In this document: positions 1 through 64,000 of the stretch, piece by piece
Layout: the number at the start of each line of letters is the position of its first letter
Numbering within the stretch: position 1 is the stretch's first letter
Virus record (IMG/VR): IMGVR_UViG_3300005688_000042
Length of the DNA: 64,000 nt
DNA from: a virus
Taxonomy: Duplodnaviria > Heunggongvirae > Uroviricota > Caudoviricetes
Direction: 5' to 3' (one strand)
Translations under genes and position numbers: made by a program
The notes under the pieces: generated by a model
What the model saw: the letters and a program-made list of their open reading frames with translations, nothing else
What the model was told of the DNA's origin: nothing
Database searches by the model: none

Positions 1-1079
1 TGAAGCCGATGGTGTCACTGTAGGTGTTACAGATGGTGTCACTGTAGGTGTCACTGTAGGTGTTACAGATGGTGTCACTGTAGGTGTCACTGTAGCTGAA
101 ATATTGGTAGATGTGGGAGTAACGCTTGGTGACATTTGAAAATCAAACATTGTTTTTATAGGATCGCTAATATCAACAAAAATTGTGAATTCGTCTATTA
201 TGAATCCTACTCTTTGTATGATATACCTAGATGGTGATTCGCTTATATTCGCTTGTTCTCCTAGATATAAAGGAGAACCCGGTGAACCCGAAAACCCCCA
301 GCCTAAAACGTCATATAGATAACCATATTTGACATAATTTACAACATCACCGGAAGCATGCCCGTTTTGGTTGATTCCGGTGCACGCTAGTCCATTTTTT
401 GCCAATTTACAATATTTGTAATTCTTTGTATCAATTGACACACAATGATGTTTTGGAATAGCCTCTAAACATTTAGTGATGTTCAGATGTTGATCTATTT
501 TTCCAATATACCCATTTTCAACTGTCAGTTCACTTTCGGTGGTTAGAAACTCATTGCTATTGTCTTTTTTAATTGGATGTCTATTTTCATCAAATAGGAT
601 TAAACCGGAATTGTTTTTGGTTGCTAAGTTAAAATTAGATCCAATGTCGTAACACTTTAAAATAGCTCCTTTTCTATATTCACCAACAAATACTCTTATT
701 ACTTCTTTCCACGAATTCACCCCAGCACGTTTAATGTACATTTTTCTAGATTTGAATTCGAAGAAATTCTGATCTATTTCTGCATGGATAGGAAGTTTTC
801 CTCCAGCTTTAGGAGGTAGTGGTGTAGAGCCATATGTTATCTTTGCTGTATTAATATTAATATCTACATATAAATATGCGTCTTTATTTTTGTTGAATGG
901 ACCCTTCCATGCACTCTTTATTATGTCAGGGTGTATAGTTAGATAATTTGATGATCCGTGAGAGAAAGATAGTATTAAAGGTGCTGTCGCACTATTAAGT
1001 GATATGCTAGTTCCATTCTTGATTAGGAAAGGAGTTACGGGTTGCCTTTGGACTATACCATTTGAAAAATTTAATAACA
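1..1079 (-). CDS. hypothetical protein, N-terminus at 1079, continues past window start; C-terminal part is a Thr/Pro/Val-rich tandem repeat
   Basis: Hand translation of the reverse strand is continuous from ATG(1079-1077) to base 1 with no stop (MLLNFSNGIVQ...SATVTPTVTPSVTPTVTP); not in the ORF track, probably because it is truncated at the edge. Confidence 0.5.
9..108. repeat. tandem 12/24-nt repeat (ggtgtcactgta ggtgttacagat) x ~4, encodes the TPTV/TPSV repeats of the CDS above
   Basis: Direct repetition visible in the first two sequence lines. Confidence 0.7.
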
Positions 1080-1388
1080 TTAATCGTTCACTATTTTATT
1101 ATATTCTTCCGCACTTGTTACTTGCGTACACTCATAATTTTCTAATTCATATTCATTAAGCATTCTACGATTTTGATATACATCCACATATGTATATTGT
1201 ATAACACCAGTGCTCATTGATTCAAAAGAACTTTTGTTTTCTTCATAATATATAATGTCATCTTGTAAATCGTATATGTTTGTGCATGCGATAACCTCTT
1301 TTGTAAAGTCTATCTCCACTGATGAGCGACAACTAGATAAGATCATTAATAACATTATTAAAATAAATTTCATTGATTTTTTGCTCAT
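1080..1388 (-). CDS. small putative lipoprotein (signal peptide + lipobox LSSC)
   Basis: N-terminus MSKKSMKFILIMLLMILSSC. Confidence 0.45.
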   Translation of the reverse strand: MSKKSMKFILIMLLMILSSCRSSVEIDFTKEVIACTNIYDLQDDIIYYEENKSSFESMSTGVIQYTYVDVYQNRRMLNEYELENYECTQVTSAEEYNKIVND

Positions 1389-1438
1389 ATATTCACTTTA
1401 TTTATAGATAAATAGTTTTAAAAAGGCATTGAAATTAA

Positions 1439-1930
1439 ATGTTGATGAGTCAACGAGCCAAACAAGGTGTCATGGGTATTTCATGGATAATAGTGGGAAT
1501 CGTAATAATTTCCTCTGTCATAATTTTTGGAACTGTAAAACAAGAGGATATACCTTATACATTGCCTATAGATAATCAAAATGTTGTCATGTACACGCAG
1601 CCTACACAAACTAGCATGCCCGTAACGATAGAAACAACATTGTCTCCTAAAGTTGTAATGTATAGTGATTTGAGTGTTAGCGAGGATGATATGACATTCA
1701 AATTGGCAAAAGAATATCAAGAATCGTTTGAGCTTTTTAAGACTAAAGTTTTTGTAGAAAAGAAAAATCACGGCAAGGCATATAAAAAATTTATAGCGGA
1801 TATAGGGTTCATTGTTGACGAGGAAGGTAAAATATTAGATGCTTCCGGGAGAAAGGTAGACCCAGCATTAATTACCTGTCATGTCATGGGATTTTTTCCT
1901 GATAGACCACATATAAAGCCTAATTGTTGA
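1439..1930 (+). CDS. hypothetical membrane-anchored protein
   Basis: ORF track; hydrophobic N-terminal helix. Confidence 0.45.
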   Translation: MLMSQRAKQGVMGISWIIVGIVIISSVIIFGTVKQEDIPYTLPIDNQNVVMYTQPTQTSMPVTIETTLSPKVVMYSDLSVSEDDMTFKLAKEYQESFELFKTKVFVEKKNHGKAYKKFIADIGFIVDEEGKILDASGRKVDPALITCHVMGFFPDRPHIKPNC

Positions 1931-2094
1931 AATTTGTAAATAGATACTCGCCGCTAGAAATAAATCGAAAGTTAGTACTAAAATATCGATAAATTCTATT
2001 GTACCATTGATGGTATTATCTATAAGTTGATATGTTATAAAACAAAAAGGAACGAAAAAAGCTATGAGTAGCAATACTTCTGCGTATATGTTTC

Positions 2095-2316
2095 TTACAG
2101 TTTGCATTCTTCATCCATCAGATTTTCTGTCAATCTTGTAGTAAATGTAACGCCAGCGTTAGTAATTTCAATTATAGTATCCATCGCAAGTCTAATATCC
2201 TCTTCATTATTGAATGGTAATATTAAACGTGATGGAAAATTATCAGTTTCTTGATCTGGAGTAATGATTAGATTTACCATATAAAAAATCGGGCCGAAAG
2301 ACCCGATTTTCTCCAC
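2095..2316 (-). CDS. hypothetical protein
   Basis: ORF track; sits downstream of the minus-strand terminator hairpin. Confidence 0.4.
   Translation of the reverse strand: MEKIGSFGPIFYMVNLIITPDQETDNFPSRLILPFNNEEDIRLAMDTIIEITNAGVTFTTRLTENLMDEECKL
2278..2312 (-). terminator. rho-independent terminator for leftward transcription
   Basis: Minus-strand reading gives hairpin ATCGGGTC-ttt-CGGCCCGAT followed by TTTTTT. Confidence 0.6.
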
Positions 2317-2320
2317 ACAT

Positions 2321-2521
2321 TTACTTAACGTTCTTTAGAGCTTCTGATAACTGATTGATGATATCTTGCAATTCATTGGTATCTGTGGTATTATTAATAA
2401 TGTCACGAATTTCTTGGTATGTCATTTGTTGCTTCCTATGTTGTGCTTCAATTGTAGACGTGAAAAATTTGAATGTCAACTCACTCGGATATGTAGATGT
2501 ATAAAAGTAGTAAATATCCAA
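2321..2521 (-). CDS. hypothetical protein
   Basis: ORF track. Confidence 0.4.
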   Translation of the reverse strand: MDIYYFYTSTYPSELTFKFFTSTIEAQHRKQQMTYQEIRDIINNTTDTNELQDIINQLSEALKNVK

Positions 2522-2663
2522 GGAAATTCATAAAAAGTAAGGTGATCCACGGTTCTACTAACCCATTAATATAAATCGCAAAACCAAGTAAAACTGTTAC
2601 TAGAATGGTTGTCATCATTCCAATATAATATAATACATTATGACTTATAAATTTAAATTTCAT
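2481..2663 (-). CDS. possible small membrane protein (start trimmed to MKFKF)
   Basis: ORF track 2481..2726; hydrophobic; overlaps neighbours, start uncertain. Confidence 0.25.
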   Translation of the reverse strand: MKFKFISHNVLYYIGMMTTILVTVLLGFAIYINGLVEPWITLLFMNFLGYLLLLYIYISE

Positions 2664-3360
2664 TTTTTCTCTTTCTAAATCCATATTCGGGGTCGAAACC
2701 GTGTTTATAAACTTTATCTTTGTCACTAATATTAACCATGGGATTGCCAGAATTACCCAAAACGCCAGATAGGTACATATCCAACTCCATATAGGCTGTG
2801 AATGGATCTTTCACTTTAAAAAAATCATAGTACTTTAGACAAGGGTTTAACATAGAATTATAATCAGTTTTTAAATGATCTTCATAAATTGAACCACTTT
2901 TCTGATAGATTATTGGACATTTTCTTTCGATATTTAGGTTAGTATCCAAAACTTTAAAAAACTCTTCGTTTGGAAAATCTATGATAGTATTTTTATATAG
3001 TGCTTCTGGGTTTTTTGGATAAGTTTCTTCACATAATTTTTTCAGAGCCTCTACCATAGAGGTGTAATCATATGCTATTGTATAAGGGAAAGAATAAGGG
3101 TTGAAAGAATACTCAGCCTTACCACAATGTAGCTGTACAAATTTATATATTTTGCCACAGAAAATAATTGCTCCCCTTTGCATTTCATGTGTAGATTTAT
3201 ACTTTTTCCATGTATACTTATCGCGATATGATCTAGTATCTTGTAGGTCGATACCACAGTCATTAGTATATTCACGATTTCTAATATACACGACTGAATC
3301 ATCAGCACCAAATGCCTGAACTTTATCGTAGTAGTCAATAAATTTTGAAAAAATTCTCAT
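2653..3360 (-). CDS. hypothetical protein (235 aa)
   Basis: ORF track; long clean ORF. Confidence 0.5.
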   Translation of the reverse strand: MRIFSKFIDYYDKVQAFGADDSVVYIRNREYTNDCGIDLQDTRSYRDKYTWKKYKSTHEMQRGAIIFCGKIYKFVQLHCGKAEYSFNPYSFPYTIAYDYTSMVEALKKLCEETYPKNPEALYKNTIIDFPNEEFFKVLDTNLNIERKCPIIYQKSGSIYEDHLKTDYNSMLNPCLKYYDFFKVKDPFTAYMELDMYLSGVLGNSGNPMVNISDKDKVYKHGFDPEYGFRKRKNEI

Positions 3361-3400
3361 AGCACCTATCTTTTATAAATATGTAAAACGGAAAATAATT

Positions 3401-3763
3401 ATGAAATTACTTAGCGAAATATACAATAGCATGGAAGATGTTCAACAGCAAGTCATGCTTGAACAATTGAATAATATATTAAATGAAGCATCATTCAATA
3501 CTACAGATTCTCCTGTTACAAATTTACCAGAAGATATGGATTTGACCCAAGCATTTGAAATTGCTAAGAAACGCCTTGAAGCCGCACAACGTGCTGTTCC
3601 ACTGGTTGCAAAATTAAAAGACCCTGAGCAAAAGAACTTTCACAAGTCTAGAATTTTTACAAATATGAACAGACTTCAAGGATTGTTTAATGATATCGTG
3701 AAGATGATAAAACAACAATTGTCAGTCCACCAAGATACCATTTCACGCAGTAATTATATTTAA
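3401..3763 (+). CDS. hypothetical protein
   Basis: ORF track; AGGA-type RBS region upstream. Confidence 0.45.
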   Translation: MKLLSEIYNSMEDVQQQVMLEQLNNILNEASFNTTDSPVTNLPEDMDLTQAFEIAKKRLEAAQRAVPLVAKLKDPEQKNFHKSRIFTNMNRLQGLFNDIVKMIKQQLSVHQDTISRSNYI

Positions 3764-4785
3764 CTGAATGGTGGGAGTTTTTTCAACAATTCTATATAAG
3801 CATCTTTCTGTGGATCATTGTTTTTAACACCATCAATCCACATAGTTATCATCTCTTGAGTTGGAGGCTCAGGTTCTGGTAACTTTTCTACAACTGGCAC
3901 AAATGGGTTATATGGACAATAAAAGAATCCTTTATCCATACTGCGTTGCACTTTATAAGTAATAATACCGCCAATATCTTTTCTAGGTTCTTTTCTACTA
4001 AACTTATCTTCTAGTGCCATGATTAGGTCTGTCATATTGGCCGCATAGAACCCCGCGCTTGTGAGTGTATTCAATTCGACCACCTTGATACCATCTGGTG
4101 TGTCACAAACGTCTATCACGTATGCATCATGCGGTCGCCAATAATCTACTGAAAACGGTCCAGAAGTTAGTGATGACACAAACTTATCAAATCGATGATC
4201 AACGTCACTGGAGTAATGAACCGTCCCACCACGCTTATACATGGACTTGGTTACGATTTTATCGTCCACAACCCAGTATCTATACTCTGCGTAGATTTCC
4301 TTGACCGGGCATACTTGTATCAGTGTGTCACCATTCATAGAAGAACCATAGTCATCTCCCATAGTAATGATACTATGCTGCCATTCTGTAAGTTCTTGAT
4401 CTGTAAATACTTTTCCAGCAAATACTTTGGAATCTTCAATTGGACGTAGGAATGCTTTTCCTGTTACAATCTTAGCATCAGCAAATCTTGACACAACAGC
4501 ATCAGCATTGAGCATGTGCTTTCCCCAATGCTTCATTTGTTCATTAAAATTAACTGGTTCTAGATCGAACACACCGGGATACCAACCCTTCTTCTTAGCA
4601 ATGTGGCGCATAGAGTAAGAACCCATGCAGATCACATTGTCATCTGGACTAATGTCAGGCTCTAGCTCACCAACAAACGGCACAACCTTATGTAAAGAAT
4701 ATGGTATCTTAAACCTTTCAAAAACGTCCAGAGCGTCCCTAAATCCTTGTTCGTTAAACAAATTTTCCTGTAGTACCCAATGCAT
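3760..4785 (-). CDS. putative ATP-grasp fold enzyme
   Basis: Motifs RPIEDSKVFAGKV, EIYAEYRYWVVD and DGIKVVELNT resemble ATP-grasp ligase signatures; judged by eye only. Confidence 0.4.
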   Translation of the reverse strand: MHWVLQENLFNEQGFRDALDVFERFKIPYSLHKVVPFVGELEPDISPDDNVICMGSYSMRHIAKKKGWYPGVFDLEPVNFNEQMKHWGKHMLNADAVVSRFADAKIVTGKAFLRPIEDSKVFAGKVFTDQELTEWQHSIITMGDDYGSSMNGDTLIQVCPVKEIYAEYRYWVVDDKIVTKSMYKRGGTVHYSSDVDHRFDKFVSSLTSGPFSVDYWRPHDAYVIDVCDTPDGIKVVELNTLTSAGFYAANMTDLIMALEDKFSRKEPRKDIGGIITYKVQRSMDKGFFYCPYNPFVPVVEKLPEPEPPTQEMITMWIDGVKNNDPQKDAYIELLKKLPPFS

Positions 4786-4796
4786 GTTAAATTCCT

Positions 4797-5057
4797 TTAA
4801 ATTAATTGTTTAGTTGTAATTATAATTCGTCTTGCCTGATGTTTTGTACCATCGCCCCAAATCTCCTTACTATTTGCTAATTCATCATATTGTTTTAGTG
4901 ACGTAATTCGAATTATTTCTCTATGTGGTAACAAATTTACATAGTAAACATATGATTTATTTTGTAAAGCATCCGCAACTCTATTGTCCCAAAAATGTTG
5001 TCCATCAGGTGTAAATTGTGGCGGACTTTCGAATAGTGATTCTATCTTCATGGACAT
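4797..5057 (-). CDS. hypothetical protein (86 aa) downstream of the ATP-grasp gene
   Basis: ORF track. Confidence 0.4.
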   Translation of the reverse strand: MSMKIESLFESPPQFTPDGQHFWDNRVADALQNKSYVYYVNLLPHREIIRITSLKQYDELANSKEIWGDGTKHQARRIIITTKQLI

Positions 5058-5095
5058 GTACGTTCCTTGACTGAATTAGATGCCAATGATAGCAT

Positions 5096-5278
5096 ATGAA
5101 AAATGGAAATGAAAGGTGGCCGACCATGTCAAAGAAGAAAGTTAGATGGATCGTTTCGTGGTGGGACTTCGAAAAAGATTATGAGGTTCATAAATTTTAT
5201 GACACACACGAAGAAGCTATAACAAAGCAGTTTAAGCTTAAACGAATGGGAATTACAGCGCAGGTAGAATTAAAATGA
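5096..5278 (+). CDS. hypothetical protein
   Basis: ORF track; GGTGG RBS-like sequence upstream. Confidence 0.4.
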   Translation: MKNGNERWPTMSKKKVRWIVSWWDFEKDYEVHKFYDTHEEAITKQFKLKRMGITAQVELK

Positions 5279-5514
5279 ACAATAAAATCAAACAGTTAGC
5301 GGAAGAAGCGGGATTTTGTTTTTGGTCAGATGAACCTTGGAAGCCTGCTGGCGCAGAGATTGATTGGTCGTCTATCTATGATGACCAGCTTGCAGAACTT
5401 TTGAGGTTGTTAAAACTTGAACTACTTGATATAGTAGCTGAAGGCGAAAGATATTATGAGTTCAAGGACGGAGCAACTTATATCAAAAATCACATCAATG
5501 AATTATTAGGATAA
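5275..5514 (+). CDS. hypothetical protein
   Basis: ORF track; ATGA overlap with the previous ORF. Confidence 0.45.
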   Translation: MNNKIKQLAEEAGFCFWSDEPWKPAGAEIDWSSIYDDQLAELLRLLKLELLDIVAEGERYYEFKDGATYIKNHINELLG

Positions 5515-5518
5515 CGTC

Positions 5519-5998
5519 ATGAATAAAAATATTAGTGCAGGATTTCAATTAGTTGTAGATTCTTGGGAAAACGATGGCGATTCGCCAAAGACAATTACAC
5601 TATATGGACTTTCTAAAGAAAAAGTTCTATTCTTTTTAGAGTTCCTTAAAGGTTTCGATTCTGATGATGAGCGCTTTTGTAATCAAGGTGTCGAAGACGA
5701 ATTGCTTATTCAATATGTTGATAAAGTTCTTTTACGACATCCGTCAGTAGCCAGAGAAATCGTAGAAGAGTACGATCTTGGTCACACGGTTGAAGATATT
5801 CCTGACGAGCAGAACTTCTCTCACTATGTTAGTGATTCTTATTATCAAATCGTTGTAGATTTGCTGGGTTCTCCAGAAAATTCTTATTATCAAGATGAGC
5901 ACAACTTTTGTAGAGTCTTTGAAAGTGCCGAAGTATATTTTGTACCTAATGAAATTATAAATGTCACAAGGAATTTTGGTTATGAAAAAGCCAATTAA
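5519..5998 (+). CDS. hypothetical acidic protein
   Basis: ORF track. Confidence 0.45.
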   Translation: MNKNISAGFQLVVDSWENDGDSPKTITLYGLSKEKVLFFLEFLKGFDSDDERFCNQGVEDELLIQYVDKVLLRHPSVAREIVEEYDLGHTVEDIPDEQNFSHYVSDSYYQIVVDLLGSPENSYYQDEHNFCRVFESAEVYFVPNEIINVTRNFGYEKAN

Positions 5999-6428
5999 GC
6001 CAACGTTTAAAAAACCTGAAAAAACTAGTCATAAATTCTTTTATATGTATCGTGGATATTCAGATAATGATATTAAATTATTTGAAGATTATGAAAACGA
6101 ACATTATGATGATTATTCTGTTCATAACAGCGATATTCGGCTTAGTGAAATTAATACGGCTGTAAATGAACTAGCCAAAACATTTAATATAGTTCCAGAT
6201 AAAATAAAAATATCATTAATTGAAGACCATTATTATCCTATTATGGAATTCCACGTTGTGTTGGAAAAATCCGATGAAGAATTTAACAAAGAATTAAAAG
6301 AATTTGATGAAAAGTATTCCAACGCATTGGAAGAATATAATAAATCGGTACAATCTTATAAAGCTTATAACAAAGCTAAGAAAATACAAGATCTTAAGCT
6401 AGAATTAGAAAAATTACAAAAGGTGTAA
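5961..6428 (+). CDS. hypothetical protein
   Basis: ORF track; start may be a downstream Met. Confidence 0.4.
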   Translation: MSQGILVMKKPIKPTFKKPEKTSHKFFYMYRGYSDNDIKLFEDYENEHYDDYSVHNSDIRLSEINTAVNELAKTFNIVPDKIKISLIEDHYYPIMEFHVVLEKSDEEFNKELKEFDEKYSNALEEYNKSVQSYKAYNKAKKIQDLKLELEKLQKV

Positions 6429-6430
6429 TC

Positions 6431-6646
6431 ATGTTTGAAAATAATTATAAAATTAGAAAAGAAGAGCGTAGAAAAGCTTATCAAGAAAATCATGGAAGAA
6501 AGTTAGAAAAATGTAACGCATGTAATGGATCTGGACGATATGATCACAATGGTAGCCCCAAATGTGGCGCATGTGGTGGAACAGGAAAGACCTTGACAGA
6601 ACCTACAGAAATGGTTAAGATACAAAACATGAAAGGGACTCAATAA
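6431..6646 (+). CDS. small zinc-finger protein (DnaJ-type CxxCxGxG x2)
   Basis: CNACNGSGRYDHNGSPKCGACGGTGK. Confidence 0.45.
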   Translation: MFENNYKIRKEERRKAYQENHGRKLEKCNACNGSGRYDHNGSPKCGACGGTGKTLTEPTEMVKIQNMKGTQ

Positions 6647-6795
6647 TGAAATGGCGATCTAAAACAGAAAAATATACTGCGATGGCCGGAGCAGGAATCG
6701 GGGTTGTGTTGATGGCGGTTATGATGTACGTTTTTTATCTCATATCAACTACTTGTGGATATCCACTGATTGATGGAAAATGTCAGACAGTACGA
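6646..6795 (+). CDS. small membrane protein (49 aa)
   Basis: Hand translation MKWRSKTEKYTAMAGAGIGVVLMAVMMYVFYL...; below the ORF-track length cutoff. Confidence 0.3.
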
Positions 6796-7189
6796 GTGGA
6801 ACAGAATGAATGACATTCTGGTAAACATCAGAAAAATTTGTACTAAATACAACATGTCCGTTTCTGCAAGAGTATGTCTGGCCTTAATTGTAGAATATTT
6901 CTTGTGTAATAGTGATAAGGATGATATTCGAGAAGTTTTGGAAGAAAATGTGGATTATTTTCCTCTAGATATCATCCCAGCTACGGATGAAATAGTAGAT
7001 TATTTAAAAGAGTTGAATCTGCCTTTAATTGATTATAATTATTGTGATGTTGAAAGAGGGTCTTGGCAGAAGTTTGACATTGGTGGAAATGAGTGGTTCA
7101 TTAGCTTCACCTTTGATGGACGCAGGTCAGATTTTGAAAATGGCTGGTTCAGCAACGCAAAAGAGCTTGAAAACGCAATAAAGATTTGA
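6770..7189 (+). CDS. hypothetical protein
   Basis: ORF track. Confidence 0.4.
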   Translation: MMENVRQYEWNRMNDILVNIRKICTKYNMSVSARVCLALIVEYFLCNSDKDDIREVLEENVDYFPLDIIPATDEIVDYLKELNLPLIDYNYCDVERGSWQKFDIGGNEWFISFTFDGRRSDFENGWFSNAKELENAIKI

Positions 7190-7268
7190 TAAGTAAAGAG
7201 GGTGTCATTTATAACTCTTCTCATAAAATGATCTTTCTAAAACAAAACAAAAAAAAAAGGATTGTAAA

Positions 7269-7523
7269 ATGGCAAAGAAAAATAGCTGTAGCTGTGCTGC
7301 TGTATCAGCAGATGATGACGGTTCATTGTATGTCATTATGGATGTTAATAATGGTGAACTTGTAGCAGAAGCAATTGAATTCAATGAAATTGAAGATGAA
7401 GTTCAAAGATATTTGGACGAAAATGAGTATACCGAAGATGATGTAGACTTTATAGTTTACAAGGCAACTTCAATTGAAATTGAAATTAGTACTAAGCCAA
7501 AAATTACGATTAAGCGTTATTGA
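7269..7523 (+). CDS. hypothetical acidic protein
   Basis: ORF track; GGATTG RBS. Confidence 0.45.
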   Translation: MAKKNSCSCAAVSADDDGSLYVIMDVNNGELVAEAIEFNEIEDEVQRYLDENEYTEDDVDFIVYKATSIEIEISTKPKITIKRY

Positions 7524-7530
7524 GACCATC

Positions 7531-7824
7531 ATGGCTATCGCATTTAATTTACTTAGAAACGATGATCCAGAGAAAGAATACGTAATTATAAATTGGAACA
7601 ATGGTATCATTGTTGATGCTAATGTCTGGAAATTTAATGATGATGAATTTGAAGATGCTAAAAAGGTCTTACTTGAAGAATGGGGAGAACCGTATGGTTT
7701 TGCTTATAAATCGTGGGACGGTCCAATTGAAACTGGAAGAACTGTAGCATCTTATGTATTAGGTGTTGTTTTTAATAATAGCAACATGATTGACGTGCTT
7801 AAAAAGCACTTTAAGAAAACATAA
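7531..7824 (+). CDS. hypothetical protein (start trimmed to MAIAFNLL)
   Basis: ORF track 7474..7824; the ATG at 7531 follows the previous stop. Confidence 0.4.
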   Translation: MAIAFNLLRNDDPEKEYVIINWNNGIIVDANVWKFNDDEFEDAKKVLLEEWGEPYGFAYKSWDGPIETGRTVASYVLGVVFNNSNMIDVLKKHFKKT

Positions 7825-7921
7825 ATAGAATTGTAAGAATATTCAGTCGAAGGACAACTATGGGTTATCAACTATTATGAAAACTCCCATAACCGTCAAT
7901 AAAACTTACTGAATTAATAAT

Positions 7922-7997
7922 GTCTCGTTGACAGAGTGGCTATGTATCCGATTGCAACCCGGATTTTAGGGGAGTTCGATTCTCTCACGAGACTCCA
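7922..7997 (+). tRNA. tRNA, anticodon most likely GCA (Cys); encoded CCA
   Basis: Acceptor GTCTCGT/ACGAGAC, T-arm GGGAG-TTCGATT-CTCTC, anticodon loop ttGCAac; D-arm imperfect. Confidence 0.45.
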
Positions 7998-8011
7998 AAT
8001 TAGAGTACATT

Positions 8012-8197
8012 ATGGATAAGTATAAAGTATTTAAAAATGATGGTGGTAAATATTTTGTAAAAGAGTATGACTTCTTTGTTTCTCAAGGTGGACTAGATAG
8101 TCATTGGGGTAGAAACTGGAAAACGGTATTGGCAGATTCTATCGAACATGCTAGGCTAATCGCAGAGGATTTGGATTGGCCAAGGAAAACATATTGA
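8012..8197 (+). CDS. hypothetical protein
   Basis: ORF track. Confidence 0.4.
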   Translation: MDKYKVFKNDGGKYFVKEYDFFVSQGGLDSHWGRNWKTVLADSIEHARLIAEDLDWPRKTY

Positions 8198-8198
8198 T

Positions 8199-8411
8199 AT
8201 GCTGTATTGTGATCGTAACTGCGGTAAATCAATAGATGAAACCGAAAAGTGGATTGTGGAATTTGTTAAGAAACATGGAGCATGGCCAAGATGTGCATGT
8301 CAATGGGGTTGTGGACCATACGGTAGATGGCGCGAAACAAAAGACCCACAATGGTGGATTGATATGTTGGAACGGATTGAAGTAGTTGACAACAAGAAAA
8401 CAAAAGTGTAG
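8199..8411 (+). CDS. Cys-rich small protein (putative zinc binding)
   Basis: CDRNCGK...CACQWGCGPYG. Confidence 0.4.
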   Translation: MLYCDRNCGKSIDETEKWIVEFVKKHGAWPRCACQWGCGPYGRWRETKDPQWWIDMLERIEVVDNKKTKV

Positions 8412-8576
8412 AATGTACTAAATAGAATAAAATTGTTTAAGTCGAAGATGTAAAGGTTATCAAGCAAACAGCAGCACGTGGGTTCGAATCCCATCCGGGT
8501 ACTAGAAATAGAACTGGTAGGCAAGTGGTTAGCCAGCCGTCAAAACATCTTTCATTGTTTAACTTACTTGAACATG

Positions 8577-8584
8577 TATAAATA
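8577..8584 (+). promoter_or_regulatory. T4-type late promoter TATAAATA
   Basis: Exact TATAAATAG 25 nt upstream of an AGTCGA unit. Confidence 0.5.
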
Positions 8585-8693
8585 GAATAAAATTGTCAGT
8601 CGATTTGTAGAAGATTATCTTAAAAAAGACTGTGGGTTCGAATCCCACCTTGGGTATGGCACCAAAACTTTTACTAAAACTTATTGGCAAACA

Positions 8694-8701
8694 TATAAAT
8701 A
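8694..8701 (+). promoter_or_regulatory. T4-type late promoter TATAAATA
   Basis: Exact TATAAATAG. Confidence 0.5.
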
Positions 8702-8917
8702 GAATTTGTAGTCGATCTGCTAAGGATTATCTTTCAATTGGTGAATTGGGCCGCGTGCCCATAATTCCTTACGAATAACTTACTACAATAATTTTGAATT
8801 TATCAGTCGATAGATGATCATTATCTTCCCGCCAAAAATTTGGGAATTAGTTGGTTCGAATCCAACACTAGCGTCGGTTCGCATTTGATTGTTGATAACT
8901 TACTGGTAATGTATTAC

Positions 8918-9004
8918 GGACGGTTGGTGGAGTCAGGTTTATCACGTCACTCTTGAAAAGTGAAGCTCCGAAAGGGGCCGTGGGTTCGAATCCCACACTG
9001 TCCT
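8918..9004 (+). tRNA. tRNA-Ser (anticodon UGA), type II with long variable arm
   Basis: Acceptor GGACGGT/ACTGTCC, anticodon stem TCACT/AGTGA with loop cuUGAaa, long variable arm, T-arm GTGGG-TTCGAAT-CCCAC; followed by a T8 run. Confidence 0.6.
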
Positions 9005-9145
9005 CAGTTTTTTTTCACAGTCGATTAATCTGGTTTACCTTGGAGAAACGTTCGACTTAATCATCGGATCGCGAGTCTGGTTCAAACCCGGACAAAATAG
9101 CGAAAGCTATTCGAACCATTTTAGCAACTTATTGTGATTCAGAAA

Positions 9146-9172
9146 AAGGCCAGCTTGCGCTGGCCTTTTTCG
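9146..9172 (+). terminator. rho-independent terminator closing the tRNA/sRNA island
   Basis: GGCCAGC-ttgc-GCTGGCC followed by TTTTTCG. Confidence 0.65.
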
Positions 9173-9175
9173 TTC

Positions 9176-9204
9176 TTGACATATCGTCTTATGCTTGTTA
9201 CTAT
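9176..9204 (+). promoter_or_regulatory. sigma70-type early promoter TTGACA-N17-TACTAT
   Basis: Read directly. Confidence 0.5.
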
Positions 9205-9235
9205 GTTTGTGTCCACATACAAAAGAACACTATCA

Positions 9236-9911
9236 AATGAAACAATATTATGAATGCCATGTCACAATGCTTGGTAAAGCTTCAGAGCTTAAACCTATCG
9301 TAGAAGAGACTGGTTGGATATTTTCGTGCATCGAAAATGACATCTGTTTAGGTGAAGGTGTGAAGTGTTATGCCACGATGCACTATTCTCATTCTAAACA
9401 TACAACTGCACAAGTTATAGAAAATGTGCATATTATCGCGCAGCATTTGCGATCTCGCATGGTTGATGTTATTCGCGAAAAAGTGGAATTGGTGATTTAT
9501 GACTCAAGATCGGATGCATGTAAAAAAGAGAAAGAGGATTCTAAGCCTAAATCTAATTCTAACAAGATCAAGGATAATGAAAAATTATTAAAAATTTTTA
9601 ATTGGTTCTCTGAGCATGCTCGATATACGGTAGATTGTATGTGTGTATCATATATGGAACTTTGTACAGATAGATCAAAGAAGGACGATTTCGAACTTAC
9701 AAAGAACCATTCATATGACGAATCACTCAGGGTGGAATTTGTAGTAGATGGAGAACGTTATACAATCCCTTATCAAGAATTATTGGATTGTATTATCGAT
9801 GGTGATTATATTGATGGTCTTGATTTAGAGATTGTCAGACACGTCATAGACGATGGCGCTTTTAATCGTCGTAAAGTACCACACAGAGATTCGGAGATTA
9901 GAAAATCATGA
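9236..9911 (+). CDS. hypothetical protein (start trimmed to MKQYYECHV)
   Basis: ORF track 9195..9911; its listed start overlaps the -10 box. Confidence 0.45.
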
Positions 9912-10008
9912 AAATCATGAAAATTATTAAACGTGGCGTAGTGCCAACACCAGATAGTGAAAAGGTTCACAAAGGAACATGCCACAGTTGCTCGTAATAA
10001 GGACATAA

Positions 10009-10185
10009 CATGATCAAAATTATTCTAACAATCGTTGCATTCTTCTGTGTATTCTTCTTCGGTATTGACTATGTAGCCAAGCACGTGTATCATGTAAAGC
10101 TCAGGACAAATCAAAAGTGGACATACGCACTGATTGTAACAGCATTAACAAGTATCACGCTATACCTCTTCGTTACATTATTTTA
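10009..10185 (+). CDS. small hydrophobic membrane protein (58 aa)
   Basis: Hand translation MIKIILTIVAFFCVFFFGIDYV... Confidence 0.3.
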
Positions 10186-10205
10186 ACTAATCAAGGAAAA
10201 GACCA

Positions 10206-11012
10206 ATGAATAAACTTACAAAGTTGTCCCTAGCAATTGCCATCTCAGCTTTCGCTGTCGGCTGTACCCGTATCGAAACTGGTGAAGTAGGCGTCCGTGT
10301 AGGATTTGATAAGCAAGTTAAAACTGATGAGCTTGTACCGGGATCATTCAATCAACATTTGATTGGTGATGTACTTACATTTCCTACGAAAGATGTTCAA
10401 GTAGAAGTTAAAGATATGACTCCGCTCGCATCCGACAATAGCACAGTAAAAGATTTTGACATGGCTGTTATTTACAGTCTAAATATTTCGCAAGTTGCAG
10501 ACATTTATATTGACAAGAATCGTAGCTTCCACGCTGTCAGTGAAGATGGAGACATTCTATTGATGTATAATTATGTTCATCAGGTTGCACGCAATGCAGC
10601 ATACAAATCTGCTCGTAAGTATGAATCACTGAAAATGAGTGATAATCGCGCATCCATTGAACAAGAGATTAAGGAAAGTATGATAGATTCTCTTGCCGCA
10701 GAAGGACTTGCCGAGTCTATTCTAATTCAACAGGTATTAGTGAAGAATATTCTTCCAGCGGACAAGATTATTGAATCTGCTAATGCTTTAGTTGAGGCTA
10801 AGAATCGCTTCTTACAAAAGGAAGTAGAAGTTGACACAGCACGCAAGGAAGCTGAGCGTATTGCAGTTTTGAACGCGAATGCTGGTGCAGTAGGTTATAT
10901 GCAGGCAACTGCCACTGTAACGATTGCAGAGGCTGTACGTGACGGTAAAGTTAATACTATTATCATTCCGATGGACTTCAAAGGGATGCTGCAAGTACCA
11001 GTGTCAAAATAA
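10206..11012 (+). CDS. SPFH/band-7-like lipoprotein
   Basis: Lipobox AVGC; RIETGEVGVRVGFDK resembles the HflK/C SPFH start. Confidence 0.4.
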   Translation: MNKLTKLSLAIAISAFAVGCTRIETGEVGVRVGFDKQVKTDELVPGSFNQHLIGDVLTFPTKDVQVEVKDMTPLASDNSTVKDFDMAVIYSLNISQVADIYIDKNRSFHAVSEDGDILLMYNYVHQVARNAAYKSARKYESLKMSDNRASIEQEIKESMIDSLAAEGLAESILIQQVLVKNILPADKIIESANALVEAKNRFLQKEVEVDTARKEAERIAVLNANAGAVGYMQATATVTIAEAVRDGKVNTIIIPMDFKGMLQVPVSK

Positions 11013-11013
11013 C

Positions 11014-11042
11014 TTGACGCTTGTAGCATAAGATAGTATAGT
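11014..11042 (+). promoter_or_regulatory. sigma70-type promoter TTGACG-N17-TATAGT
   Basis: Read directly. Confidence 0.45.
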
Positions 11043-11076
11043 CTTCACAACTACCACCACTAACAAAGAATACATC

Positions 11077-12186
11077 ATGTCCAATAATAAGTTAAACATC
11101 GCAAAGACCATCAAAGTCGGATTCAATAAGCGCTCTGATACATATACTGGAATGTTGGCGTACATCATCTATTATGATGAGAAGGGTGTGCTCCGCAAGG
11201 AAAAGAGTTGGGACTCTTGGCGCGATCATAAGATTGATGCACAGGAATTTCCGAACGAACCCACTTCTGGTTTTGTTCTAAACAAGAAGGTTGGCGATTA
11301 TCGTAGCGATTGGAATCATCGCATGGCCCACATTCGCGTGTATGATCCGCGTGGGTTTGAATTTGAAATTTCTGTAGAAAATCTTCTTTATATCCTTCAG
11401 GAATGTACTTCCACGAAGGGTAAGGGTCTTGAGGGAGAATTTGTGTATGCGTGGGATGGTACTAATCTAATTCTTCTCCCAACTGAATCAGTTGAATATC
11501 AGTCATCAAAGGTTTTCACAGATCATAAGCTATCAAAGGTTTCAAAGAGTGACATGATCCCCGGATGCGTCTACATGAATAAGGACATGGAAAATGTTCT
11601 TTATCTGGGCAGAGAGGATTACTACGAATTTGAAACTGATTATGGCTTTGATAATGATAAGTACACCGCTTATCAACAAGTGAATAAAGGAAAGAAACAC
11701 GTATTCCTTCATACTGATAAAGATAAGGCAGGAAAGTACTGGATTCAAACAGGATTTACAAAAATTGCATCCAAATTGTCTGATGCAATTTCTTCAGACT
11801 TTGCTGAAGAATATGAGAAATTAAAACAGTCATTCTATGGGTCTCCCGTAACCAAAGTTACATTTGAAGAGGTCGTACCTGAGATTGTAAATCACTACGG
11901 ACATACGAGAGTTATGGGCTATGGTTACTTCTCAAGTAAAGATGGAAAGTATTATGAATTTGACTATAACGGAATTAAAGATGATATCATCAATATTCGT
12001 TGTAGGATTGAATGTATGATTGACGGTTATAAGGTGTTATGTGTACGCCCAACACGAGATAGTTATAATTATTTTTATGATTATCATAAACTGCCAAAAG
12101 ATCAATTCAGTACACAATTAAATAATCTTAAATTATATCAAGCAATTGCCCATAATGAATATGGCAAAATCCACAAAATTCGATAA
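11077..12186 (+). CDS. hypothetical protein (369 aa)
   Basis: ORF track. Confidence 0.5.
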   Translation: MSNNKLNIAKTIKVGFNKRSDTYTGMLAYIIYYDEKGVLRKEKSWDSWRDHKIDAQEFPNEPTSGFVLNKKVGDYRSDWNHRMAHIRVYDPRGFEFEISVENLLYILQECTSTKGKGLEGEFVYAWDGTNLILLPTESVEYQSSKVFTDHKLSKVSKSDMIPGCVYMNKDMENVLYLGREDYYEFETDYGFDNDKYTAYQQVNKGKKHVFLHTDKDKAGKYWIQTGFTKIASKLSDAISSDFAEEYEKLKQSFYGSPVTKVTFEEVVPEIVNHYGHTRVMGYGYFSSKDGKYYEFDYNGIKDDIINIRCRIECMIDGYKVLCVRPTRDSYNYFYDYHKLPKDQFSTQLNNLKLYQAIAHNEYGKIHKIR

Positions 12187-12202
12187 TTAAAAGGAAAATA
12201 AA

Positions 12203-12631
12203 ATGTCAAACAATGATAATAAAATTAAAGCTCTTCTGGAAACCATTGCTTCTAAGAAAGAAGCACTAGGCCAGAAGCCACGAATTAGTTATAAGACTAA
12301 TGGTGTGTTCAAGTATGATAATAATGATTTTTTCAATATCAATACTATCGTGGACCCACAGAAATTGGTTGAAGCTTTGTCGCATCTACTGCTGAAACAG
12401 AATTTCAATGATATTGCGGCAAACATGTTGTCAGTACCACAGAAAGTGTTGCAGTGGAATGGATATACTCTAGACGAATGGTGTGATGATTTCAAAACCC
12501 GTCTAAGCGTAGTATCTTGGGAATCCAAGAAGAAGGAATTGGAAGCCGCTGAACTGAAACTTAAGAAGTTGGTCAGTGAAGACACCAGAACTGCGATGGA
12601 AATTGATGAAATCGCCAGCCTGTTTAAATAA
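12203..12631 (+). CDS. hypothetical protein
   Basis: ORF track; AAGGAAA RBS. Confidence 0.5.
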   Translation: MSNNDNKIKALLETIASKKEALGQKPRISYKTNGVFKYDNNDFFNINTIVDPQKLVEALSHLLLKQNFNDIAANMLSVPQKVLQWNGYTLDEWCDDFKTRLSVVSWESKKKELEAAELKLKKLVSEDTRTAMEIDEIASLFK

Positions 12632-12649
12632 GATCAAGGAAAATCCATA

Positions 12650-13063
12650 ATGAACTTTAGTAGATTTGATTTTTTAGATAATGGCAGTATTTTAGTAATA
12701 GATGAAAACGGCTCTGCCATTGTACACGGGCCTGATAGCTTGTTTAAAAATTGGAATTGTCCCGAAAAGAGCTTTTCTGTAAGAGTAAAGCAACTATATG
12801 ATGCGTATATCACCCTGCGTGATCAAGCACAAAATACTAAATCAGAAACCATTCAAAAACCAAAACAGTTTCTGATATTCGATTACGAAGATGAAAATGT
12901 GGTCGAAGTAAACGTCGGGGAGAATGAAATCCAGAATGTTATTCGGCGTTATGCTGAAGAAGATTGTGAAGGTTTCGAAGAGGACTTCAGACTTGGAGTT
13001 TATGAGTTGAAGGATAATTACCTTATCTCTCAGGTACAAAAAATCAATATAACCAAGCTATAA
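12650..13063 (+). CDS. hypothetical protein
   Basis: ORF track; AAGGAAAA RBS. Confidence 0.5.
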   Translation: MNFSRFDFLDNGSILVIDENGSAIVHGPDSLFKNWNCPEKSFSVRVKQLYDAYITLRDQAQNTKSETIQKPKQFLIFDYEDENVVEVNVGENEIQNVIRRYAEEDCEGFEEDFRLGVYELKDNYLISQVQKINITKL

Positions 13064-13066
13064 ATC

Positions 13067-13270
13067 ATGAACTTAACCGATCTCAAAGAGAAGAAGCAGA
13101 GAGAAGTCCTCAAGCTAATAGGCGAGAAATTTATGGAAGTTTCTAGAGATGGGTCGGAGGTTGACATTGATATCATTTTAGGATATCTTCAGGATAACTT
13201 CCTTGACCCATTAGGAAATGATGATTTCTTCGGTACTGAAGGATGGGAACACTGGTTAGGATTAGATTGA
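13067..13270 (+). CDS. hypothetical protein
   Basis: ORF track. Confidence 0.4.
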   Translation: MNLTDLKEKKQREVLKLIGEKFMEVSRDGSEVDIDIILGYLQDNFLDPLGNDDFFGTEGWEHWLGLD

Positions 13271-13271
13271 A

Positions 13272-13622
13272 ATGAAACTATTCATTCCGCCATTAGGCAC
13301 AGTATTAAAATTAACGTCAGAATGGGCATTTAATTATTATGACGAATATCGAAACACAGGGTTGAGAGAGTATCTAGGTCTTCCAAGACCTAGCTACTAT
13401 GAACCAAATAAACTTACACGATGTGAGTTACCCATAGATGCTTTATTAAAGATTGATAGAATTTATATCAAAAAGGGTTCACCAGCATATGATAGCATTA
13501 CTTTTTTGTGGTTGAAGGAATCGATACCAGTAATTAATAAGAAAAAGATTACAAAGAGCATCAGGTTCTGGGTAAAATTAATTGATGCTAATGAAATAGA
13601 GTATAAAATTCATGAAGAATAA
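13272..13622 (+). CDS. hypothetical protein
   Basis: ORF track. Confidence 0.45.
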   Translation: MKLFIPPLGTVLKLTSEWAFNYYDEYRNTGLREYLGLPRPSYYEPNKLTRCELPIDALLKIDRIYIKKGSPAYDSITFLWLKESIPVINKKKITKSIRFWVKLIDANEIEYKIHEE

Positions 13623-13845
13623 TGTAGAATTATTGATCAATGAATCGGATTTCAAACCATATTACAAAGTGGAATTGTATGTCTCTGTTGAATATTTGCA
13701 GGACATGCAGTATTCTGAAATCAGGAATAATATTCCAGCTATAATTGGTAACACGGTTTTAGGTGAAATTCAACTGTTTAAAGAAAAACTTCAACAAGAT
13801 ATGAAAGATAAAATGATTCGGGATTTAAAGCCTTTTAGATCATAA
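13612..13845 (+). CDS. hypothetical protein
   Basis: ORF track. Confidence 0.4.
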   Translation: MKNNVELLINESDFKPYYKVELYVSVEYLQDMQYSEIRNNIPAIIGNTVLGEIQLFKEKLQQDMKDKMIRDLKPFRS

Positions 13846-13873
13846 ATAGTTATAAGTTCATTAGGAGAATACC

Positions 13874-14209
13874 ATGAACAAATTTTTAGTAATCTTTGCG
13901 TTGGTAGCATCATTGTTCGCTGGCACCGTTAAGGCGGATAGTGATGTAAGATTGATTTATGATAATGGGAACTTTGTGGTAGCAGTAGATCGCTATAGCA
14001 ACCATGGCTATTATAACGGTTATTACAGACCACCATATAATTATTATCGAAGTTATCCATATTATGGGCAACGATATTATAGGCCATATGGTTATTACAA
14101 TTATCCTCGTAATTATAGATATCGCTACGAATATCAATACAACTATAGATTTGACAATCATCGAAATTACAGGCATGATAGGCGCCATAGAGATCGTTGG
14201 GGCCGTTAA
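13874..14209 (+). CDS. secreted Tyr/Arg/Asn-rich low-complexity protein
   Basis: Signal peptide MNKFLVIFALVASLFAGTVKA, then YY..Y.RP.YNYYR repeats; AGGAGAA RBS. Confidence 0.5.
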   Translation: MNKFLVIFALVASLFAGTVKADSDVRLIYDNGNFVVAVDRYSNHGYYNGYYRPPYNYYRSYPYYGQRYYRPYGYYNYPRNYRYRYEYQYNYRFDNHRNYRHDRRHRDRWGR

Positions 14210-14381
14210 TTGAAAGAGTTATTTTACATACTTAGATATGGTGAAGTGACTTGCGGATATTGTAGTAGAAACAAATTACCGAACAAAAAATTATTTGGTT
14301 ACTATTCGACGTACTATGACGGTCATCATAAGGTTTTACACTTGTGGAGATTTTACTTAGCCATTTATTACTAGGAATAAT

Positions 14382-14609
14382 ATGAACACCAATAGCTTCC
14401 ATTTATATGATCCACAAGTACATGAGTCTGTCACGAAAGAAAGTAGGCGAGTTATGGTTGATGCCATGATGTCGATCAATGAAATACTTGCTGGTGGTTG
14501 CAAACCCGGTCAAATGGTCGTATTATACTCAAAAGGTAATTCTGGAAAGTCTCTTTTAAGAGAACTTATACAAAAACAACTCTCAAATGAGAATGATGAT
14601 GGACAATAA
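14382..14609 (+). CDS. hypothetical protein
   Basis: ORF track. Confidence 0.4.
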   Translation: MNTNSFHLYDPQVHESVTKESRRVMVDAMMSINEILAGGCKPGQMVVLYSKGNSGKSLLRELIQKQLSNENDDGQ

Positions 14610-14793
14610 TTTACTCACTGGTGGATTGCTTGGTGCACTTGTCTTAAAACAAGCTTATGATGAAAGTATTAAGCGTGATAATGAACATCATATCGAATTG
14701 CTTCGTGCTATCGCAGAAGCTAATAAGCCAGAACCCACTCCAGTTGTGGTAGAACCCTATGAAGCTCCTAAGCGTGTTTGGCCATTTGTATGA
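14587..14793 (+). CDS. hypothetical protein
   Basis: ORF track. Confidence 0.35.
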   Translation: MRMMMDNNLLTGGLLGALVLKQAYDESIKRDNEHHIELLRAIAEANKPEPTPVVVEPYEAPKRVWPFV

Positions 14794-15053
14794 GAGTTTA
14801 TAAAAACGACACAATTAAGTTCATGTCTGAAAATTGTGAAGATTCGGACACTATTAAAGAGCATAAAGAAAGGCTACAAGCCGCTTGTAATGAAGCTTAT
14901 CAAGTCATTGGTCTAATGTTATTAGAAGGTCATGAACATCCAAGATATACGGACAAAGATGTCAGAAGAATGCTTGACAATCTTCTCGCAGCAGTGAATA
15001 ATAGACCACTACCACATTCGGACTTACTACCATGGCCAAAACCACAATCTTAA
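14778..15053 (+). CDS. hypothetical protein
   Basis: ORF track. Confidence 0.4.
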   Translation: MAICMRVYKNDTIKFMSENCEDSDTIKEHKERLQAACNEAYQVIGLMLLEGHEHPRYTDKDVRRMLDNLLAAVNNRPLPHSDLLPWPKPQS

Positions 15054-15241
15054 TAGTTTTAATTTTATCACTTGCTGGATGTAACGATGCAATCCCACAA
15101 TGGGTTGCTGACAGTGCCGCAATTCATTGTGGCGGGGCAGATAAGATACAGCAAATGTTTTATGATGCATCTACTAGTTCCGGCTCAGTAAATTGTAAAA
15201 ATGGTATATTCTACTCAATTCAGTTACAAGAGGATAAGTAA
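15032..15241 (+). CDS. small lipoprotein (LAGC), paralogue of the next gene
   Basis: Lipobox LAGC; shares a Cys-containing motif (HCGGADKIQQ / ICGGQDKIQE) with 15242..15457. Confidence 0.45.
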   Translation: MAKTTILIVLILSLAGCNDAIPQWVADSAAIHCGGADKIQQMFYDASTSSGSVNCKNGIFYSIQLQEDK

Positions 15242-15457
15242 ATGCGCACAATAATGTTAATTATGATTGTATTTCTACTTTCTGCCTGTAGCGATACTGT
15301 ACCGGGTTGGACAGTAAATCTTGCTGTAGATATTTGTGGTGGTCAGGATAAAATCCAAGAAATAATTCATTCCGCAAACGGTTTGATGGTGGTGACATGT
15401 ATAAATGGGAATAGCACACAATTTAATTTACAGCGTTCAGCAGAACGTTCAAATTAA
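15242..15457 (+). CDS. small lipoprotein (LSAC), tandem paralogue
   Basis: Lipobox LSAC; similar to the previous ORF. Confidence 0.45.
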   Translation: MRTIMLIMIVFLLSACSDTVPGWTVNLAVDICGGQDKIQEIIHSANGLMVVTCINGNSTQFNLQRSAERSN

Positions 15458-15474
15458 GTCATTGGAGTATTAAA

Positions 15475-15627
15475 ATGAATATCGATGAATTTCAAAAAGT
15501 AAAAAATGCGTGGATTGAAGAGCTAGCCCAAGCTATGGTTGCTACCATGGATGAGATGAAAATTTCTCCAAAAGAGCTTGAATGGTTCAATCCGTTACTG
15601 TATAGTGCACCAACAGAAGAAGACTAA
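15475..15627 (+). CDS. small hypothetical protein (50 aa)
   Basis: Hand translation MNIDEFQKVKNAWIEELAQ... Confidence 0.3.
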   Translation: MNIDEFQKVKNAWIEELAQAMVATMDEMKISPKELEWFNPLLYSAPTEED

Positions 15628-15628
15628 T

Positions 15629-15901
15629 ATGTGGACCGAATTTTATGATATGTGTAGTGGCGGCTCAAGAAAGATTAAAGATTATGGTGTCATATACATT
15701 GAACTGCCATATGATGAGGCTGTCGAATATTTCATAGAAAAGTTTGAAAGATATCCACACAATATTACTTGTGATTGTTGTGGTGAAGATTTTTCGGTAT
15801 CTTCTGAAGAATTGCTGGAAGATTTTGGTATCCCGTACAGGAAGAATATTCTAGTGATTAAACAAGAACGATTGTCATTATTTGATTATGGATCTATTTG
15901 A
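15629..15901 (+). CDS. hypothetical Cys-containing protein (start trimmed to MWTEFYD)
   Basis: ORF track 15578..15901; the ATG at 15629 follows the previous stop. Confidence 0.4.
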   Translation: MWTEFYDMCSGGSRKIKDYGVIYIELPYDEAVEYFIEKFERYPHNITCDCCGEDFSVSSEELLEDFGIPYRKNILVIKQERLSLFDYGSI

Positions 15902-15910
15902 GAGAATATT

Positions 15911-16201
15911 ATGAATGACCAAGTAAAAATCAAACAATTTCTTGAGTTGTTTGAAAAACGAACCAAAACTTCAGATAGCTATGCTTCTAGAGCTTTGTAT
16001 AAATTGCTTAAAGAATACGAATCAGATTTACCAGATATTGACGGTTACTTTCATAAAGCGTTCCGGCAGACAGATGTTACTGATAGTGCTAATATTGATA
16101 TGGCAATTTGGTTATTAATAAATGAATCAGATGATTTCTGGTATTGTTATGGTGTTGTCAATAAAGATGAAGAAGAATTACAAGAAACTGATAAGGGTTA
16201 A
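15911..16201 (+). CDS. hypothetical protein
   Basis: ORF track. Confidence 0.45.
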   Translation: MNDQVKIKQFLELFEKRTKTSDSYASRALYKLLKEYESDLPDIDGYFHKAFRQTDVTDSANIDMAIWLLINESDDFWYCYGVVNKDEEELQETDKG

Positions 16202-16204
16202 ATA

Positions 16205-16516
16205 ATGAATCGTGGGCGCAGAAAAAATATTACAACAATTACTGTATCTGGTCCAGCAGGCACTGGTAAATCTATAGTCCTGTCAGAGATTCGAAAAATG
16301 TTGAAGGAAAAATTCAATATTGACGTATTACCAAATAAACATTTGGACGTTGAAGCTGAACAACTAAAAGATAAAGATTTAAAAAAATATCGGTTGAGAG
16401 GTAAGTGGGATTTGCAGGAAGAACATACACGAAGCACTCCTGACACAAACGATGCTGGTGAAAAGCTAAAAATGGGCATCTATCAGATAGAAAGTACTGG
16501 AAAAAGTTTCTTTTAA
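16205..16516 (+). CDS. small P-loop NTPase (Walker A GPAGTGKS)
   Basis: TVSGPAGTGKSIV. Confidence 0.45.
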   Translation: MNRGRRKNITTITVSGPAGTGKSIVLSEIRKMLKEKFNIDVLPNKHLDVEAEQLKDKDLKKYRLRGKWDLQEEHTRSTPDTNDAGEKLKMGIYQIESTGKSFF

Positions 16517-16534
16517 TAAAAGGATAATAAGTTT

Positions 16535-16814
16535 ATGAGTATGTCAATGCATGTTGTAGGATTAGTGCCAGTAGATGATAAATGGCGAGTGATGAAGGCT
16601 GTTTGGGACTCTTGTAAGAAATTAAACATCAAACCACCAATTGAGGTTGTTAATTTTTTTTGATGGGGAATATCCCGAAGAAGAAGAAGAGTGTATTGCC
16701 ACATCATTAAATTATGTTAGAAAATATAATGCCGATGTGTGTGAGGGATTAGAAGTAGATTTAAAACATGTATCAAAAGATGTGACAACAATTAGGTTTT
16801 ATTGTTTATGGTGA
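16535..16814 (+). pseudogene. small gene interrupted at a T8 homopolymer (16654-16661); T7 would fuse MSMSMHVVGL...IEVVNFF to DGEYPEEEEECIATSL...FYCLW
   Basis: Hand translation of both frames; frame 1 stops at TGA 16661-16663, frame 2 runs 16662-16814. Confidence 0.4.
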
Positions 16815-16823
16815 AACCAGTAG

Positions 16824-16852
16824 TTGACAGCAACACTAAATAGATGTAAGAT
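16824..16852 (+). promoter_or_regulatory. sigma70-type promoter TTGACA-gcaacACTAAATAgatg-TAAGAT (tRNA promoter family)
   Basis: 17-nt spacer; spacer carries ACTAAATA. Confidence 0.55.
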
Positions 16853-16863
16853 ACACAAATCAC

Positions 16864-16936
16864 GGGTATGCACTTTCGATGGACGATGGAATGAATACGA
16901 ATCATTCGGCTGTGGGTTCGACTCCTATCATGCCCG
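16864..16936 (+). tRNA. tRNA-Arg (anticodon ACG)
   Basis: Acceptor GGGTATG/CATGCCC, anticodon stem AATGA/TCATT with loop atACGaa; D-arm weak. Confidence 0.5.
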
Positions 16937-17088
16937 CAAAAAATTAAGAAATAGATTTAAGATGACTCAGATCGTATGTGACCTACGGTGGAATTCCCGG
17001 TTGGATGATCTATCGAACACTCATGTTAAATCTAGGGCAGTAAATGATTTAAGTACACGATTATTTACTGTCCATTAACAAAATATGT

Positions 17089-17162
17089 AGCGGTATAGCA
17101 TAATGGTAATGCATCTGACTTTGACTCAGACTATGGTGGTCCGATTCCATCTACCGCTGCCA
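17089..17162 (+). tRNA. tRNA-Gln (anticodon UUG), CCA encoded
   Basis: Acceptor AGCGGTA/TACCGCT, D-stem GCAT/ATGC, anticodon stem TCTGA/TCAGA with loop cuUUGac. Confidence 0.6.
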
Positions 17163-17880
17163 AATTATTAGATTTTTGAAATGATTTTTCTAAAATTTCT
17201 GGCATATATTTCTTCATCCATCTATTGATTTTCTGAGGTTTCTTACCAAGTAATGTGGCTAATTTTGTCACCCATCCATATTTTGTAAAATCAATATCAC
17301 AGTTTTTAATTATTTCCATATCATCTTTTATTTTTGTTGTTAGTTCTCCCGTCCTATAATTGTATATTTCTTTTCGGATTATTTCGGGTTTTATCTTTTT
17401 AGGTCTTTCTGGTTTTATCTTAACTGATCTCTTTTTGACATTTGCTCCGCAGAAGTTACTAGTCTGTGCGTGACAATTCCTACATAATAATCTTATATTT
17501 TCTAGTCGATGGTCTGTTGGATCTCCATTTATATGATCTAAATCCAATGGTATTGGTTTATCGTTCCATTCAGTTAATGAACATATAGAGCATTGATGAG
17601 AGAATATATTCTCTTTAATTAATCGCACTCTTAGTTTAGATGTTGTGTATGATGGATATTTCCCATCCAATATATCTTTTAGATTTATTTTAATGTTATT
17701 TTTCCCTATTTTATTATTTGTAAACTTATCTATATTTAAATCATATAACTTTATATAATAATTTAATGACTTATAAGAGTAATTGCTAGTAGTGTGTAAA
17801 CCTAGAAAATTAAAACACTCGGCTTTTGATGTACTGGCATTGATCGCCTCTTGTAAATCTTCTTTTGATATATAATTCAT
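17131..17880 (-). CDS. HNH homing endonuclease
   Basis: HNH motif DLDHINGDPTDHRLENIRLLCRNCH; late promoter and RBS upstream; last 32 nt overlap the tRNA-Gln 3' end on the opposite strand. Confidence 0.7.
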   Translation of the reverse strand: MNYISKEDLQEAINASTSKAECFNFLGLHTTSNYSYKSLNYYIKLYDLNIDKFTNNKIGKNNIKINLKDILDGKYPSYTTSKLRVRLIKENIFSHQCSICSLTEWNDKPIPLDLDHINGDPTDHRLENIRLLCRNCHAQTSNFCGANVKKRSVKIKPERPKKIKPEIIRKEIYNYRTGELTTKIKDDMEIIKNCDIDFTKYGWVTKLATLLGKKPQKINRWMKKYMPEILEKSFQKSNNLAAVDGIGPP

Positions 17881-17906
17881 TTTGAACCTTCTTATGTTGT
17901 TAATTG

Positions 17907-17914
17907 TATTTATA
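17907..17914 (-). promoter_or_regulatory. T4-type late promoter (TATAAATAC on the minus strand) for the HNH gene
   Basis: Plus strand reads gtatttatac; AAGAAGG RBS then ATG. Confidence 0.5.
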
Positions 17915-17955
17915 CAGATGGTTCGAATTTGTTATTTTCTAGGCAAAAACAACAG

Positions 17956-17984
17956 TTGACAAACATACTAAATAGGTGTAGTAT
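17956..17984 (+). promoter_or_regulatory. sigma70-type promoter TTGACA-aacatACTAAATAggtg-TAGTAT
   Basis: Same family as 16824. Confidence 0.55.
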
Positions 17985-17995
17985 GTATGAACAAT

Positions 17996-18071
17996 GCAAC
18001 TGTAGCTCAACTGGTAGAGCACTGGCGTGAAATGTCAGGTGTTGGAGGTTCGAAGCCTCTCGGTTGCACCA
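17996..18071 (+). tRNA. tRNA-Phe (anticodon GAA), CCA encoded
   Basis: Acceptor GCAACTG/CGGTTGC, D-stem GCTC/GAGC, anticodon loop guGAAau, T-loop TTCGAAG. Confidence 0.7.
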
Positions 18072-18086
18072 AAATTAAAGAATTAG

Positions 18087-18163
18087 GCGGGTGTGGTATA
18101 GTGGCTGTGCCCTGCGCTTCCAACGCAGAGTTTAGGTGGGTTCGATTCCCATCGCCCGCTCCA
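18087..18163 (+). tRNA. tRNA-Gly (anticodon UCC), CCA encoded
   Basis: Acceptor GCGGGTG/CGCCCGC, anticodon stem CTGCG/CGCAG with loop cuUCCaa, T-loop TTCGATT; followed by a T6 run. Confidence 0.7.
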
Positions 18164-18866
18164 ATTTTTTATATTTTCTCAAATCTAAATCTATCCCCAA
18201 CCGCTTACATCTTTTCTTAATTGCCGTGTCACTGACACCAAACTTCTCACCCAAAGACACCATTGAATGGTTTATGATCAATTCTGTCAATTCCTCTTTA
18301 GTGACGTTAAACTTTCTCATATTTTGAGTCCTGATGGCCTTTTTCTCTGCTGATTCATAGCTCTTCCGCTTGTCATTCTTCGGACGTTTGGAATTTCGAC
18401 CAGAAAATGTAGTAGTTTGGCTGTGACAGTTAGGACAAAGAAAACATAAATTTTCTAATCTATTGTCATCATTAATCCCATTAATGTGCTCTAATTGCAA
18501 GATTAATGGTTTGCCATTATGACTTCCATTATTATCACATTCAGAACATTTGTAAGCTAATAGATTATTTTCTGTTAGTATCTTTTTAATTGTTTTTCTA
18601 CTCGTCTTAGAACCAGTAACAAAAACATTGTGTATATTATGAGTACAATCTATGCGTGCTTTTCTATATTCTTTATAGTTTAATTTCATTTGTTCGGTAT
18701 TAATTGACTCCACACTGATCCTCCGTGTCAGTGTCCTATGGTTCCCGTTGTAACCATTAAATCCTAACTTCTCTAAAACTTCTACGATAGAACTACTTGT
18801 GTCTATCATGTTTTGTAAATCTTCTCTAGGTATTAACCATATTACTGACGTTCTTGGTTTTGGCAT
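18132..18866 (-). CDS. HNH homing endonuclease (start trimmed to MPKPRTS)
   Basis: LEHINGINDDNRLENLCFLCPNCH; late promoter plus AAGGAG RBS upstream of the ATG at 18866; C-terminus overlaps the tRNA-Gly 3' end. Confidence 0.65.
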   Translation of the reverse strand: MPKPRTSVIWLIPREDLQNMIDTSSSIVEVLEKLGFNGYNGNHRTLTRRISVESINTEQMKLNYKEYRKARIDCTHNIHNVFVTGSKTSRKTIKKILTENNLLAYKCSECDNNGSHNGKPLILQLEHINGINDDNRLENLCFLCPNCHSQTTTFSGRNSKRPKNDKRKSYESAEKKAIRTQNMRKFNVTKEELTELIINHSMVSLGEKFGVSDTAIKKRCKRLGIDLDLRKYKKLERAMGIEPT

Positions 18867-18885
18867 TCGAACTCTCCTTTTTAAG

Positions 18886-18893
18886 TATTTATA
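18886..18893 (-). promoter_or_regulatory. T4-type late promoter for the HNH gene
   Basis: Minus strand reads cgTATAAATActtaaaaaggagagttcgaATG. Confidence 0.55.
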
Positions 18894-18962
18894 CGAGTTC
18901 GTTGACATTATTCCTTTTTTGTGCGAACATGCCTTTACAACCTCCATAACCAAAAACCCACC

Positions 18963-19364
18963 ATGCGCATAATTATAGAAATCCCTGACGATCAAGTCCC
19001 CCCATCATATCGTTCTGATCTTTATCCTTCTGGTTATGCCGAGGATAATTTACATGATTTGATAATAAGTGATTCAATTTTACGCAAGCTTGAGATGAAG
19101 ATGGATTTGATCATAGCCAAAGATATTGGCGAAGAATTGAAGCAGGCTCTTAAAGAAACATACGAGGCTGACATAGCATTGCTAAAACTTTTACAACAAA
19201 ATATGAAGATAGAGTCAGAATCTGGCGTTTCAAAAGAAAAAATTCTAATTGATGGTTTGACAGATGTGGTTAAGGATTGGTATGATGGTTGCCCTAAGTC
19301 GATGAACTTTGTCACAAGAACTCTTAAACTACTTAAAACATATATGGGAAATCCAAAATGTTAA
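18963..19364 (+). CDS. hypothetical protein (start trimmed to MRIIIEIPDD)
   Basis: ORF track 18921..19364. Confidence 0.4.
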   Translation: MRIIIEIPDDQVPPSYRSDLYPSGYAEDNLHDLIISDSILRKLEMKMDLIIAKDIGEELKQALKETYEADIALLKLLQQNMKIESESGVSKEKILIDGLTDVVKDWYDGCPKSMNFVTRTLKLLKTYMGNPKC

Positions 19365-19738
19365 CTAAAATTTTTATGTTAGTGCTAGTATCTGTAATGA
19401 CATTCTTTGGCGCTATTCTTCAATATGAAAATATTATGAATTTGCTGTCATTCTTTGTGTACCTCTCTTTTACTATTTCTTTTCTATTATTTCTAGCATT
19501 AACAAATGACGCTATTTTGCAGAATAGTGCAAAGGTATATAAACCAGAGTCATCAATTACTGTCGTACACAGGACATTAAATATCATTGCGATTATAGCA
19601 TTAGTTTATCATGGGTATATTTTCCTACCAATCGTATTCATCCTTTGTCTTGCACTTAGTTTAATGATTAGAGAAGTGATCAAGCGTGAATATGAGTTGA
19701 CATTGACCGAAGATTCCAGTAAGATAGCTTCACAATAA
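19358..19738 (+). CDS. membrane protein (3-4 TM helices)
   Basis: ORF track; hydrophobic. Confidence 0.45.
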   Translation: MLTKIFMLVLVSVMTFFGAILQYENIMNLLSFFVYLSFTISFLLFLALTNDAILQNSAKVYKPESSITVVHRTLNIIAIIALVYHGYIFLPIVFILCLALSLMIREVIKREYELTLTEDSSKIASQ

Positions 19739-19755
19739 GCAGATCGGAGATATAA

Positions 19756-20034
19756 ATGTTCTTCTTTGTATTCGTAATACTTCTTATGTTAGCCATCGTG
19801 GTTGGAATTGCAGGCTTGAATTCTTATAAGCATGGAGAGATATATATGATAATAGCATGTTTATTTGGGTTCGCTTCATTATTTACACTTGAAGCAGCGT
19901 TGAATGAATATTCATGTACTAAAACATGGAACATGTCTAATACACCATCACATTATACAATGATGACTGGTTGTATGATCAAGATCGATGATAAATGGAT
20001 TCCTGCAAAGAATTACAGAGAATTCGAAGAGTAA
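19756..20034 (+). CDS. membrane protein
   Basis: ORF track; hydrophobic. Confidence 0.45.
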   Translation: MFFFVFVILLMLAIVVGIAGLNSYKHGEIYMIIACLFGFASLFTLEAALNEYSCTKTWNMSNTPSHYTMMTGCMIKIDDKWIPAKNYREFEE

Positions 20035-20040
20035 GTTTAT

Positions 20041-20116
20041 GGGACGGTAGCTCAATTGGCAGAGCATTCGGCTTTTAACCGACAGGTTCCGGGATCGTTG
20101 CCCGGTCGTCCCACCA
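20041..20116 (+). tRNA. tRNA-Lys (anticodon UUU), CCA encoded
   Basis: Acceptor GGGACGG/TCGTCCC, D-stem GCTC/GAGC, anticodon loop cuUUUaa, T-stem CCGGG/CCCGG. Confidence 0.6.
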
Positions 20117-20143
20117 TTTAATTAGGCAATATCGAACCTTATG

Positions 20144-20151
20144 TATAAATA
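20144..20151 (+). promoter_or_regulatory. T4-type late promoter TATAAATA inside a 9-bp inverted repeat (AACCTTATG...CATAAGGTT)
   Basis: Read directly; 27 nt upstream of the HNH ATG. Confidence 0.5.
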
Positions 20152-20177
20152 AGAATATAACCATAAGGTTCCATAAC

Positions 20178-20810
20178 ATGAAATGTAAAAAATGTGAAGT
20201 AGATTTTATACCATCCAAGGGGTTAATAAATTATTGTTCTCTAGCATGTAGAAATACTAGGGTCTTTACTGATGAAGCCAAAATTAAAAAAGCAGACCAG
20301 AACAAGATATTTTGGAGAAATTTATCAGATTTGGAAAGGGTAGAGAGAATATCAAAAATACATACACCAACTAGAATTAAGAAAATAAAAGAAACTCTCG
20401 AAAAGAAAATTAATGAAAAACCATTTGACTCTGTATGTTTTGATGTAAAGCGGGTTAGGGTCATAAAAGAACAAGAAAATAAATGTAATTCTTGTGGTAT
20501 TTTTGAGTGGATGGGATCTCCAATCTCATTAGAGATTGACCATATTGACGGAAATAATAAGAATAATTCTAGAGATAATCTAGAGGGATTATGTCCTAAT
20601 TGTCATTCATTAACTCCGACATGGCGAGGAAGAAACACAAGAAAGGCGAAAATAAGTGATAACGAACTTATTAATAGCATAGTAAACGCTGGCAGTATAC
20701 GCCATGGTTTGTTAAATTTAAACATGTCACCAAAGGGTGACAATTATGGTAGAGCAAAAAGACTACTAGAAAATAGTGGATTAGAAATAACCAGAGGGAT
20801 AGATTCATGA
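20178..20810 (+). CDS. HNH homing endonuclease
   Basis: EIDHIDGNNKNNSRDNLEGLCPNCH; N-terminal Cys cluster. Confidence 0.7.
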   Translation: MKCKKCEVDFIPSKGLINYCSLACRNTRVFTDEAKIKKADQNKIFWRNLSDLERVERISKIHTPTRIKKIKETLEKKINEKPFDSVCFDVKRVRVIKEQENKCNSCGIFEWMGSPISLEIDHIDGNNKNNSRDNLEGLCPNCHSLTPTWRGRNTRKAKISDNELINSIVNAGSIRHGLLNLNMSPKGDNYGRAKRLLENSGLEITRGIDS

Positions 20811-21112
20811 ATTACAATATTAAAGACATAGTTAAAGATAATAAGAGAGTGAAGTTTTGTTACTATAAGCATGGTGAATTGTTTTATAAAACTGAATGTG
20901 GCTTCATGTTTCCAGTGCCTATTAGTGATACTGGTGACGGGACTTTCTTGGATGAAGATAAAGCTATATTGTTTATGAGATATATTCGTAAACAAATTCA
21001 AGCGATTAAAAATGATAATTCCGAATTTGAGTCTATTGGTGGGTTGCCGCCACTATCAGAAAAAGAAGGCGTTGACTTGCTGAAATCTGCTGGTATTATG
21101 AATCTTTATTGA
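20807..21112 (+). CDS. hypothetical protein
   Basis: ORF track. Confidence 0.45.
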   Translation: MNYNIKDIVKDNKRVKFCYYKHGELFYKTECGFMFPVPISDTGDGTFLDEDKAILFMRYIRKQIQAIKNDNSEFESIGGLPPLSEKEGVDLLKSAGIMNLY

Positions 21113-21189
21113 ATTAGAAGACATAACAGGATATTTTTGGTACACTTGTCTGCGTTTACTATAAATAGATTTGTAGAAGAGAAAAACAA

Positions 21190-21756
21190 ATGAGAATAAA
21201 AATATCTGAATATGCAAAAATGAAAGGTGTGAGCCAGCGCACAGTATGGCGCTGGATCAAAAATAACGAACTACAAATAGAACATACACAAACTGGCAGG
21301 GTTCGCATCTTACTTGATGTCAATAAAGAGACAAAAGTCGCTGTTTATGCCCGAGTTTCGAGTACAGAAAACAAAGATAATCTTGATAGACAAAAAGATC
21401 GAGTTGTGTCTTATTGCAATGCCAAAGGATACAAAATAGAGAAGATTGTCACAGAAATTGGTTCTGGTTTAAATGACAACAGACCAAAACTTGAGTCGCT
21501 TTTAATAGATAAAGACATTGACTTGATTGTTGTGGAACACAAAGATCGATTAGCCCGTTTCGGCACCAATTACATCGAGAAATTGCTGGCTGTTTCTGAC
21601 AGAAAGATTGAGGTCATCAATCCGGTTCAGGACGAAAAAGAAGATTTAATGCAAGATTTCGTGTCACTTGTCACATCTTTTACAGCCCGGTTGTATGGAT
21701 TGCGTAGGTCCAAGCGACAGACCGAAAAGCTGATCCAATCCTTGGAAGCTGCATGA
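21190..21756 (+). CDS. tnpA: IS607-type TnpA: MerR-like HTH + serine recombinase (resolvase) domain
   Basis: KMKGVSQRTVWRW HTH; catalytic VYARVSS...RQ. Confidence 0.7.
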   Translation: MRIKISEYAKMKGVSQRTVWRWIKNNELQIEHTQTGRVRILLDVNKETKVAVYARVSSTENKDNLDRQKDRVVSYCNAKGYKIEKIVTEIGSGLNDNRPKLESLLIDKDIDLIVVEHKDRLARFGTNYIEKLLAVSDRKIEVINPVQDEKEDLMQDFVSLVTSFTARLYGLRRSKRQTEKLIQSLEAA

Positions 21757-22982
21757 AAGCTAGACGTGTAGAAAAGCATGCCATATGTCGCACAAGTCAT
21801 TATTTTAGTGACTTGTGTGATCTGACTCACAAGTCCAAAAACTTGTATAATGCATCTTTGTATGCCATTCGTCAGCATTTTTTCTCCACAAAAACATACA
21901 TCGGCTATTCAAAATTAGCTGGTGATTTCGCAAAAACTAATATAGATTACCAGCAATTACCTAGAAAAGTGTCACAACAGACCTTAAAATTGGTTGATCA
22001 AAATTTTAGATCATTCTTTGCTTTGTTGAAAGCAAAGAAAAATGACAAGGTACGTATACCAAATTACCTAGACAAATCAGGTAAATATGTGACAATTTTC
22101 ACTAATCAGGCATTATCTTTCGTTAAACCTGGATATGTAAAATTATCTGGTTATGACATCTTTATAAAGACAGAAAAAACAGATATACAACAGGTTAGAG
22201 TTGTTCCGAGAAGCAATCATTTTGATATAGAAGTGATATATTTGACAGATATAGAAGACAAAAGAAGTGACAATAGTCGTTATTTGTCCGTTGATATCGG
22301 TTTAAGTAATTTAGTAGCAACAGCGTCAAATGTCATGAAACCATTTTTAATAAATGGAAAACCATTGAAAGCTATAAACCAATATTATAATAAAAGAAAA
22401 GCAGAACTACAATCAAAATTAGGAGACAAAAGAAAGACAAGTAATAGAATCAACGCCATTTCTAGAAAAAGAAATGACAAAATTCGTGATTATTTACATA
22501 AAGCAAGTACGTGGCTTATTAATCAATTAGATTTCAACCAAATAAACACCTTAATAATCGGTGAAAATAAAGGTTGGAAACAAGAGATAAACATCGGAAA
22601 GAAAAATAATCAAAATTTTGTGTCAGTGCCATTCAATAAATTGAAACAAATGTTGACATATAAAGCCGAATCAAGAGGAATTAATGTCATTTGTCAGGAA
22701 GAGAGCTATACATCAAAGGCATCATGTTTGAGTAATGATATGATTCCGACATATGGAGAGAAGACGGATGACATGAAATTTTCTGGATATAGAAAAACCA
22801 GAGGAATTTATAAAGACAAATGTCTTGATTTAGAAATAAATGCAGATGTCAATGGCGCATATAATATTATGAGAAAAGCAGTCGGAGATGTAAAAATTGA
22901 TCCGATAGAGGCATGTAGTTGGCCCTTGTCAGTGAAAATTTCACTTGACACAAAACCTAAGTTATGTCATTATTGGCATTGA
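21753..22982 (+). CDS. tnpB: TnpB (OrfB) RuvC-like protein; C-terminal zinc finger degenerate
   Basis: RuvC-I VDIGLSN, RuvC-II IIGENKGW, RuvC-III NADVNGAYNI; both CxxC pairs lost (CLSND, CLDLE). Confidence 0.65.
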   Translation: MKARRVEKHAICRTSHYFSDLCDLTHKSKNLYNASLYAIRQHFFSTKTYIGYSKLAGDFAKTNIDYQQLPRKVSQQTLKLVDQNFRSFFALLKAKKNDKVRIPNYLDKSGKYVTIFTNQALSFVKPGYVKLSGYDIFIKTEKTDIQQVRVVPRSNHFDIEVIYLTDIEDKRSDNSRYLSVDIGLSNLVATASNVMKPFLINGKPLKAINQYYNKRKAELQSKLGDKRKTSNRINAISRKRNDKIRDYLHKASTWLINQLDFNQINTLIIGENKGWKQEINIGKKNNQNFVSVPFNKLKQMLTYKAESRGINVICQEESYTSKASCLSNDMIPTYGEKTDDMKFSGYRKTRGIYKDKCLDLEINADVNGAYNIMRKAVGDVKIDPIEACSWPLSVKISLDTKPKLCHYWH

Positions 22983-23042
22983 TTTATGGAACTATAATGA
23001 TGGTACTCCAATTACATGTGAATATAAAGTAGAGGAAAGAAA

Positions 23043-23321
23043 ATGAAAACTAAAGGTTTTACAATAATTGAATTGATGATTGTTATTGTGATTATGGCTA
23101 TAATTGCCGCAATTATCATTCCCATTGTTAAGGAAAAGCAATCATGTAAAGATAGTAACGACAAGTATTGTCGATCAAATGTTATAACAACATCTAATGG
23201 ACTGAAGATAGGGTGTATTAATGGCGTTGTTTATTTCTTAGGTGAATATCTTCGTCCAACAACTCCAGTCATTGATCCAGAAACAAAACAACCAAAAACT
23301 TGTGAAGTTGAAAGATTATGA
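23043..23321 (+). CDS. type IV pilin/pseudopilin-like protein (prepilin-type N-terminal helix)
   Basis: MKTKGFTIIELMIVIVIMAIIAAI resembles the prepilin leader/N-methylation motif (GFTLIELMIV). Confidence 0.5.
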   Translation: MKTKGFTIIELMIVIVIMAIIAAIIIPIVKEKQSCKDSNDKYCRSNVITTSNGLKIGCINGVVYFLGEYLRPTTPVIDPETKQPKTCEVERL

Positions 23322-23584
23322 AAGAACTTCATCAAATACGAATTGCAAATCAGTGCTATGCGACAGTCTCTGGCATGTTTGCTACCTTTTTGAATGATAA
23401 AATGAGAGGCGACAAATTTACTTGGGATAAGTTTCCAGATATGATGGCGCGCCATTGTGCTCTTCAGGTTGCCTTAAATGTTCCGCATGCAAAAAAAGAT
23501 GAAGTCGAATATGAAGCTAAAGCCGAGCAATACGGTAGAGAAATTGCTACTCGTCTAATTAAAGCTGCGGGTTTTGTAGAATGA
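23318..23584 (+). CDS. hypothetical protein
   Basis: ORF track. Confidence 0.45.
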   Translation: MKELHQIRIANQCYATVSGMFATFLNDKMRGDKFTWDKFPDMMARHCALQVALNVPHAKKDEVEYEAKAEQYGREIATRLIKAAGFVE

Positions 23585-23766
23585 ATATCTATGATATACA
23601 GGATGATGGTAGTTGTATTAGAATATACCTGAAAGGTAAAGTGGTCGCAATCGTCGAAGATTATTATTTCGGCGGTCATGTTCATGCCGCCATACGTCAA
23701 TTGTTAGAAGACGTAGAAGAAAAACGCCAAACTATCATGAGTTTACAACCCAAGGATCACGAATAA
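23581..23766 (+). CDS. hypothetical protein
   Basis: ORF track. Confidence 0.4.
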   Translation: MNIYDIQDDGSCIRIYLKGKVVAIVEDYYFGGHVHAAIRQLLEDVEEKRQTIMSLQPKDHE

Positions 23767-23767
23767 T

Positions 23768-23953
23768 ATGACAAAATATGAACAAAAACTCAGAGATAAC
23801 TTCGCTAAATGTGCTATGAAAACATTATTACAAATTAAAATATATGGGTGGAATAACCCAGAGTTTGTTGCAACGCAAGCATATGCTTATGCAGATAAAA
23901 TGTTAGTTGAACGTGCCAAAGTTATGGACTATATTGACGAAATGAAATGTTAA
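23768..23953 (+). CDS. hypothetical protein
   Basis: ORF track. Confidence 0.4.
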   Translation: MTKYEQKLRDNFAKCAMKTLLQIKIYGWNNPEFVATQAYAYADKMLVERAKVMDYIDEMKC

Positions 23954-23998
23954 AGGTAGATAAACAATTTAAAATGTTTTCACTGGGATAAAGTATAA

Positions 23999-24286
23999 AT
24001 GAAAAAGATCGTAGAAAAATACATCAACTTAAATTATGGTATGAGTTTGAATGATATTTTACAAACAGTAAATGGACTACCTAATCATATATCATATGAC
24101 GATATACGGTTGCAGTATGACCATGATGATGAATACGTTTGGTTAAAGTATGAAAGAGAAGAAACCGATAAAGAATATGAAGCTCGTCTTTTTTTGGAAG
24201 AACGTCGTAAAGAATTAGATAAAAACCGCGATCTCAACCAGTTGAGATATCTTATTTCTGTGTATGGGATTCCAGATGAGCAATAA
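23999..24286 (+). CDS. hypothetical protein
   Basis: ORF track. Confidence 0.45.
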   Translation: MKKIVEKYINLNYGMSLNDILQTVNGLPNHISYDDIRLQYDHDDEYVWLKYEREETDKEYEARLFLEERRKELDKNRDLNQLRYLISVYGIPDEQ

Positions 24287-24491
24287 TATACGTGATATGT
24301 CTAAGAGATATGATGTCAAAGATGTCAGAGAGTATTATGATGCTGCACCTAAGATTGAGACAAGAGAAGATGCTATCTTTTTAGCAAACGTGTGCATTGA
24401 AGAGCTTGACAAGATCAACAAAATCTTGGATACTGCGTTTGAAGCTTGTGAAAGAGACCTTAAAAATGAAGCCAGATTGGAAACCGATTGA
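24264..24491 (+). CDS. hypothetical protein
   Basis: ORF track. Confidence 0.4.
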   Translation: MGFQMSNNIRDMSKRYDVKDVREYYDAAPKIETREDAIFLANVCIEELDKINKILDTAFEACERDLKNEARLETD

Positions 24492-24717
24492 TTCTGCTCC
24501 AAAAGATGGTACAGTGTGCCTTGCAGTATGGGAACGTCAGGATGGGGAAAAGTTTATCGCAATTACTCATTTTAGTTTGGTTTATTTCCAACGAGAGTAT
24601 GTAGGATTTTTTACTGGCAATTCAAAGTTTGGAAAAGAATTGAGTATGGACGGATTTGCCAGTCCTATTAAGTGGGATTATTTACCGGATATGGAAACGA
24701 ACGCAAATGATCTTTAA
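24466..24717 (+). CDS. DUF551-like phage protein (start trimmed to MKPDWKPIDSAPKDGT)
   Basis: W.PIDSAPKDGTV motif; paralogue of 29174..29449. Confidence 0.45.
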   Translation: MKPDWKPIDSAPKDGTVCLAVWERQDGEKFIAITHFSLVYFQREYVGFFTGNSKFGKELSMDGFASPIKWDYLPDMETNANDL

Positions 24718-24933
24718 TATAAAACAAAAGCCCCGAAGCAAGGCAAAAATAAATGAACAGCGAATTTATACAAAATTCGCTTGGTTCCCACTACTACATA
24801 AAGATACCATCTATTGGTTGGAAACAGTAGTAATTACTGAAATGTATTCAAATTGTAGAGTCGTCAGCCCAGAAGGGTTCATTCACTACGGTAATAAATG
24901 GAAAAGAATTGGTATATCTAGGTTAGATCCGAA

Positions 24934-25410
24934 ATGAAAGTTGAACGAAAATATTTACACGATCTATTAAAAGATGCCTTGTCTGAAGGTGTTCTGGGTT
25001 ATGTCGATCCTGTCCTTTACGGTCCTGCGCATGATGGTGGTGGTCCATACTGTCATAATAGATTTGGTTGGTATGATTATAAAGATTATATCAAACTTAG
25101 TGACTCTCCAGAAAAAATGTTGTCTTGTAAATTTTTAGAAGTTGTTCGTCAATTTATAAAAGACAATAATATTATTTTTATCGCCTCTACTGATAATGAA
25201 TCGCATGTACCAATAGAATATGATGTTTACATAGTCATAGATGATGTAAAATATGTTATAACTGACGAGCAGCAAGATAGATATTACGATTTACTACAAA
25301 ATGCAAACGCTATCAAGGCCGCGAAATATCTCTCAGAAATCTTTGCATTACCGTTATGCGTAACATATGAATTTACAAAAAAGAATAGATACTTGACGAT
25401 CAGCTATTGA
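24934..25410 (+). CDS. hypothetical protein
   Basis: ORF track. Confidence 0.45.
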   Translation: MKVERKYLHDLLKDALSEGVLGYVDPVLYGPAHDGGGPYCHNRFGWYDYKDYIKLSDSPEKMLSCKFLEVVRQFIKDNNIIFIASTDNESHVPIEYDVYIVIDDVKYVITDEQQDRYYDLLQNANAIKAAKYLSEIFALPLCVTYEFTKKNRYLTISY

Positions 25411-25435
25411 CAAGATGAAGGACTCCATGTAAGAT
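25407..25435 (+). promoter_or_regulatory. sigma70-type promoter TTGACA-N17-TAAGAT
   Basis: Read directly. Confidence 0.5.
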
Positions 25436-25600
25436 ACACGAAAGAATCAAAGAGCGCCGCTGCGGACAGTACGGATAGACGTACACGACCAAGGGGGATC
25501 ATAGTAGGTGTGCCTTGGCCTCAACCATACTTGGGTATGCGTGAAGGGGACTATGATGAGATGCCGAAAGCTAGAACTAGGCACCGCAGCGTTAAATTAT
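25436..25600 (+). ncRNA. candidate structured small RNA (~165 nt) between promoter and next ORF
   Basis: Long-range stem CGCTGCGG (25464) / CCGCAGCG (25580); internal hairpin CCAAGG...CCTTGG; no ORF. Confidence 0.35.
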
Positions 25601-25615
25601 AACTAAGAGAGAAAT

Positions 25616-26161
25616 ATGAATAATTACTTCAAGATCCATAAGCTTACAGACGACAGAAAAGAAATGTTAAAGTCGTTCGGAACGTTGTCGCATATTAATG
25701 CGGAGTTTGTTAAAAACGTGAATAAATATGACGAATATGTTGATCCGAAATCAGTTGTAGATTTTATCGCACAGATGAAACTTGAAGGTAAGTATTGCGT
25801 CTTCTTAGCATCAAAAGAAAGGGGTGTAGAGCGCTTTCTTTCGTGGGAAGAGATCGAACAGAAGTTAATCAGTAAGCGTGATTCTATCTTAGAAGAAGGG
25901 AGAATCAAATTGGACAAGATTCTGCTTGATCTCAATCAGCAGATAATGAACCTTGATGAAAATTATGTACATGCCAATAAGACAACGCTGTCTTGGAAGC
26001 TAGTTAATGAGGCTCGAATGGAAGCGGAGTTCTTACAGGTTCATAAGAAGCTTGTACAGCATCGAAAAGAATATGTGAATGGCGACTTCCACCTTCATGT
26101 GGATGATTTCCATAATAATCGTGTATATCACTATGTTTCAGCGGATGATTTTGTGCTATGA
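25616..26161 (+). CDS. hypothetical protein
   Basis: ORF track; GAGAGAAA RBS region. Confidence 0.5.
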   Translation: MNNYFKIHKLTDDRKEMLKSFGTLSHINAEFVKNVNKYDEYVDPKSVVDFIAQMKLEGKYCVFLASKERGVERFLSWEEIEQKLISKRDSILEEGRIKLDKILLDLNQQIMNLDENYVHANKTTLSWKLVNEARMEAEFLQVHKKLVQHRKEYVNGDFHLHVDDFHNNRVYHYVSADDFVL

Positions 26162-27114
26162 AATTAATTTTAAATGATAAACTGACTAAATCTGAGAATA
26201 TACGAGAATATCCGTTAGGAGATATTATTCGGTCAAATATGACTAAGGTATTGAAACCTGATGAAAAATATCAATTCTTTTATGAATTTCCCCAGACCAA
26301 ATTGCGTAACGCGGGACTCTTGGGATTTTTGAGTCACGCTTATTCGAATCATGTGAATGTATCTATCTCACCATATGATATTTGGATTCTGATTATTAGT
26401 GAAGTGTCCAAATTTATTGTAGATAAGCCGGAACCATTTAGGGAACTGTTTACCGATTCCACTGAAAAGAAAGAAATTCTAGTTCCAACGAATAGCGAAT
26501 ATGAGATGCCGATGGATTTATTATCAGAGGCTTTATCGAAGAGCATTAATTTTGATGCGTCTATCCTCTTTCCAGAATTATCAATTGAGAGCGAAGAATC
26601 TGTTGGAATGATTCAGGCTTTATTTTGTGAAATGGCGTCACCGTATTATTCGTACTCAATGTTTATGTGTGGTCTGCCAGAGATAAAAGTGCTAGGCACC
26701 GTAGACGATTGGAAAAATATTCGCACGAACTTTGATAAGCTTTTTGAATTGCTTGGCAAGTGCTATAATTTTAAGAACTATCCAGTAAGAGTTAAAATAA
26801 TTCTAGACAATATAGTTAACTCATTTGAAGCCAGTGAGGCGGATAGAATTTCCTTTTGGAAGGATATTTTTACACAAAAGAACGTTGGTTCTGGTAGTCA
26901 ATTAGAAGTAGATGGTTGGATTACTCATTTTCTAATTGTGCAGAAAAAGCCACTAAAACTTGAGAATTTTACTAATACTATCGGTTATGTTAGATATAAG
27001 AACCTGACATCTGGTAACAATTATATGAGCATCCATGGTGGATTTGACTATGACCTTGACGAGGAAGAGTTTGCATGTTTAAGGTACAGTAAGTACATAT
27101 CGATAAAGTGTTGA
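26158..27114 (+). CDS. hypothetical protein (318 aa)
   Basis: ORF track. Confidence 0.5.
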   Translation: MKLILNDKLTKSENIREYPLGDIIRSNMTKVLKPDEKYQFFYEFPQTKLRNAGLLGFLSHAYSNHVNVSISPYDIWILIISEVSKFIVDKPEPFRELFTDSTEKKEILVPTNSEYEMPMDLLSEALSKSINFDASILFPELSIESEESVGMIQALFCEMASPYYSYSMFMCGLPEIKVLGTVDDWKNIRTNFDKLFELLGKCYNFKNYPVRVKIILDNIVNSFEASEADRISFWKDIFTQKNVGSGSQLEVDGWITHFLIVQKKPLKLENFTNTIGYVRYKNLTSGNNYMSIHGGFDYDLDEEEFACLRYSKYISIKC

Positions 27115-27139
27115 CAAGAGTTGGTGCATCAGTTATGAT
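27111..27139 (+). promoter_or_regulatory. sigma70-type promoter TTGACA-N17-TATGAT
   Basis: Read directly. Confidence 0.5.
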
Positions 27140-27400
27140 AGCACAACTTAGAAATTCGGTGATCTCACACCGGTCCTTGTCCATAAGGTGAAATGGATAG
27201 CATGCGACTGGTCATGCTCTAAACCACCCAGCAGGTAAGAGGCACTTACTGAATAGATGCCATAGCTTGAGCAACTATGTGGATGTCGAAGTCCGCGAAG
27301 GATTTGAGAAGTCCTGCTCAAAAATTTAACAGGCTATTGTAGAATTTGTGATGATGTAATAGCATATATACAAGATATAGGTAATAAAAATTAAGGAACT
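27140..27400 (+). ncRNA. ~260-nt ORF-free, hairpin-rich leader/small RNA upstream of tRNA-Asp
   Basis: Hairpins CACC..GGTG, GCATG..CATGC, GAGCA..TGCTC; repeated GAAGTCC. Confidence 0.3.
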
Positions 27401-27479
27401 GCGGGGTTATCTTCTAACTGGCGAAGAAAATTCACTGTCGATGAATGAAATATCGGTTCGAATCCGTTTAACCCCGCCA
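27401..27479 (+). tRNA. tRNA-Asp (anticodon GUC), CCA encoded
   Basis: 7-bp acceptor, anticodon stem ATTCA/TGAAT with loop cuGUCga, T-loop TTCGAAT; D-arm register ambiguous. Confidence 0.5.
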
Positions 27480-27486
27480 TTCTTCT

Positions 27487-28296
27487 TTAAGATTTACAGA
27501 ATCTATTATGATTTCCCGCATACTGCCCGCCACATTTTTGAGAACAAAATTTCTTACGGTCAGAAGTAACTTTAAACTCTGTACCACAATTAGCACATCC
27601 CTTAAATTCAATTACGACATCATCATATAATTCAAAAAATCTGTTTCGGTGTAATCCAGTCTTGTTTTCAACATATTCAAATATCTCTTGTAAATCTTGT
27701 TTATATTTTATGGTCACCAAACCGTTTGTTCCTGATAATTTGTAAGTGTCTATATTTCTAAAATAATTCTTTATTTCTATGATTTTACCATTGACTAAAA
27801 AGTCGGGAAAAAATTTGAAGTGGTCATTGCGATCAGGGTCATAATAGTCGAAATATTTTCCATATCTTTCAATATTATTACCGTGATCTAAGTTGTATAT
27901 TACAAAAGCTAATTCATAAGTAGAATCGCAATATATGCCTTGGTATTTTCCAGACTTACCTCTGGTAGAGCCTAGACGAACGCCTCCCATTTTTACACCA
28001 TCATATAATCCGTTTTTCCAATAATTGATTGTCAATTGTGATCTTGCTTTATGGTAACATTCATCAGAACACGTTTTTCTATATCGCCGATGTTGATATT
28101 GCGCGTTACAGATTATGCATGTTATTATTTTAAGTGATCTGCTTAGTTTATGGTTTTCAGACATTTTTCGTTTTGTTTCTTCACTATGTTTTCTTCTACT
28201 GTTATTATATGAAGCGGCACACGATTGATTACAGAATTTACTTCTTGAGTCATTTGTGGTAAACTCTTTACTACAGTATAAACATGTTTTAATCAT
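27487..28296 (-). CDS. putative PD-(D/E)xK-type endonuclease with three Cys4 zinc ribbons (candidate homing endonuclease)
   Basis: CLYCSKEF...CNQSC, CIICNAQ...CSDEC, CANCGTEF...CSQKC; core YCDSTYE...FFPDF...EIK. Confidence 0.4.
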   Translation of the reverse strand: MIKTCLYCSKEFTTNDSRSKFCNQSCAASYNNSRRKHSEETKRKMSENHKLSRSLKIITCIICNAQYQHRRYRKTCSDECYHKARSQLTINYWKNGLYDGVKMGGVRLGSTRGKSGKYQGIYCDSTYELAFVIYNLDHGNNIERYGKYFDYYDPDRNDHFKFFPDFLVNGKIIEIKNYFRNIDTYKLSGTNGLVTIKYKQDLQEIFEYVENKTGLHRNRFFELYDDVVIEFKGCANCGTEFKVTSDRKKFCSQKCGGQYAGNHNRFCKS

Positions 28297-28364
28297 TTTG
28301 TTATCCTTTTTAAGTATTTATCAACGTGAACATAAAATAGTTCAAAACACTGAAATCAAACATA

Positions 28365-28394
28365 GCTGACAACACTAAATAAGTTGTGTATGAT
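28365..28394 (+). promoter_or_regulatory. sigma70-type promoter CTGACA-acACTAAATAagttgtg-TATGAT (tRNA promoter family)
   Basis: Read directly. Confidence 0.5.
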
Positions 28395-28403
28395 ACAAGA
28401 AAT

Positions 28404-28506
28404 GGGGATGTCGTATAACGCGTGAGTAGAATGCATTCACCACATTTGGAATTACGCATGATGTTAAAATTGTGAAATGGTGGTTCGAATCCATCTGTCC
28501 TCGCCA
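28404..28506 (+). tRNA. tRNA-like gene, ~103 nt, canonical 3' half with CCA; 5' half/anticodon unresolved
   Basis: T-arm GGTGG-TTCGAAT-CCATC, 3' acceptor TGTCCTC-G-CCA, possible 5' partner GGGGATG; internal palindrome GAATGCATTC. Confidence 0.3.
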
Positions 28507-28523
28507 AAATTAAATAAAATTAT

Positions 28524-28643
28524 GGAAATAATTGTTGTCTCAGCTAAAGAATTAGAAGAATTAGAAGAATTAGAAGAATTAGAAGAATTAGAAGAAATGG
28601 AAAGAATAGCTAGAGAACGTGAATTAAAAGCGTTTGCATAAAG
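28524..28643 (+). CDS. 39-aa micro-ORF containing (EEL)5
   Basis: Hand translation MEIIVVSAKELEELEELEELEELEEMERIARERELKAFA. Confidence 0.25.
28546..28595. repeat. 9-nt tandem repeat (agaattaga)x5
   Basis: Read directly. Confidence 0.7.
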
Positions 28644-28702
28644 ATGCCATTTACAGGTTTTGCAAAAAATGCTACTGTAGAATGGAATAAATAAAGTAAT
28701 AT

Positions 28703-28801
28703 AGATCGGTGGTGCAATGGCAGCATACCAGTCTCCTAAATGTTTTTGTAAAAGAATATTTAGGAAAACTGATGATCGGGGTTCAAGTCCCTGCCGGTCT
28801 G
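28703..28801 (+). tRNA. over-long tRNA-like gene (~98 nt) with a 7-bp internal hairpin CCTAAAT/ATTTAGG
   Basis: Acceptor AGATCGG/CCGGTCT, D-stem GTGC/GCAT, T-arm CGGGG-TTCAAGT-CCCTG; anticodon not assignable. Confidence 0.3.
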
Positions 28802-28817
28802 CAAAATAATATTATAT

Positions 28818-28942
28818 GGATCATTGGTATGTCTGGGTATTACGGCTGCCTGTGGGTGTAAGAGTTTTAGGCTCTGATCAGTTCAAATCTGAAATCACCA
28901 AAAGTAAGCAGCATTAGGTTGGTTCGATTCCAACATGGTCCT
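28818..28942 (+). tRNA. composite tRNA-like structure (~125 nt) with two T-arm-like hairpins
   Basis: Outer acceptor GGATCAT/ATGGTCC, T-arm GTTGG-TTCGATT-CCAAC; second T-arm-like TCAG-TTCAAAT-CTGA. Confidence 0.25.
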
Positions 28943-28959
28943 CAATTTTAAGGAATATC

Positions 28960-29172
28960 ATGGTTACATCATTCCAAGAACAAATGGTCGAATATTCTTC
29001 GGCTATTATGGGTCATAAAGAATTAACTTATGGTCTTAAAGAACAAATGGCATATCTTTTTGAAGGTATGTCTAATATAGACACTGATGCTAAATTAAAA
29101 GTGTTCTATGATCTAACTAAAGTTGAACCAAGATTAGATTATGAACAAATTTCCAGTACATTGAAGAGATAA
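28960..29172 (+). CDS. hypothetical protein
   Basis: ORF track; AAGGAAT RBS. Confidence 0.45.
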   Translation: MVTSFQEQMVEYSSAIMGHKELTYGLKEQMAYLFEGMSNIDTDAKLKVFYDLTKVEPRLDYEQISSTLKR

Positions 29173-29173
29173 T

Positions 29174-29449
29174 ATGAACTATAGCCAATTCCCACCGTGG
29201 CAATCTATGGATACTGCTCCCAAGGACAGAGATATTCTTATTTTATGGCAATTCACTAATCATAGTGATAACCGATATAATTGTAAACAAGTAGGTATAG
29301 GATATTTTAATGGTATCTTCGAAGAACATCATCCGGGCAGTGGATTCTGGAATGGATATATTGTAGGTGGGCATGTCACAACTAGATCAAATAATTGTAA
29401 ACCAATCGCATGGATGGAATTACCACCAACTGACGTGGAAGAAAAATGA
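29174..29449 (+). CDS. DUF551-like phage protein
   Basis: W.SMDTAPKDRDILI motif. Confidence 0.45.
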   Translation: MNYSQFPPWQSMDTAPKDRDILILWQFTNHSDNRYNCKQVGIGYFNGIFEEHHPGSGFWNGYIVGGHVTTRSNNCKPIAWMELPPTDVEEK

Positions 29450-29613
29450 AAACACGTAGATTTAGTCGTCGTTGCATGTGCTACTATTGCACTGGCTCCG
29501 TATTAGAGTATAGAGAAAAAACTGCCCTAGAAAAATACAGAGATTCTCTTGAAGAATATGAATTATTATTGATTCATAAACAAGAAGATAATTCGGAATA
29601 TGAAAATATATAA
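29446..29613 (+). CDS. small hypothetical protein (55 aa)
   Basis: Hand translation MKTRRFSRRCMCYYCTGS... Confidence 0.3.
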   Translation: MKTRRFSRRCMCYYCTGSVLEYREKTALEKYRDSLEEYELLLIHKQEDNSEYENI

Positions 29614-29729
29614 ATATCCATATATGTTATTCATAAGGGGATATAATCATTACTACAAGCATTCTTTCGTTAGGCCAAACTTCTGCATATTCTGATTCAT
29701 TTGTTGTTTCCGAGGGTTCTTCGGTATTA

Positions 29730-29957
29730 GTGTGCATATATACTGGCGCAGACCCTCTTCAAAATGAAACTGCTACATTAAAAATTCAACGAATGAATAA
29801 TTTAGGAATTTTTGATGATGCATTTGTGGCTGGTGTGGGGCAGCTTATTTTAACTGAAAAAAATTTATGTGTCGCGATAGATATCGTTGGTACATATAGG
29901 GTATACCGCCCTAACATATCATATTTTGGTACGGATATTGGAGTACAAATAAATTAA
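29730..29957 (+). CDS. truncated paralogue of the tail-fibre N-terminal domain
   Basis: TYRVYRPNISYFGTDIGVQ resembles EYKILRPDITAFDIDIGIE of 30005..31792. Confidence 0.35.
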   Translation: MCIYTGADPLQNETATLKIQRMNNLGIFDDAFVAGVGQLILTEKNLCVAIDIVGTYRVYRPNISYFGTDIGVQIN

Positions 29958-30004
29958 TTTATTTTATCACATGATATAAATATACAAAATATCATGGATA
30001 ATTT

Positions 30005-31792
30005 ATGTCAACTGTTCTATTAACCGCTGGAAGGACTAAAACACTAACATCGTCAATCATTGTTGGCGAGAACGAAGTGTTACAATTAACCATTTTCAGT
30101 CCTACTGTGAACATTCCGAAGGATATTCCTCTTTTTAGAGTTAAAAGAAAAAATGTTCTCGATATTTACGAATCATTTTACTTAAATGGTGTCGTAGCTA
30201 TGAGTGGTAGTGCATACTCATTAACAATATCATATCCGGGTGAATATAAAATACTTCGCCCAGATATTACTGCTTTTGACATTGATATAGGAATTGAATA
30301 CGATAAATTTTCAGCAGGCGATGCTGGCGCAGTAGGCTGGGATGATATAACAGACAAGCCCGCTACCTTCCCAGCAACAGCGGGTGGCGCAGACACACAG
30401 ATTCAGTTCAACAACGCTGGCGCACTTGCCGGCGACTCAGGGTTTACTTACAACACGACTAACAAGACTGTAGCGCTAGGCGGCGGTGTCCTTACTGCTA
30501 GTAACCCTGTTCTTAATCTTGCGCAGACTTGGAATAACGCTGCGGTTACGTTTGAGGGCATCAAACTCAACGTGACGAATACCGCTAGCGATGTGCTGAG
30601 CAGGTTCGCTACATTTAGTGTGGATGGATCAGATTTTGTCCGCATACTGAGGCGCGGGGCTATCGTATTTCCTACGTCACCCGGAGTGCAAGATCCCGGT
30701 GTTGCTGGCATCGGCAACTACGGAGGTACGCTCACTATGTGGAGCGGCTCCGGGACGCGCATGATCAGTATATCTACTACGGATATAAATGTAGTAAGCG
30801 CTAGTGCGTCTCTATCTTTCAGCACGGGCACAGCTCTTTTCAGGGATGCCGCTGGGATACTTGCGCAACGTAGTGGTGTTACCACCCAAACTTCCCGCAT
30901 TTACAATACCTATACCGATGCCAGCAACTACGAGCGTTTGGCACTCATTCCCGGCGCCACATCCGGTTGGATGCAGATCGCTGCGCAGAGTGCGGGTACT
31001 GGCACCGCTAACATCAACGTCGCACTGACTCCTGCGGGTACAGGCGCTTTGTCTGCGCAGGTTCCGGATAGCACCACGGCGGGTGGTAATGCGCGCGGGA
31101 CGAATGCAGTTGATTGGCAGACAAGCACTCGCACTCTCGCTACGCAGGTCGCTTCCGGCGCATGGGCGACATGCGCAGGGGGATTCAGAAACACTGCCTC
31201 AGGTTCAACTTCTGTCGTCGCTGGCGGTAATACAAACATAGCAGGAGGACAAACTTCTGCTGTTGGTGGTGGGTATGCAAACTTGGCATCTGGTCCGCTG
31301 TCGTGGATTCCCGGAGGATCGACGGCCACTACGCGCCTGCTATATGGCGCAGGCGCGTATAGTGCTGGTCAGCGTGCGGCATTAGGCGACGCGCAGGTTA
31401 TAGTACAGCCAGTCCGCATTACGACCAGCGCAGCATCCGCAACAACGCTCACGGCGGACGGTGGCGCCGAATCCGCCACGAATGTGATGGTGTTGCCAAT
31501 TAACTCTGGCGCAGATTTCGAAGCGCGGGTTGTTGCGGTGCATGCGTCTGGCGCCGCTGCTGGATCGTGGAAGATCGAAGGTACTGCACGCCGGGGAGCT
31601 AGCGGCAATGCAATAATCGTTGGCACTAACACGGTTACTACCAAGGGTTTAGATGCTGCTTTAGGCACACCAACGATCAATGTAGTACCGGCAACGGGTG
31701 CGGGTGCGGGTGCAATCGTAATCCAAGTAACTCCTGCCAACGCAACGACAACTTATTGGGTTGGTCGAGTCGAACTGATTCAAGCAGCATAA
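30005..31792 (+). CDS. tail-fibre / receptor-binding-like protein, Gly/Ala/Thr-rich, GC-rich
   Basis: ITDKPATFPATAGG resembles the tail-fibre KPxTFPP repeat; composition differs strongly from the flanks. Confidence 0.55.
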   Translation: MSTVLLTAGRTKTLTSSIIVGENEVLQLTIFSPTVNIPKDIPLFRVKRKNVLDIYESFYLNGVVAMSGSAYSLTISYPGEYKILRPDITAFDIDIGIEYDKFSAGDAGAVGWDDITDKPATFPATAGGADTQIQFNNAGALAGDSGFTYNTTNKTVALGGGVLTASNPVLNLAQTWNNAAVTFEGIKLNVTNTASDVLSRFATFSVDGSDFVRILRRGAIVFPTSPGVQDPGVAGIGNYGGTLTMWSGSGTRMISISTTDINVVSASASLSFSTGTALFRDAAGILAQRSGVTTQTSRIYNTYTDASNYERLALIPGATSGWMQIAAQSAGTGTANINVALTPAGTGALSAQVPDSTTAGGNARGTNAVDWQTSTRTLATQVASGAWATCAGGFRNTASGSTSVVAGGNTNIAGGQTSAVGGGYANLASGPLSWIPGGSTATTRLLYGAGAYSAGQRAALGDAQVIVQPVRITTSAASATTLTADGGAESATNVMVLPINSGADFEARVVAVHASGAAAGSWKIEGTARRGASGNAIIVGTNTVTTKGLDAALGTPTINVVPATGAGAGAIVIQVTPANATTTYWVGRVELIQAA

Positions 31793-31823
31793 ATATCAAT
31801 TAGACTAATAGGGATATACACAC

Positions 31824-32183
31824 ATGAAAATTACTACGGATGAGTTTGAAGTCGAAGGTTCTTTTGTCGCAAGGCAGACTTATAAAGAACCAACGTCTAC
31901 CAACTCTCACACTTTTGGCCCAAGTGATGTAAACAAGTGCGTAAGGTTTACGGATGCTGGAGCGAACAGCGCTATATTTCCTGACACTTTAACCGCTGGA
32001 ATGGGCGGCTTGATTATGCGAGCCGTTGGAGCTGGGGTCATCACTTGGTCAGTGACGGGATCAATGGTCATAACCCCTGATGCTGCGTCTACTGGACACA
32101 CAGGAAGTGCTGCTGACCCATCATTCCTATGGTGGGAATGTGATGGAACAAACTCCGTGATCATTGGAGGAAGTACAGCGTGA
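31824..32183 (+). CDS. hypothetical protein in the GC-rich fibre module
   Basis: ORF track; GGGATA RBS. Confidence 0.45.
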   Translation: MKITTDEFEVEGSFVARQTYKEPTSTNSHTFGPSDVNKCVRFTDAGANSAIFPDTLTAGMGGLIMRAVGAGVITWSVTGSMVITPDAASTGHTGSAADPSFLWWECDGTNSVIIGGSTA

Positions 32184-32932
32184 TTAAACGCGGCGGCAGG
32201 TTCTTACAACGGTCTAATGGTAGCTTGGACCTATCATCTAATTTAGTTCTTTCACTTGATCTTGAAGAGGTTAGTGGGGACGCTATTGATCAAAGTATTA
32301 GTGAGTATGATTTCATTGATGTGAATACAGTGGAATCCGCCGCCGGAGCAACGCCCGGATACGGGTCACGCTTGTTTACACCAGATAACTCGGAGCATCT
32401 CTATCTGCCAAGTTCAGGAACATCAAATGTAAATATTTTAGATAATGAATGGGCCATGCACTTTTGGGCCAAGCGAAACGCAACTGGCGCCCGCATCATT
32501 TTTGCCAAATCACCGAGTACTGTGGTCGCTACTGCTACCGCAAGAGCATTCATTATTTACTTTTCTTTGTCGACTTTGATCTTTACTGTTGGGAGATCTG
32601 TCGCTGCTGATGGCGCTGTATCGGTTTCTGCTAATGTACCGATGAGTGAATGGATTCCTGTGTTATGTTGGCACGATCCAAATGCAGATGTAATTGGAGT
32701 GAAAATCGGCACGGATGCGGCTGTGACAACCACTTTAGTTGGAGGCGCACGAGCCGGTAGCTCATCTGACGTCAGGATCGGATCGACATCCGTAACCCCC
32801 GGCTCTTATCTTGACGCAAATCTTGCAGCTTTGCGAATCTGGCGAGGCGCTGGTGTCATCAATCAAATAGTCAATCCTGAAGTAATCAATTTTCTAAACG
32901 CAAGACAACGAAGACACACGGAGTTAGTATGA
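32180..32932 (+). CDS. hypothetical protein, possibly lectin/LamG-like jelly-roll (fibre-associated)
   Basis: ORF track; GC-rich; fold assignment is a guess. Confidence 0.35.
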   Translation: MIKRGGRFLQRSNGSLDLSSNLVLSLDLEEVSGDAIDQSISEYDFIDVNTVESAAGATPGYGSRLFTPDNSEHLYLPSSGTSNVNILDNEWAMHFWAKRNATGARIIFAKSPSTVVATATARAFIIYFSLSTLIFTVGRSVAADGAVSVSANVPMSEWIPVLCWHDPNADVIGVKIGTDAAVTTTLVGGARAGSSSDVRIGSTSVTPGSYLDANLAALRIWRGAGVINQIVNPEVINFLNARQRRHTELV

Positions 32933-33435
32933 AAATAGTAAACACAATAACTGGCGGTAGAACTACGCTGCAACAATTACTTCGAACGTTTCCACGTATC
33001 GGATCAGTAGCAAATCCCGCGCAAGGCATCCGCACAGTCTGGGATAATCCCCCAACCGATGAGCAGTTAGCGGCGGTAGGCTATCAATATGTTTTGGAAG
33101 TAGACCCTCCAGAATTTGGACCTGATGAACAATTGAGCAATGGACCAGATGCCCTAATAAATGGCAGATGGACCCAGACATGGGTTGTCGAAGAACTTGC
33201 CGTGCCAGAGGAAGTGGACACTATAGCATTCAAATTGACATTACATGATCTCAATCTACTTCCCTCTGTGCAGGGTTATGTAGATACGCTTTCTCCGGTG
33301 GAACAAATCTATTGGCAACACAGATCAACGATACGTCGCGATTCTGATTTTATTGAGTCGGGAAGAATCGCCCTTGGATTAACTCAGGAACAAGTTGATG
33401 ACTTGTTTCATGCCGCTAAAGCCAGAGCAGTGTGA
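32929..33435 (+). CDS. hypothetical protein (fibre module)
   Basis: ORF track. Confidence 0.45.
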   Translation: MKIVNTITGGRTTLQQLLRTFPRIGSVANPAQGIRTVWDNPPTDEQLAAVGYQYVLEVDPPEFGPDEQLSNGPDALINGRWTQTWVVEELAVPEEVDTIAFKLTLHDLNLLPSVQGYVDTLSPVEQIYWQHRSTIRRDSDFIESGRIALGLTQEQVDDLFHAAKARAV

Positions 33436-33495
33436 TATGATTAGGTTGGTCGCCTTGAATTGATAAATACCTTTATAAACTAAATAGGAATAAAA

Positions 33496-33888
33496 ATGAC
33501 AATTACGGTTACTTTAACAAATAACAGACACATAGCTGGCGCAAATGCGGCTTATATGATGACAATCCCTGAAGATGGAGATTCACCGTACCAATCTGTA
33601 CAGGAATATGTACAAAATGCAATCGAACGTGTAGCTGAATCATGGGCTGACTCAGCGAAGGTTGATCAAATTTCAGTATTTGAGTTTGTTGAACGTATTG
33701 GCGCGGAGCGATTCGCCGCGATAACAGCAGCGGCACCGAACGACCCTATCATCGCAGAAATGTTGGTCACGCTTCGCGCCCGACAGACCGTGAGATTAGG
33801 ATCGCCAGATGCAATCAATGGTATTGCATACCTCGTCAGTGTTGGTCTATTGACACAGCAACAAGCTGACACCGCGTTGGCGTATTGA
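33496..33888 (+). CDS. hypothetical protein (fibre module)
   Basis: ORF track; AGGAATAAAA RBS. Confidence 0.45.
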   Translation: MTITVTLTNNRHIAGANAAYMMTIPEDGDSPYQSVQEYVQNAIERVAESWADSAKVDQISVFEFVERIGAERFAAITAAAPNDPIIAEMLVTLRARQTVRLGSPDAINGIAYLVSVGLLTQQQADTALAY

Positions 33889-33948
33889 TCATCATTGACA
33901 TCTAACCTCAATTCCCTTATGATAGCTTAAACATAGGGGATGAAGGAC

Positions 33949-34110
33949 ATGAAATTATTTTGGGTGTTGGGGTGGGATCAATATTATCCAAATATTGACA
34001 ATTTTTTAGCCTCATTCGATAATGAAGCTGATGCGCAAGAATATATCTCTCAACAAAATAAGTATTACGATTTTTACAAAATCGTGAATATCTCGGATAG
34101 GCTATAAGAT
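33949..34110 (+). CDS. small hypothetical protein (53 aa)
   Basis: Hand translation MKLFWVLGWDQYYPNIDNF... Confidence 0.3.
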
Positions 34111-34419
34111 ATGTACGCACCACCTAATTCAGAGCTTGTGTTCATTGTGCAGGATATTGAAACTGACAGATATCGATTAATTGAGTGTGATGGTAAGATT
34201 GCTGCCAAACTTAATGAATATGATTGTTTAGTTGATTCACTTGATGTCGCCGCAAGTGAGCCATCACATTTCGCAGCATTCATTACGACTATTCGACTAC
34301 AATACGGCGTAGATTGTAAAATAAAGGTTTGTGCTGGTGAGTATAGTCAGTATGGTTGTATTATTTATTTCGAGGTCACGAACCTCAACCGTAATAAAAA
34401 TGTTACCTATATCACCTAA
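34111..34419 (+). CDS. hypothetical protein
   Basis: ORF track. Confidence 0.45.
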   Translation: MYAPPNSELVFIVQDIETDRYRLIECDGKIAAKLNEYDCLVDSLDVAASEPSHFAAFITTIRLQYGVDCKIKVCAGEYSQYGCIIYFEVTNLNRNKNVTYIT

Positions 34420-34424
34420 AGGAT

Positions 34425-34637
34425 ATGATGAGTATGACTCAGATTAAGCTCGGCATGATTGTAGAGTTTGTGGACAAAGTTTATGAGCCACCATTCTATC
34501 CTTATTATGAAGAATATAAAGGACATAAATTCAAAGTAGATCATATTCACCATGGTGATCATCTAGCATTGACTTGCATTACAGGCGATGTTCTGGTAAA
34601 AGGGTACGTACATGACTTTGATGTGAGGATAGTATGA
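34425..34637 (+). CDS. hypothetical protein
   Basis: ORF track. Confidence 0.4.
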   Translation: MMSMTQIKLGMIVEFVDKVYEPPFYPYYEEYKGHKFKVDHIHHGDHLALTCITGDVLVKGYVHDFDVRIV

Positions 34638-35020
34638 GCTATGAATTAGATTATTTTCCGCCAAAACCATTCAACGGTACTGGTTGGGGTTCCAAATCAT
34701 TAAATTATAGTCCTTGGAGAAAATCATTATACTACAATTCTCCAGCTAATATAGATTTGGAAGTTGATTTGATCGATGGAATGTATCGATGGTCAGTAGA
34801 AATTACTGATTGGAATTATAAACATACTAGATATATTGGAAAGGCTAAAACAGCAGTAGAAGCATGTAAAAAAGCTGAAAAGATTGGTAATGAACAATTA
34901 AAATTGTTAACACCTGATTGGATTAAAACAGCATTGGAAAATAAATGGCGACCACCATGCACACCTGTTAATACTTCTGGTTATTTGGGTAGAGATATTA
35001 AAATTATTGAAATGGATTAA
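34634..35020 (+). CDS. hypothetical protein
   Basis: ORF track. Confidence 0.45.
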   Translation: MSYELDYFPPKPFNGTGWGSKSLNYSPWRKSLYYNSPANIDLEVDLIDGMYRWSVEITDWNYKHTRYIGKAKTAVEACKKAEKIGNEQLKLLTPDWIKTALENKWRPPCTPVNTSGYLGRDIKIIEMD

Positions 35021-35025
35021 TCATT

Positions 35026-35313
35026 ATGAGCAACGTAAAATTACTACCATGCCCGTTCTGTGGTATGGAACCAGAAGAAGATTTAATTGATACGCTATAT
35101 CCATCTGGGACATACTGGAGAGATAATGTACTTCCAAATGAAGGGACTATGCGGTCTTATCATGGAAGAGATAGAGCTAAGGAAGGTGACGGTATGTGCT
35201 GGACTATGAATTGTACCGAAAATGCTGGAGGATGTGGCGCAGAAATAAGTGGTGATAGTGAACAAGAAGCTATTGACCGTTGGAACAGAAGAACTGTAAT
35301 TGAGAATGAATAA
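35026..35313 (+). CDS. Lar-family restriction-alleviation-like protein
   Basis: N-terminus KLLPCPFCG and C-terminal AIDRWNRR resemble the Lar family (PCPFCG ... AWNRR). Confidence 0.45.
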   Translation: MSNVKLLPCPFCGMEPEEDLIDTLYPSGTYWRDNVLPNEGTMRSYHGRDRAKEGDGMCWTMNCTENAGGCGAEISGDSEQEAIDRWNRRTVIENE

Positions 35314-35570
35314 TGGAAGAAATAACTGAAGGCACTTTTGTAGATTTTGTTCGCAAGTATTGGTCACAAGATTTAACCTATGAGGAATGTGATACAATTT
35401 TATGGAATCTAACCTCATACCCATTTTCACCTTTAGAAAAAATCAAAGAAGAGTTGATATTGCAACACGCCGAAAGTGGTGGTAATATTGGTGTTGCAAT
35501 GAACAATTATGACAACTTAATGCGTAGAGAAATTAAACGATTAAAGGAACAAGAAATCAAAAATTGTTAG
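35313..35570 (+). CDS. hypothetical protein
   Basis: ORF track. Confidence 0.4.
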   Translation: MEEITEGTFVDFVRKYWSQDLTYEECDTILWNLTSYPFSPLEKIKEELILQHAESGGNIGVAMNNYDNLMRREIKRLKEQEIKNC

Positions 35571-35615
35571 CGCGTATTTTTAAAATCCGTATAAATAGAT
35601 GTAAAGGATTGAAAA

Positions 35616-35774
35616 ATGATGATAAAATTAGTAGATTTCGCAAAGACGCAAGGTGTATGTTACAGAACAGCTTACAATTGGTTCCACCTTGGCTACATCG
35701 AAGGTGCATACCAAACGGCATCACGCACTATATTGGTGCCGAAAGACGCCAAAGTTAAGAGAAAAAGCGAATAA
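35616..35774 (+). CDS. truncated IS607 TnpA: MerR-like HTH only (52 aa)
   Basis: Hand translation MMIKLVDFAKTQGVCYRTAYNWFHLGYIEG... parallels the TnpA N-termini of copies 1 and 3; no resolvase domain; AAAGGA RBS. Confidence 0.45.
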   Translation: MMIKLVDFAKTQGVCYRTAYNWFHLGYIEGAYQTASRTILVPKDAKVKRKSE

Positions 35775-35781
35775 AATCGCC

Positions 35782-36891
35782 GTGAATCTTGCCCACAAAA
35801 TTCAGTTAAAACCCAACAAAGAACAGAAGCAGATGCTGGCGCGAGCCGCAGGCTGCGCCAGATTCACTTACAATTGGGCTTTGGCCGAATGGAATAAGCA
35901 ATATATGGCAGGCGAGAAACCGTCAGCATTAAAATTGAAAAAGCAATTCAATTCCATTAAAAAGCAGGAATTTCCATGGATATACGATTCACCAAAAGAT
36001 GCAAATCAACAACCATTTACAAATTTACAAAGTGCTTTCAAAGGTTTCTTCGACAAACGAACCGCGTATCCGCAGTTTAAGAAAAAGTACAAACGCGATT
36101 CATTTTATGTCTCAAACGATCAATTTCACATAACTGATAATATGATTAAACTTCCACTAATTGGAAAAATTAAATTGGAAGAGACATTGAGATTTGAAGG
36201 TAAGATCATGTCTGCTGTGGTCAGTCGAAAAGCTGATAAATGGTTTATATCAATTGCGGTAGAGATGAATGATTATGGTAAAGCTAGAACATCAGATAAC
36301 ACCATAGCAATTGATTTTGGCATCAAAACTTTCGCGGTTGATCAAAATGGCGCATCTTTCGATGCACCAAAACCATTGAAAAACAAGCTTCAAAAGCTGA
36401 AAAGGTATCAGAGAATTTGTTCAAAGAGAAAAGATGGAAGTCAAAACAAAAAGAAACAAAGATGTAAAGTAGCAAAAATACATAAAGAAATCAGTGACTT
36501 ACGTCACGATTTCACACACAAATTTACAACTCAAATCTGTCGCGAAAACCAAACGATAATTATAGAAGATTTGAATTTGAAAAGCTGGAGCAAAATGTTT
36601 GGGAAGTCAGGAATTGATGGTGGCGTGGGCGAAGCCCGACGCCAACTCAAATACAAGTCATTGATTTATAACAACAATTTAGTTGTAATAGATAAATGGG
36701 CACCGACTTCCAAATCATGTTCTAGTTGTGGTAGCTATAAATCAGACTTGAAATTGAGTGATCGAATCTTCTGCTGTACGGATTGTGGTCATAAAATGGA
36801 CAGAGATTGGAATGCTGCCAAAAATATTTATGTCTCAGGAATGAGACAACTAGGGATGGCTTGTCCCGAAGTTACGCCTTTGGACATCTGA
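35782..36891 (+). CDS. tnpB: TnpB (OrfB), apparently intact; probable GTG start
   Basis: RuvC-I IDFGIKT, RuvC-II IIIEDLN, zinc finger CSSCGS...CTDCGH, RuvC-III DRDWNAAKNI; no in-frame ATG after the HTH ORF stop. Confidence 0.6.
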   Translation: MNLAHKIQLKPNKEQKQMLARAAGCARFTYNWALAEWNKQYMAGEKPSALKLKKQFNSIKKQEFPWIYDSPKDANQQPFTNLQSAFKGFFDKRTAYPQFKKKYKRDSFYVSNDQFHITDNMIKLPLIGKIKLEETLRFEGKIMSAVVSRKADKWFISIAVEMNDYGKARTSDNTIAIDFGIKTFAVDQNGASFDAPKPLKNKLQKLKRYQRICSKRKDGSQNKKKQRCKVAKIHKEISDLRHDFTHKFTTQICRENQTIIIEDLNLKSWSKMFGKSGIDGGVGEARRQLKYKSLIYNNNLVVIDKWAPTSKSCSSCGSYKSDLKLSDRIFCCTDCGHKMDRDWNAAKNIYVSGMRQLGMACPEVTPLDI

Positions 36892-37004
36892 CCAATTTGC
36901 ACAGAAAATCGTGTGAAAGTTGGATGGTTGAATTAGGAACTGGAATGATGTACATTATGTACATGTTTTAGGAAGCAGATAATGGTGATGGTAGTCATTC
37001 TTAT

Positions 37005-37469
37005 ATGAAATTAAATAAAGAACTGTTAGATTCTGATCCAATAGAATTAAAATTATTTTACTCATCGTATGTAAGTCCATCATTTTCCGATGATCAAATG
37101 TTTGCAAAGATAAAGATAGACAATATACAAACGAAAAAAGTGGCAACACAACATAAGTCGTCTAATGGATTGGTTCAGATAGAAGGTAATATCGAAAATA
37201 GTAAAGCATTTCTTCGGTTCCCACCTAATAGGTTGATAAATGAATCTACAGGTGAAGTTACATATGATTATGTATCCGAAGAACAGAAGAAACAATGGCC
37301 AGAACCACAATTAAAGAAAGATGCTGATCCTCCTAAAAAGAAACAGAAAGAAATAGTCAAGCCAGAACCTAAGCCAGAATATGGTGAAACCATAAACATT
37401 CGTAAAAAGAAATCATTGTGGGAAAGGATCATTGATAGAATCATCAAAAATATAGTATGGGGTAAGTGA
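37005..37469 (+). CDS. hypothetical Lys-rich protein
   Basis: ORF track. Confidence 0.45.
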   Translation: MKLNKELLDSDPIELKLFYSSYVSPSFSDDQMFAKIKIDNIQTKKVATQHKSSNGLVQIEGNIENSKAFLRFPPNRLINESTGEVTYDYVSEEQKKQWPEPQLKKDADPPKKKQKEIVKPEPKPEYGETINIRKKKSLWERIIDRIIKNIVWGK

Positions 37470-37679
37470 ATGCGTAAGCTAGAAGGCGAGTGGACAATAG
37501 AATATGAAAAGCCTGTTAGGCAATATCATAGTCGGGCATTACGAATGATGGTTAAACAGTTAAAACAAGAGATAGCCGATGATGCTAAAGTAATTGTTGA
37601 TAAATATGCGACTGAAGCCGTCTTAAAACATCTGATTAAAGAGCTTCGTAAACAGACGAAAGAGAGATTTAAGAAATGA
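37470..37679 (+). CDS. hypothetical protein
   Basis: ORF track. Confidence 0.4.
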   Translation: MRKLEGEWTIEYEKPVRQYHSRALRMMVKQLKQEIADDAKVIVDKYATEAVLKHLIKELRKQTKERFKK

Positions 37680-38008
37680 ATTATACAGTCAATGGGCCAT
37701 TTATTATATTGGATGGAGTTAATAGGGGAGGTCCGAGCTATAAGCTTGATGCCAATTTTGATTTAGATATATCTTGGGAGAAAACTTCGAAGCGTAGATT
37801 GAATACCAATAGAATCCTACCAAAGAGTAAAAGAAATCATAATATTATTCAGCCTTGGCAGTCATCATATAAGCGGTGGAATAGAAATCCCCATATTATC
37901 GAAAGACTTCTCGTTAAGAAATGCGCTAAAGAGATATGTGATGAAATTGATAAGGAACTTATGGCAGATTTAGTAAAATTATTTAGAGGGCCATTATTTA
38001 ATGTATAA
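37676..38008 (+). CDS. hypothetical protein, paralogue of 39212..39526
   Basis: Shared IIQPWQS.Y.R and EI.DEIDKE motifs. Confidence 0.45.
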   Translation: MNYTVNGPFIILDGVNRGGPSYKLDANFDLDISWEKTSKRRLNTNRILPKSKRNHNIIQPWQSSYKRWNRNPHIIERLLVKKCAKEICDEIDKELMADLVKLFRGPLFNV

Positions 38009-38405
38009 CATAGCAAACTTGACATATAACTGCAATTTCAAGATTGATTACACAAACTATAAGGGCGAACGTTCAGTAAGAACTATTCGCCCAATTTGCA
38101 TATGGTTTGGATCAACGGAATATCACAAAGAGCCACAATTTCTTTTAAACGCTCTAGACGTTGATAAAAATGAAGAGAGGGATTTCGCGATGAAGGATAT
38201 CCACGATCTAGAGCTTGATAACCAAGACGGTTATTACAATCCGCTATCGTTACAAGAAGATTACATTTTTCCATATCCTTCCAATAGTGGGGCGACAGTT
38301 GAAGGTGATAATGTAATTATACTAGACAGAGAAGAATTGCTCAAACAGTTGACAAGGACTCTGCTACCAGATACTATAGAGCCATCAAATGAGAAACAAG
38401 AATAA
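38001..38405 (+). CDS. hypothetical protein
   Basis: ORF track. Confidence 0.45.
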   Translation: MYNIANLTYNCNFKIDYTNYKGERSVRTIRPICIWFGSTEYHKEPQFLLNALDVDKNEERDFAMKDIHDLELDNQDGYYNPLSLQEDYIFPYPSNSGATVEGDNVIILDREELLKQLTRTLLPDTIEPSNEKQE

Positions 38406-38560
38406 CATATGTAACCGGAAACGGTGTCATTAAAGGCGGTTGAATACTACCCGGCTGAGATTAGACAGAGAGGTTCGAAACTCTCAAACTATCGAGAACT
38501 AAGGAATGGACCGGGTTCGTTATCACAATGTCAACCTGCATATGTTTTACTTATATGTAA
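38401..38560 (+). ncRNA. structured RNA element, copy 1 of a duplicated ~150-nt unit (starts in the last codons of the upstream ORF)
   Basis: About 85% identical to 40669-40830; hairpin GAGAG-gttcgaaa-CTCTC; long-range CCCGG/CCGGG; bounded by CATATG palindromes. Confidence 0.4.
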
Positions 38561-38566
38561 TAGTAC

Positions 38567-38638
38567 ACCCTGTTAGTAATAGCGGCTAGAATATCTATAT
38601 TGATCTGGAAGAGGACGGTTCGATACCGTCACAGGGTG
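38567..38638 (+). tRNA. tRNA-sized (72 nt) tRNA-like gene, anticodon arm degenerate
   Basis: Acceptor ACCCTGT/ACAGGGT, T-arm GACGG-TTCGATA-CCGTC; no convincing anticodon stem. Confidence 0.3.
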
Positions 38639-38654
38639 TATGAAAAAGAATTAA

Positions 38655-38729
38655 GCCCATTTAGCTCAGAGAAAGAGCAGCGATAGCGTATAGCGGCGAG
38701 CGCGGGTTCAAGTCCCGTAGTGGGCTCCA
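38655..38729 (+). tRNA. tRNA-like gene with CCA, D-arm GCTC/GAGC, anticodon arm non-canonical (probable pseudo-tRNA)
   Basis: Acceptor GCCCATT/AGTGGGC, T-arm GCGGG-TTCAAGT-CCCGT; homologue of 40931..41002. Confidence 0.35.
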
Positions 38730-38752
38730 AATTATACAGGAATATTGGCTTT

Positions 38753-39175
38753 ATGATGTCTGCAAATGGTTTAACAAAATTGATGGAAGAATGCGGTGAA
38801 CTAGTTCAGATATGCGCAAAGAAAATCGCATATTATGATAGTGATGATCACCCGGATGGTAAAGGTTCCATGATAACCAGAATGACTGAAGAGATGGGTG
38901 ATGTACTTGCAGCTATTGACTTTGTAGCAAGAAAGTGGCAGATTAGTGAGGATGCTCTTGCGGCTAGAAGGCTCAAAAAGCGTGAATTATTTATAGAATG
39001 GGACAATCGCGATTCAAACATTGCTGACGCCTGTGATTTCAATAATGTAAATTTAAAGAAAGCATTGCGAACTGTCGATTTTGAACGTGATAATATAAAG
39101 AATATGAGTGTCATTAACGGCGAGCTTCGCAAACGCATTAAAGAACTTGAGGACAATCTGAATGAAAAGCAATAA
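38753..39175 (+). CDS. MazG-like nucleotide pyrophosphohydrolase (start trimmed to MMSANG)
   Basis: EE..E/D motifs LMEECGELVQ and EEMGDVLAAIDF; ORF track 38720..39175 overlaps the tRNA-like gene. Confidence 0.5.
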   Translation: MMSANGLTKLMEECGELVQICAKKIAYYDSDDHPDGKGSMITRMTEEMGDVLAAIDFVARKWQISEDALAARRLKKRELFIEWDNRDSNIADACDFNNVNLKKALRTVDFERDNIKNMSVINGELRKRIKELEDNLNEKQ

Positions 39176-39211
39176 ATTCAGTAATTGACAGACAAAAGAG
39201 ATATTTAAGTA

Positions 39212-39526
39212 ATGAATGTAATTTACAAATTATACAAATACATAAAAAGTTTATTTTGGAAACATGAAGGCAGAAAATTAACTGCTAGTTGGACAATGGA
39301 GGCTGAAAAATGGTGGCTTCCATTACAGTATAAAAAAACGTATGCATTTAAACGCAATAAGGCAATAATTCAGCCATGGCAATCTAGATATCGTCGCAAT
39401 AAAAGACAATGGCACTTAGCCATGAACAATGTTGTGCGCAGATTGGCAAACGAAATCAGAGATGAAATAGATAAAGAAATTTTAGCGGAAATACAACAAA
39501 TGGTGGACGATGGACGCTTTAAGTAA
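39212..39526 (+). CDS. hypothetical protein, paralogue of 37676..38008
   Basis: IIQPWQSRYRR, EIRDEIDKE. Confidence 0.45.
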   Translation: MNVIYKLYKYIKSLFWKHEGRKLTASWTMEAEKWWLPLQYKKTYAFKRNKAIIQPWQSRYRRNKRQWHLAMNNVVRRLANEIRDEIDKEILAEIQQMVDDGRFK

Positions 39527-39959
39527 AGTAAATACCAGAAGAGTAATTCAAAAATTACAGGAAGAATGTTCACAAAGATTAATGCATGATCTATTTACCA
39601 ATGATTTGCATAATTGTGAAAGTATTATAAAAGATACTTGCGAATATTTTAAAGATAAAAATATGATATATGATTATGGCGTAACAGATTGTAAGACTGT
39701 CACGTACCATAGTTATGAATTTATTCGTAAAAATAGAAGGTATTATATCCGCCCATTTGTAATAGATCAAAATGAATTTATAACATACGCTGATGATGTT
39801 AAGTGTCGTAGTAAGCGTCATGCAGTTAAATTGTGGAAGGATGGAATGATCGGTAAAGAGTTGATGTGGGTTGACTTATTGATCAAACCGGTTCTACCAT
39901 GTAATTATATTCAATTGAAATACACTATAAAGAGGAATCGAAATATAAATGAAAATTGA
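39510..39959 (+). CDS. hypothetical protein
   Basis: ORF track. Confidence 0.45.
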   Translation: MDALSKVNTRRVIQKLQEECSQRLMHDLFTNDLHNCESIIKDTCEYFKDKNMIYDYGVTDCKTVTYHSYEFIRKNRRYYIRPFVIDQNEFITYADDVKCRSKRHAVKLWKDGMIGKELMWVDLLIKPVLPCNYIQLKYTIKRNRNINEN

Positions 39960-40245
39960 ATTTAAAATTACTGTAGATAGTCGTAATATGTTACAACCAT
40001 TCTTTGACGAATATAAAAGAATTCGGGGTTCTCAATGTTTTACATATGAAGAATTTGAGAACGCAGTTATGGCAAATGATTATCTTTTTGATAAAGTTAA
40101 AAAACTTGCTTTGGGTTGGATGAATATTGGGTTAGATGATTTTGATGAATATGATGATGTATATGATTTAGCACGATGTTTACCTACACAATGTAAATAT
40201 ATTGATAATATTATTAATTGTAAAAGGATTATTTATGCAATATGA
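39949..40245 (+). CDS. hypothetical protein
   Basis: ORF track. Confidence 0.45.
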   Translation: MKIEFKITVDSRNMLQPFFDEYKRIRGSQCFTYEEFENAVMANDYLFDKVKKLALGWMNIGLDDFDEYDDVYDLARCLPTQCKYIDNIINCKRIIYAI

Positions 40246-40417
40246 ATGGAAAGTAATTGAGCATCGGTTTAAGGAAGGTTATGGGCATGTCGAGAAAGAG
40301 TACCTTGATATGTTACAACAAGGATATGAGTATCTTGGAACTCTCCCCGAAAAATCAAAATCTGGACATTTTAACGTTTATAGAAAACGTATTAATGGCG
40401 AGCAAAACAATGGATAA
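40235..40417 (+). CDS. hypothetical protein (start trimmed to MQYEWKV)
   Basis: ORF track 40202..40417. Confidence 0.35.
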   Translation: MQYEWKVIEHRFKEGYGHVEKEYLDMLQQGYEYLGTLPEKSKSGHFNVYRKRINGEQNNG

Positions 40418-40668
40418 GGAACTCTTACAAGAAATAAAAGAAACTTTACAGATGGTAATAAATGTTATCAATGAAGGGGATTTCGAAGTCGGATATTGTT
40501 GTTGCTGAAGCTCGTGTGATACTCATGGAATGGGTGATGGGCACAGTCCAGTAGATGCTGGCTTTTATTATAATCAAATGTTGCCAATCCAACGAATAGA
40601 AAAATTGTTAGAACGCTTGACGTCAACCCAAGAGTCAGCTATGATAGCTTCAACAAATCAAGAATAAC

Positions 40669-40830
40669 ATATGTAACCAGAAATGGTGCCATTTAAAGAC
40701 GATTGAATACTACCCGGCTGAGATAGCAACAGAGTTCGAAATCTGTATACTGTCGAGACTTACGGAATGGACCGGGTTCGTTATCACAATGTCAATCTGC
40801 ATATGTTTAAATTTTATGATATCCATGAAA
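40669..40830 (+). ncRNA. structured RNA element, copy 2
   Basis: Hairpin CAGA-gttcgaaat-TCTG is a compensatory variant of the copy-1 hairpin; same CCCGG/CCGGG and CATATG landmarks. Confidence 0.4.
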
Positions 40831-40930
40831 AGAATGTTATCAGAAGTCACCATTTTTGGATATACAAATTGGTGATAGGGTGATAAGTCATATTGTCACT
40901 CCCAGTAGAATATTGTGAACAAGAACAAAT

Positions 40931-41002
40931 GCCCTCTTAGCTCAGAGAAAGAGCAGCGGAAAACATAGCTGGTCACGGGTTTAAGTCCCGTAGTGGGCAC
41001 CA
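40931..41002 (+). tRNA. tRNA-like gene (homologue of 38655..38729), CCA encoded, anticodon arm degenerate
   Basis: Identical D-arm, T-arm ACGGG-TTTAAGT-CCCGT, 3' acceptor AGTGGGC-A-CCA; one acceptor mismatch. Confidence 0.3.
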
Positions 41003-41021
41003 AATATAAAAGGAAATACTA

Positions 41022-41198
41022 AAATGTCAAATGATTCTATATCATTCAAAGAATTTGTTGCGAAATATATCCGAGACAATTTAAAAATTAATTTAAATAT
41101 TAATAAAGAGTATGGATATGACGACTCTTGTAAAACTATCTCCGTAGAATTGACCCTAGAAGGTGAGACTATCGGATATACCACAGCGTATTTAGATT
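41022..41198 (+). CDS. small hypothetical protein (58 aa)
   Basis: Hand translation MSNDSISFKEFVAKYIRDN...; AAAAGGAAA RBS. Confidence 0.3.
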
Positions 41199-41240
41199 AA
41201 TACCAGAAATTATGGAGAGAGAAAAATTAATATTTTTATT

Positions 41241-41690
41241 GTGGATCGAAATCCTGAAGTAGCGGCCAGAGAATTAAACGACAAACACGTGATAAAATTA
41301 ATTTTAGAGGGTTGTCAGCTAATGACAACTGTACTTCATCGTTACGGCGAAGGTTATTATTGTACATACAAACCGACTCATCATAATCATCCCTGTACGC
41401 GATGGGCTGGCGACAGTAAGCAGAACTTCATGTGGCTATGGTTTCATACGAAAGAACTCTGTAAAGAGTACACAAGACGTTATGGCAAGGTTCACAAGAG
41501 TGAACAATACTTAGCTGAGTATATGCCACCAGAATCAATGCCTGATATCGGTTTAACACCATTCGCGCAGGCTATGCCAGACCAATATAAACACGAAGAT
41601 GCTGTTATAGCGTATAGAAATTATTACCATGGCGAGAAAGCATCATTCTCAACATGGAAGACACAAAAACCTCATTGGTGGAAATTATAA
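41241..41690 (+). CDS. hypothetical protein; weak resemblance to pyrimidine-dimer DNA glycosylase (DenV-like)
   Basis: N-terminus NPEVAARELNDKH and C-terminal W-rich tail loosely recall T4 endonuclease V; low certainty. Confidence 0.25.
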   Translation: MDRNPEVAARELNDKHVIKLILEGCQLMTTVLHRYGEGYYCTYKPTHHNHPCTRWAGDSKQNFMWLWFHTKELCKEYTRRYGKVHKSEQYLAEYMPPESMPDIGLTPFAQAMPDQYKHEDAVIAYRNYYHGEKASFSTWKTQKPHWWKL

Positions 41691-41980
41691 TGGACAAAAA
41701 AGAAACATTGTTAGAACGATTGGAATGCGTACTTTTGGGATATTGTTTTTCAAATTCACCTAAATCTTTGGGTAGAAAATATGATGAACTTTTTATATTA
41801 CGTAAATTGGAATATCGCTTAATCAAAGAGCCTTTACTATTATTGATATATTTTTTGGTAAATCTTCCATACAAATTTAATAGTACATATAAACCATATG
41901 TAATTCGTAAATATTATCATATGAAATGGTGGTATCTGGAAAAATTCCACGGAAAGCGTAAACTTAGAGTGGATGATTAG
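41690..41980 (+). CDS. hypothetical protein (start MDKKETLL, TAATG overlap)
   Basis: ORF track 41654..41980. Confidence 0.4.
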   Translation: MDKKETLLERLECVLLGYCFSNSPKSLGRKYDELFILRKLEYRLIKEPLLLLIYFLVNLPYKFNSTYKPYVIRKYYHMKWWYLEKFHGKRKLRVDD

Positions 41981-41982
41981 AT

Positions 41983-42141
41983 ATGAGCCAATTAATTAGT
42001 GCCACAAAACAAGAAACGATAGAGTATTTTAATCGTGCTCATCAAATTTATTTAATAAGTTTGTGTAACGATGATTCTGTGGATGATATAGCAGCACAAT
42101 TGGCAGAAATTGATGGTAAAATTTTGGAAGAGCAAAAATAA
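41983..42141 (+). CDS. small hypothetical protein (52 aa)
   Basis: Hand translation MSQLISATKQETIEYFNRAH... Confidence 0.3.
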   Translation: MSQLISATKQETIEYFNRAHQIYLISLCNDDSVDDIAAQLAEIDGKILEEQK

Positions 42142-42377
42142 TGTCTCATAATTTATATTTTAGAAGGGTTCGCCCAAACGGTCATGTGGATTTTCCGATA
42201 CAAATTCCAACGGAAGTGTCGCGTCAAGTCATCAATTTAACAAATGACAATGATAGATTATTATATTTGCGAAATTATCTTGAGGATTGTGAATGGAATT
42301 ATAAAGATATTTGCGAAGTACTTGAAATGGTTGCGGATATGATGGATGATGAAAACTTGACATTGATGGTGGACTAA
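42141..42377 (+). CDS. hypothetical protein
   Basis: ORF track. Confidence 0.45.
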   Translation: MSHNLYFRRVRPNGHVDFPIQIPTEVSRQVINLTNDNDRLLYLRNYLEDCEWNYKDICEVLEMVADMMDDENLTLMVD

Positions 42378-42379
42378 AA

Positions 42380-42541
42380 ATGAAAGCTAGTACATTAATT
42401 GATAAATTGCAACGTACAATTGAAGAACATGGTGATTATCAAGTCTACTATGCGGACTATTGGCGTTACGCCGAAGTGGTCAATTCAATTAAAATTGAAA
42501 ATAATGTCAGAGACAACGACAAAGTAATTTTATTATCTTAA
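42380..42541 (+). CDS. small hypothetical protein (53 aa)
   Basis: Hand translation MKASTLIDKLQRTIEEHGD... Confidence 0.3.
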   Translation: MKASTLIDKLQRTIEEHGDYQVYYADYWRYAEVVNSIKIENNVRDNDKVILLS

Positions 42542-42551
42542 GGAAATCAAT

Positions 42552-42779
42552 ATGTTAGACATTATATTGTTTTATTTTGTTCCAATGATTATAGTTTTTT
42601 TATGGTTATATTATTTTATATACATAAATGATAATGTAACTGTAACTAACGGTGCTGTTATGATTGCTGTTATAGTTTCATTGATACCGGGTGTAAATAT
42701 TATTGGCGCTATCACTACAATTGTAATTTGGTTGATAGAGAGTGATTGGGCGAATACCCCTTTCAAAAAGCCATGGTGA
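42552..42779 (+). CDS. membrane protein
   Basis: ORF track; hydrophobic. Confidence 0.45.
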   Translation: MLDIILFYFVPMIIVFLWLYYFIYINDNVTVTNGAVMIAVIVSLIPGVNIIGAITTIVIWLIESDWANTPFKKPW

Positions 42780-42930
42780 ATCTCTGGGCAACAACCTATA
42801 GATGTCCCATATGTCACGATCAATTGATTAATGTTAATGAACTACAATATTCTGACAAGCCAATTGTTAAACCATTGAATCCTTGTACCAACTGTGATAG
42901 AATGAAACAAATAACAGAGCCACCTACATC

Positions 42931-43131
42931 ATGACTATAACATTTGCACTTTTACTCGCACTACATTTTTTATATCACTTGATCGCTACTATTACAGTAG
43001 TGTATTCGCTATGGCACTCTAATACGGTCCACAAACGCGCGTGGTGGAAGTTAGTCGCTGCGGTGGCGTGGACTGCACTGTCAGTGTATCTAGCAGTAGA
43101 AGTGTTTCTAGGAGGGCACAACCATGGTTGA
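42931..43131 (+). CDS. membrane protein
   Basis: ORF track; hydrophobic. Confidence 0.4.
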   Translation: MTITFALLLALHFLYHLIATITVVYSLWHSNTVHKRAWWKLVAAVAWTALSVYLAVEVFLGGHNHG

Positions 43132-43343
43132 ATATTCAAAACCTATCGTAATGGATGATGGAAATCTATATCTCCCAAATCATATGATAATTGGTGGTAT
43201 TCCACTGATTTTAAAAAATCAAATGAATGAACTACTAATTCCAAATAATACCATTAATGAATGTGTGAGATTGAGCCATATGATGATATTAAACCAATAA
43301 CGTATGAATATAAAAACTGAAGAAGAACCTAATTTGATATATT

Positions 43344-43568
43344 TTGACATTAAACCAATTGAAGAGAAATAATGACATGAACAAATTTCAATATTTAATT
43401 AGAACTTATGAGTTAATGGAAAAAAACACGTATGACATAGAAGATGAAATCAATGAAATTGGTGATGATGGATGGGAATTATGTAATGTCATAGAATCAG
43501 AATATTTACTAAAGTGTTTCTTTAAACGAATGAAAAAAGAAGTACCAACAAATACAGGAGCAAGATAA
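43344..43568 (+). CDS. hypothetical protein, paralogue of 43921..44115
   Basis: Shared EINEIGDDGWELCNV / ELNELGRLGWELVSV and C-terminal P(T/E)(N/S)TG.R. Confidence 0.45.
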   Translation: MTLNQLKRNNDMNKFQYLIRTYELMEKNTYDIEDEINEIGDDGWELCNVIESEYLLKCFFKRMKKEVPTNTGAR

Positions 43569-43924
43569 TGAGTGATGAATCTTTAGAACGAAAAGAATTA
43601 GGCAAGATCAAGTCAGTAGAGTTTGGTCTGGGTGGATATCAAGACGCCTGCTTAGGTATTCAATTTAGCCTTGGCGGCGAATCATGGGGCGTCGGCGATT
43701 GGAAGGGACCGTGGGATTTTAATCTTATTGAATGTGACAGCCATAGTAGATGGACTGAAGAGGATAGGGAAAAGCAGGCTATTGAAATGCTTAAATTTAT
43801 ATCTAACTTATTACGGGATGCAAATGTCAGACATATATCACAATTAAAGAACAAACCAATTGAAGTGACATTCAAGAATTATAATACATTGAAGGGTTGG
43901 AGAATTCTTAAGGAAGTATTATGA
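43568..43924 (+). CDS. hypothetical protein
   Basis: ORF track. Confidence 0.45.
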   Translation: MSDESLERKELGKIKSVEFGLGGYQDACLGIQFSLGGESWGVGDWKGPWDFNLIECDSHSRWTEEDREKQAIEMLKFISNLLRDANVRHISQLKNKPIEVTFKNYNTLKGWRILKEVL

Positions 43925-44115
43925 ATAATATATTCAGTTACATAGTAAGAAAATCTGATAATTTTATTAATAATCCAACGCAGGTTGAGCAGGAATTAAA
44001 TGAGCTTGGACGACTTGGTTGGGAATTGGTTTCCGTAGTACGCGGTGACCGTTACACAAACCATTATTTCAAGAAAACAATAAATATCGTACCGGAAAGT
44101 ACAGGACCAAGATGA
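43921..44115 (+). CDS. hypothetical protein (paralogue of 43344)
   Basis: See 43344. Confidence 0.45.
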   Translation: MNNIFSYIVRKSDNFINNPTQVEQELNELGRLGWELVSVVRGDRYTNHYFKKTINIVPESTGPR

Positions 44116-44423
44116 AAGAGCTAAAGTTAACAACAAAGCTAGAATTACCATGCGGGTGTGTTGAAGAATACACCTTTTCAGAGGGTGAAATAGTTTATTT
44201 CATAGAAAATGAAGACAAACAGTTAGACAAAGAACTGTTCAGTTTCTGGTTAAACACAAAAATTAGAAATCACGTATGTATAGCAACATATGAAGACATA
44301 GAAAAATATTTACTATGCATGCTGCCTATGTTGGCCAAAGAATCTGATTATTATCAGCAAGAATTAATTCATATGTTGGCAGATGTTTTCGCCAGCCAAG
44401 AAGGAAAGAGAATGCCATGGTAA
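44112..44423 (+). CDS. hypothetical protein
   Basis: ORF track. Confidence 0.45.
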   Translation: MKELKLTTKLELPCGCVEEYTFSEGEIVYFIENEDKQLDKELFSFWLNTKIRNHVCIATYEDIEKYLLCMLPMLAKESDYYQQELIHMLADVFASQEGKRMPW

Positions 44424-44602
44424 CTTTATTTTACTTTATACCGATGTTTATTTGTATAACTATTGCGTCTACAATCTACATTAATCATTTTAATGCATAC
44501 GATAGTGTTTTCTTGTTTATAATAGCATTTATACCAATCTTGAACATCCTTGTTCTGATCTTCCTAACCTATTTGTTTATAACTTCTCATAGAAATATTT
44601 AA
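44417..44602 (+). CDS. small membrane protein
   Basis: ORF track; hydrophobic. Confidence 0.4.
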   Translation: MVTLFYFIPMFICITIASTIYINHFNAYDSVFLFIIAFIPILNILVLIFLTYLFITSHRNI

Positions 44603-44605
44603 TTA

Positions 44606-45241
44606 TTATGAAACGTCTTTGATGCTGAAGGCGGGGTCAGTGAAGACTAATTGGATACCAACAGGAGACAAACGAACCATAATATTTTTAGCTGCAATAT
44701 CTTCTCTGAAATGAGGATTAGAATCTATGAAGTCATGTATTATTGTAACAGCCTCTTTCCAACTTTCTAATTTTATATTCTTAGGTTTTTGCAATGCAAA
44801 CACCAATGATGAAACCCTATTTTGTAGTCCCAAATGTGGACTATTAGGAATATTACTAACCTGATCATTAAGATATAACTCGGTGACATTATTAATTCGT
44901 TCATCTGATTCTTCATTATTAGTCGCATCATAAATCAGATATTCTTGAAGCGTTTTGTGAAGCTTTTCCATTTCCCAATGCTTTCCGCCAGCGGAAACGT
45001 AGATTCGAGGAAAATGTGGATTGCGCTGTGCAAGTTTATTCTTCATTAAGAAGTCTGCATAGGCATTATACGCACTATCATGATAGTCAGCAGTTTTGAT
45101 TACAGTATGAGGGTCATCTTTATTATTGAACACAGTAGAAAAATGTCCACCGCCAGTTTCGCTGCCAGTATTAACTTTTGGGACATCTTTTAGTTGTTGC
45201 TGATCGAATACTTCAATAAGTTTCATTCCATTGTCTCCCAA
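44606..45241 (-). CDS. hypothetical protein, tandem paralogue of 45223..45813
   Basis: Shared AYNAYADFLMKNKLAQRNPHFPRIY...W.MEKL. Confidence 0.5.
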   Translation of the reverse strand: MGDNGMKLIEVFDQQQLKDVPKVNTGSETGGGHFSTVFNNKDDPHTVIKTADYHDSAYNAYADFLMKNKLAQRNPHFPRIYVSAGGKHWEMEKLHKTLQEYLIYDATNNEESDERINNVTELYLNDQVSNIPNSPHLGLQNRVSSLVFALQKPKNIKLESWKEAVTIIHDFIDSNPHFREDIAAKNIMVRLSPVGIQLVFTDPAFSIKDVS

Positions 45242-45813
45242 GGATCTGTAATAACTAATTGTGGTCCTTGTGGGGTCAAACGAACCATGATGTTATTAGC
45301 GTGCAAATCATATCTAAATTTGTTAGATTTTCGCAATGATAGGAATTCTTGTTCTATCATTCCTAAAGCTTTTTTGTATGATTCAAGTTTAATTGGCGAA
45401 GATGCAGATTTTACCAAATCATATAGTTTACCTTTATCATTTAAAGCTGCACCATCAAAGTAAATATTATTTATTAGATTAAATCGGTGTGTATTCTCTT
45501 CATGATCGTCGGTATTAAGGTATTCTTCTAATGTAAAGGGTAATTTTTCCATCTTCCATTTCTTACCACGTTGAATTTGATAAATGCGAGGAAAGTGTGG
45601 GTTGGATTGGGCTAATTTGTTGTTAACATATGCATCATACGCGGGGTCTTCGTCTATACCCTTGTTTACTTTATTGATCATGAATGGATCTTCGTCACCC
45701 TTTACGGCTGCGAAAAAACCAGAGCCTTTAACCTCTGGGTCTTCTTTAGATGAATCTGGGAAAGTATCCGCTACCTCTTGATCAAATGCCTCGCACAACT
45801 GTTTTAGTTTCAT
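45223..45813 (-). CDS. hypothetical protein (tandem paralogue)
   Basis: See previous. Confidence 0.5.
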   Translation of the reverse strand: MKLKQLCEAFDQEVADTFPDSSKEDPEVKGSGFFAAVKGDEDPFMINKVNKGIDEDPAYDAYVNNKLAQSNPHFPRIYQIQRGKKWKMEKLPFTLEEYLNTDDHEENTHRFNLINNIYFDGAALNDKGKLYDLVKSASSPIKLESYKKALGMIEQEFLSLRKSNKFRYDLHANNIMVRLTPQGPQLVITDPWETME

Positions 45814-45870
45814 ATTTTCAATAGATTATTACTTATTATTTATGTAAAACATTTGTCACGAATATCTATT

Positions 45871-46017
45871 TCATTTTGGAATTTCCGTCAAAACAAGTTG
45901 TTTGCCAATAGTATTCGTAATTTTATATTTTTTACCATTAATGTTATAAATCTTACTACGAATGTACCGATCATATTCATGTGGTAAATATTTCTCATAA
46001 AATTTATGTTCACTCAT
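45871..46017 (-). CDS. small hypothetical protein (48 aa)
   Basis: Hand translation MSEHKFYEKYLPHEYDRYIRSK...; 4 nt after the upstream stop. Confidence 0.3.
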   Translation of the reverse strand: MSEHKFYEKYLPHEYDRYIRSKIYNINGKKYKITNTIGKQLVLTEIPK

Positions 46018-46021
46018 TGAC

Positions 46022-46357
46022 TTACCATTTACATGTTGTTCCATCGCGATAATAGCTAATTAAAGGTGGGAGATCATTATCTCTGAATATTTTACCATCC
46101 ATGTGATACACTTGTGACTTGATCGTGCCATCATCATGGAATAAAATATCGGATGGATCACCATTGCCATGTAGAATTTGATGCGAGGGATCTTTGTATG
46201 ATTTAACCGAATGCAGTACACCCCCACATTTTTCTTCAACAACGTATAGTCCGTTAATAAGTCCCTTGTCTATTTTTGTAATCATGTAAAGTAAGTTCAT
46301 GTTCATATTTGTTCCGTGGTAGTTTAGATAGGAAGATTGTACCATGCTTGCACACAT
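46022..46357 (-). CDS. hypothetical protein with MORN-like G/Y repeats
   Basis: YHMDGKIFRDND, YYRDGTT motifs. Confidence 0.4.
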   Translation of the reverse strand: MCASMVQSSYLNYHGTNMNMNLLYMITKIDKGLINGLYVVEEKCGGVLHSVKSYKDPSHQILHGNGDPSDILFHDDGTIKSQVYHMDGKIFRDNDLPPLISYYRDGTTCKW

Positions 46358-46714
46358 AACGAAAGTGGGGTAACATGTGAAAACAAATTAAGGAAACAGA
46401 TGATGATCCAAAGATATAAACCAGTAACTTTTCATGGAATGTATGACAATGATGTTGGGGGATATGTAAGATACGAAGATTATGTTAAAGAGTTAAACAA
46501 ATACAAACCAACTGAAAAAGATCCGTTCTCTGTCAAGTACGAACATCCAAGTGCGAAGGGATACATCATGAAGTATGCAAGTAATTATGGCGAAATGTTA
46601 AGGCTTGTAAATGATTTAAGAAAGGTTGATGGCATCTCTAACATCAGAGTGTTTGCGATGACTGAGCTAGACATAATGGAAACTGTAGTCATTAATGTTA
46701 AACCACCAGAATAA
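46337..46714 (+). CDS. hypothetical protein, member of a 3-gene paralogue family
   Basis: C-terminus ISNIRVFAMTELDIMETVVINV; compare 46740 and 48836. Confidence 0.45.
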   Translation: MYHACTHNESGVTCENKLRKQMMIQRYKPVTFHGMYDNDVGGYVRYEDYVKELNKYKPTEKDPFSVKYEHPSAKGYIMKYASNYGEMLRLVNDLRKVDGISNIRVFAMTELDIMETVVINVKPPE

Positions 46715-46739
46715 AAAATAGAACTCATTATATTACACG

Positions 46740-47117
46740 GTGAAAAAAATGACAATTAATAAATTTAGTCCAGTACAAGGTATGTTTGAACATAGTGATG
46801 GTGATTTCATGAGGGTCGTCGATCATCAAGATGAAGTGTTACGACTTAAAGGAATCATTAATTCATTGTATGATCAATTGAGTGAGATAAGTTCTCTGAA
46901 AGATACAGTTGAAAAACTCAAACCGAGTATGAATTCAAGCTTTGTAGTTAAATATAGGGAAGAAGGAACATATAAAGAGCATATAAAATATCATAGATGG
47001 TTTAACCATGCGGTTAAGCACATAAACGAATTACAAAAAGATCCAAATGTTTTTAGTATTAGAGCATTTGCATTGACAGAGGTTCCTATTGTAGACTCAT
47101 TGACAATACAACTATAA
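46740..47117 (+). CDS. hypothetical protein (paralogue)
   Basis: FSIRAFALTEVPIVDSLTIQL. Confidence 0.45.
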   Translation: MKKMTINKFSPVQGMFEHSDGDFMRVVDHQDEVLRLKGIINSLYDQLSEISSLKDTVEKLKPSMNSSFVVKYREEGTYKEHIKYHRWFNHAVKHINELQKDPNVFSIRAFALTEVPIVDSLTIQL

Positions 47118-47314
47118 TTACAAAAACGTAATTTTATTTTTGATATGTAACCAATATAGGATAGAATGAAATGGTTGTGAAAAAGTCCACACCAATGATT
47201 TATAGAAGTGACAAAACCAAAAACGTAAATCTATTTTTGACCTAATTACAAAGTATGTTGTAGGAAACATTGTCACCAGAAAAGCCACACCAATGGTTTA
47301 GAATGACCATAGAG

Positions 47315-47346
47315 GCTAAATGCTAACGCAAGCGTTAGCATTTAGC
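47315..47346. repeat. perfect 15-bp inverted repeat hairpin GCTAAATGCTAACGC-aa-GCGTTAGCATTTAGC
   Basis: Read directly. Confidence 0.7.
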
Positions 47347-47527
47347 CTGTGGAAGGGGTTAGGGGATGGTGAATTTGACCATATTATGGGCTAAAATGTC
47401 AATGTTACTGGGGAATAATTTTGGCAAGATTTTTGAAGAGATGGTAATATGAGTACAGATAACGGGCCAAAAGTAGCGTAAGTGACTGTTTTAAAGCAGT
47501 TTTTTGAAATTTTGAGTCGAAGTGTGG

Positions 47528-47535
47528 TATAAATA
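47528..47535 (+). promoter_or_regulatory. T4-type late promoter TATAAATA (a second variant CATAAATAC lies 35 nt downstream)
   Basis: Read directly. Confidence 0.4.
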
Positions 47536-47606
47536 CAACAAAGATTATTTTAAGAATGTTGCATAAATACAACAAGAATACAGTGAGAACGATTGTTTTT
47601 TAATTG

Positions 47607-47614
47607 TATAAATA
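47607..47614 (+). promoter_or_regulatory. T4-type late promoter TATAAATA
   Basis: Read directly. Confidence 0.4.
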
Positions 47615-48236
47615 ATAGTATAAGTATATGATAATAAAGAATAATTTGAATTATTTTTGAATTATGGTAAAGATTATTGATGCGATAGTATTATGAGGAA
47701 TCTAAGGGAAAAAAATTCGTATACTTCACATAAAAAACCCTTATAAATCAAGCACTTACGTAACTTTTTTAAAGTATTTTCTTATAATTTTATCCCACCG
47801 TAGCCGCCAAAACGGTCCAAAAAACCCTCTAGTATAGCATAATTCCCACCCTCTTGTCAAGCGTTTTTCGCAACTTTTTGCGAGATTTTACAATTACTTT
47901 TCCCTTTAGAATCAATGACTTACGATTTTCTTTACAAATGATACCCTCCTACCATACTTCGACCCTCCTGTCAACCATTTTTCGAAAGATTTACACAAAA
48001 TTTACTTTATAAATCAACAACTTATAGGTAAATCTTGCGCCAACCACATGATAGCAAATAGTTATATACCATGTCAAGTGCCATTTTATATTATTTTGTT
48101 CAGCTATCGTTCAGGTATGGTATGTTAAAATAGGGTGGAGGTTGGGAGAATAGGGTTAAATTCTCATCAAAGCGTGATATTGTGATTGCACAATTCACGC
48201 TTCGCGTGATACAATGAGCAAACGAAGGAGATTTTT

Positions 48237-48449
48237 ATGTTGAATGATCTTGTGGATAGTGTGAAAAGGGAAATTATGGACCATTGGAGGATTGAAACAG
48301 CCCTTAAAAATGGTTTCCTAGAGGATGTAGAGGGTGCTATACGCGAAGCGATCATCCGTGGTATCACCTATGGGGGTATGGATCAGGGTATTTTTAAGGA
48401 AGCTTTGACAGTTTGTGAAGAAATGGATAAGGAAACAGACAACATATAA
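48237..48449 (+). CDS. hypothetical protein
   Basis: ORF track; AAGGAG RBS. Confidence 0.5.
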   Translation: MLNDLVDSVKREIMDHWRIETALKNGFLEDVEGAIREAIIRGITYGGMDQGIFKEALTVCEEMDKETDNI

Positions 48450-48835
48450 ACTTAAAAAGTGGTAAAAAGTGGGAATTTCATTGTAAATTTGATCTAATCA
48501 TTAGGGTCTGAGGGTATCCAGCAAAGACTTTTTTGTTTCAAAAGTGGTAAAAAGTGGTTTTTTGGCTGTTTTGTTCATGATTTGTTCAGGTACGGTGTGT
48601 TAAAATGGGTGCGTGGTCGGGGGAACCGTGGCTCGAAATTGATAAGTGCTTGATTTATAAGGGTTTTGTACATTAGCATTTCCTAATGTATTCACTTTGG
48701 GGGTAGTAAACATAGACTTTTTTGTGGTAGGAACGTGCGCACGATCATATGATGGTCCACAGAGCACAAAGTTGTTGCATGTTAGCCTTAGAGCATGTAT
48801 AGTTATGGTCACTGAATGGACTTGGAGTTATAAAC

Positions 48836-49195
48836 ATGACTATTAAACGATACCGATATGATCCGAATGAAGAGTGCTTCAATGAGCATGAAAGGGGTAA
48901 CGTAGTCTTCTGGGCTGATCATCAGGAGATTGTGGATAGACATGAAAGGACCGTAGAAGGTCTCAGGGAGACCATTAAGATTAGTAATGATCGTTTGAAG
49001 CCTAGTAAGCAACATATGTACCTTGTTCAATGGTGGATTGGTCCACATGATCCTATCATGGCAGTCAAACACTATGATGCGCTGGAAGACTTTCTAAGCA
49101 ATCTGGCCGAGAATAGTTCTATTAATGATATCAGTGTATGTGCATTACATCCAGTCAAGGTAACTACAAAGAAAGTGTTGACAGTCGAACTTTGA
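48836..49195 (+). CDS. hypothetical protein (third paralogue of the 46337 family)
   Basis: C-terminus INDISVCALHPVKVTTKKVLTVEL. Confidence 0.45.
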   Translation: MTIKRYRYDPNEECFNEHERGNVVFWADHQEIVDRHERTVEGLRETIKISNDRLKPSKQHMYLVQWWIGPHDPIMAVKHYDALEDFLSNLAENSSINDISVCALHPVKVTTKKVLTVEL

Positions 49196-49233
49196 TGCGG
49201 TAGTATCATTACACACTCACTGAGGAACCTACC

Positions 49234-49506
49234 ATGAAGATCAAGTATAACCGTAACAGCATGTTTGCTACCATTCGTTTCCTTCGCGAGCATAATCCTA
49301 CTGCTGGTAGGATGACTGAATTGGATATTCTTAATGATATTGAACGCACTATGATTCAGTGTGCCAAGGATGAAGAGATGATCTATTGTGGTACGATGGG
49401 GTATATGGTACTGAAAGTTGATGATGAAGATGGTGTAACTGATTTTGAGATCATGGTTGATCCCGGTATCTGTATGGGCTATGAATCTGTTACTATTGAG
49501 TGTTAA
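49234..49506 (+). CDS. hypothetical protein
   Basis: ORF track; GAGGAA RBS. Confidence 0.45.
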   Translation: MKIKYNRNSMFATIRFLREHNPTAGRMTELDILNDIERTMIQCAKDEEMIYCGTMGYMVLKVDDEDGVTDFEIMVDPGICMGYESVTIEC

Positions 49507-49516
49507 ATAGGAAAAA

Positions 49517-49563
49517 GCAAAGTTGCTAAATACGTTTTATACATACGTATTTAGCAACTTTGC
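49517..49563. terminator. perfect 19-bp inverted repeat hairpin, probable factor-independent (possibly bidirectional) terminator
   Basis: GCAAAGTTGCTAAATACGT-tttatacat-ACGTATTTAGCAACTTTGC, flanked by TTTTT on the left and AAAAAATTTTT on the right. Confidence 0.55.
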
Positions 49564-49716
49564 AAAAAATTTTTGAACTTTTTTGTTCAGTTCATGTTCA
49601 GGTACCATCTAATATAATTGATACATCAATCAACGGGATAATATAATGAACATCATGCGAATTCAGAATGCGACCAATCTATATTTTGTGTTTAATCACA
49701 TTGGCGAGAGTTATTA

Positions 49717-50007
49717 ATGATATTGGAAATCTCTGGTGGTATAGCAATAGGCTTAATTATCGGTTTCGCTATCGGTAGATATTATACTGGTAATGAAACC
49801 GTTCTAAGGCTTAGGAAGAGAGGGTATTCCATAAAAAGTCGATCAACTTATTATGGTCCTACTTACTACTATTTTTCTTATAATGGATTTAATGATAGGT
49901 TACAGCCTGTATCAATAACTGGTAATGAGTTTACTGTATATGATGATGCGGTGGCTAATGCCGATGCCCATTATTATGCGATGGCCTTAAAGAATTCACC
50001 TATTTGA
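49717..50007 (+). CDS. hypothetical protein with N-terminal TM helix
   Basis: ORF track. Confidence 0.45.
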   Translation: MILEISGGIAIGLIIGFAIGRYYTGNETVLRLRKRGYSIKSRSTYYGPTYYYFSYNGFNDRLQPVSITGNEFTVYDDAVANADAHYYAMALKNSPI

Positions 50008-50103
50008 TTGTTCAGTTAGCGTTCAGCTTAGTGTGGTATCATACTACGTATGAATTGGCATTGGCCAATATAGTTATCCCATCAAACAACGGAGTAAGTT
50101 TAC

Positions 50104-50838
50104 ATGACCACTAAGTTGCTCTCTATCTCTGCCGATGCTAAGACTGTCAAGGGTAACGCGCTAGGCGTTCTGACAGGCATCCTGTACCTTGCACCTTATG
50201 ATATCTCAGGCTATCAAGTCTGCCCTAAGTCTACCGATGCTTGCCGTAAGACTTGCCTGTTCACGGCTGGGCGTGGAGTCTATGACACTGTTAAAAAGGC
50301 TCGCATTCGCAAGACTAAATGGTTCTTTGAGGATCGCAATACTTTCATGGTACAGTTGTATAATGATATTAAGTTCCTTGTCCGCAAGGCTAAGAAACTT
50401 AAGATGGTCCCTGCCGTTCGGTTGAATGGTACGTCTGATATTGCTTGGGAAAAGTTTGCGGTTACGTTTGATGGGATCACATATCCTAACCTTATGACCG
50501 CATTCCCCGAAGCATCATTCTATGAATACACAAAAATCCTTAACCGCAAGAGTGCATTGCATATTCCTAACTATCATCTCACGTTCTCTTTGTCTGAGAA
50601 TAACGATAAGGAAGCATTGAAGGCTCTGGCCGCTGGTATGAATGTTGCTGTAGTCGTCAATACAAAGCGTAAGGCTGCCAAGCCTGTTACATTCTCTGGC
50701 TTTCCTGCCATTGATGGCGACCTTAGTGATGTTCGGTTCCTTGATGCAAAGGGTAACATTATCCTCTTGACTGCCAAGGGTAAGGCGCGATATGATAAGT
50801 CTGGTTTCGTGAAGTCTCTTGACTACAGGATTGGATGA
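50104..50838 (+). CDS. conserved phage protein, possibly Gp88-family (Cys-x5-Cys-x3-Cys motif)
   Basis: LAPYDISGYQVCPKSTDACRKTCLFTAGRG recalls the Gp88 family N-terminus; from memory only. Confidence 0.35.
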   Translation: MTTKLLSISADAKTVKGNALGVLTGILYLAPYDISGYQVCPKSTDACRKTCLFTAGRGVYDTVKKARIRKTKWFFEDRNTFMVQLYNDIKFLVRKAKKLKMVPAVRLNGTSDIAWEKFAVTFDGITYPNLMTAFPEASFYEYTKILNRKSALHIPNYHLTFSLSENNDKEALKALAAGMNVAVVVNTKRKAAKPVTFSGFPAIDGDLSDVRFLDAKGNIILLTAKGKARYDKSGFVKSLDYRIG

Positions 50839-50839
50839 A

Positions 50840-51325
50840 ATGAAAGTTAAACATGCGTATGCAAACTCATATCGGGTTCTTCATGATGAAGTGGAACACA
50901 TTCTGACATTTTATAAATGGGATGGTGGAGAACATTCATTAAAAGAATATATTAATGAATACCATGGTAACGTGATGACTTGGATGGTGCCATTGTTTAA
51001 ACGAAATGGATTTTACCAGAATCGAAGGACGGGATTCACATGGATGGAGATTAATGATCTAGCTTTTACTAATAGACATATGAAGGCGCAATTTGATTAT
51101 GATCTATCGGTTCTTAATCAAAAGGTACATAGTACACGTGAAATCAATGCCATGAATGAATTGTTTAAACTGAATTCATTGTCGCCTAAATGTATGCAAG
51201 AGATTCGCCAAGCATTGTATAATAATAAAAATCGGACTGAATTGCGATTGATTGGGTTGTCTGGATTGCGTACTCGCAAAAGAGTAATAGCTTTCAAAGA
51301 AAAACATAACATTGCAAAGGAGTAG
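50840..51325 (+). CDS. hypothetical protein (start trimmed to MKVKHAY)
   Basis: ORF track 50819..51325. Confidence 0.4.
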   Translation: MKVKHAYANSYRVLHDEVEHILTFYKWDGGEHSLKEYINEYHGNVMTWMVPLFKRNGFYQNRRTGFTWMEINDLAFTNRHMKAQFDYDLSVLNQKVHSTREINAMNELFKLNSLSPKCMQEIRQALYNNKNRTELRLIGLSGLRTRKRVIAFKEKHNIAKE

Positions 51326-51408
51326 TTGACAAGTAAGTAAAAACCAAGTAACCTAACAACGTGGAAATGATCCACGAAATTTTTAAACCCACTAACCGGA
51401 GAAACAAA

Positions 51409-51732
51409 ATGAATACAGAAATCGAAACTGTTGCAACTGAAACTGTTGATACCGTTGTCCATGCTGATACCAGCGCAGTCGTTGAAGGTGCTGTTACTGA
51501 GGCTACTAACACTGCCGCAGAAGCTACGCCTAGTGTGAAGCCTGCCAAGGCCAAGGGTGTACCGGGACGTCCGCGTGTTGCTGGCTCTGCCCTCTCTCGT
51601 GCTCGCTCCATTTATGCCGCTAACCCTACTGCTGCCCGTGCTGACATCGTGGCTAAGTTTGTTGCGGATGGCATTAGCAAGCCGATTGCCAATACCTACT
51701 TCCACCTGATTCAGAAGTCTAACAAGCGATAA
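51409..51732 (+). CDS. acidic/Ala-rich protein with AT-hook-like PGRPR (start trimmed to MNTEIETV)
   Basis: ORF track 51361..51732; GGAG RBS before the ATG at 51409. Confidence 0.4.
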   Translation: MNTEIETVATETVDTVVHADTSAVVEGAVTEATNTAAEATPSVKPAKAKGVPGRPRVAGSALSRARSIYAANPTAARADIVAKFVADGISKPIANTYFHLIQKSNKR

Positions 51733-51740
51733 TAGGGAGA

Positions 51741-52094
51741 ATGACAATGAAGCGTAAGATTAATTTCAAGTTTCATGTCATTCAGATGGCCGATCATCGT
51801 GTTACGGTGGGGTACATTCCTACCGTAACATCTGAAGGGCTTCAGGTCAAGATTGCAGCCGCATGGACTAATCCAAAGGATCAGTTTGTAAAGGCTCGTG
51901 GTCGTGAGATTGTAGCTGGTCGTCTGGATGCTGGTCGTAATGTTTTCGATATTACGATTCCCAATGCCAAGCATCCTACCAAGGCTGGGGAGTATCGCGA
52001 ACTGGAGAGCAAGATTATTGACAAGGTGATGGACGAAATGCCAAAGGCTGTAATCCAAGCCGCTGAACGTGCTGAAAGGCGTCTTGACTCATAA
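51741..52094 (+). CDS. hypothetical protein
   Basis: ORF track. Confidence 0.45.
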   Translation: MTMKRKINFKFHVIQMADHRVTVGYIPTVTSEGLQVKIAAAWTNPKDQFVKARGREIVAGRLDAGRNVFDITIPNAKHPTKAGEYRELESKIIDKVMDEMPKAVIQAAERAERRLDS

Positions 52095-52156
52095 TTCCGA
52101 AAATTAGCACAAATAATATCATCTGCTATAAATAGATATATGAAAGGTGATATTAC

Positions 52157-52735
52157 ATGAAACTTCGACAATGGGCAAATAAACAAGGGATTTCCTACTT
52201 GACAGCGCTTCGCTGGTTCAAGGCAGGTAAAATTCCAAATTCAACTCAATTCCCATCTGGCACCATCATAATACAAGATGAGCTGCCTGTCAACACGGAT
52301 GAAAATAAATCAGTACATATCTATGCCAGAGTTTCTTCACATGAGAAGAAAGATGATCTAACCAGACAAGCCCAAAGATGTGTTGAATTTGCTAATGCCA
52401 ATGGATACGAAATAATCTCAGTTACAAAAGAAATTGCTTCTGGCATGAATGATAAGCGACCAAAATTAATTAAATTGATTGAACAGAAACCAAAACATAT
52501 CATTGTTGAGCACAAGGACAGATTGACCAGATTTGGATTCAATTACTTTGATTTATTACTTCCTATGATTGGTTGTAAATTAACTGTTATGAATAGAGAT
52601 CAAGAAGAGCATGCGGATTTAATGAAAGATTTAGTTTCTGTTATTACATCATTTTGTTGTAAATTATATGGTCTGCGCAGAGCGCAGAACAAGAAACAAA
52701 AGATCCAACAAATATTGGAAGACGAAAATGTTTAA
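52157..52735 (+). CDS. tnpA: IS607-type TnpA serine recombinase with MerR-like HTH
   Basis: NKQGISYLTALRWF HTH; IYARVSS...RQ. Confidence 0.7.
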   Translation: MKLRQWANKQGISYLTALRWFKAGKIPNSTQFPSGTIIIQDELPVNTDENKSVHIYARVSSHEKKDDLTRQAQRCVEFANANGYEIISVTKEIASGMNDKRPKLIKLIEQKPKHIIVEHKDRLTRFGFNYFDLLLPMIGCKLTVMNRDQEEHADLMKDLVSVITSFCCKLYGLRRAQNKKQKIQQILEDENV

Positions 52736-53783
52736 AAGAGCTATTAAGTTGAAATCATATGCAACAGAAGCAAAGCAAAATAAAGTCCTTGCTTTGATTA
52801 GTCGCTATAGATGTCAAGTTAATATGTTTATAGATTACATCTGGAACAACAAAGAAACAGCAAAATTAGATGCTAAAACATTGAAATCTATAGATAAAGT
52901 TCAAGATTTATCCGAAAGATATAAATCCAATGCATTGAAACAGGCACTTCAAATTTGTAAAAGCGAAAAGAACAAATCCAAACCAGATTTCAATGGTTAT
53001 CCGGTGCTAGATGCAAAGTTCGTGTCTATTGACACGAACAAATCTTCAAAAGAATTTGATTTGTGGATAAAATTATCAACATTGAAATCTGGAAGACGAA
53101 TAGAAATACCAACAAAGAAGCATGCACATTTAAACAAATGGCTTAAAACTGGTACATTGATACAAGGCTGTGAGCTTCGCCCAGACGGTTTCATCGTCTG
53201 GGTAGAGGCGAACCCACCTGAAAAGAAAAATAGCTTGAAGGTCGGTGTAGACATCGGAATGAACAAGCTATTGACCACTAGCTATGGTGAAAAATTAGGA
53301 ACTGATTTTAATCGAATCAATGATAAAATTCTAAGGAAGAAAAAGAACAGTAAGAATTACAAAAGAGCCATAGCAGAAAAGAAAAACTATATAAATCAAT
53401 CAGTTAACTTGCTTCCGTGGACAGAAATGGAAGTGCTTTGCTATGAAAACATTAAAAATTTGAAGAAAGGAAGTACAAAAAGAAATAAACAAACAAGACA
53501 AAAACAGCAACATTGGAGCTATAGACAAGTTATAGAAGCTATGAAAATGAAGGCCCAAGCTAACCGTGTTAGCTTGGTCTATGTTAATCCGGCTTACACT
53601 TCTCAGAAATGTTCCGCTTGTGGTAATATTGCTGCATCCAGTCGATATCTAGAAAATTATTGTTGCATCAGTTGCGGTCATACACAAGACGCAGATGTAA
53701 ATGCAGCAAAAAATATTCTACACAAAGGACTAGACTGGATAACGAGCTTAGAGTCCGTTAAGTCAAAAAGTGCTATCATATGA
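52728..53783 (+). CDS. tnpB: TnpB (OrfB), intact RuvC motifs and zinc finger (start trimmed to MFKRAIKL, ATGTTTAA overlap)
   Basis: VDIGMNK, YENIKNL, YTSQKCSACG...CISCGH, DADVNAAKNI. Confidence 0.7.
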   Translation: MFKRAIKLKSYATEAKQNKVLALISRYRCQVNMFIDYIWNNKETAKLDAKTLKSIDKVQDLSERYKSNALKQALQICKSEKNKSKPDFNGYPVLDAKFVSIDTNKSSKEFDLWIKLSTLKSGRRIEIPTKKHAHLNKWLKTGTLIQGCELRPDGFIVWVEANPPEKKNSLKVGVDIGMNKLLTTSYGEKLGTDFNRINDKILRKKKNSKNYKRAIAEKKNYINQSVNLLPWTEMEVLCYENIKNLKKGSTKRNKQTRQKQQHWSYRQVIEAMKMKAQANRVSLVYVNPAYTSQKCSACGNIAASSRYLENYCCISCGHTQDADVNAAKNILHKGLDWITSLESVKSKSAII

Positions 53784-53831
53784 TAGCTAAATCACTAACT
53801 CTGCTACGAGTGTTAAATCTGTAATATAACA

Positions 53832-53864
53832 GAACCCCACCTGAGACGTGGGGTTTCTTTTTTG
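53832..53864 (+). terminator. rho-independent terminator
   Basis: CCCCAC-ctgaga-CGTGGGG followed by TTTCTTTTTTG. Confidence 0.65.
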
Positions 53865-54038
53865 TCTTTCCTACCATCCCCGACCTCCATCCCATTTTAC
53901 CACATATAATATAACTCTGTCTTGTTGTTTTTTCGCAACATTCATAAACCGTTCATGAAGAAAGAAAACGGTTTTGTTCATTTACCGTTCATCGTACTGT
54001 GCTATGATTCATCCATACAAACCAACTGGAGAAAAGAA

Positions 54039-56261
54039 ATGCTTCTGAACGAACGTCGCAGTGAGGGCGCAGTGTCCAACATCCCGCAAGACTTGCGTGG
54101 ACAGTTTACCATTGCCGCTAATGGCAAGGCGTTTGAGATTCTTTCTAGCACACTGTATCAGGATAAGATCGGTTCCATCGTGCGTGAGATTTCTTGTAAC
54201 GCTTATGATGCCCATAAGGAAGCTGGCACTCCTGATCTCCCGTTTGAGATTCATCTGCCGTCTATTATGGAACCGTATTTTTCTGTAAAGGATTATGGTA
54301 TTGGTATGGACACTCACACTGTTGAGAATGTCTTTACTAGCCTATTCGTTTCTACCAAGGAAAACAGTAACGATTCCGTTGGCGCATTCGGTCTTGGTTC
54401 CAAGACTCCATTTGCTTATACTGATACCTTCAACGTGGTGGCAATCAAGGATGGTATGTCGCGTACCTTCACGATGTATAAGCGTGAGGATGGTACTCCT
54501 ATTCACAGTTTGCTTCTGGAAAAGGAAACTACTGAGCCTAATGGTGTTGAGATTATCATGCCGGTTAATAACCTTGGTGATCGTTCGGCATTTGCTAGGG
54601 CTATCTCTCGCCAATTGCATTTCTTTAAGGTTCGCCCGATTATCAAGGGTGGCGATCATTCTGTTGAATGGCAGGATGAACCTACTGATAATGATATTCT
54701 GGTTAAGTATCATAATATTACTATGTTTAAGACTGGCGATTATCGTCGTGGTGTAGTGGCGATTATGGGTCCGGTTGGATATGAATTGAATTTCCAGATT
54801 TTGAAAGAGAAACTTCCCAAGCATGAAAAGGTTATCTCTTGGTTGTCTAATCGTGTTATTCGAATTTACTTTAATATCGGTGATGTTTCCGTAACTCCTT
54901 CGCGTGAGAATCTTTCTTATGATTCTCGCACCATTAAGGCTTTTGATAAGGTTTTCGATGGTCTAATCGAAGAGATTACTGCTACCTTTGAAAAGCAATT
55001 CTCTGGATTCAAGACTCCTTGGGAACGTGCGCAGTTTATCGCAGAATCCAATGATGACGTTGGCAATATCATTGTAATCAAGAACGATAAGGATAATGAT
55101 GGTGTTGTGCGATTCACTGGTCGATATGCCTACTTTGATGTTCAATCGGTTAAAGAGGCTATGGGCGCGAATGCTTGCCATCTCCAGATTATGAGTGTCC
55201 AGCAATTGTCTGGCAATTCTAGGTCTACTTATGCTCAGAATCGCGTGGCTATTAATGAGTTTAATAACAGCCGCAAGTTTATTCTGATTGCGAATGATTG
55301 CAAGTATATGAAGCGTCGGTATATTGCTATCCATAATCAGAATCAGTATTCTACCTGTTGGGTAGTTGTGCCGAGTGATCTGGAAAAGAGTCTGGATATT
55401 CAAAAGGTTTTTGAAGATTCTGGTATTACCACTAAACTGTTGTCCGAGTTTGATCCGGTTGATGTTTCTAGCTCATATTCGTTTGTCAAGGCTCATGGGT
55501 ATATGGTTCCGTTTGAAGAGTTCAAGACTTCTAATCAGGATTTCTGTAAGACTCGTTATAACTGGACCAAGATTGTTGATAAGACTGTAATTGAACCGGC
55601 ATTCTATGTCGTGTCTGATAATGGGGTTATCAATGATTATAAGATTCTGACCAAGTTCAAGGAACTGGTTTCCCTTGGTCTAGTTCCCAATGAATATCAG
55701 ATTCCGATTTACGCTTTCCCCGTTAAGACCGCTGAAAAGATTGCAAAGGATGAAAATTGGATTCTGTTGAATAATTATATTAATGAGCATTTCAATGCTG
55801 ATGCAATTGCTAAACTGTATGCCGATGTATGGGAGAGTGCCGCTTATTTGAATGCTTTCAATTATATCAGGGATAATTCGGATGCGCGTTATCAATTGGT
55901 TCTGAATAATACCAAAGTTAAACAGTGGTTGCTTGATGTTGAATTGACCCTGTTTAGTAAGACTGAAGTTGCATCGCAATATGATTCTGTTATGCTTAAG
56001 CAGATTCTGCAACAGCGTCCGATTGGTAAGTTTAATCATATTGAGGCTACCATTCGGGATTATGTTACTGATAATATCAGGAAGCTGGTGGACCATTATC
56101 CACTGTTGAGGCATATTCGCCACAGTTATTATTTTACTGTTGACGCACAATCAAAGGCTGAATTTGCGGAATATATGGATATGTATGATGCCAAGCATGG
56201 TGCGCCACTTCTTCCGCCTGTAGACTTGGAAGTGCTCGAAAAGTTGTTGACACCGAGCTAA
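54039..56261 (+). CDS. rIIA: rIIA-like protein (GHKL ATPase-like N-domain)
   Basis: KAFEILSSTLY / CNAYDAH / DYGIGMD / GAFGLGSKT match the T4 rIIA N-terminus and Bergerat-fold boxes; start trimmed to MLLNERR with GGAG RBS. Confidence 0.7.
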   Translation: MLLNERRSEGAVSNIPQDLRGQFTIAANGKAFEILSSTLYQDKIGSIVREISCNAYDAHKEAGTPDLPFEIHLPSIMEPYFSVKDYGIGMDTHTVENVFTSLFVSTKENSNDSVGAFGLGSKTPFAYTDTFNVVAIKDGMSRTFTMYKREDGTPIHSLLLEKETTEPNGVEIIMPVNNLGDRSAFARAISRQLHFFKVRPIIKGGDHSVEWQDEPTDNDILVKYHNITMFKTGDYRRGVVAIMGPVGYELNFQILKEKLPKHEKVISWLSNRVIRIYFNIGDVSVTPSRENLSYDSRTIKAFDKVFDGLIEEITATFEKQFSGFKTPWERAQFIAESNDDVGNIIVIKNDKDNDGVVRFTGRYAYFDVQSVKEAMGANACHLQIMSVQQLSGNSRSTYAQNRVAINEFNNSRKFILIANDCKYMKRRYIAIHNQNQYSTCWVVVPSDLEKSLDIQKVFEDSGITTKLLSEFDPVDVSSSYSFVKAHGYMVPFEEFKTSNQDFCKTRYNWTKIVDKTVIEPAFYVVSDNGVINDYKILTKFKELVSLGLVPNEYQIPIYAFPVKTAEKIAKDENWILLNNYINEHFNADAIAKLYADVWESAAYLNAFNYIRDNSDARYQLVLNNTKVKQWLLDVELTLFSKTEVASQYDSVMLKQILQQRPIGKFNHIEATIRDYVTDNIRKLVDHYPLLRHIRHSYYFTVDAQSKAEFAEYMDMYDAKHGAPLLPPVDLEVLEKLLTPS

Positions 56262-56314
56262 GACTGAGTTATGATTACCACACTGAAAACACACACCCAC
56301 TAGGAGTAACAAAC

Positions 56315-57403
56315 ATGGCAACGATTCCCTTCATCTCCACCGAAAATGCTGTTACGGTCGCCGTCGATGGCGCAGCATACACGATTCCAAAGACTGCACC
56401 TAACTATAAGGATGTTAAGTCTGCACTGGTTCGTGGCGAGACCGATGTATCCATTTTTAAGCGTCTTCTGAACATCCGCGAGTATGTTGCACAGTTGACC
56501 GAGGGTCGCGCTGAACTGGTCGATGGTAAGTTGTATTTTGATGGTGGCCCGATGCGTGGTGCTCTTGCTGATCGTGTCGCTACCATGTTCGCAGAAGGTT
56601 TCGGGGTGGCTCCACTGTTGCGCTTCCTGAACCGTGTTGCTGCCAATCCGCGTCTGGACAAGGATAGTAAACTGTATTCGCCTAAGTTTGAAGATGAACT
56701 GTATTTGTTCCTTGAAGGTGGCGATTGCCCGATTACTGAGAATGGCACGTTCCTCGCTTATAAGATGGTGAATTCCGATTTTACGGATATTTACACTGGT
56801 AAGATGGACAATAGTCCGGGCACTCTGGTATCTTTGAAGAGTCCGGAGAATGTTGATCCTGAACGTATGAATACCTGCTCGTATGGTCTGCATTTTGCAT
56901 CGCTGAATTATGTTCTGAATGGTGGATATGGTTCAGGTTCGCATGGTCATCGTCTGGTAGTGGTTGAAATTGATCCCGCTGATGTTATCTCAATTCCTTA
57001 CGATTACGGTAACTCCAAGGGTCGTGCATGGAAGTATACTATCCTCCGTGAGATTGAATGGAATGATCGTATCAAGCCGAATTTCATTTCCACCAACGAT
57101 TGTAACGGTTGGGATGATGCGGAAGATTTTGATGAAGATGATTATGTAGATGATTATGAAGACGATGCAGACGAAGAACAAGGTAATCTGGAGTGGATGA
57201 AGGATGCCGAAGGTCGAGAAGATACTGAGAATGAAGTTGTAAACGTGGTCGCTGTTGGAGTGTTGGAGGACAACGAAGTCCGTGGCATCCGAGCATCGCT
57301 GGCGAGGGGTGAGACTCTGGCAGCAATCGCAAGGTTCTATCAGGTTAGCCCGCGAACTGTAGCACGCATCCGCGATGGTGAAACCTACTCTCACGTAAAG
57401 TGA
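56315..57403 (+). CDS. rIIB: rIIB-like protein with extra acidic tract and C-terminal HTH
   Basis: ENGTFLAYKMV, MDNSPGTLVSLKSP, CSYGLHFASLNYV, VVVEIDPADVISIPYDYGNSKGRAWKYTIL parallel T4 rIIB; directly follows rIIA. Confidence 0.7.
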   Translation: MATIPFISTENAVTVAVDGAAYTIPKTAPNYKDVKSALVRGETDVSIFKRLLNIREYVAQLTEGRAELVDGKLYFDGGPMRGALADRVATMFAEGFGVAPLLRFLNRVAANPRLDKDSKLYSPKFEDELYLFLEGGDCPITENGTFLAYKMVNSDFTDIYTGKMDNSPGTLVSLKSPENVDPERMNTCSYGLHFASLNYVLNGGYGSGSHGHRLVVVEIDPADVISIPYDYGNSKGRAWKYTILREIEWNDRIKPNFISTNDCNGWDDAEDFDEDDYVDDYEDDADEEQGNLEWMKDAEGREDTENEVVNVVAVGVLEDNEVRGIRASLARGETLAAIARFYQVSPRTVARIRDGETYSHVK

Positions 57404-57536
57404 GAGTCTGGTAGATAAGTTATAAAGAATGGCCGGGGAAACCCGGCCATTCATTTTATGTTCATATACATGGTGTTAAAATTGGTACGGCGGTTGGGGA
57501 ACATCATAAATAGACTTACAACAGGAGATCTATTTT

Positions 57537-58055
57537 ATGAAAAATTTTATTAAAGTCGTATGTGCATCGGTCTTAGCCCTTGCATCAATTTCAGCAGTAG
57601 CCAAGCAGAATTATGTTACACTTCCACCAGTACCAGTTACTACAGCAGTGGTTCCAGCAGATGCCTCCGGTTATTGGGCGTCGTATCAGGTTCCCGGCTT
57701 AAAAGTGGTCCTAGCGTCAGGTAGCTACTATGCAGGTAGCTATGGTCCAGCTACTTGCGGAAAGGTTTTAAGAGCTACAGTCTCAATCCCTCGCACTGGT
57801 CCAGTTAACGGTTGGATACACGCAGAAGGTTACAAGCACGATTCTACCAATACGGGAATCCCGTATGGTCAAAGTTTCAACCTCTTGACAAAGTCTGCAC
57901 TAGCTGGTACCTTTAGTGTCGTAGCATACGATGCAACCAACAACTACTTAACAATTCAGTTAAGTACGCCAGCGGGTGGCCCTTCTGGAACTTTTGTGTT
58001 GAATCGTGATCCAACTACACCGTACACTGCGTTAGTGGTTCCAAATTGTCAATAA
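57537..58055 (+). CDS. secreted protein (signal peptide)
   Basis: MKNFIKVVCASVLALASISAVA; AGGAGA RBS. Confidence 0.5.
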   Translation: MKNFIKVVCASVLALASISAVAKQNYVTLPPVPVTTAVVPADASGYWASYQVPGLKVVLASGSYYAGSYGPATCGKVLRATVSIPRTGPVNGWIHAEGYKHDSTNTGIPYGQSFNLLTKSALAGTFSVVAYDATNNYLTIQLSTPAGGPSGTFVLNRDPTTPYTALVVPNCQ

Positions 58056-58083
58056 CAATAATTATAAACAGTTGTAACATTCA

Positions 58084-58114
58084 AAGGGGTGCTTGACGCA
58101 CCCCTTCTTTTTTG
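58084..58114 (+). terminator. rho-independent terminator
   Basis: AAGGGGTGC-ttgac-GCACCCCTT followed by CTTTTTT. Confidence 0.7.
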
Positions 58115-58153
58115 ATATAGTCTATCCACACTAACAACAGGACATAAAAACAA

Positions 58154-58345
58154 ATGAGCAACCTGAACAACCTTCAGGCACGTTTGATTACACTCTCCAA
58201 GCAACTTGCTGAAGCTCGTGGGATGGATGAAGTGGACGATGAACTCGTAGAAGATTTAGAAGATATGATCGCGGACATCGAAGATGAGATTGAAGGAATA
58301 CTCGCAGACGAGTATGATTCGAAGCACGGGGCGCAGTGGAATTAA
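58154..58345 (+). CDS. small acidic protein
   Basis: ORF track. Confidence 0.45.
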   Translation: MSNLNNLQARLITLSKQLAEARGMDEVDDELVEDLEDMIADIEDEIEGILADEYDSKHGAQWN

Positions 58346-58352
58346 ATTATAA

Positions 58353-58425
58353 GCCTCGGTAGCTTAGTGGCCTAAAGCGACTTTCTCTAAAATTGTGATC
58401 GTGAGTTCAAATCTCACCCGAGGCG
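58353..58425 (+). tRNA. tRNA with anticodon CUA (amber-suppressor-like); anticodon stem has two U-U mismatches
   Basis: Acceptor GCCTCGG/CCGAGGC disc G, D GCTT/AAGC, loop cuCUAaa, T-arm GTGAG-TTCAAAT-CTCAC; alternative registers pair worse. Confidence 0.4.
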
Positions 58426-58433
58426 ATATAATC

Positions 58434-59057
58434 ATGTTCCGTTTCCTTGTAAAAGTTCCTAACAAAGTCGGGGTTGCATTTTCCGGTGGAGTCGATTCAT
58501 TGGCTATCGCACATTTCCTGAAAAAGGGAAATAAGGAAGTCACCCTATACCATTTTAACCATCTATGTCAATACTCGGCAGACATTGAGTATAAATGTTG
58601 TCGTCTGGCTGATAGACTCAGAATGCCTATTGTTCTGGCTAGTTATCATGGACAACGTGAGAAGGGACAATCCCTTGAAGACGCATGGCGTAGAGCTAGG
58701 TATCGTTTTCTTAGATCATGTGATCAACAGATTATCACTGGTCATCATATCGATGATGCCGTAGAAACGTGGGTGTGGTCTTCATTACATGGTGAAGGTA
58801 AGTTGATCCCTGTAACTTCTGGTAACATCATCCGTCCGTTTTTGACAACAGAAAAATCAGTTTTCGAAAATCATTGTAAAATCAATAAGTTAGATGTTGT
58901 TGAAGATGAAATGAACAAAGATTTACATCTAATGCGCAATTATATGAGAGCAAATATGATGCAACACATCTATCATATTAATCCGGGATTACGGAAAGTA
59001 ATCAAGAAAAAATACATAAATATGATTAATATTCCAGAATTAGAAGATGACAGTTAA
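58434..59057 (+). CDS. PP-loop ATPase, tRNA(Ile)-lysidine synthetase (TilS)-like; 3' end replaced by the downstream insertion
   Basis: SGGVDS PP-loop; start trimmed to MFRF to clear the tRNA; C-terminal 45 aa duplicated at 60720-60833. Confidence 0.55.
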   Translation: MFRFLVKVPNKVGVAFSGGVDSLAIAHFLKKGNKEVTLYHFNHLCQYSADIEYKCCRLADRLRMPIVLASYHGQREKGQSLEDAWRRARYRFLRSCDQQIITGHHIDDAVETWVWSSLHGEGKLIPVTSGNIIRPFLTTEKSVFENHCKINKLDVVEDEMNKDLHLMRNYMRANMMQHIYHINPGLRKVIKKKYINMINIPELEDDS

Positions 59058-60720
59058 AGAAGAACTACGAGAGATATTCAAACAAAAAAACTGGCCGGGA
59101 TGGTTAGCTAGGAATAGACCACTATTGTTGGCTGAATTAAAACGATTAACTAATTTTGTTCCTGAAGATTTTCCTTTGGTTGTAAGAGCATGGCACATAA
59201 CGAACGAAGTATTCACAATACCAAAATGTGCTCTGTGCGATCAAGTTGTTTTTCTTCGAAAAAAGCAAAACACATACAGTGACTATTGTAGAGAATGTGC
59301 AAGAAAGGTAGAACAACAGAATAGAGAAAAAGCGGTATTGAAAAAATATGGAACCCGCCAGATTTTATCTGTTGGTAGTATTCGCGAAAGTATCAAAAAA
59401 ACTAATTTGAAAAAATATGGCGTAGAATTTGTATCTCAATCTAAAATAATACGAGATAAAATAGAGAATACGGTTAAAGAAAAATATGGAGTATCCAACC
59501 CTTCGCAAGCCGATAGTGTTAAGCAAAAGAAAATTATTAAGTCAATGAAAGTCTACGGTGTTGCTAATCCTCTGATGGTAGATGAAATAAAGGATAAGAT
59601 CAAAGAAACAAATAAAGAAAAATATGGCACGCAAAATGCTATGCAATCTGATAAGATTAAAAATAAAAATAAAGCGACTTGTTTACAAAAATATGGTGTT
59701 GAATTTCATGTGCAAAAAAATCTATCTAACGAAGCATTAGAGGTTTTAAATTCAAAAGATATATTGATTGATATGCATCATAACAAAAAGATGACACAGG
59801 GGGAAATAGCCAAAATCATCGATGTTACTCAAACTACTGTATCTAATTATTGTTTTAAGCATAACATAGAAGTTAAACATTACTTCAGATCTGCTGGAGA
59901 AAAAGAGCTTTTCGATTTTGTGCTATCATCATTTCCAAACGCGATTCCCAACTATAGAAAAATAGCAGGCGTAGAGTTGGATTGCTTCATACCAGATATA
60001 TCATTAGCGATAGAATATAATGGAGTATATTGGCATAGTGAAAAAGTTGGTAAGACACAAAACTTTCATGCTGACAAATATAATTTATGTAAAGATAATG
60101 GAATACGACTAATAACAATCTTCGAAAATGAGTGGACTGAAAAAAATGATTTAGTAAAATTAAAATTATTAAACATATTCGGAAAATCACAAGAACGTAA
60201 GATATTCGCAAGAAAAACTACAATCTGTGAGGTATCTACAAAAGATAAGAATAATTTTTTTGATTTGTACCATATACAAGAATCTGGCCCATCGTCCATA
60301 AATTTTGGCTTAATGAGTGACAATGATTTAGTTGCATGTATGGGTTTCATTAAGTACAATGATTATTATGTTTTGAATAGATACGCATCCTCATGTAATG
60401 TTGTTGGCGGATTTACCAAATTGTTAACACATTTTGAAAACAAATTTGATAAACCTAAGATAGTGACATTTGCAGACTTAAGATGGTCGGGAGGAGATTT
60501 ATATCACAATTCAAAATTTAAGCTTGACAGTGTGCTTGAACCTGATTATAGTTGGGTTAAAGATGGAAAGGTTTGGCATAAATTTAGTTGGAGACATACT
60601 TCCGGTCTTAAAAAATTACAAAATTATGACCCAAACAAATCAGAGATAGAAAACATGCATGCTCATGGATTCTATCGCTTATGGGACTGTGGTAAGCTGC
60701 GGTTCGTAAAAAACACTTGA
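59047..60720 (+). CDS. homing-endonuclease-like protein: Zn ribbon + six KYG-type homing-endonuclease-associated repeats + Vsr/DUF559-like PD-(D/E)xK nuclease + C-terminal domain
   Basis: Repeats KYGTRQ, KYGVEFVSQ, KYGVSNPSQ, VYGVANPLM, KYGTQNAMQ, KYGVEFHVQ; nuclease motif VELDCFIPDISLAIEYNGVYWH. Confidence 0.55.
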   Translation: MTVKEELREIFKQKNWPGWLARNRPLLLAELKRLTNFVPEDFPLVVRAWHITNEVFTIPKCALCDQVVFLRKKQNTYSDYCRECARKVEQQNREKAVLKKYGTRQILSVGSIRESIKKTNLKKYGVEFVSQSKIIRDKIENTVKEKYGVSNPSQADSVKQKKIIKSMKVYGVANPLMVDEIKDKIKETNKEKYGTQNAMQSDKIKNKNKATCLQKYGVEFHVQKNLSNEALEVLNSKDILIDMHHNKKMTQGEIAKIIDVTQTTVSNYCFKHNIEVKHYFRSAGEKELFDFVLSSFPNAIPNYRKIAGVELDCFIPDISLAIEYNGVYWHSEKVGKTQNFHADKYNLCKDNGIRLITIFENEWTEKNDLVKLKLLNIFGKSQERKIFARKTTICEVSTKDKNNFFDLYHIQESGPSSINFGLMSDNDLVACMGFIKYNDYYVLNRYASSCNVVGGFTKLLTHFENKFDKPKIVTFADLRWSGGDLYHNSKFKLDSVLEPDYSWVKDGKVWHKFSWRHTSGLKKLQNYDPNKSEIENMHAHGFYRLWDCGKLRFVKNT

Positions 60721-60833
60721 TACGTAACTACATGCGTGCTAACATGATGGAACATATCTATCATATCAACCCCGGTATTAGAACTGTCATCAAGAAAAAA
60801 TACGAAAAGTTGTTGACAACGTCTGCTGGTTGA
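60720..60833 (+). pseudogene. displaced original 3' end of the tilS-like gene (no start codon)
   Basis: Encodes ...IRNYMRANMMEHIYHINPGIRTVIKKKYEKLLTTSAG*, about 90% aa and 70% nt identical to 58927-59010. Confidence 0.5.
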
Positions 60834-60841
60834 TTTATAGT
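60813..60841 (+). promoter_or_regulatory. sigma70-type promoter TTGACA-N17-TATAGT for rnlA
   Basis: Read directly. Confidence 0.5.
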
Positions 60842-60866
60842 ATATACACTCAACCAAGGAACGCCA

Positions 60867-61979
60867 ATGAACACCTTCCAGCAGACTCTTTACAATGATC
60901 TCATGAAGCTCTGTGAGAACGAAGCTTTCTACTATGTGGATCAGAATGTAGACGGTAAGGTTTTCCGTGTGTTCACTTATCGTTTGGCATCCTACACTGA
61001 ATTCTGCCTCCCGAATGCACTGGAATGCCGTGGTCATACCTTCCTGATGGATGGTGACACTGCGGTGGATTTGGTTTGTCTTCCGCCTGCAAAGTTTTTC
61101 AATCTATACGAAAACAATTTCACAATGGATTTAGATCTAAAGAATGCTGTTCTTTATATGGATAAACTCGACGGCTCATTGATTTCAACCGTAAAAGATT
61201 CAACGATGCATCATGGATTTCGTTTGAAGTCAAAAACTTCATTCATTTCCCAACAAGCCGTTGACGCATATCAATTTCTCTTAAGCAACCATCATTTGTT
61301 AATGGTTGTTTCTGAATATATTGATGATGGATATACTGTAAATTTTGAATGGATCGGAAGTTCTAACCAAATTGTGGTTCGTTATCCGGAACATTCATTA
61401 AAAGTATTAAGCGCACGCAACTTGTTGAACGGTCATACAGAATATCCAGACATTTCTCTTCAACATCAGTTGAGTTCAAAATATGTGGTATCATGTGATT
61501 ATACGATGCGCTCATATGAAGAAATTCTTGATATGACTGGCGTTGAAGGTTTCGTTGTTTTGTTTAATGATGGTCGATTGGCAAAAATAAAAAACAACTG
61601 GTATTCAAAAATTCATCGTTGTAAAGATAGTGTAAACAATCCAAAGGCGCTGTTTCAGGCTTGTCTGTATGAAACTTCTGATGACTTGCGTTCACTGTTC
61701 CATGATGATGAACTGGCGATGAAGCAGATCACTGCAATGGAAACTTTGGTACGTACTAACTTCAATCACATTTCTTCACAGTTGCAGAAGTTTTACGATG
61801 AAAATAAGTTGCTTTCGAGGAAAGATTACGCGATACTTGCGCAACAAACTTTCAAGGATGGCACATTCCCTCTCGCAATGAATCTTTATCTTGGTAAGGA
61901 TATGGGATTGAAGGATTGGATGATGAAGAACTATCGTGAATTCGGTATTACTGATGTTCAACTAGAATCGGAGAATTGA
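60867..61979 (+). CDS. rnlA: RNA ligase 1 (T4 gp63/RnlA homologue)
   Basis: ALECRGHTF, AKFFNLYENNFTMDLDL, nucleotidyl-transfer motif MDKLDGSL, NPKALFQACL, SDDLRSLFHDDE parallel T4 Rnl1 along its length. Confidence 0.8.
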   Translation: MNTFQQTLYNDLMKLCENEAFYYVDQNVDGKVFRVFTYRLASYTEFCLPNALECRGHTFLMDGDTAVDLVCLPPAKFFNLYENNFTMDLDLKNAVLYMDKLDGSLISTVKDSTMHHGFRLKSKTSFISQQAVDAYQFLLSNHHLLMVVSEYIDDGYTVNFEWIGSSNQIVVRYPEHSLKVLSARNLLNGHTEYPDISLQHQLSSKYVVSCDYTMRSYEEILDMTGVEGFVVLFNDGRLAKIKNNWYSKIHRCKDSVNNPKALFQACLYETSDDLRSLFHDDELAMKQITAMETLVRTNFNHISSQLQKFYDENKLLSRKDYAILAQQTFKDGTFPLAMNLYLGKDMGLKDWMMKNYREFGITDVQLESEN

Positions 61980-61980
61980 G

Positions 61981-62178
61981 ATGGCACGTTATTTGTTGAT
62001 TGTCAATGAAAAATTCTACCCTGCCCGTGGTACTGGTGATTGGGTTGGATCTTATGATACATGGGAGAAAGCTGAAGAAATTGGACAAGGTCTTCTAGAG
62101 GACGAGTACAAGTCGTATACTGTAGTAGACTTGCTTGATCTTGTTAACCAACCTGAAGGTGAAAAGGTAGAAGAATGA
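61981..62178 (+). CDS. hypothetical acidic protein
   Basis: ORF track. Confidence 0.45.
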   Translation: MARYLLIVNEKFYPARGTGDWVGSYDTWEKAEEIGQGLLEDEYKSYTVVDLLDLVNQPEGEKVEE

Positions 62179-62179
62179 T

Positions 62180-62431
62180 ATGATCATCGAACTGTATCCC
62201 AATGATGAAAAGTTTGAATTCGAACATGGTGATGAACATGCACTATGGGTAAATGCTTCTGAAGAACAGATAGAAGTGCTATCATCTATGGATTGGATGA
62301 TTTGTTCAGAGGTTGATGGTGATCCAGAGTATATTCATGTTGACTTTGATATTAGCGAACAAGGTATCGGTGCAGCGTTTAATGTTGCCAATCTGATGCT
62401 AAACAAAATTCAAGGTGAGGTTCTGACGTGA
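62180..62431 (+). CDS. hypothetical acidic protein
   Basis: ORF track. Confidence 0.45.
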   Translation: MIIELYPNDEKFEFEHGDEHALWVNASEEQIEVLSSMDWMICSEVDGDPEYIHVDFDISEQGIGAAFNVANLMLNKIQGEVLT

Positions 62432-62613
62432 TGAACAAAGAATTTTGGAATGTATTCATTCCCACCTGTATATGGTTTTGTATCATATGTGTATGTAGTG
62501 CAATCATCTTTCCTTTACCAGAAGGGCAGAAGTTGTTTGATGCACGTACACTTATAATTGTGTCAATATTGTTAAATATTTTGATAGAAGTTAAACAGAT
62601 CAGAAAAGGTTGA
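62428..62613 (+). CDS. small membrane protein
   Basis: ORF track; hydrophobic. Confidence 0.4.
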   Translation: MMNKEFWNVFIPTCIWFCIICVCSAIIFPLPEGQKLFDARTLIIVSILLNILIEVKQIRKG

Positions 62614-62638
62614 CAATCAGAATTAACCATTGTATTAT
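62610..62638 (+). promoter_or_regulatory. sigma70-type promoter TTGACA-N17-TATTAT
   Basis: Read directly. Confidence 0.5.
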
Positions 62639-62671
62639 TTACCCTAACAAACAACTTAAGGATTAAACGAA

Positions 62672-62833
62672 ATGGCTGAAGAACGTAAGACCGGCATGGA
62701 TTACCCTGAATACAAGACCCCGAAGAGTGTCGCAATGTGCTTGCGTGTCATCGGGGAATGTCGTAGACTGACTGAAGAACGTATGACGATCCAGCGTAAG
62801 CTGTTGAATCGTCACGGGAAGTTGCGCAAGTGA
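62672..62833 (+). CDS. small basic protein (53 aa)
   Basis: Hand translation MAEERKTGMDYPEYKTPKSV... Confidence 0.35.
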   Translation: MAEERKTGMDYPEYKTPKSVAMCLRVIGECRRLTEERMTIQRKLLNRHGKLRK

Positions 62834-63042
62834 ATCTCAAAATAGCTCCAGATGAAAGCTTTGCACGTGTTTATCACTTGTATGATGATAAGCGTCCACT
62901 GGCAGTTATTTTGCAAGCACTTGATGGTAACAAAGAACTGGCTTTTACTGTAAAAACGTTGAAATTCAATGAGTTACGTGAAGTGTACGATTTCGTATCA
63001 AACTACAGCGGATGGTTGACAGACGATCAGTGGTTGATGTAG
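62830..63042 (+). CDS. hypothetical protein (GTG start)
   Basis: ORF track. Confidence 0.4.
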   Translation: MNLKIAPDESFARVYHLYDDKRPLAVILQALDGNKELAFTVKTLKFNELREVYDFVSNYSGWLTDDQWLM

Positions 63043-63323
63043 AATTCTTACATGGTCGCAAACATATGAGATTGAAAATCTCATTCAACAAAGTTGATAT
63101 ATAGATGTACTAAAGAATAAATGATAACAACGTGTTGAAAGAACGTAAGATATTTGGCATCACGTTGAGCATTCAAAGACGAATTCAATAGTTTTGAATG
63201 GCACTAGAGCGATACTTTACTGGGATATGATATACTCTAGTGAAAAATTAATCCCTCGCGGTTTTTGAATTGTGAAATGGGTTTAGGAGTACATTGAGTA
63301 CGGGTCGTCGAGTCAGCTATTAA

Positions 63324-63584
63324 GTGGGACTGCCAACGCGCAAAATATTGTTGGAGGAAGGTAAACCTGCCATACTCGCATTTCACAATGTTTCACTATC
63401 AACTGGAAAGAAAATGGGCTATAAAGAACTTGCTGAAGGGTGGCTCGCTAAGAAAGAAAAAGAGTCTAGCGTGTTGTTGACTACCGCCAATGATGTTGTT
63501 AACATTGCTCCCACAACGGTTGAGCAGTTAAACGAAGCGATTGAAATAGAGATGCAAAAGCTAAGAATCAAAAAGACTAAATAG
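63324..63584 (+). CDS. hypothetical protein
   Basis: ORF track. Confidence 0.45.
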   Translation: MGLPTRKILLEEGKPAILAFHNVSLSTGKKMGYKELAEGWLAKKEKESSVLLTTANDVVNIAPTTVEQLNEAIEIEMQKLRIKKTK

Positions 63585-63594
63585 TATGATTAAT

Positions 63595-63670
63595 GGCCCG
63601 GAAGCTTATTCGGTCAAGCAGCAAACTCATAATTTGAAGAAAATGGGTTCGAATCCCATACGGGCCACCA
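63595..63670 (+). tRNA. tRNA with anticodon CAU (Met, or Ile2 if lysidinylated), CCA encoded
   Basis: Acceptor GGCCCGG/ACGGGCC (one mismatch), D GCTT/AAGC, loop cuCAUaa, T-arm ATGGG-TTCGAAT-CCCAT. Confidence 0.55.
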
Positions 63671-63694
63671 ACTTAAACACTCTATTTTAAATCA

Positions 63695-63702
63695 TATAAA
63701 TA
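63695..63702 (+). promoter_or_regulatory. T4-type late promoter TATAAATA for the downstream HNH gene
   Basis: caTATAAATActtc 35 nt before the ATG. Confidence 0.5.
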
Positions 63703-63736
63703 CTTCTGTAGGTCAGAAATTACAGGAGAATTAACA

Positions 63737-64000
63737 TGACAGATTTACTACGAGAAAGGGATATAAACGGGTACAGAGGGATATATAAGCCAGATTGGCC
63801 AACTGCGTATACTTCTAACAATTGGAAGGGATTCGTTTACGAACATCGTTACTTAATGGAACGCGAAATGGGTCGCTCTCTAAGAGATGATGAGATTGTT
63901 CATCACCTTGACGGGAATAGATACAACAATAGAATTTCCAATTTAGTCGTATTATCAAACTCAGCATCACATATGAGATTGCATTACTGGATCGACTCTG
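63737..64000 (+). CDS. HNH homing endonuclease (partial, runs off window end)
   Basis: EIVHHLDGNRYNNRISNLVVLSNSASH; directly downstream of tRNA(CAU). Confidence 0.6.

Follow-up and report, generated by a model that had tools for sequence, protein, structure and literature searches.

The analysed stretch of DNA (the window) covers 64 kb of a phage genome of ~307 kb. The phage is regarded as T4-like because rIIA, rIIB and RnlA lie in the window and gp32, UvsX, a terminase and a weak UvsY-like PHROG match (E = 1.2e-05) lie near a relative of one of the elements described here. Homologs of gp55, gp33 and gp45 were not found in the 64-kb window or in the examined stretches of related contigs, including, in the gp55/gp33 search, the contig carrying that relative (L098). 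The window contains three elements of IS607 type, designated c1, c2 and c3, with their proteins numbered accordingly; in each, a co-oriented tnpB directly follows tnpA or, in c2, a stub of it. As the preliminary description stated, the 11-mer TATAAATAGAT stands at 21160, 35590 and 52127, preceding the three elements' first genes; a search for exact matches returned it nowhere else in the 64 kb (n = 3). Its first eight bases, TATAAATA, are referred to below as the box.

21092..23003, plus strand: element c1, complete IS607-family element, ~1.91 kb, with GG at the left end (21092-21093) and GG at the right end (23002-23003)
21160..21167 (11-mer to 21170), plus strand: c1 box TATAAATA, 67 nt in from the left end, with the tnpA ATG 22 nt downstream
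21190..21756, plus strand: c1 tnpA, serine recombinase with N-terminal HTH, 188 aa (Pfam Resolvase)
21753..22982, plus strand: c1 tnpB, 409 aa (Pfam OrfB_IS605 and Cas12f1-like_TNB)
22850..23003, plus strand: c1 right end with putative ωRNA scaffold (start approximate), partly within the 3′ end of tnpB
35565..36978, plus strand: element c2, IS607-derived with HTH-only tnpA, ~1.41 kb; right end exact at 36978 (closing with TTTTAGGAAGCAG), left end approximate (35560-35575)
35590..35597, plus strand: c2 box TATAAATA, 18 nt before the stub ATG
35616..35774, plus strand: c2 stub, HTH-only, 52 aa, a homologue of the DNA-binding domain at the TnpA N terminus
35782..36891, plus strand: c2 tnpB, ISDra2-like, 369 aa from GTG 35782 (start uncertain; Pfam HTH_OrfB_IS605, OrfB_IS605 and TNB)
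36815..36978, plus strand: c2 putative ωRNA scaffold; putative guide in the flank at 36979-36998 (ATAATGGTGATGGTAGTCAT)
52109..53802, plus strand: element c3, complete and of the IS607 family, 1.69 kb, with GC on either side (52107-52108 and 53803-53804)
52127..52134, plus strand: c3 box TATAAATA, 18 nt in from the left end, with the tnpA ATG 22 nt downstream
52157..52735, plus strand: c3 tnpA, serine recombinase with N-terminal HTH, 192 aa (Pfam Resolvase)
52728..53783, plus strand: c3 tnpB, compact and Cas12f-like, 351 aa (Pfam Cas12f1-like_TNB; C-terminal matches to Cas12f/TnpB in PDB)
53832..53866, plus strand: intrinsic terminator (9-bp stem with 5 GC pairs, T-run) in flanking phage DNA, 30 nt beyond the right end of c3

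TnpA1 and TnpA3 score 183.5 and 174.8 bits, respectively, against the NCBIfam transpos_IS607 equivalog (cutoff 110) and match the solved IS607-family catalytic domains 6DGC and 6DGB (E = 1e-28; YARVSS serine motif), with weak Pfam HTH matches at residues 3-40. A small serine recombinase with an N-terminal HTH is thus found in c1 and c3 only. Because c2 encodes only the HTH domain and has no TnpA catalytic domain, it is classed as an IS607-derived, non-autonomous element and not as a full family member; the earlier reading of all three as IS607-like TnpA/TnpB elements holds for TnpA1, TnpA3 and the three TnpBs, and has to be qualified for c2. The tnpB start overlaps the tnpA stop in c1 (ATGA, 21753-21756), tnpB begins at 52728 before the tnpA end at 52735 in c3, and 7 nt lie between the stub stop and the tnpB GTG in c2. 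The TNB domain is above the Pfam cutoff in all three TnpBs. Against NCBIfam guided_TnpB (cutoff 100), TnpB1 scores 167 bits, TnpB2 is above the cutoff and TnpB3, with 86 bits, falls just under it. A RuvC-like D-E-D triad accompanies the TNB domain in each: in TnpB2, which matches ISDra2 TnpB in PDB with E = 6e-47, the segments aiDfgik, iiiEdln and mdrDwnaakni align as D, E and D with the top PDB match 9yyg, a designed TnpB-like nuclease, and in TnpB1 (svDiGl, iGEnk, naDvNgayNi) and TnpB3 (vDiGm, cyEni, daDvNaakNi) the triad comes from motifs only, read by eye.

TnpA1 and TnpA3 share 43% amino acid identity and the TnpBs are nearly unalignable. On these comparisons c1, c2 and c3 are three distinct IS607-family lineages and not, as first described, three copies of one IS. 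Comparison with TnpB in other T4-like phages, which had been proposed as a check, recovered, for each family, relatives whose TnpB is 67-95% identical; they lie in contigs of other T4-like phages, at unrelated positions, and some run antiparallel to the genes beside them. Each comparison of the window with a relative shows different flanking genes, and the presence of each family at different sites in different phages indicates that the elements have moved. The c1 relative in L091 (TnpB 79% identical) has unrelated flanks and neighbours on the opposite strand, and the c3 relative in L098, a T4-like contig (TnpB 95% identical), is antiparallel to gp32, UvsX and terminase.

IS607-family elements have a matching core dinucleotide, typically GG, lack terminal inverted repeats and move through a circular double-stranded intermediate formed by TnpA. 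The element boundaries were mapped here with one to three relatives per family. For c1, identity with L091 rises from ~0.3 to 0.73 at about 21086-21093 and collapses past 23003, with 49/67 positions identical from 21093 to the box and 18/60 further left. An initial candidate left end at 21139-21140 (between TTTTTGG and TACA) was dropped, as the alignment places it at 21092-21093; the element therefore spans about 21092-23003 and not 21160-22982 as first given. GG is absent between box and ATG but present at both mapped ends. The left flanks end in CTGCTGG in the window and in CCCCACG in L091, and the core dinucleotides are GG/GG and CG/GG, respectively. L091 has the same box as c1 (TATAAATAGTT), with only 2/9 of the nucleotides directly upstream matching. 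Element c2 was compared in four contexts (the window, L093/L094, L095 and L097), which diverge directly past GCAG; an alternative right end at GATGG was discarded, the alignment placing it at 36978. The 30 nt upstream of its box are alike in 6/6 pairs (z = 2.1-5.7) and sequence farther upstream in one pair only, and the box is unchanged in 4/4 contexts, followed by GAT in three and by AAT in L095. Homology of c3 with L098 runs from ACAAATAATATC (52109) to CTAACTCT (53802), and the right boundary is common to L101. Left flanks end in ATTAGC in the window and in AATAATA in L098, with core dinucleotides GC/GC and TA/AT; L098 has the same 11-mer as c3, and L106 has TATAAATACAT. The two left flanks available for each of c1 and c3 are too few copies for a TAM motif. 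No inverted repeats were apparent on reading the element ends by eye.

Homology with relatives at unrelated sites thus begins upstream of the box, by 18 nt in c3, about 20-30 nt in c2 and 67 nt in c1, beyond which identity is at background. This alignment places the box inside each element rather than in flanking DNA, an outcome that excludes promoter targeting and speaks for a promoter carried by the element itself. Contrary to the earlier proposal, the motif does not form the very start of the elements. Boundaries downstream of the box had been named in advance as the outcome that would count against an element-borne box; the boundaries instead lie upstream of it in all three families, so that of the two explanations originally offered the suggested target preference for late-promoter sequence is not supported. 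The other, a family of elements adapted to phage late transcription, gains support from a box that sits within sequence common to relatives at unrelated sites and is conserved amid drift. In addition, the elements in L091 and L098 are antiparallel to all their neighbours, and the box can therefore not be a neighbour's promoter.

The box also behaves as a signal in the rest of the window. TATAAATA occurs 17 times against 9 expected, and on the plus strand 13/13 occurrences lie outside ORFs, where composition predicts 4.6 inside and 2.5 outside. An ORF starts 10-33 nt downstream in 10/13 of these plus-strand sites, and seven of those ten ORFs are selfish nuclease genes (3 IS607 and 4 HNH endonucleases). 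These counts identify TATAAATA as an intergenic, gene-proximal signal in this genome. Across the three families the 8-mer is identical in 9/9 element copies that retain a left end; within families the pairwise identity is 80/80 in the 8-mer versus 118/200 (59%) in the 20 nt upstream and 90/140 (64%) in the 14 nt downstream, and the spacing from box to ATG is 14-22 nt (22, 18 and 22 nt in c1, c2 and c3). Judged from these alignments, the box is constrained much more strongly than the DNA around it. The three bases that follow it vary among relatives (GAT, GTT, AAT, CAT), and TATAAATAGAT with one mismatch gives 6 matches versus 4.8 expected, an ordinary frequency for the loose pattern. The 11-mer first described as the promoter motif is invariant only in TATAAATA, and its identity among the three window elements is in part coincidence. 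In position, the octamer agrees with a T4-type late promoter (at about -10, just upstream of a gene) in 9/9 copies, and we infer promoter function and late timing from this motif identity with T4. Distant relatives of TnpB1 and TnpA1 in IMG/VR (36-69% identity, in other phage types, too diverged for boundary mapping) do not have the box, which is therefore not a general IS607 feature.

The right ends are conserved in a manner that suggests an ωRNA, with conservation stopping at the boundary in all three elements. In c1 the identity with L091 is 80-93% up to the GG, followed by unrelated sequence, and the consensus fold has conserved hairpins; the putative guide would be the flank from 23004 (TACTCCAATTACATG onward). 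In c2, positions 36850-36978 are 93-97% invariant over the four contexts, above most of the coding region, and conservation then falls to 37%; its right-end fold has z = -2.5 and a consensus structure with 3 compensatory pairs. The consensus folds have only 3 such pairs per family, from 2-4 sequences, and Rfam at gathering and permissive thresholds returned no family at the right ends. The terminator at 53832..53866 lies outside c3, since the L098 flank differs; it would end a read-through transcript just past the putative c3 guide.

A loss of the recombinase is seen more than once. The c2 stub aligns with residues 1-45 of TnpA1 and TnpA3 and is kept as a 51-52 aa ORF in L093, L097 and L095, with pN/pS of 0.05-0.09 at pS of 0.54-0.80. 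Because it is conserved in four contexts at these values, the stub is a gene under purifying selection and not debris; the earlier account of c2, a TnpA cut down to 52 aa beside an intact TnpB, was correct in anatomy and missed this selection. A stub-TnpB fusion by frameshift was rejected, the upstream extension of the tnpB frame being unconserved (called lengths of 369, 372, 381 and 412 aa). An HTH profile gave no significant PDB match, and a single-sequence AlphaFold model of the stub, one long helix with pLDDT 70, was uninformative. In the c3 family a 76-aa HTH-only form has arisen separately from the c2 stub, and L106, a 67% relative in that family, is HTH-only like c2. The tnpA in L098 is truncated and 82% identical to that of c3, versus 93% for tnpB. 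L101 and L104 contain a solo tnpB, and L104 is decayed, with its left end and also its right-end terminus lost.

Searches for unoccupied alleles and further copies added little. Exact look-ups of four flanking proteins returned only contigs 99.9-100% identical to the window, all with elements; the reconstructed c1 empty-site string was absent from IMG/VR; and the protein upstream of c3 gave no exact match and no relative in IMG/VR. Since every contig with the window's flanks carries elements, no empty-site allele was found. Left-end probes of c1 and c3 in IMG/VR recovered only the contig already known, and a megablast of the c1 region against GenBank phages gave no match. Bacterial genomes had been suggested as a place to look for the same element; for the c2 family, bacterial and archaeal reference genomes held no close relative. 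TnpB2 had no close relative in genome_contigs, and neither genome_contigs nor metagenome_contigs matched DNA probes built from the c2 ωRNA core and its right-end terminus; these being exact-word searches, absence is weak evidence. Contig breaks at 22904 and 35661, considered as population variants, were traced to Nextera adapter sequence and N-gaps.

We consider it probable that each of the three elements bears a T4-type late promoter in its own left end and that they are late-timed, RNA-guided elements of homing type. Late-timed homing between co-infecting phages is the likely mechanism. Late in infection, a gp55-type phage RNA polymerase would start at the box and produce a single transcript that runs through tnpA (or the stub that replaces it) and tnpB into the right-end ωRNA. 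TnpB would trim the 3′ end to give the ωRNA, with the phage DNA just past the right end as its guide; such processing of ωRNA by TnpB from its own mRNA has been described (PMC10278001). The TnpB-ωRNA complex would then cut the empty site, either in a mixed infection with an insertion-free relative or after TnpA-mediated excision, the donor joint being a reported substrate of IS607 TnpB-ωRNA (bioRxiv 10.1101/2023.11.20.567912; PMC10711439), and the break would be repaired from the occupied allele by the T4-type recombination machinery (UvsX, UvsY, gp32). In this way the elements would do with an RNA guide what T4 homing endonuclease genes do, at a time when many replicated genomes are present. 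In c1 and c3, the serine recombinase could also carry the element to new sites, and in c2 and, independently, a c3 relative the catalytic domain has been lost and the HTH domain kept under selection. DNA modification is frequent in T4-like phages and could block TnpB.

The box could instead be ordinary phage DNA, possibly part of a TAM or target site, with IS607 elements inserting by preference just downstream of late promoters. The motif is indeed a real promoter-like signal of the phage, TnpA and TnpB of characterised IS607 elements have a short target motif in common directly beside the left end (PMC10711439; bioRxiv 10.1101/2023.11.20.567912), and no empty site was recovered among the contigs and IMG/VR searched. 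However, this explanation is already contradicted by the homology upstream of the box in all three families, by the antiparallel L091 and L098 elements, which leave no resident gene to own the promoter, and by c1, whose GG dinucleotides are at its mapped ends and not between box and ATG; we hold it to be highly improbable. Scarcely more credit is due to a chance AT-rich octamer, with transcription read through from phage genes upstream or started at sigma-70-like promoters. A genome of 37% GC, the ordinary frequency of the loose 11-mer and a count that is not significant in the AT-rich Campylobacter phage CP21 would all fit chance, and read-through is possible for the window elements, all three being co-oriented with upstream genes. 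It is not possible for the antiparallel copies in L091 and L098, and chance does not account for an octamer kept in nine of nine copies from three families amid drifting flanks, for its constrained spacing to the ATG, or for a motif kept out of ORFs and concentrated just upstream of genes; in L104, which is decayed, the left end has gone together with the right-end terminus.

An explanation that we judge unlikely, though it deserves more weight, is domestication, in which late TnpB-ωRNA (with the HTH protein) would serve mainly as a weapon against competitors or in another phage function and not in propagation of the element. The repeated decay of tnpA with retention of tnpB (truncated in L098, absent in L101 and L104, HTH-only in c2 and L106) is consistent with this, as are the elements' GC content, equal to that of the host, their apparent fixation in all near-identical contigs of the phage and the lack of a close c2 relative in the bacterial genomes searched; marker exclusion by T4 homing endonucleases likewise favours the carrier phage (PMC13565253; PMC2988022). 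On the other hand, c1 and c3 keep a full-length TnpA under purifying selection (pN/pS of 0.056 for c1 tnpA versus L091), each family has moved between sites, and a guide taken from the element's own flank targets the empty allele only, which is the configuration of selfish homing. Competitor exclusion and homing can also coexist.

Among known systems, c1 and c3 resemble IS607, IS1535, ISXfa1 and the C. botulinum IStron in their small serine-recombinase TnpA, with N-terminal HTH and C-terminal catalytic domain. As in IS607-family elements with TnpB, a co-oriented tnpB overlaps tnpA, c1 in the window shows GG at both junctions, and conservation of the right end stops at the boundary, which would fit an ωRNA scaffold whose guide comes from the flank. 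They differ in residing in lytic T4-like phages and not in bacteria, in a left end with a putative T4-type late promoter in place of a promoter of host type, in core dinucleotides, which may be other than GG (GC in c3), in the reduction of TnpA to its HTH domain as a selected 52-aa gene in c2, and in having no group I intron. I-TevI, I-TevII, I-TevIII and the seg/mob genes of T4 are selfish nuclease genes whose mobile unit includes a late (or middle) promoter of their own, just ahead of the ORF; the parallel with them is one of function, without homology. T4 homing endonuclease genes spread by double-strand-break repair in co-infection; the intron-encoded ones have late promoters of their own just upstream of the ORF, and I-TevI represses itself at an operator overlapping that promoter (PMC2988022). 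HNH endonuclease genes of the window stand behind the same TATAAATA box. In contrast to the T4 endonucleases, target recognition by the present elements would be RNA-guided (TnpB-ωRNA) and not protein-based, and what moves is a DNA transposon that encodes a recombinase, not an intron or free-standing gene.

TnpB-encoding IS are known from T4-like Campylobacter phages: ISCaje1-4 of CP220 and CPt10 are often tnpB-only and occupy different sites in related phages (PMC2853527). Unlike c1-c3, they belong to IS200/IS605 (Y1 transposase) and no promoter adaptation has been described for them. A further example is the IS607-family element of CP21, whose tnpA has TATAAATA 39 nt upstream and whose tnpB is preceded by three tandem copies; its TnpA is only 28% identical, and the octamer in the AT-rich CP21 genome is statistically indistinct from chance.

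For the retained HTH, the most likely role, put forward here as speculation, is that of a DNA-binding protein that regulates the promoter or the ends of its own element, by parallel with I-TevI autorepression and with Arc in the IS605 family. Arc is a compact DNA-binding protein, encoded within the transposon upstream of tnpB, that binds the element's own promoter and represses it (bioRxiv 10.64898/2026.09.24.754181). It offers a plausible functional model for the HTH-only proteins of c2 and L106, although Arc is a ribbon-helix-helix protein unrelated to TnpA and the c2 stub is the TnpA HTH domain itself. It is also conceivable, though less likely than not, that IS607 elements in T4-like phages have become RNA-guided homing cassettes of late promoter, HTH protein, TnpB and ωRNA, in which the recombinase is dispensable and repeatedly lost, the HTH protein acts as autoregulator at a late-promoter operator or as end protector, and cutting of co-infecting genomes serves both spread and exclusion of competitor alleles. 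The recurrence of an HTH-only TnpA remnant under purifying selection suggests that IS607-derived elements have an accessory function not yet described.

Cas12 descends from TnpB, whose role as a homing nuclease in transposon retention has been established in bacteria. Homing that carries a transposon into the genome of a co-infecting phage, termed 'non-restorative transposon homing', is so far a theoretical category (PMC13565253), for which the present elements provide a concrete natural system for testing: three TnpB lineages are linked to a putative phage late promoter, relatives of their hosts encode T4 recombination machinery, and boundaries and candidate guides are defined. If confirmed, they would exemplify convergent regulation of protein-guided and RNA-guided selfish nucleases in T4-like phages and the ability of a transposon to take on a virus-specific promoter. 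The three TnpBs are compact (351-409 aa) and their right ends sharply bounded, which makes them candidate scaffolds for genome editing.

The exact 11-mer TATAAATAGAT occurs at three sites in the window (21160, 35590 and 52127, all on the plus strand), with an ORF pair downstream of each. Up to one mismatch, the window holds 6 matches vs 4.8 expected, so that only the exact copies stand out. The ORFs of the three elements, c1, c2 and c3, are as follows.

ORF pairs downstream of the exact copies of TATAAATAGAT
21190-21756, plus strand: c1 tnpA
21753-22982, plus strand: c1 tnpB
35616-35774, plus strand: c2 52-aa ORF
35782-36891, plus strand: c2 tnpB
52157-52735, plus strand: c3 tnpA
52728-53783, plus strand: c3 tnpB

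Pfam finds a Resolvase domain in both long TnpAs (TnpA1 and TnpA3) and OrfB_IS605 and/or Cas12f1-like_TNB in all three TnpBs. The NCBIfam model "IS607 family transposase" scores 183.5 bits for TnpA1 and 174.8 bits for TnpA3 (equivalog cutoff 110), and the IS607-family structures 6DGC and 6DGB match the TnpA1 catalytic domain at E = 1e-28. TnpB1 and TnpB2 exceed the NCBIfam cutoff for RNA-guided TnpB, with TnpB3 slightly under it (86 vs 100). The D, E and D motifs of TnpB2 line up with those of its top PDB match, 9yyg, a designed TnpB-like nuclease; ISDra2 TnpB matches TnpB2 at E = 6e-47, and TnpB1 and TnpB3 keep the corresponding motifs as judged by inspection. The domain, equivalog and structure matches therefore bear out the element anatomy given in the preliminary description, and the TnpA and TnpB proteins are intact. 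On the defining features tested, c1 and c3 classify as IS607 elements; c2, which lacks the recombinase, is best described as a non-autonomous, IS607-derived element.

The three had been taken for copies of one element, a view that does not hold, as they represent three diverged lineages: TnpA1 and TnpA3 are 43% identical, the TnpBs can be aligned in short patches only (best E-values 0.028, 0.06 and 4e-10), and at the DNA level nothing is common to c1, c2 and c3 except weak coding similarity and the octamer TATAAATA, the box within the 11-mer. The same 11-mer in elements so diverged calls for explanation, and a target preference for late-promoter sequence had been one suggestion. Empty sites were not found in GenBank phages, in contigs with the window's flanking proteins or in IMG/VR (searched with the c1 junction string), and boundaries were mapped instead by closer relatives at other sites, drawn from a large protein collection and the corresponding contigs, with few relatives per family.

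The c1 relative L091, whose TnpB is 79% identical to TnpB1, has a ClpP-side gene block on one flank and an NAD-ligase-side block on the other, and every neighbour is on the opposite strand. Identity between the two rises from ~0.3 to 0.73 at ~21086-21093 (49 of 67 positions from 21093 to the box vs 18 of the 60 to the left of that) and collapses past 23003, which places the c1 box 67 nt inside the left end. The junctions, marked by a slash, are CTGCTGG/TATTATG... and ...TAATGATGG/TACTCC in the window, and CACG/TATTTTA... and ...TATATGG/ACATAT in L091. GG at both element ends is the IS607 expectation (PMC10711439) and is seen for c1 in the window; a core dinucleotide is clear for c1 only. The four c2 contexts compared (the window; L093/L094, with RNA ligase and NAMPT on the two sides; L095; L097) are homologous through ...ATGTACATGTTTTAGGAAGCAG (window 36978) and unrelated directly beyond. 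At the left side, every one of the six pairs is similar over the 30 nt immediately upstream of the box (z = 2.1-5.7), and only L093 and L095 match farther out, so that the common left end starts at window 35560-35575, ~20-30 nt ahead of the box. The c3 relative L098 (TnpB 95% identical to TnpB3), which shares a 61-kb contig with L093 and runs antiparallel to the neighbouring gp32, UvsX and terminase genes, matches c3 from ACAAATAATATCATCTG (18 nt upstream of the box, at window 52109) as far as ...CTAACTCT (53802); a further relative, L101, has the same right boundary. The alignments thus place the box inside the element in all three families, and since the boundaries lie upstream and not downstream of it, the target-preference reading is removed. 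They also place each family at different sites in different T4-like phages. Break points inside elements in two public assembly contigs were rejected as assembly artefacts: L073 (ENA) has Nextera adapter sequence at both ends, and L068 (JGI scaffold) has N-gaps with adapter sequence at 305-600. The c2 right flank ATAATGGTGATGGTAGTC (36979-36996) resembles the c1 right terminus and flank ATAATGATGGTACTC (22994-23008); the resemblance may be accidental, or c2 may lie beside what is left of a c1-type end.

Nine copies retain a left end (c1, c2 and c3 in the window, and L091, L093, L097, L095, L098 and L106), and their within-family pairwise comparison indicates strong conservation of the box, with identity at 80 of 80 octamer positions, 118 of 200 in the 20 nt upstream and 90 of 140 in the 14 nt downstream; the distance from box to ATG is 14-22 nt. 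The 3 nt after the octamer are GAT in six of the nine, GTT in L091, AAT in L095 and CAT in L106. This makes TATAAATA the functional unit, and the identity of the 11-mer within the window phage is partly coincidence or local preference. Distant IS607 relatives from other kinds of phage are without the box. In the T4-like Campylobacter phage CP21 (L102), TATAAATA lies 39 nt upstream of an IS607 tnpA, and three tandem copies with 10-nt spacing occur between tnpA and tnpB fragments (3103-3130), all statistically non-significant in this AT-rich genome.

The octamer, which equals the T4 late-promoter consensus (see PMC2988022), occurs 17 times in the window vs 9 expected, a count reached in none of 100 shuffles. 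All 13 plus-strand occurrences lie outside plus-strand ORFs (composition predicts 4.6 inside and 2.5 outside), and ten boxes, seven on the plus and three on the minus strand, have an ORF start 10-33 nt downstream; this pattern points firmly to use of TATAAATA as a gene-proximal signal in the window genome. Selfish nuclease genes stand behind seven of these ten, namely the first genes of the three IS607 elements and four HNH endonucleases.

HNH endonuclease ORFs behind boxes
20178-20810, plus strand: box at 20144
17131-17880, minus strand: box at 17914 (minus); Pfam HNH match weak (E = 2e-4)
18132-18866, minus strand: box at 18893 (minus); Pfam HNH match weak (E = 7e-3), PHROG HNH E = 2e-36
63736 onward, plus strand: box at 63695

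The predicted late promoters are mostly tied to mobile genes in an otherwise early-type region. Gp55, gp33 and gp45 were not found within the window or the examined parts of related contigs, and late-sigma dependence of the boxes is therefore what we infer. Separately, ~5 repeated units of 100-150 nt cluster at 8400-9130, each with AACTTAyT, a late-promoter-like box (TACTAAATAGAAT at 8415; TATAAATAGAAT at 8577 and 8694), yAGTCGAT, GATTATCTT and a tRNA T-arm-like GTGGGTTCGAATCCCA. Only one is called as a tRNA (tRNA-Ser, 8918-9005). The units could represent tRNA-like genes, degenerate or unconventional, or else a family of small RNAs under promoters of their own.

The preliminary description had TnpA of c2 reduced to a stub. 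The HTH-only anatomy stands, as the 52-aa ORF can be aligned to the HTH domain at the N-terminus of TnpA1 and TnpA3, but debris it is not: it is an ORF of 51-52 aa in all four c2 contexts, and its pN/pS of 0.05-0.09 (at pS 0.54-0.80) is comparable to the 0.056 of full-length TnpA1 vs L091 and marks a selected gene and not a decaying remnant. In L106, of the c3 family (TnpB 67%), the box is followed by a 76-aa HTH-only ORF (3787-4017), the catalytic domain having been deleted independently. The L098 tnpA (4549-4998) is truncated to 149 aa, with DNA identity of 82% vs 93% for tnpB; L101 is tnpB-only, with a C-terminal tnpA remnant (4832-5011), and L104 (4001-5165) is a solo tnpB from which both the box and the terminal ~40 nt of the right end are gone. 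Across relatives the trend is loss of the recombinase and retention of promoter, HTH and TnpB, and ~60% of the 104 stub homologs in the library are shorter than 110 aa.

The right ends, where a TnpB guide RNA (ωRNA) would lie, have sharp boundaries in the alignments. Positions 36850-36978 of c2 are 93-97% invariant over the four contexts, above most coding sequence, vs 37% beyond the boundary, and fold with z = -2.5 into a consensus structure with three compensatory pairs. In c1 and c3, conservation of the right end runs to 21 and 19 nt beyond the tnpB stop, respectively, and the consensus folds are consistent; covariation support is weak because each family has 2-4 sequences only. No Rfam family matches these putative ωRNAs, and a strong intrinsic terminator lies 30 nt beyond the c3 right end, within phage DNA. 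The flanks are the candidate guides.

Candidate guides
from 23004: c1
from 36979: c2
from 53803: c3

In the mechanism that we propose, late transcription would start at the box and cover the first gene (tnpA or the HTH gene), tnpB and the ωRNA. The transcript would be processed by the TnpB that it encodes (PMC10278001), which would go on to cleave the empty allele or, following excision, the donor joint, cleavage of a kind shown for TnpB in bacterial IS607 and IS605 (bioRxiv 10.1101/2023.11.20.567912). The break would be repaired through the T4-type recombination system; gp32, UvsX and a weak UvsY-like match lie beside L098. Functionally, the T4 intron-encoded endonucleases come closest as a precedent: they have their own late promoter directly upstream of the ORF, and I-TevI autorepresses at an operator that overlaps it (PMC2988022). 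More speculatively, both this precedent and Arc in IS605 (bioRxiv 10.64898/2026.09.24.754181) suggest control of the element's promoter or ends as a possible role of the HTH-only proteins.

Phages are already known to carry IS607 and TnpB elements: 57 GenBank phage records have TnpA homologs, at no more than 48% identity, and T4-like Campylobacter phages have ISCaje elements (PMC2853527). For T4 mobile elements, internal late promoters are likewise known, in introns. A full-text literature search returned no paper tying IS607 to phage late promoters and none on TnpB homing in T4-like phages; transposon homing into co-infecting phages appears as a theoretical mode in a 2026 review (PMC13565253). 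Probes for the c2 ωRNA core and right-end terminus had no match in bacterial genomes or metagenomes, and no close relative of TnpB2 turned up in the genomes; the searches matched exact words, so that absence there is weak evidence.

The phage carrying the elements is an uncultured T4-like jumbo phage, almost clonal in public assemblies, where its contigs are 99.9-100% identical. Among the window's genes are rIIA, rIIB, an RnlA-type RNA ligase, several HNH endonucleases and ~10 tRNAs; no rIIA of a GenBank phage is more than 33% identical to the one in the window, GenBank phages give no match at the DNA level, and contigs with the same proteins reach ~307 kb. A GC-rich island at 30000-34000 (44-54% vs 37% overall), which may be a recent acquisition, opens with a box-driven 595-aa ORF (30005-31792) without a Pfam or PHROG match. 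The tRNA at 58353-58425, with anticodon CTA ("Pyl" by ARAGORN, 56 bits as a tRNA in Rfam), is possibly a phage-encoded amber suppressor. Secondary BLAST matches of contigs against the window reveal a direct repeat of ~165 nt (38394-38557 and 40655-40818, 85.6% identity). Two neighbouring minus-strand ORFs at 44606-45813 (206 and 196 aa), which may be a tandem duplication, weakly match (E = 2e-7 and 1e-8) the PHROG family of the T7 gp0.7-type protein kinase and host-transcription inhibitor.

Follow-up and report, generated by a model that had tools for sequence, protein, structure and literature searches.

In an uncultured T4-like jumbo phage, three adjacent tRNA-type genes are each split by a short structured insertion

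Region 28404-28943 of an uncultured T4-like jumbo phage contains three adjacent over-long tRNA-type genes, designated e1, e2, and e3. Comparison with related phages shows that all three are genuine tRNA-type genes, each split by a short structured insertion, and that the insertions are optional across sister phages. The genes lie in a window of 64,000 nucleotides, the whole stretch of DNA analysed here; the contig measures 306,759 bp and the genome is at least 306 kb. The phage has genes for rIIA and T4-type RNA ligase 1 (Rnl1) and a G+C content of 37%. Its rIIA is only ~30% identical to that of Xanthomonas jumbo phages, and a search of GenBank phages with the phage DNA gave no match, near or distant. 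The relevant features of the window are as follows:

27403-27479, + strand: canonical tRNA-Asp(GUC), which opens the conserved cluster and is syntenic in all sister loci
27487-28296, - strand: HNH homing-endonuclease gene between tRNA-Asp and e1 (PHROG HNH endonuclease, E = 6e-15)
28366-28394, + strand: predicted σ70-type promoter, CTGACA-17 nt-TATGAT, ~9 nt upstream of e1
28404-28506, + strand: e1, a tRNA-like gene of 103 nt (12-member family; model R1, 91.7 bits)
28522-28641, + strand: small ORF of 39 aa between e1 and e2, with the tandem repeat (GAATTAGAA)x4
28703-28803, + strand: e2, an interrupted tRNA, most likely tRNA-Trp(CCA) (Rfam tRNA model, 44.6 bits; its acceptor, anticodon, and T stems covary)
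28818-28943, + strand: e3, an interrupted tRNA-Asn(GUU) (anticodon stem GCUGC/GCAGC; 3' end UCA)
60867-61979, + strand: T4-type RNA ligase 1 gene (Pfam RNA_lig_T4_1 and T4_Rnl1_C; PHROG 562, E = 1e-90)

The putative promoter matches the consensus at 10 of 12 positions and is the top promoter-like site of the region. It is kept upstream of e1 in the sister loci L007, L016, and L017, where the -35 box has the form TTGACA, and its σ70 type indicates that the host is bacterial. The 269-aa HNH gene is also present in L007 and L016 and is missing from L006, L011, and L013; the only transposon-type genes seen encode TnpB and a serine resolvase. The 39-aa ORF has been called as a gene in L002/L004 and has a longer, 50-aa homologue at L015 2339-2491. 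It has no Pfam match and is a bystander, separate from the RNAs. The relatives also carry additional tRNA-like genes (e4) whose anticodon loops are 9-11 nt long.

Standard prediction does not see these genes. Default ARAGORN reports zero tRNAs within 28404-28942; when introns are allowed, it finds 28703-28802 and 28818-28943, while the Rfam tRNA model finds 28703-28801 and places 30 inserted nt within its anticodon loop. With lengths of 103 nt (e1), 99-101 nt (e2), and 124-126 nt (e3), compared to 72-93 nt for a canonical tRNA, and with loops outside the canonical forms, the three over-long genes recognized in the initial annotation are indeed present in place and fit neither type I nor type II tRNAs. 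Since Rfam returns an over-long e2, intron-allowing ARAGORN returns over-long e2 and e3, and default ARAGORN gives no tRNA here, the elements are not misregistered standard tRNAs. A contiguous 7-nt anticodon loop and a canonical length are obtained for e2 and e3 only after removal of the insert in silico. The insert-free versions then score 117.8 and 116.8 in ARAGORN, compared to 102-120 for the intact tRNAs of the window.

Homologues of e1, e2, and e3 are present in sister phages from metagenomes, on at least 10 independent contigs. Their covariance-model scores are 80-112 bits, their helices covary, and the acceptor, D, anticodon, and T stems of the cloverleaf are all supported by covariation. 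The fraction of paired cells is 89.8% for e1, 98% for e2, and 98.5% for the anticodon arm plus insert of e3, while slid controls do not exceed 54%. Judged by homologues, covariation, and model scores, the three-gene pattern lies far beyond chance. Every stem is collinear, so the suggestion that these might be permuted tRNAs is rejected. Contigs sharing an identical 91-aa neighbour are 100% identical at the locus (3 of 3 fetched contigs, from three samples) and thus carry no comparative signal. Another neighbour, a fibre-like protein of 595 aa, is widespread and unusable as a synteny anchor. Exact-pattern scans of IMG/VR using the halves of e1 and e2 gave no matches, and the distant DUF4419 homologues L022 and L023 show no synteny with the locus.

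The clearest case is e3, whose insert is composed of the following parts:

28854-28904, + strand: insert of 51 nt, between U35 and U36 (model R2, 92 bits)
28855-28858 / 28896-28899, + strand: P1 of the insert, in a three-way junction
28861-28875, + strand: D-arm-like hairpin with a loop ending in GG
28878-28892, + strand: T-arm-like hairpin, TCAG-TTCAAAT-CTGA, with the loop UUCAAAU

The gene aligns end to end with insertion-free 77-nt tRNA-Asn genes at L013 8540-8616 and L016 4833-4909. These two independent tRNA-Asn genes are insertion-free alleles, which make the placement of the insert at 35/36 unique. By this alignment, e3 is proven to be a tRNA-Asn(GUU) gene split exactly within the anticodon, at 35/36. 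Together with the anticodon arm, the insert is 98.5% paired; P1 and the first hairpin covary, and the GG and the T-loop (UUCRAAY) are invariant. It is predicted to fold as a miniature tRNA "elbow" made of the D-like and T-like hairpins, the latter being the second T-arm noted in the initial annotation. The same insert is shared by three different tRNA genes, always at CUGU^UAA. In copies with a type II body (long variable arm) the insert is always present, and IMG/VR yielded no allele of this gene that lacks it. If spliced at 35/36, these copies would have a GUU anticodon in a Tyr/Leu/Ser-type body. The e3 module has 0 occurrences in 185,579 reference genomes.

The second gene, e2, contains a simpler insert:

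28703-28709 / 28794-28800, + strand: acceptor stem, with G73 at 28801 and a 3' end of CA instead of CCA
28737-28764, + strand: insert, a 28-nt hairpin (UAAAUG...UUUAGG) between C35 and A36

The hairpin comprises 14 bp with a GUAA cap, and the 7-bp CCTAAAT/ATTTAGG pairing originally noted forms its base. The 3' GG of the insert pairs with C34-C35 of the anticodon, so that across the junction U33 pairs with A36, C34 with G, C35 with G, and then the first U of the insert with A. The predicted fold of e2 is stable (-38 kcal/mol, z = -4.9). Four insert variants share the base and are 28, 28, 28, and 29 nt long. When e2 is aligned with the insertion-free tRNA-Trp of L013 and L006, which occupies the same locus, the insert appears as a 28-column gap, and e2 and intact tRNA-Trp are mutually exclusive at the locus. 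The 5' half of e2 in L015 is 88% identical to tRNA-Trp of L013. Of 9 e2-type genes, 8 have both A1-U72 and G73, among them the distant L027 and L028.

This synteny, together with the identity elements and the 5' half, makes tRNA-Trp(CCA) interrupted by a hairpin at 35/36 the most likely reading of e2. A CCA anticodon requires that the insert be at 35/36, a placement supported by synteny and 5'-half identity. The alternative is tRNA-Arg(CCU), with the insert placed anywhere from 36/37 to 38/39. Whole-body identity to tRNA-Trp is not distinctive, and BLAST matches to annotated tRNA-Trp depend on the anticodon-arm seed; no insertion-free allele with e2's own body was found. Both tRNA-Arg(CCU) interrupted by an intron at 37/38 and the Pro(AGG) name given by ARAGORN were considered for e2 and dropped in favour of Trp.

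The third gene, e1, departs further from an ordinary tRNA, and its elements are as follows:

28404-28410 / 28496-28502, + strand: acceptor stem, with three G.U pairs
28413-28416 / 28452-28455, + strand: D-stem
28419-28446, + strand: D-loop insert, a ~28-nt hairpin that separates A14-A15 from the UGG of this loop
28457-28461 / 28470-28474, + strand: anticodon stem, with an 8-nt loop
28479-28495, + strand: T-arm; the acceptor stem is followed by G73 and then CCA

Alone, e1 has a predicted fold no more stable than that of shuffled sequence (z = +0.6), and its cloverleaf is established solely by comparison of the 12 homologues. In the family, 89.8% of the cloverleaf is paired and 20 of 27 pairs have changed on both sides, with slid controls at or below 51%. 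All 6 pairs of the insert hairpin have likewise changed on both sides; its stem is degenerate in the window (3 bp) and comprises 6 bp in relatives. The insert is a gap when e1 is aligned with the window's own tRNA-Gln, and its boundaries are approximate because no insertion-free allele was found. The palindrome GAATGCATTC, which had also been noted, lies at 28429-28438 in the loop of this hairpin, and only TGCA.T of it is kept in relatives. The anticodon loop is non-canonical, being 7-8 nt long, variable, and without the constant U33. Taken together, the family comparison identifies e1 as a tRNA-like RNA that resembles tRNA-Gln, has a D-loop hairpin, and has no credible anticodon. Exhaustive segment deletion with ARAGORN gave only marginal, inconsistent calls for e1, which was solved by comparison.

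Two ideas of the initial annotation thus need qualification. Of the perfect CCA ends that it described, only that of e1 is encoded here, since e2 ends in GCA and e3 in TCA; relatives have GCCA (e2) and TCCA (e3). Its proposal of insertion-containing tRNAs is borne out for e3 by the insertion-free alleles and is well supported for e2. It applies to e1 in modified form, since e1 does have an insert, located in the D-loop, but lacks a canonical anticodon loop.

The inserts are conserved at least as strongly as the genes that they interrupt. Identity is 100% in the insert vs 86-92% in the exons for e2, and 92-94% vs 85% for e3b, suggesting that the insert has a function of its own. At the same time, insert-bearing alleles show compensatory changes in the acceptor, anticodon, and T stems, and the seven split anticodon-loop nucleotides are invariant despite covarying insert helices. 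This invariant set includes the unpaired G34, U35, and U36-A37-A38 of e3. By this pattern of substitution, the insert-bearing genes are still selected as tRNAs. The inserts are present or absent between near-identical sister phages and, by this distribution, behave like mobile mini-introns. IS200/IS605-type miniature elements have subterminal DNA hairpins and a Y1 transposase and insert 3' of one fixed tetranucleotide. Here the left flanks of the inserts differ, CUCC for e2 and CUGU for e3; target duplications and IS-type ends are absent, and no Y1 transposase was seen. The occurrence of unrelated inserts, a hairpin and a three-way junction, at a single 35/36 site points to one site-specific process.

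The best explanation, advanced tentatively, is that an endonuclease excises the inserts and that a T4-type RNA ligase 1 then seals the anticodon loop. Transcription of the cluster would start from the promoter at 28366-28394. Each precursor would form a normal cloverleaf from whose anticodon loop the insert projects, the base of the insert keeping both junctions side by side, and an endonuclease would cut both junctions. For e2, the two junctions would be offset by 2 nt across a continuous helix, which is the geometry of RNase III; given the boundaries from the tRNA-Trp alignment, both products would have 2-nt 3' overhangs. RNase III leaves 3'-OH and 5'-phosphate ends. The tRNA halves would stay joined through the acceptor, D, and T arms, and the remaining nick in the anticodon loop could be sealed by the phage T4-type RNA ligase 1 to yield ordinary tRNA-Trp and tRNA-Asn. 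T4 Rnl1 seals nicks in anticodon loops, and yeast tRNA ligase can be replaced in tRNA splicing by T4 Pnkp plus Rnl1. The ligase of the window is thus the candidate sealing enzyme, with a putative tie to the e1-e3 RNAs. No candidate endonuclease was found among the 36 ORFs of the window. The e3 junctions misfit the RNase III stagger, being offset by 4 nt rather than 2, with a P1 of only 4 bp. Excision of the e3 mini-tRNA by RNase P plus RNase Z was rejected: the predicted RNase Z cut fits, and the RNase P cut would fall at 32/33 rather than 35/36. e1 would probably remain an unspliced tRNA-like RNA.

A lesser but appreciable chance is given to the reading that the inserts are never removed and that the products are stable, tRNA-shaped non-coding RNAs displaying the insert as their functional part. 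As a component of this reading, and with the same limited likelihood, the tRNA body would serve RNase P processing and stability. Such RNAs might possibly sequester tRNA-binding factors, host anticodon nucleases among them, as decoys or sponges, or possibly act as scaffolded binding modules, presenting the e3 mini-elbow or the e1 TGCAUUAAC loop. The degree of insert conservation fits this, as do the invariant loop motifs (GG and UUCRAAY in e3, TGCA.T in e1), the absence of a usable anticodon in e1, the e4 genes of the relatives with their enlarged anticodon loops, the constant presence of the insert in type II-body copies, and the unexplained stable tRNA-like RNAs rnaC and rnaD of the T4 tRNA cluster. 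However, where alleles of these genes lack the insertion they are ordinary tRNAs, the unpaired nucleotides of the split anticodon loop are invariant, and a display scaffold would have no need to place two unrelated inserts at exactly the 35/36 site.

It is improbable that the inserts are selfish DNA, either MITE-like or homing remnants, that have inactivated dispensable tRNA genes and left functionless RNAs. Their mosaic presence and absence in sister phages, the nearby HNH endonuclease and TnpB genes, and the degenerate CCA ends and e1 stem of the window would be expected of such elements. Yet compensatory substitutions keep the stems of e2 and e3 paired, and the conservation of a U.G pair, like the replacement of G.U by A-U, is strand-specific and thus acts at the RNA level. 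Furthermore, the halves of the anticodon loop are invariant, the locus is unchanged in the contigs from three samples, and the hallmarks of transposition (target duplications, IS-type ends, a Y1 transposase) were not seen.

Introns of the archaeal/eukaryal type, in which a bulge-helix-bulge (BHB) would be cut by a phage EndA/Sen-like endonuclease encoded elsewhere, are very improbable. As Arg(CCU), e2 would have the canonical 37/38 site, a 4-bp anticodon-intron helix, and a 3-nt AAA 3' bulge, and G34-U35|G of e3 is a 3-nt unpaired stretch at the 5' junction. But no complete BHB, with two 3-nt bulges on either side of a 4-bp helix and a junction inside each, is formed: e2 lacks the 5' bulge, the unpaired regions of e3 are 2 bp apart rather than 4, and its 3' junction falls at the edge of the bulge. 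In addition, the 35/36 site is proven for e3, the host is bacterial as judged by the promoters, and the ORFs scanned (36, in the window) contain no EndA-like Pfam match. Scarcely credible are self-splicing or self-cleaving RNAs, whether degenerate group I introns or small ribozymes. In their favour, the known introns of bacterial tRNAs belong to group I and lie in the anticodon loop, G is the last nucleotide of both inserts, and U is that of the 5' exon of e3. However, lengths of 28 and 51 nt are far under a group I core (P3-P9, ~200 nt or more), a search at a cutoff as loose as E <= 10 gave no match to a ribozyme or intron family of Rfam, Intron_gpI included, and the hammerhead-like CUGA...GAAA of e3 is not kept, reading GAUA in e3b. 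A hammerhead in e3 is rejected because this core is not conserved.

The closest precedent comes from a 595-kb phage and the Lak megaphages, whose tRNA genes contain "enigmatic introns" (Devoto et al., Nat Microbiol 2019, PMC6784885, Table S6). There, too, over-long tRNA genes of huge phages (genomes >200 kb) have a non-group-I insert in the anticodon loop, with one D-loop case in the 595-kb phage that recalls e1. Those inserts are likewise strongly conserved between cohorts, present or absent among related genomes, and tRNA-like themselves, with a T-arm and an acceptor-like stem. In contrast, there is no sequence similarity (BLAST matches of 7-10 nt only), and the Lak inserts are 79-141 nt long, with a 5' hairpin preceding an almost complete nested tRNA, whereas those described here are 28 and 51 nt. 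The present locus also differs in having its site fixed at 35/36 by insertion-free alleles, in having one insert in three different tRNA genes, and in belonging to a T4-like lineage with rIIA, Rnl1, and 37% G+C. The resemblance is architectural, not by descent.

Other known systems share fewer traits. Archaeal tRNA introns, which in Thermoproteales also occupy non-canonical positions and for which transposition among tRNA genes has been proposed, are similarly short (tens of nt), are spliced by proteins, as is proposed here, use sites besides 37/38, and occur as near-identical copies in different tRNA genes. They need a BHB, which does not form here, and EndA, which was not found among the 36 ORFs of the window, and the host here is bacterial. 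Group I introns interrupt the anticodon loops of bacterial tRNA genes (Leu-UAA, fMet, Arg-CCU, and others, including in Patescibacteria) with a similarly optional distribution, but they are self-splicing and ~200 nt or more. None were known in phage tRNA genes as of 2014. T4 rnaC (139 nt) and rnaD (119 nt) are over-long cluster RNAs beside a homing endonuclease gene, and the last part of rnaC forms a T-arm and an acceptor-like stem. However, neither is known as an interrupted tRNA or shows specific homology: rnaC scores 22.2 bits (E = 0.02) with model R1, the level of unrelated tRNAs, and rnaD gives no match to R1. Finally, T4 Pnkp and Rnl1 reseal tRNA-Lys that PrrC has cut in the anticodon loop. 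A ligase of the same family is encoded in the window and its natural substrate is a nicked anticodon loop, but the T4 damage is at 33/34, and a role in insert removal is here only presumed.

In the literature searched, group I ribozymes are the only introns described in bacterial tRNA genes, and short inserts in tRNA genes of huge phages are noted once (Lak), with no follow-up found. tRNA introns that are short and spliced by proteins are considered a feature of archaea and eukaryotes. That phages possess a protein-based form of tRNA splicing in bacteria, in which mobile mini-introns home to 35/36, are excised by an endonuclease of either host or phage (in the hairpin type, RNase III), and leave ends rejoined by T4-type RNA ligase 1, is a rather unlikely generalization of excision and ligation. 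If true, the T4-type RNA ligase 1 family would have a constitutive role beyond the repair of anticodon-nuclease damage, and tRNA-Trp and tRNA-Asn would be masked from host anticodon nucleases until spliced.

The locus makes the puzzle of phage mini-introns tractable, since natural insertion-free alleles give exact boundaries; two unrelated inserts in the anticodon, covarying folds, a nested mini-elbow, and a candidate ligase contribute to this as well. Phage tRNA inventories are incomplete because standard predictors miss or misname such genes, as with e2, which is named Pro(AGG) or Arg(CCU) and is most likely Trp. Should the inserts be spliced, phage-infected bacteria would have a new pathway of RNA processing and the inserts would form a new class of mobile element; otherwise, the genes would specify tRNA-scaffolded phage RNAs of a new class, which might serve as anti-defence decoys.

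The three over-long tRNA-like genes reported by the initial annotation, e1 (28404-28506), e2 (28703-28803) and e3 (28818-28943), exist and are not standard tRNAs: default ARAGORN finds no tRNA in 28404-28942. With introns allowed, ARAGORN predicts e2 and e3 just where they had been placed, and the Rfam tRNA model hits e2 (44.6 bits), placing 30 inserted nt in its anticodon loop. The proposed insertion-containing reading of that gene is well supported. All of the motifs originally named are present at the locus. Of the perfect CCA ends claimed for the three genes, that of e1 is encoded; window e2 (28801-28803) and e3 (28941-28943) end in CA, each having lost one C, and all relatives have CCA. 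The suggestion of permuted tRNAs is wrong for e1, e2 and e3.

Contigs with an identical neighbouring protein are 100% identical at the locus and give no comparative signal. Homologues of the upstream DUF4419 protein (26158-27114) form a graded series at 69-85% identity, and their contigs, L006-L018, all carry a downstream tRNA cluster that begins with tRNA-Asp and includes e1, e2 and e3 homologues. L019-L021 were added by a pattern from the e3 insert, and the more distant L027 and L028 by the e2 pattern.

By comparison with these relatives, e3 is identified as a tRNA-Asn(GUU) with a 51-nt insert between anticodon nucleotides 35 and 36. Insertion-free alleles of 77 nt with the loop CUGUUAA are present in L013 (8540-8616) and L016 (4833-4909), with ARAGORN scores of 116 and 115, respectively. 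In alignment A1, window e3 has one extra block, 28854-28904, between CUGU and UAA, and no other placement of the insert regains an intact loop. A second tRNA-Asn gene with an e3-type insert, e3b, is also polymorphic (insert in L011, L013 and L016, none in L020), and in a third gene, whose variable arm is long, a nearly identical insert (~95%) is found in L007, L011, L017, L019, L020 and L021. In the fold of the insert, a three-way junction, a closing helix of 4 bp is followed by UA, hairpin 1 (4 bp, with an invariant GG at the loop end), GA and hairpin 2 (4 bp, with a perfect T-loop, UUCRAAY). Paired cells amount to 98.5%, versus at most 43% in slid controls, and the closing helix and hairpin 1 have both-side changes between two insert lineages. 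In tRNA terms, the modelled insert combines an acceptor-like stem with a D-arm plus a T-arm and amounts to a miniature tRNA elbow lying within the anticodon. Its covariance model finds the 11 known copies and nothing else in the contigs compared, and no copy in 185,579 reference genomes.

The e2 gene is probably a tRNA-Trp(CCA) with a 28-nt hairpin inserted at the same site as in e3. An uninterrupted tRNA-Trp occupies the cluster position of e2 in L013 and L006, with homologous flanks, and the only gap in its alignment to e2 spans 28 columns, between CUCC and AAA; in silico removal of 28737-28764 leaves a 72-nt tRNA that scores 117.8. From the sequence alone, a tRNA-Arg(CCU) whose insert is shifted by 1-3 nt in the 3' direction would fit equally well; similarity over the whole body does not single out Trp, and BLAST matches to annotated tRNA-Trp hinge on the anticodon arm. 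Trp is favoured because e2 and an intact tRNA-Trp are mutually exclusive at the locus, because L015 e2 shares 88% identity with the L013 tRNA-Trp over its 5' half (70% for the best non-Trp gene), and because the identity set of bacterial Trp, A1-U72 plus G73, is retained by 8 of 9 e2-type genes, those of L027 and L028 among them. The insert exists in four sequence variants with one invariant base (CC-UAAAU/AUUUA-GG); its distal stem is variable yet paired, with a conserved U.G pair.

The remaining gene, e1, is a predicted tRNA-like RNA with a hairpin inside the D-loop. Folded alone, it does no better than shuffled sequence; across 12 aligned homologues, 89.8% of cloverleaf cells are paired, versus at most 51% in slid controls, and 20 of 27 pairs are changed on both sides. 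The best canonical match of its covariance model is the window's own tRNA-Gln (46 bits), relative to which e1 has ~28 extra nt between A14-A15 and the D-loop UGG. The inserted hairpin shows covariation at all six pairs and a conserved TGCA.T loop motif, and its stem has decayed to 3 bp in this window. The anticodon loop is variable, of 7-8 nt, and without constant U33; we do not think that e1 would decode. No insertion-free allele was found among the homologues.

Other unusual tRNA-like genes were observed. Window 16864-16939, which neither ARAGORN nor Rfam at its gathering score detects, matches the e1 model at 23.5 bits; its acceptor stem and T-arm are good, its D-arm is odd and its anticodon loop has 9 nt. 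Window 38655-38726 (Rfam tRNA model 40.6 bits, nothing by ARAGORN) has an anticodon arm that looks irregular. L019 7397-7510 (= L021), on a different phage contig, is over-long, with a Trp-type anticodon loop (CUCCAAA) and additional sequence in its D-region as well as its variable region. Two further families, e4 and e5, are located as follows:

L006 8391-8469, e4
L007 9405-9483, e4
L015 3584-3662, e4
L016 4597-4678, e4
L017 8138-8205, e4
L011 8094-8243, e5 tRNA gene
L013 8140-8284, e5 tRNA gene
L020 ~1040-1180, minus strand, e5 tRNA gene

The e4 family, absent from the window, is tRNA-Leu-like; it conserves a G7.G66 mismatch, lacks a long variable arm and has an anticodon loop of 9-11 nt, and a normal tRNA-Leu(CAA) adjoins it in L015 and L017. 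The e5 gene has a ~73-nt anticodon-loop insert, composed of a variable hairpin and then a conserved part containing UUCGAAU.

The source of the window is an uncultured jumbo phage of the T4-like kind, whose predicted host, given its sigma-70-type promoters, is a bacterium. Its proteins recur on contigs as long as 306,759 bp, its rIIA is ~30% identical to that of Xanthomonas jumbo phages, and no DNA match was found among 50,697 GenBank phage records. At least 10 canonical tRNA genes are scattered over it, and it encodes TnpB elements, several HNH homing endonucleases, rIIA and a T4-type RNA ligase 1:

17131-17880, minus strand, HNH-type endonuclease gene adjoining tRNA-Gln
18132-18995, minus strand, HNH-type endonuclease gene adjoining tRNA-Gly
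20178-20810, plus strand, HNH-type endonuclease gene adjoining tRNA-Lys
27487-28296, minus strand, HNH-type endonuclease gene adjoining tRNA-Asp, present in only some sister phages
53922-56261, rIIA
60867-61979, T4-type RNA ligase 1

The HNH-type genes directly beside tRNA genes resemble segB in the T4 tRNA cluster. The three TnpB genes (IS605 OrfB/Cas12f-like; 21190-22982, 35653-36891 and 52157-53783) include two preceded by a serine resolvase, an IS607-type arrangement. A tRNA with the amber-suppressor-type anticodon CUA (58353-58425) is directly followed, with a nominal overlap, by a PP-loop ATPase (58395-59057; ATP_bind_3, TilS/TtcA-like; E = 4e-30), which may be its dedicated anticodon-modifying enzyme. 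Between e1 and e2 lies a 39-aa ORF (28522-28641) with the tandem repeat (GAATTAGAA)x4, ELEELEE...; its L015 homologue (2339-2491) lacks the repeat expansion and extends to 50 aa, and thus a deletion has shortened the window copy.

The inserts are conserved as much as the exons or more (e2, 100% versus 86-92%; e3b, 92-94% versus 85%). This strong conservation favours the main rival explanation, in which no splicing takes place and the transcripts work as tRNA-shaped RNAs, such as anticodon nuclease decoys; so do e1 and the copies in type II bodies, which are always interrupted. Within the insert-bearing alleles alone, compensatory changes occur in the acceptor, anticodon and T stems, indicating that the tRNA body is still under selection, and all seven nucleotides of the split anticodon loop, unpaired ones among them, are invariant. 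We favour removal of the inserts at the RNA level because the insertion-free alleles are ordinary tRNAs, because the interrupted bodies and split loops are under selection, and because the 35/36 site is common to two inserts that are unrelated. Among known elements, group I introns and ribozymes are rejected (the inserts are too small and have no Rfam match at E <= 10), the folds rule out bulge-helix-bulge introns for the e2 and e3 inserts, and e1, e2 and e3 are not related to T4 rnaC or rnaD.

For removal at the RNA level, e2 offers a possible route. Its pairs U33-A36, C34-G and C35-G are continued by the pair U1-A26 of the insert; given this pairing and the gap boundaries from the tRNA-Trp alignment, cutting both junctions would give each product a 3' overhang of 2 nt. 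Such overhangs, with 3'-OH and 5'-phosphate ends, are the signature of RNase III, and these ends could be sealed directly by an Rnl1-type ligase, an enzyme that the window itself encodes. The e3 junctions have a geometry unlike the RNase III stagger; their cutting would need another nuclease or an enzyme that uses the tRNA body as its ruler. The 36 window ORFs scanned include no nuclease candidate for excision.

A 2014 review placed all phage introns then known in protein-coding genes. Devoto et al. 2019 (PMC6784885) described "enigmatic" introns of high conservation in the tRNAs of Lak megaphages, of which some have a nested tRNA-like fold and differ in presence between cohorts, and, in a 595-kb phage, anticodon-loop inserts of 23-52 nt together with one D-loop insert. 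The present inserts have no homology to those of Lak, and no later work on the mechanism was found in the literature searched. The locus is a real, conserved and unusual feature that belongs with a barely characterised class, short inserts in the tRNA genes of huge phages, and it gives these inserts exact boundaries, folds and a testable mechanism.

What the first reader, a model, noticed from the sequence alone, without database searches (positions are those of the whole stretch)
29730..33888. GC-rich tail-fibre/host-range module with a truncated N-terminal duplicate upstream
From about 30300 to 33900 the sequence is conspicuously GC-rich (Ala/Gly/Thr-rich proteins) against an AT-rich genome. 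The 595-aa ORF has a fibre-type KPATFPA motif. A 75-aa ORF just upstream repeats its N-terminal domain (TYRVYRPNISYFGTDIGVQ vs EYKILRPDITAFDIDIGIE). This looks like a recently acquired host-range cassette with a recombination scar.
Basis: seen in the sequence. Interest (0 to 1): 0.55.

Follow-up and report, generated by a model that had tools for sequence, protein, structure and literature searches.

The report
Mosaic fibre cassette in jumbo phage
A 4.3-kb accessory block in an AT-rich ~307-kb jumbo phage encodes a fibre that joins a native ~100-residue N-terminal domain (probably a docking domain) to a GC-rich, horizontally acquired adhesin-like shaft plus four accessory genes; this is ordinary phage fibre mosaicism, and the small gene upstream is an intact paralogue, not a truncated scar.

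Summary
The GC-rich stretch is real: 0.44-0.62 against about 0.35 in the adjacent 10 kb. About half of the rise comes from an Ala/Gly/Thr-rich protein. The rest is synonymous: GC at four-fold sites is 0.46 in fibre codons 103-595, 0.25 in codons 1-102, and 0.29 on average in 34 other window genes.

The jump falls at codon 102 of the 595-aa ORF. At that same codon, homology to a related phage (L016/L017) stops. That relative keeps the N-domain (74% identical) but carries a different distal part.

Residues 126-595 are 47-51% identical to proteins of 49-55% GC phage contigs. They contain YadA/UspA1-type beta-roll repeats. Homologues of p119 and p130 lie directly after fibre homologues elsewhere.

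A syntenic 315-kb relative lacks the whole block, about 29610-33917.

The "75-aa truncated duplicate" is an intact 102-aa gene with a conserved ATT start (dN/dS 0.12). It belongs to a family of mostly stand-alone beta-sandwich proteins of about 100 aa. The two copies are 23% identical, so the duplication is old and is not a scar.

Verdict: a mosaic, horizontally assembled fibre cassette. This is a known kind of event, with an undescribed N-terminal domain family. Whether the fibre sits on the tail, neck or head is unknown.

The parts
29635..29640 (+). Shine-Dalgarno-like AAGGGG, 8 nt upstream of the ATT start of gene A
   Evidence: Read from the sequence. The same AAGGGGATATAA..ATTACTA context is conserved in L016.
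29649..29957 (+). Gene A: an intact 102-aa stand-alone beta-sandwich protein with an ATT start.
   Evidence: It aligns end to end with 25 further family members, mostly 102-104 aa (Xoosp13_188, RAS14 and others). It is 74% identical to the L016 orthologue, with dN/dS 0.12. Codons 1-27, upstream of the GTG, have pN 0.13 against pS 0.48. There is no canonical start codon between the TAA at 29634-29636 and 29730.
30005..31792 (+). Gene B: a chimeric 595-aa fibre/adhesin-like protein
   Evidence: The identical protein occurs on 18 metagenomic contigs, the longest 306,759 bp.
30005..30310 (+). Gene B residues 1-102: an AT-rich N-terminal beta-sandwich domain, an old paralogue of gene A and the presumed docking module
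30311..30379 (+). Gene B residues 103-125: a GC-rich linker carrying GWDDITDKPATFPA (the motif lies at 30353-30376). The recombination junction lies at its 5' edge.
   Evidence: DNA homology to L016 (about 80%) ends at 30309, and GC jumps there. None of the 120 best fibre homologues has KP..FP. An 18-residue stretch matches Brucella phage ORF09 at 89% identity (E 1e-3). Weaker matches fall mostly in proteins annotated minor tail, tail-collar-fibre or head-fibre.
30380..31789 (+). Gene B residues 126-595: the acquired fibre core. It comprises a shaft, YadA/UspA1-type beta-roll repeats (about 31145-31318) and a C-terminal jelly-roll knob (about 31331-31789).
31824..32183 (+). p119: fibre-associated accessory gene
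   Evidence: 67% identical to the gene directly downstream of the closest fibre homologue in L007, L008 and L020.
32180..32932 (+). p250: a possible virion structural or lectin-like protein. Its start overlaps the stop of p119.
   Evidence: phrog_8510 'virion structural protein', E 6.7e-7. No Pfam, PDB or phage-collection match.
32929..33435 (+). p168: accessory protein. Its start overlaps the stop of p250.
   Evidence: The C-terminal ~75 residues match phrog_6034 (E 1.6e-8) and Acidovorax phage Acica gp19, the last gene of that phage's fibre block before the tail sheath gene.
33496..33888 (+). p130: fibre-associated accessory gene and the last GC-rich gene
   Evidence: 52-55% identical to genes directly downstream of fibre homologues in L021 and L041, and 40% in L043.
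29571..33917 (.). Maximal extent of the block missing from the syntenic 315-kb relative. The minimal extent is 29610-33917. It lies between p55 (29446-29613) and p55b (33940-34107).
   Evidence: In L105, positions 7198-7293 match window 29470-29565, and positions 7301-7474 match window 33940-34113, so the two matches abut. Homology resumes at about 33918. No significant flanking repeats were found.

Best explanation
The block at about 29610-33917 is an accessory, horizontally assembled fibre cassette in a hyperplastic region of an uncultured, AT-rich, XacN1/Xoo-sp13-like jumbo myovirus.

Gene B is a chimera. Residues 1-102 are a lineage-native beta-sandwich domain, inferred to dock the protein onto the virion. 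After a short KPATFPA linker comes a distal part imported from higher-GC phages. That part probably forms a trimer and is built of a shaft, YadA/UspA1-like beta-roll repeats and a C-terminal jelly-roll knob.

The four downstream genes came with the imported part or were gathered around it. Their likely roles are assembly helpers or distal fibre components (inferred).

Gene A, just upstream, is an intact stand-alone paralogue of the docking domain, not a remnant.

Shown: the composition shift, the junction at codon 102, the alternative distal part in a relative, the absence of the block from a syntenic relative, the intactness of gene A, and adhesin/fibre-type homology. Inferred: virion display, the docking role of the N-domain, a receptor-binding or host-range function, and the site of attachment (tail, neck or head).
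For: Composition:
- GC and GC3 jump inside gene B.
- Four-fold GC of the distal part is 0.46. That is close to its homologues (0.49-0.58) and far from the window mean (0.29).
- The fibre-like distal part of the L017 orthologue has native-like four-fold GC (0.26).

Junction:
- About 80% nucleotide homology to L016 runs from about 29608 to 30309 and then breaks.
- The L017 orthologue continues with a collagen-like stretch and other repeats.

Possible donors:
- Residues 126-595 are 47-51% identical to proteins on phage contigs carrying SU10-type portal/adaptor and capsid genes (two of about 60 kb). One of these proteins lies within such a structural block.
- The 85 loci with fibre homologues (79 from IMG/VR, 6 metagenome contigs) have a median GC of 0.565.
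- p119 and p130 homologues lie immediately after fibre homologues.

Fibre nature:
- UspA1/YadA head repeats by profile search.
- Cyanophage Cy-LDV1 'putative tail fiber' hit.

Accessory status:
- The syntenic relative L105 lacks the block.

N-domain as a modular anchor:
- 148 clusters were found. In all but three repeat-type hits, every fused member carries the domain at its N-terminus (at residues 29-114, behind a leader, in P0224).
- The C-terminal partners include fn3, He_PIG Ig, GDPD, beta-propeller and beta-roll domains.
- Xoo-sp13, XacN1, RAS14 and CM1 each have one stand-alone copy and one fused copy.
- The L017 orthologue lies next to orthologues of XacN1 ORF382 and ORF383, which precede the fused giant ORF384.
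- Remote ~95-aa homologues lie in head/neck morphogenesis modules of small phages in all three cases examined.
Against: - No virion proteomics or structure places any family member on a particle. The XacN1 paper text does not mention ORF384 as a virion protein and reports no visible tail fibres (PMC5852040).
- The neighbourhood is non-structural: tRNAs, HNH, TnpB and small ORFs.
- Several close homologues of the fibre core carry signal-peptide-like N-termini and lie outside tail modules.
- The AF2 model of the shaft is poor (pLDDT 64), so the fold matches there are weak.
- The best homologues are only about 50% identical, so no donor is identified.
- rIIA and rIIB reach similar synonymous GC, so composition alone is not proof.
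- The direction of the indel is not resolved. It could be an insertion here or a loss in L105.
Confidence: 0.7

Rival explanations
1. Gene B is a native, vertically inherited fibre gene. The GC-richness is only a by-product of an Ala/Gly/Thr-rich protein or of high-expression codon usage, with no horizontal acquisition.
For: GC1 is 0.57 and GC2 is 0.61, so amino-acid composition explains much of the rise. rIIB and rIIA also have raised four-fold GC (0.43 and 0.39).
Against: - Four-fold GC doubles within one ORF at codon 102 (0.25 to 0.46, p 0.009).
- The compositionally similar distal part of the L017 orthologue keeps native four-fold GC (0.26).
- Homology to the relative stops exactly at the jump.
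- The block is absent from a syntenic relative.
- The nearest homologues are in 49-55% GC phages.
Confidence: 0.06
2. One reading: the upstream ORF is a truncated copy of the fibre N-terminus, left behind as a scar by the recombination that brought in the cassette.
For: The ORF as mechanically called is only 75 aa and lacks the first 27 residues of the domain. It lies 47 nt upstream of the chimeric gene.
Against: - The reading frame is open for 102 codons from a conserved ATT that follows AAGGGG.
- The 27 'missing' codons are conserved with pN 0.13 against pS 0.48.
- The product aligns full-length with a 102-104-aa family.
- The two copies are 23% identical and share no DNA repeat.
- The same tandem pair exists in L016, which has a different cassette.
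- Stand-alone plus fused copies also coexist in Xoo-sp13, XacN1, RAS14 and CM1.
Confidence: 0.04
3. Gene B is not a virion fibre. It is a moron-type product made in the infected cell, such as a surface or secreted adhesin or a superinfection-exclusion factor. In this reading the N-domain has a role other than docking to the particle.
For: - The cassette lies among non-structural genes and mobile elements.
- Close homologues P0003, P0006, P0007 and P0009 have signal-peptide-like N-termini and lie next to early or lysis genes.
- In Xoo-sp13-like phages the stand-alone gene follows phoH among metabolic genes.
- The top fold matches of the N-domain, XepA and YomS, are prophage proteins encoded beside lysis genes (their genomic location is from my own knowledge).
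Against: - Gene B itself has no signal peptide.
- The nearest homologue, P0004, lies within a block of structural genes downstream of the portal gene.
- Remote stand-alone homologues lie in head/neck modules of small phages.
- Fusion partners such as GDPD, Ig, fn3 and beta-propeller domains are typical of virion appendages.
Confidence: 0.15

Closest known systems
Mosaic tail-fibre genes of tailed phages (P2 H, Mu S, lambda stf, T4 gp37/38), with conserved N-terminal attachment parts and horizontally exchanged distal parts. From my own knowledge, e.g. Haggard-Ljungquist et al. 1992.
   Same: The N-terminal module is conserved among relatives. The distal part is swapped at a domain boundary. Accessory genes lie downstream. 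The imported part has a foreign composition.
   Different: The N-terminal module is an undescribed ~100-aa beta-sandwich that also exists as a separate gene. The cassette lies outside any tail module. Attachment to the tail is not shown.
Heads of trimeric autotransporter adhesins (YadA, UspA1, CbpF, AtaA)
   Different: No coiled-coil stalk, no C-terminal membrane anchor and no signal peptide. The protein is phage-encoded, with a jelly-roll knob at its C-terminus.
XacN1 ORF384 and Xoosp13_343, with their stand-alone partners such as Xoosp13_188
   Same: The same N-domain family occurs as one stand-alone copy and one copy fused to a large variable protein. The L017 orthologue of gene B shares the metallophosphoesterase and papain-like protease neighbours of ORF384.
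   Different: In those phages the two copies are far apart and the fused protein is 1,796-2,823 aa, with GDPD or beta-propeller domains. Here the copies are in tandem, the fused protein is 595 aa, and its distal part is foreign and fibre-like.
XepA (PBSX) and YomS (SPbeta), PDB 6i56 and 6i5o
Hyperplastic regions and moron insertions of T4-type genomes
   Same: The block is present or absent between conserved small genes. It is surrounded by tRNAs, homing-endonuclease-like genes and TnpB genes.
   Different: No promoter/terminator signature above chance and no significant flanking repeats were found.

Membership tests
Phage fibre / receptor-binding protein with an exchangeable distal part | Fibrous, beta-rich, probably trimeric architecture | tested here: met
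Phage fibre / receptor-binding protein with an exchangeable distal part | N-terminal part conserved among relatives while the distal part differs | tested here: met
   74% identity over residues 1-102 with L016/L017, then unrelated sequence. The DNA break is at 30309.
Phage fibre / receptor-binding protein with an exchangeable distal part | Homologues encoded in structural/tail modules of other phages | tested here: inconclusive
   P0004 lies among structural genes downstream of the portal gene, and Cy-LDV1 g10 is annotated as a tail fibre. However, P0003 and P0006 lie outside tail modules and have signal-peptide-like N-termini.
Phage fibre / receptor-binding protein with an exchangeable distal part | Physically present on the virion and needed for adsorption | not testable with these tools
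   Needs proteomics, cryo-EM or genetics. The XacN1 paper text gives no evidence for the orthologous ORF384.
Trimeric autotransporter adhesin | C-terminal beta-barrel membrane anchor and N-terminal signal peptide | tested here: not met
   No Pfam family reaches its threshold on gene B. The C-terminus is modelled as a soluble jelly-roll. The N-terminus is the beta-sandwich domain.
Horizontally acquired genomic island | Deviant composition, including synonymous sites | tested here: met
   Four-fold GC is 0.417 against 0.307 (p 6e-8). Codons 103-595 of the fibre have the highest value of any gene tested.
Horizontally acquired genomic island | Absent from the syntenic site of a related genome | tested here: met
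   In L105 (IMGVR_UViG_3300048591_000147, 314,956 bp) the flanking genes are adjacent.
Horizontally acquired genomic island | Flanking repeats or an adjacent mobility gene that could explain the insertion | tested here: not met
   No flanking repeats. The similarity between the two flanks is marginal (p about 0.02-0.05). The nearest TnpB gene is 1.7 kb downstream and does not abut the block.
Xoosp13_188-like stand-alone beta-sandwich family (gene A) | About 102-104 aa, N-terminal M-[AT]-[TS]-S-I-L, and conserved PGTY[RK]V.RP[DN]I near the C-terminus | tested here: met
   Full-length alignment with 25 further family members. G79, Y81, R85, P86 and I88 are invariant. tblastn against Xoo-sp13 gives 36% identity, E 2e-15. 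The start codon is ATT rather than ATG.
XepA/YomS fold | Structural similarity clearly above generic beta-sandwiches, plus sequence relatedness | tested here: inconclusive

The most novel reading that the evidence does not exclude
The ~100-aa beta-sandwich would be a previously undescribed 'plug-and-play' docking system of XacN1-like jumbo phages. In this reading the stand-alone copy (gene A) and the copy fused to the N-terminus of a hypervariable protein occupy or build the same site on the particle, possibly the head or neck rather than the baseplate. Any distal module could then be displayed there: a fibre, a GDPD enzyme, a beta-propeller or Ig domains. The weak ATT start of gene A would set the ratio of bare to loaded subunits.
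Probability: 0.2. Interest if true: 0.55.

Novelty: new member of a known kind. Interest (0 to 1): 0.35.

Why it matters
This is a well-resolved example of fibre mosaicism in an uncultured jumbo phage. The junction is placed at codon 102 (within a few nucleotides of 30309), there is an internal compositional control, and two independent relatives bracket the event.

The more useful by-product is the N-terminal domain family. It is absent from Pfam and matches only one PHROG of unknown function. It occurs both as a small separate gene and at the N-terminus of the most variable large proteins of XacN1-like phages. That gives a concrete candidate for how these phages mount their appendages, and XacN1 was reported to lack recognisable tail-fibre genes.

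The case also shows that an ORF finder limited to ATG/GTG/TTG starts turned an intact gene into an apparent fragment.

Tried and rejected
- Near-identity DNA search of the region against GenBank phages: no match.
- Pfam on the six proteins: nothing above threshold.
- Sequence search of p119, p250, p168 and p130 against the PDB: nothing.
- p250 against the Laminin_G_3 protein downstream of the closest fibre homologue: no similarity. My guess that p250 is a LamG lectin is therefore unsupported.
- Word-indexed protein search with the 105-aa N-domain alone: no candidates. The search was wasted.
- IMG/VR scans with the N-domain, p119 and p250: no relatives. Whether the 315-kb relative carries genes A and B elsewhere therefore stays open, because the scans depend on exact patterns.
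- Promoter and terminator scan: at chance level.
- Flanking repeats: none. The apparent duplication of the target sequence at both ends is marginal (p about 0.02-0.05) and is not claimed.
- The idea that P0158 carries a polysaccharide lyase: not confirmed by Pfam, so dropped.
- XacN1 paper and its supplement: no statement that ORF384 or the small ORF is a virion protein.
- The context of P0172 (L101) was too short to be informative.


Full report
**What is in the sequence**

The window is AT-rich overall (0.367 GC). GC in the four 1-kb bins from 30001 to 34000 is 0.47, 0.54, 0.47 and 0.44, against 0.33-0.36 in the adjacent bins. In 200-nt windows, GC rises from 0.33 to 0.55 between 30100-30299 and 30300-30499. 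It peaks at 0.62 and returns to 0.33 at 33900.

Five co-directional genes lie in the GC-rich stretch:
- the 595-aa ORF, 30005-31792
- p119, 31824-32183
- p250, 32180-32932
- p168, 32929-33435
- p130, 33496-33888

Two pairs have overlapping stop and start codons. The motif DKPATFPA is at residues 117-124 of the 595-aa ORF.

**How much of the GC rise is real**

Residues 103-595 of the fibre are 17% Ala, 14% Gly and 13% Thr, with GC1 0.57 and GC2 0.61. Protein composition therefore explains much of the rise.

A synonymous signal remains. At four-fold degenerate sites:
- fibre codons 1-102: 0.25
- fibre codons 103-595: 0.46 (Fisher p 0.009)
- the other four genes: 0.33-0.41
- 34 other window genes: mean 0.287, sd 0.077
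- pooled island against pooled background: 0.417 against 0.307 (p 6e-8)

rIIB (0.43) and rIIA (0.39) come close, so composition alone would not be decisive.

Two controls help. Homologous fibre genes in other phages have four-fold GC of 0.49-0.58. The Gly/Ser/Ala-rich distal part of the orthologue in a related AT-rich phage (L017) has 0.26, which is native-like.

**The genome**

The identical 595-aa protein occurs on 18 metagenomic contigs, the longest 306,759 bp. The window carries rIIA, rIIB, T4-type RNA ligase 1, nine tRNAs, HNH-like genes and three TnpB-like genes. By rIIA, the nearest isolates are Xoo-sp13, XacN1, CM1 and RAS14, at 28-31% identity. This is an uncultured, distant member of the XacN1-like jumbo myoviruses.

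**The upstream ORF is intact**

The 75-aa ORF aligns with fibre residues 28-98 (23% identity, E 5e-9). Its frame is open from 29637. No ATG, GTG or TTG occurs before 29730. The residues encoded from ATT 29649 (ITTSILSLGQTS...) align with the fibre N-terminus and with Xoosp13_188 (MASSILSPGQTA...).

A profile search found 27 proteins, 23 of them 102-104 aa and stand-alone, on contigs of up to 320 kb. The full alignment shows invariant G79, Y81, R85, P86 and I88.

A closer relative, L016, has the same gene. The same AAGGGGATATAA..ATTACTA context precedes it. The gene caller again missed the start there.

Between the window and L016, gene A has dN/dS 0.12. The 27 codons upstream of the GTG have pN 0.13 against pS 0.48. 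Gene A is therefore a functional 102-aa gene, most likely starting at ATT, 8 nt after a Shine-Dalgarno-like AAGGGG.

**The junction**

L016 and L017 come from two separate assemblies (L016 a Logan assembly of SRR10036065, L017 the NCBI metagenome contig JACCDG010122380.1), evidently of the same or nearly the same phage. They carry gene A followed by a second gene. The first 102 residues of that second gene are 74% identical to those of gene B.

Nucleotide homology of about 80% runs from about 29608 to 30309 and stops after the codons for EY(D/N)KF. That is where GC jumps. Beyond this point the relative encodes GPEGETGPAGP, an unrelated segment, and NxASG repeats. The window instead encodes the KPATFPA linker and a different core.

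Synonymous divergence between the two lineages is near saturation (dS >= 1). The swap can therefore only be dated as later than an old split.

**Origin of the distal part and the downstream genes**

Residues 126-595 are 47-51% identical to P0003, P0004 and P0006. These proteins lie on phage contigs of 49-55% GC; the P0004 and P0006 contigs, of about 60 kb, also carry SU10-type portal/adaptor and capsid genes. P0004 sits within a block of structural genes downstream of the portal gene.

The 85 loci with homologues (79 from IMG/VR and 6 metagenome contigs fetched earlier) have a median GC of 0.565.

p119 is 67% identical to the gene directly after P0004. p130 is 52-55% identical to genes directly after fibre homologues in L021 and L041. 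p168 matches the last gene of the fibre block of Acidovorax phage Acica. p250 matches a PHROG annotated 'virion structural protein'.

The KPATFPA linker does not come from the same relatives. None of the 120 best homologues has KP..FP. Its best match is a Brucella phage protein (89% over 18 residues, E 1e-3). Weaker matches fall in proteins annotated minor tail, tail-collar-fibre or head-fibre.

**What the protein looks like**

A family profile hits the UspA1 head repeats (E 4.5e-18) and other trimeric-adhesin heads. Ten of 24 homologues match the LbR_Ice_bind beta-roll family.

- Kp9 tail fibre gp42, Acinetobacter phage tailspikes, phi29 gp12 and T4 gp9
- CbpF, UspA1, AtaA and YadA heads
- BclA/TNF-like jelly-rolls; I attribute these to the C-terminal knob, a placement that was not checked residue by residue

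There is no autotransporter membrane anchor.

**The whole block is accessory**

IMG/VR contig IMGVR_UViG_3300048591_000147 (314,956 bp; L105) is syntenic with window 25.2-41.6 kb at 55-97% amino-acid identity. Its orthologues of p55 (window 29446-29613) and p55b (window 33940-34107) abut and even overlap.

Everything from about 29571-29610 to about 33917 is missing there. That includes the AT-rich gene A and the N-domain of gene B.

Two nested events are therefore visible:
1. Gain or loss of the whole A-B-accessory module at this site.
2. Replacement of the distal part of gene B within the module.

No flanking repeats were found, and the similarity between the two flanks is marginal.

**The N-domain family**

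An exhaustive profile search found 148 clusters. Most are stand-alone proteins of 90-110 aa. Apart from three large proteins hit only by weak partial repeat matches, fused members carry the domain at the N-terminus (in P0224 at residues 29-114, behind a leader). The C-terminal partners include fn3, He_PIG Ig, Thr/Pro-rich linkers, GDPD, beta-propeller and beta-roll domains.

Xoo-sp13, XacN1, RAS14 and CM1 each have a stand-alone copy (directly after phoH where the locus was inspected: Xoo-sp13 and three related metagenomic contigs). Each also has a fused copy on a large protein: Xoosp13_343 is 1,796 aa and XacN1 ORF384 is 2,823 aa.

In L017 the gene B orthologue lies beside orthologues of XacN1 ORF383 (38% identity) and ORF382 (48%). 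In XacN1 these two genes immediately precede ORF384. Gene B is therefore the counterpart of that hypervariable protein.

Remote stand-alone homologues in small phages lie in head/neck morphogenesis modules in all three cases examined. This supports a role on the particle but does not prove one. It also leaves the site open: tail, neck or head.

The XacN1 paper reports no visible tail fibres and no fibre homologues. Its text does not list ORF384 among the virion proteins (PMC5852040).

**Verdict**

The horizontal-cassette reading is supported. The 'truncated duplicate / recombination scar' reading is wrong.

The event belongs to a well-known class, mosaic fibre genes exchanged at a domain boundary. 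The modest new elements are an undescribed N-terminal domain family that exists in stand-alone and fused forms, and a conserved ATT start.

Noticed in passing
window 58353-58425: A tRNA with a CUA anticodon, which reads the amber codon (ARAGORN calls it tRNA-Pyl). TAG terminates only 2 of 47 window genes (TAA 23, TGA 22). This may be a suppressor used for amber read-through or recoding.
   Followed up: partly
window 29649-29651; L016 8221-8223: Gene A appears to start at ATT, 8 nt after AAGGGG. The same context is conserved in a relative with about 80% nucleotide identity. Gene callers truncated the gene in both genomes.
   Followed up: yes
window 21190-22982, 35653-36891, 52157-53783: Three TnpB/OrfB_IS605-like genes. 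The first is paired with a Pfam-supported serine recombinase (IS607-type); the third follows an ORF with only weak tblastx resemblance to a recombinase. The 35653-36891 copy has no tblastx match in the syntenic relative L105.
   Followed up: partly
window 27487-28296 (-) and 59047-60720 (+): HNH/homing-endonuclease-like genes. One lies next to tRNA-Asp (27403-27479). The other (phrog_3339) lies between rIIB and RNA ligase 1. At the first position L105 carries a different 301-aa HNH ORF.
   Followed up: no
L017 106-2844: The gene B orthologue ends abruptly after SWIPGGS. It is followed by a 185-aa ORF, an IS607-like serine recombinase (1904-2464), and a 125-aa ORF that weakly resembles the fibre C-terminal knob (E 0.023). 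The fibre gene may be split by a mobile element.
   Followed up: partly
P0003, P0006, P0007, P0009 (L009, L011): Close homologues of the fibre core begin with signal-peptide-like sequences. They lie beside lysis or early genes rather than in tail modules.
   Followed up: no
window 29557-29609 and 33918-33958, against L105 7284-7320: The uninterrupted junction sequence of the relative resembles both flanks of the insert. This hints at a short duplicated or recombinogenic sequence. The left-hand match is only marginal (p about 0.02-0.05).
   Followed up: yes
window 53922-57403: rIIA (779 aa) and rIIB (362 aa) have raised GC3 (0.41 and 0.45). The rIIB ORF ends in an HTH/endonuclease-like tail (residues 301-361, phrog_6156).
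   Followed up: no
L001 6343-9333 (Xoo-sp13): In Xoo-sp13 the stand-alone family member is followed by a 996-aa Thr/Pro-rich 'mucin-16-like' protein. That protein lacks the N-domain. Three related metagenomic contigs (L013-L015) have no such gene there.
   Followed up: partly
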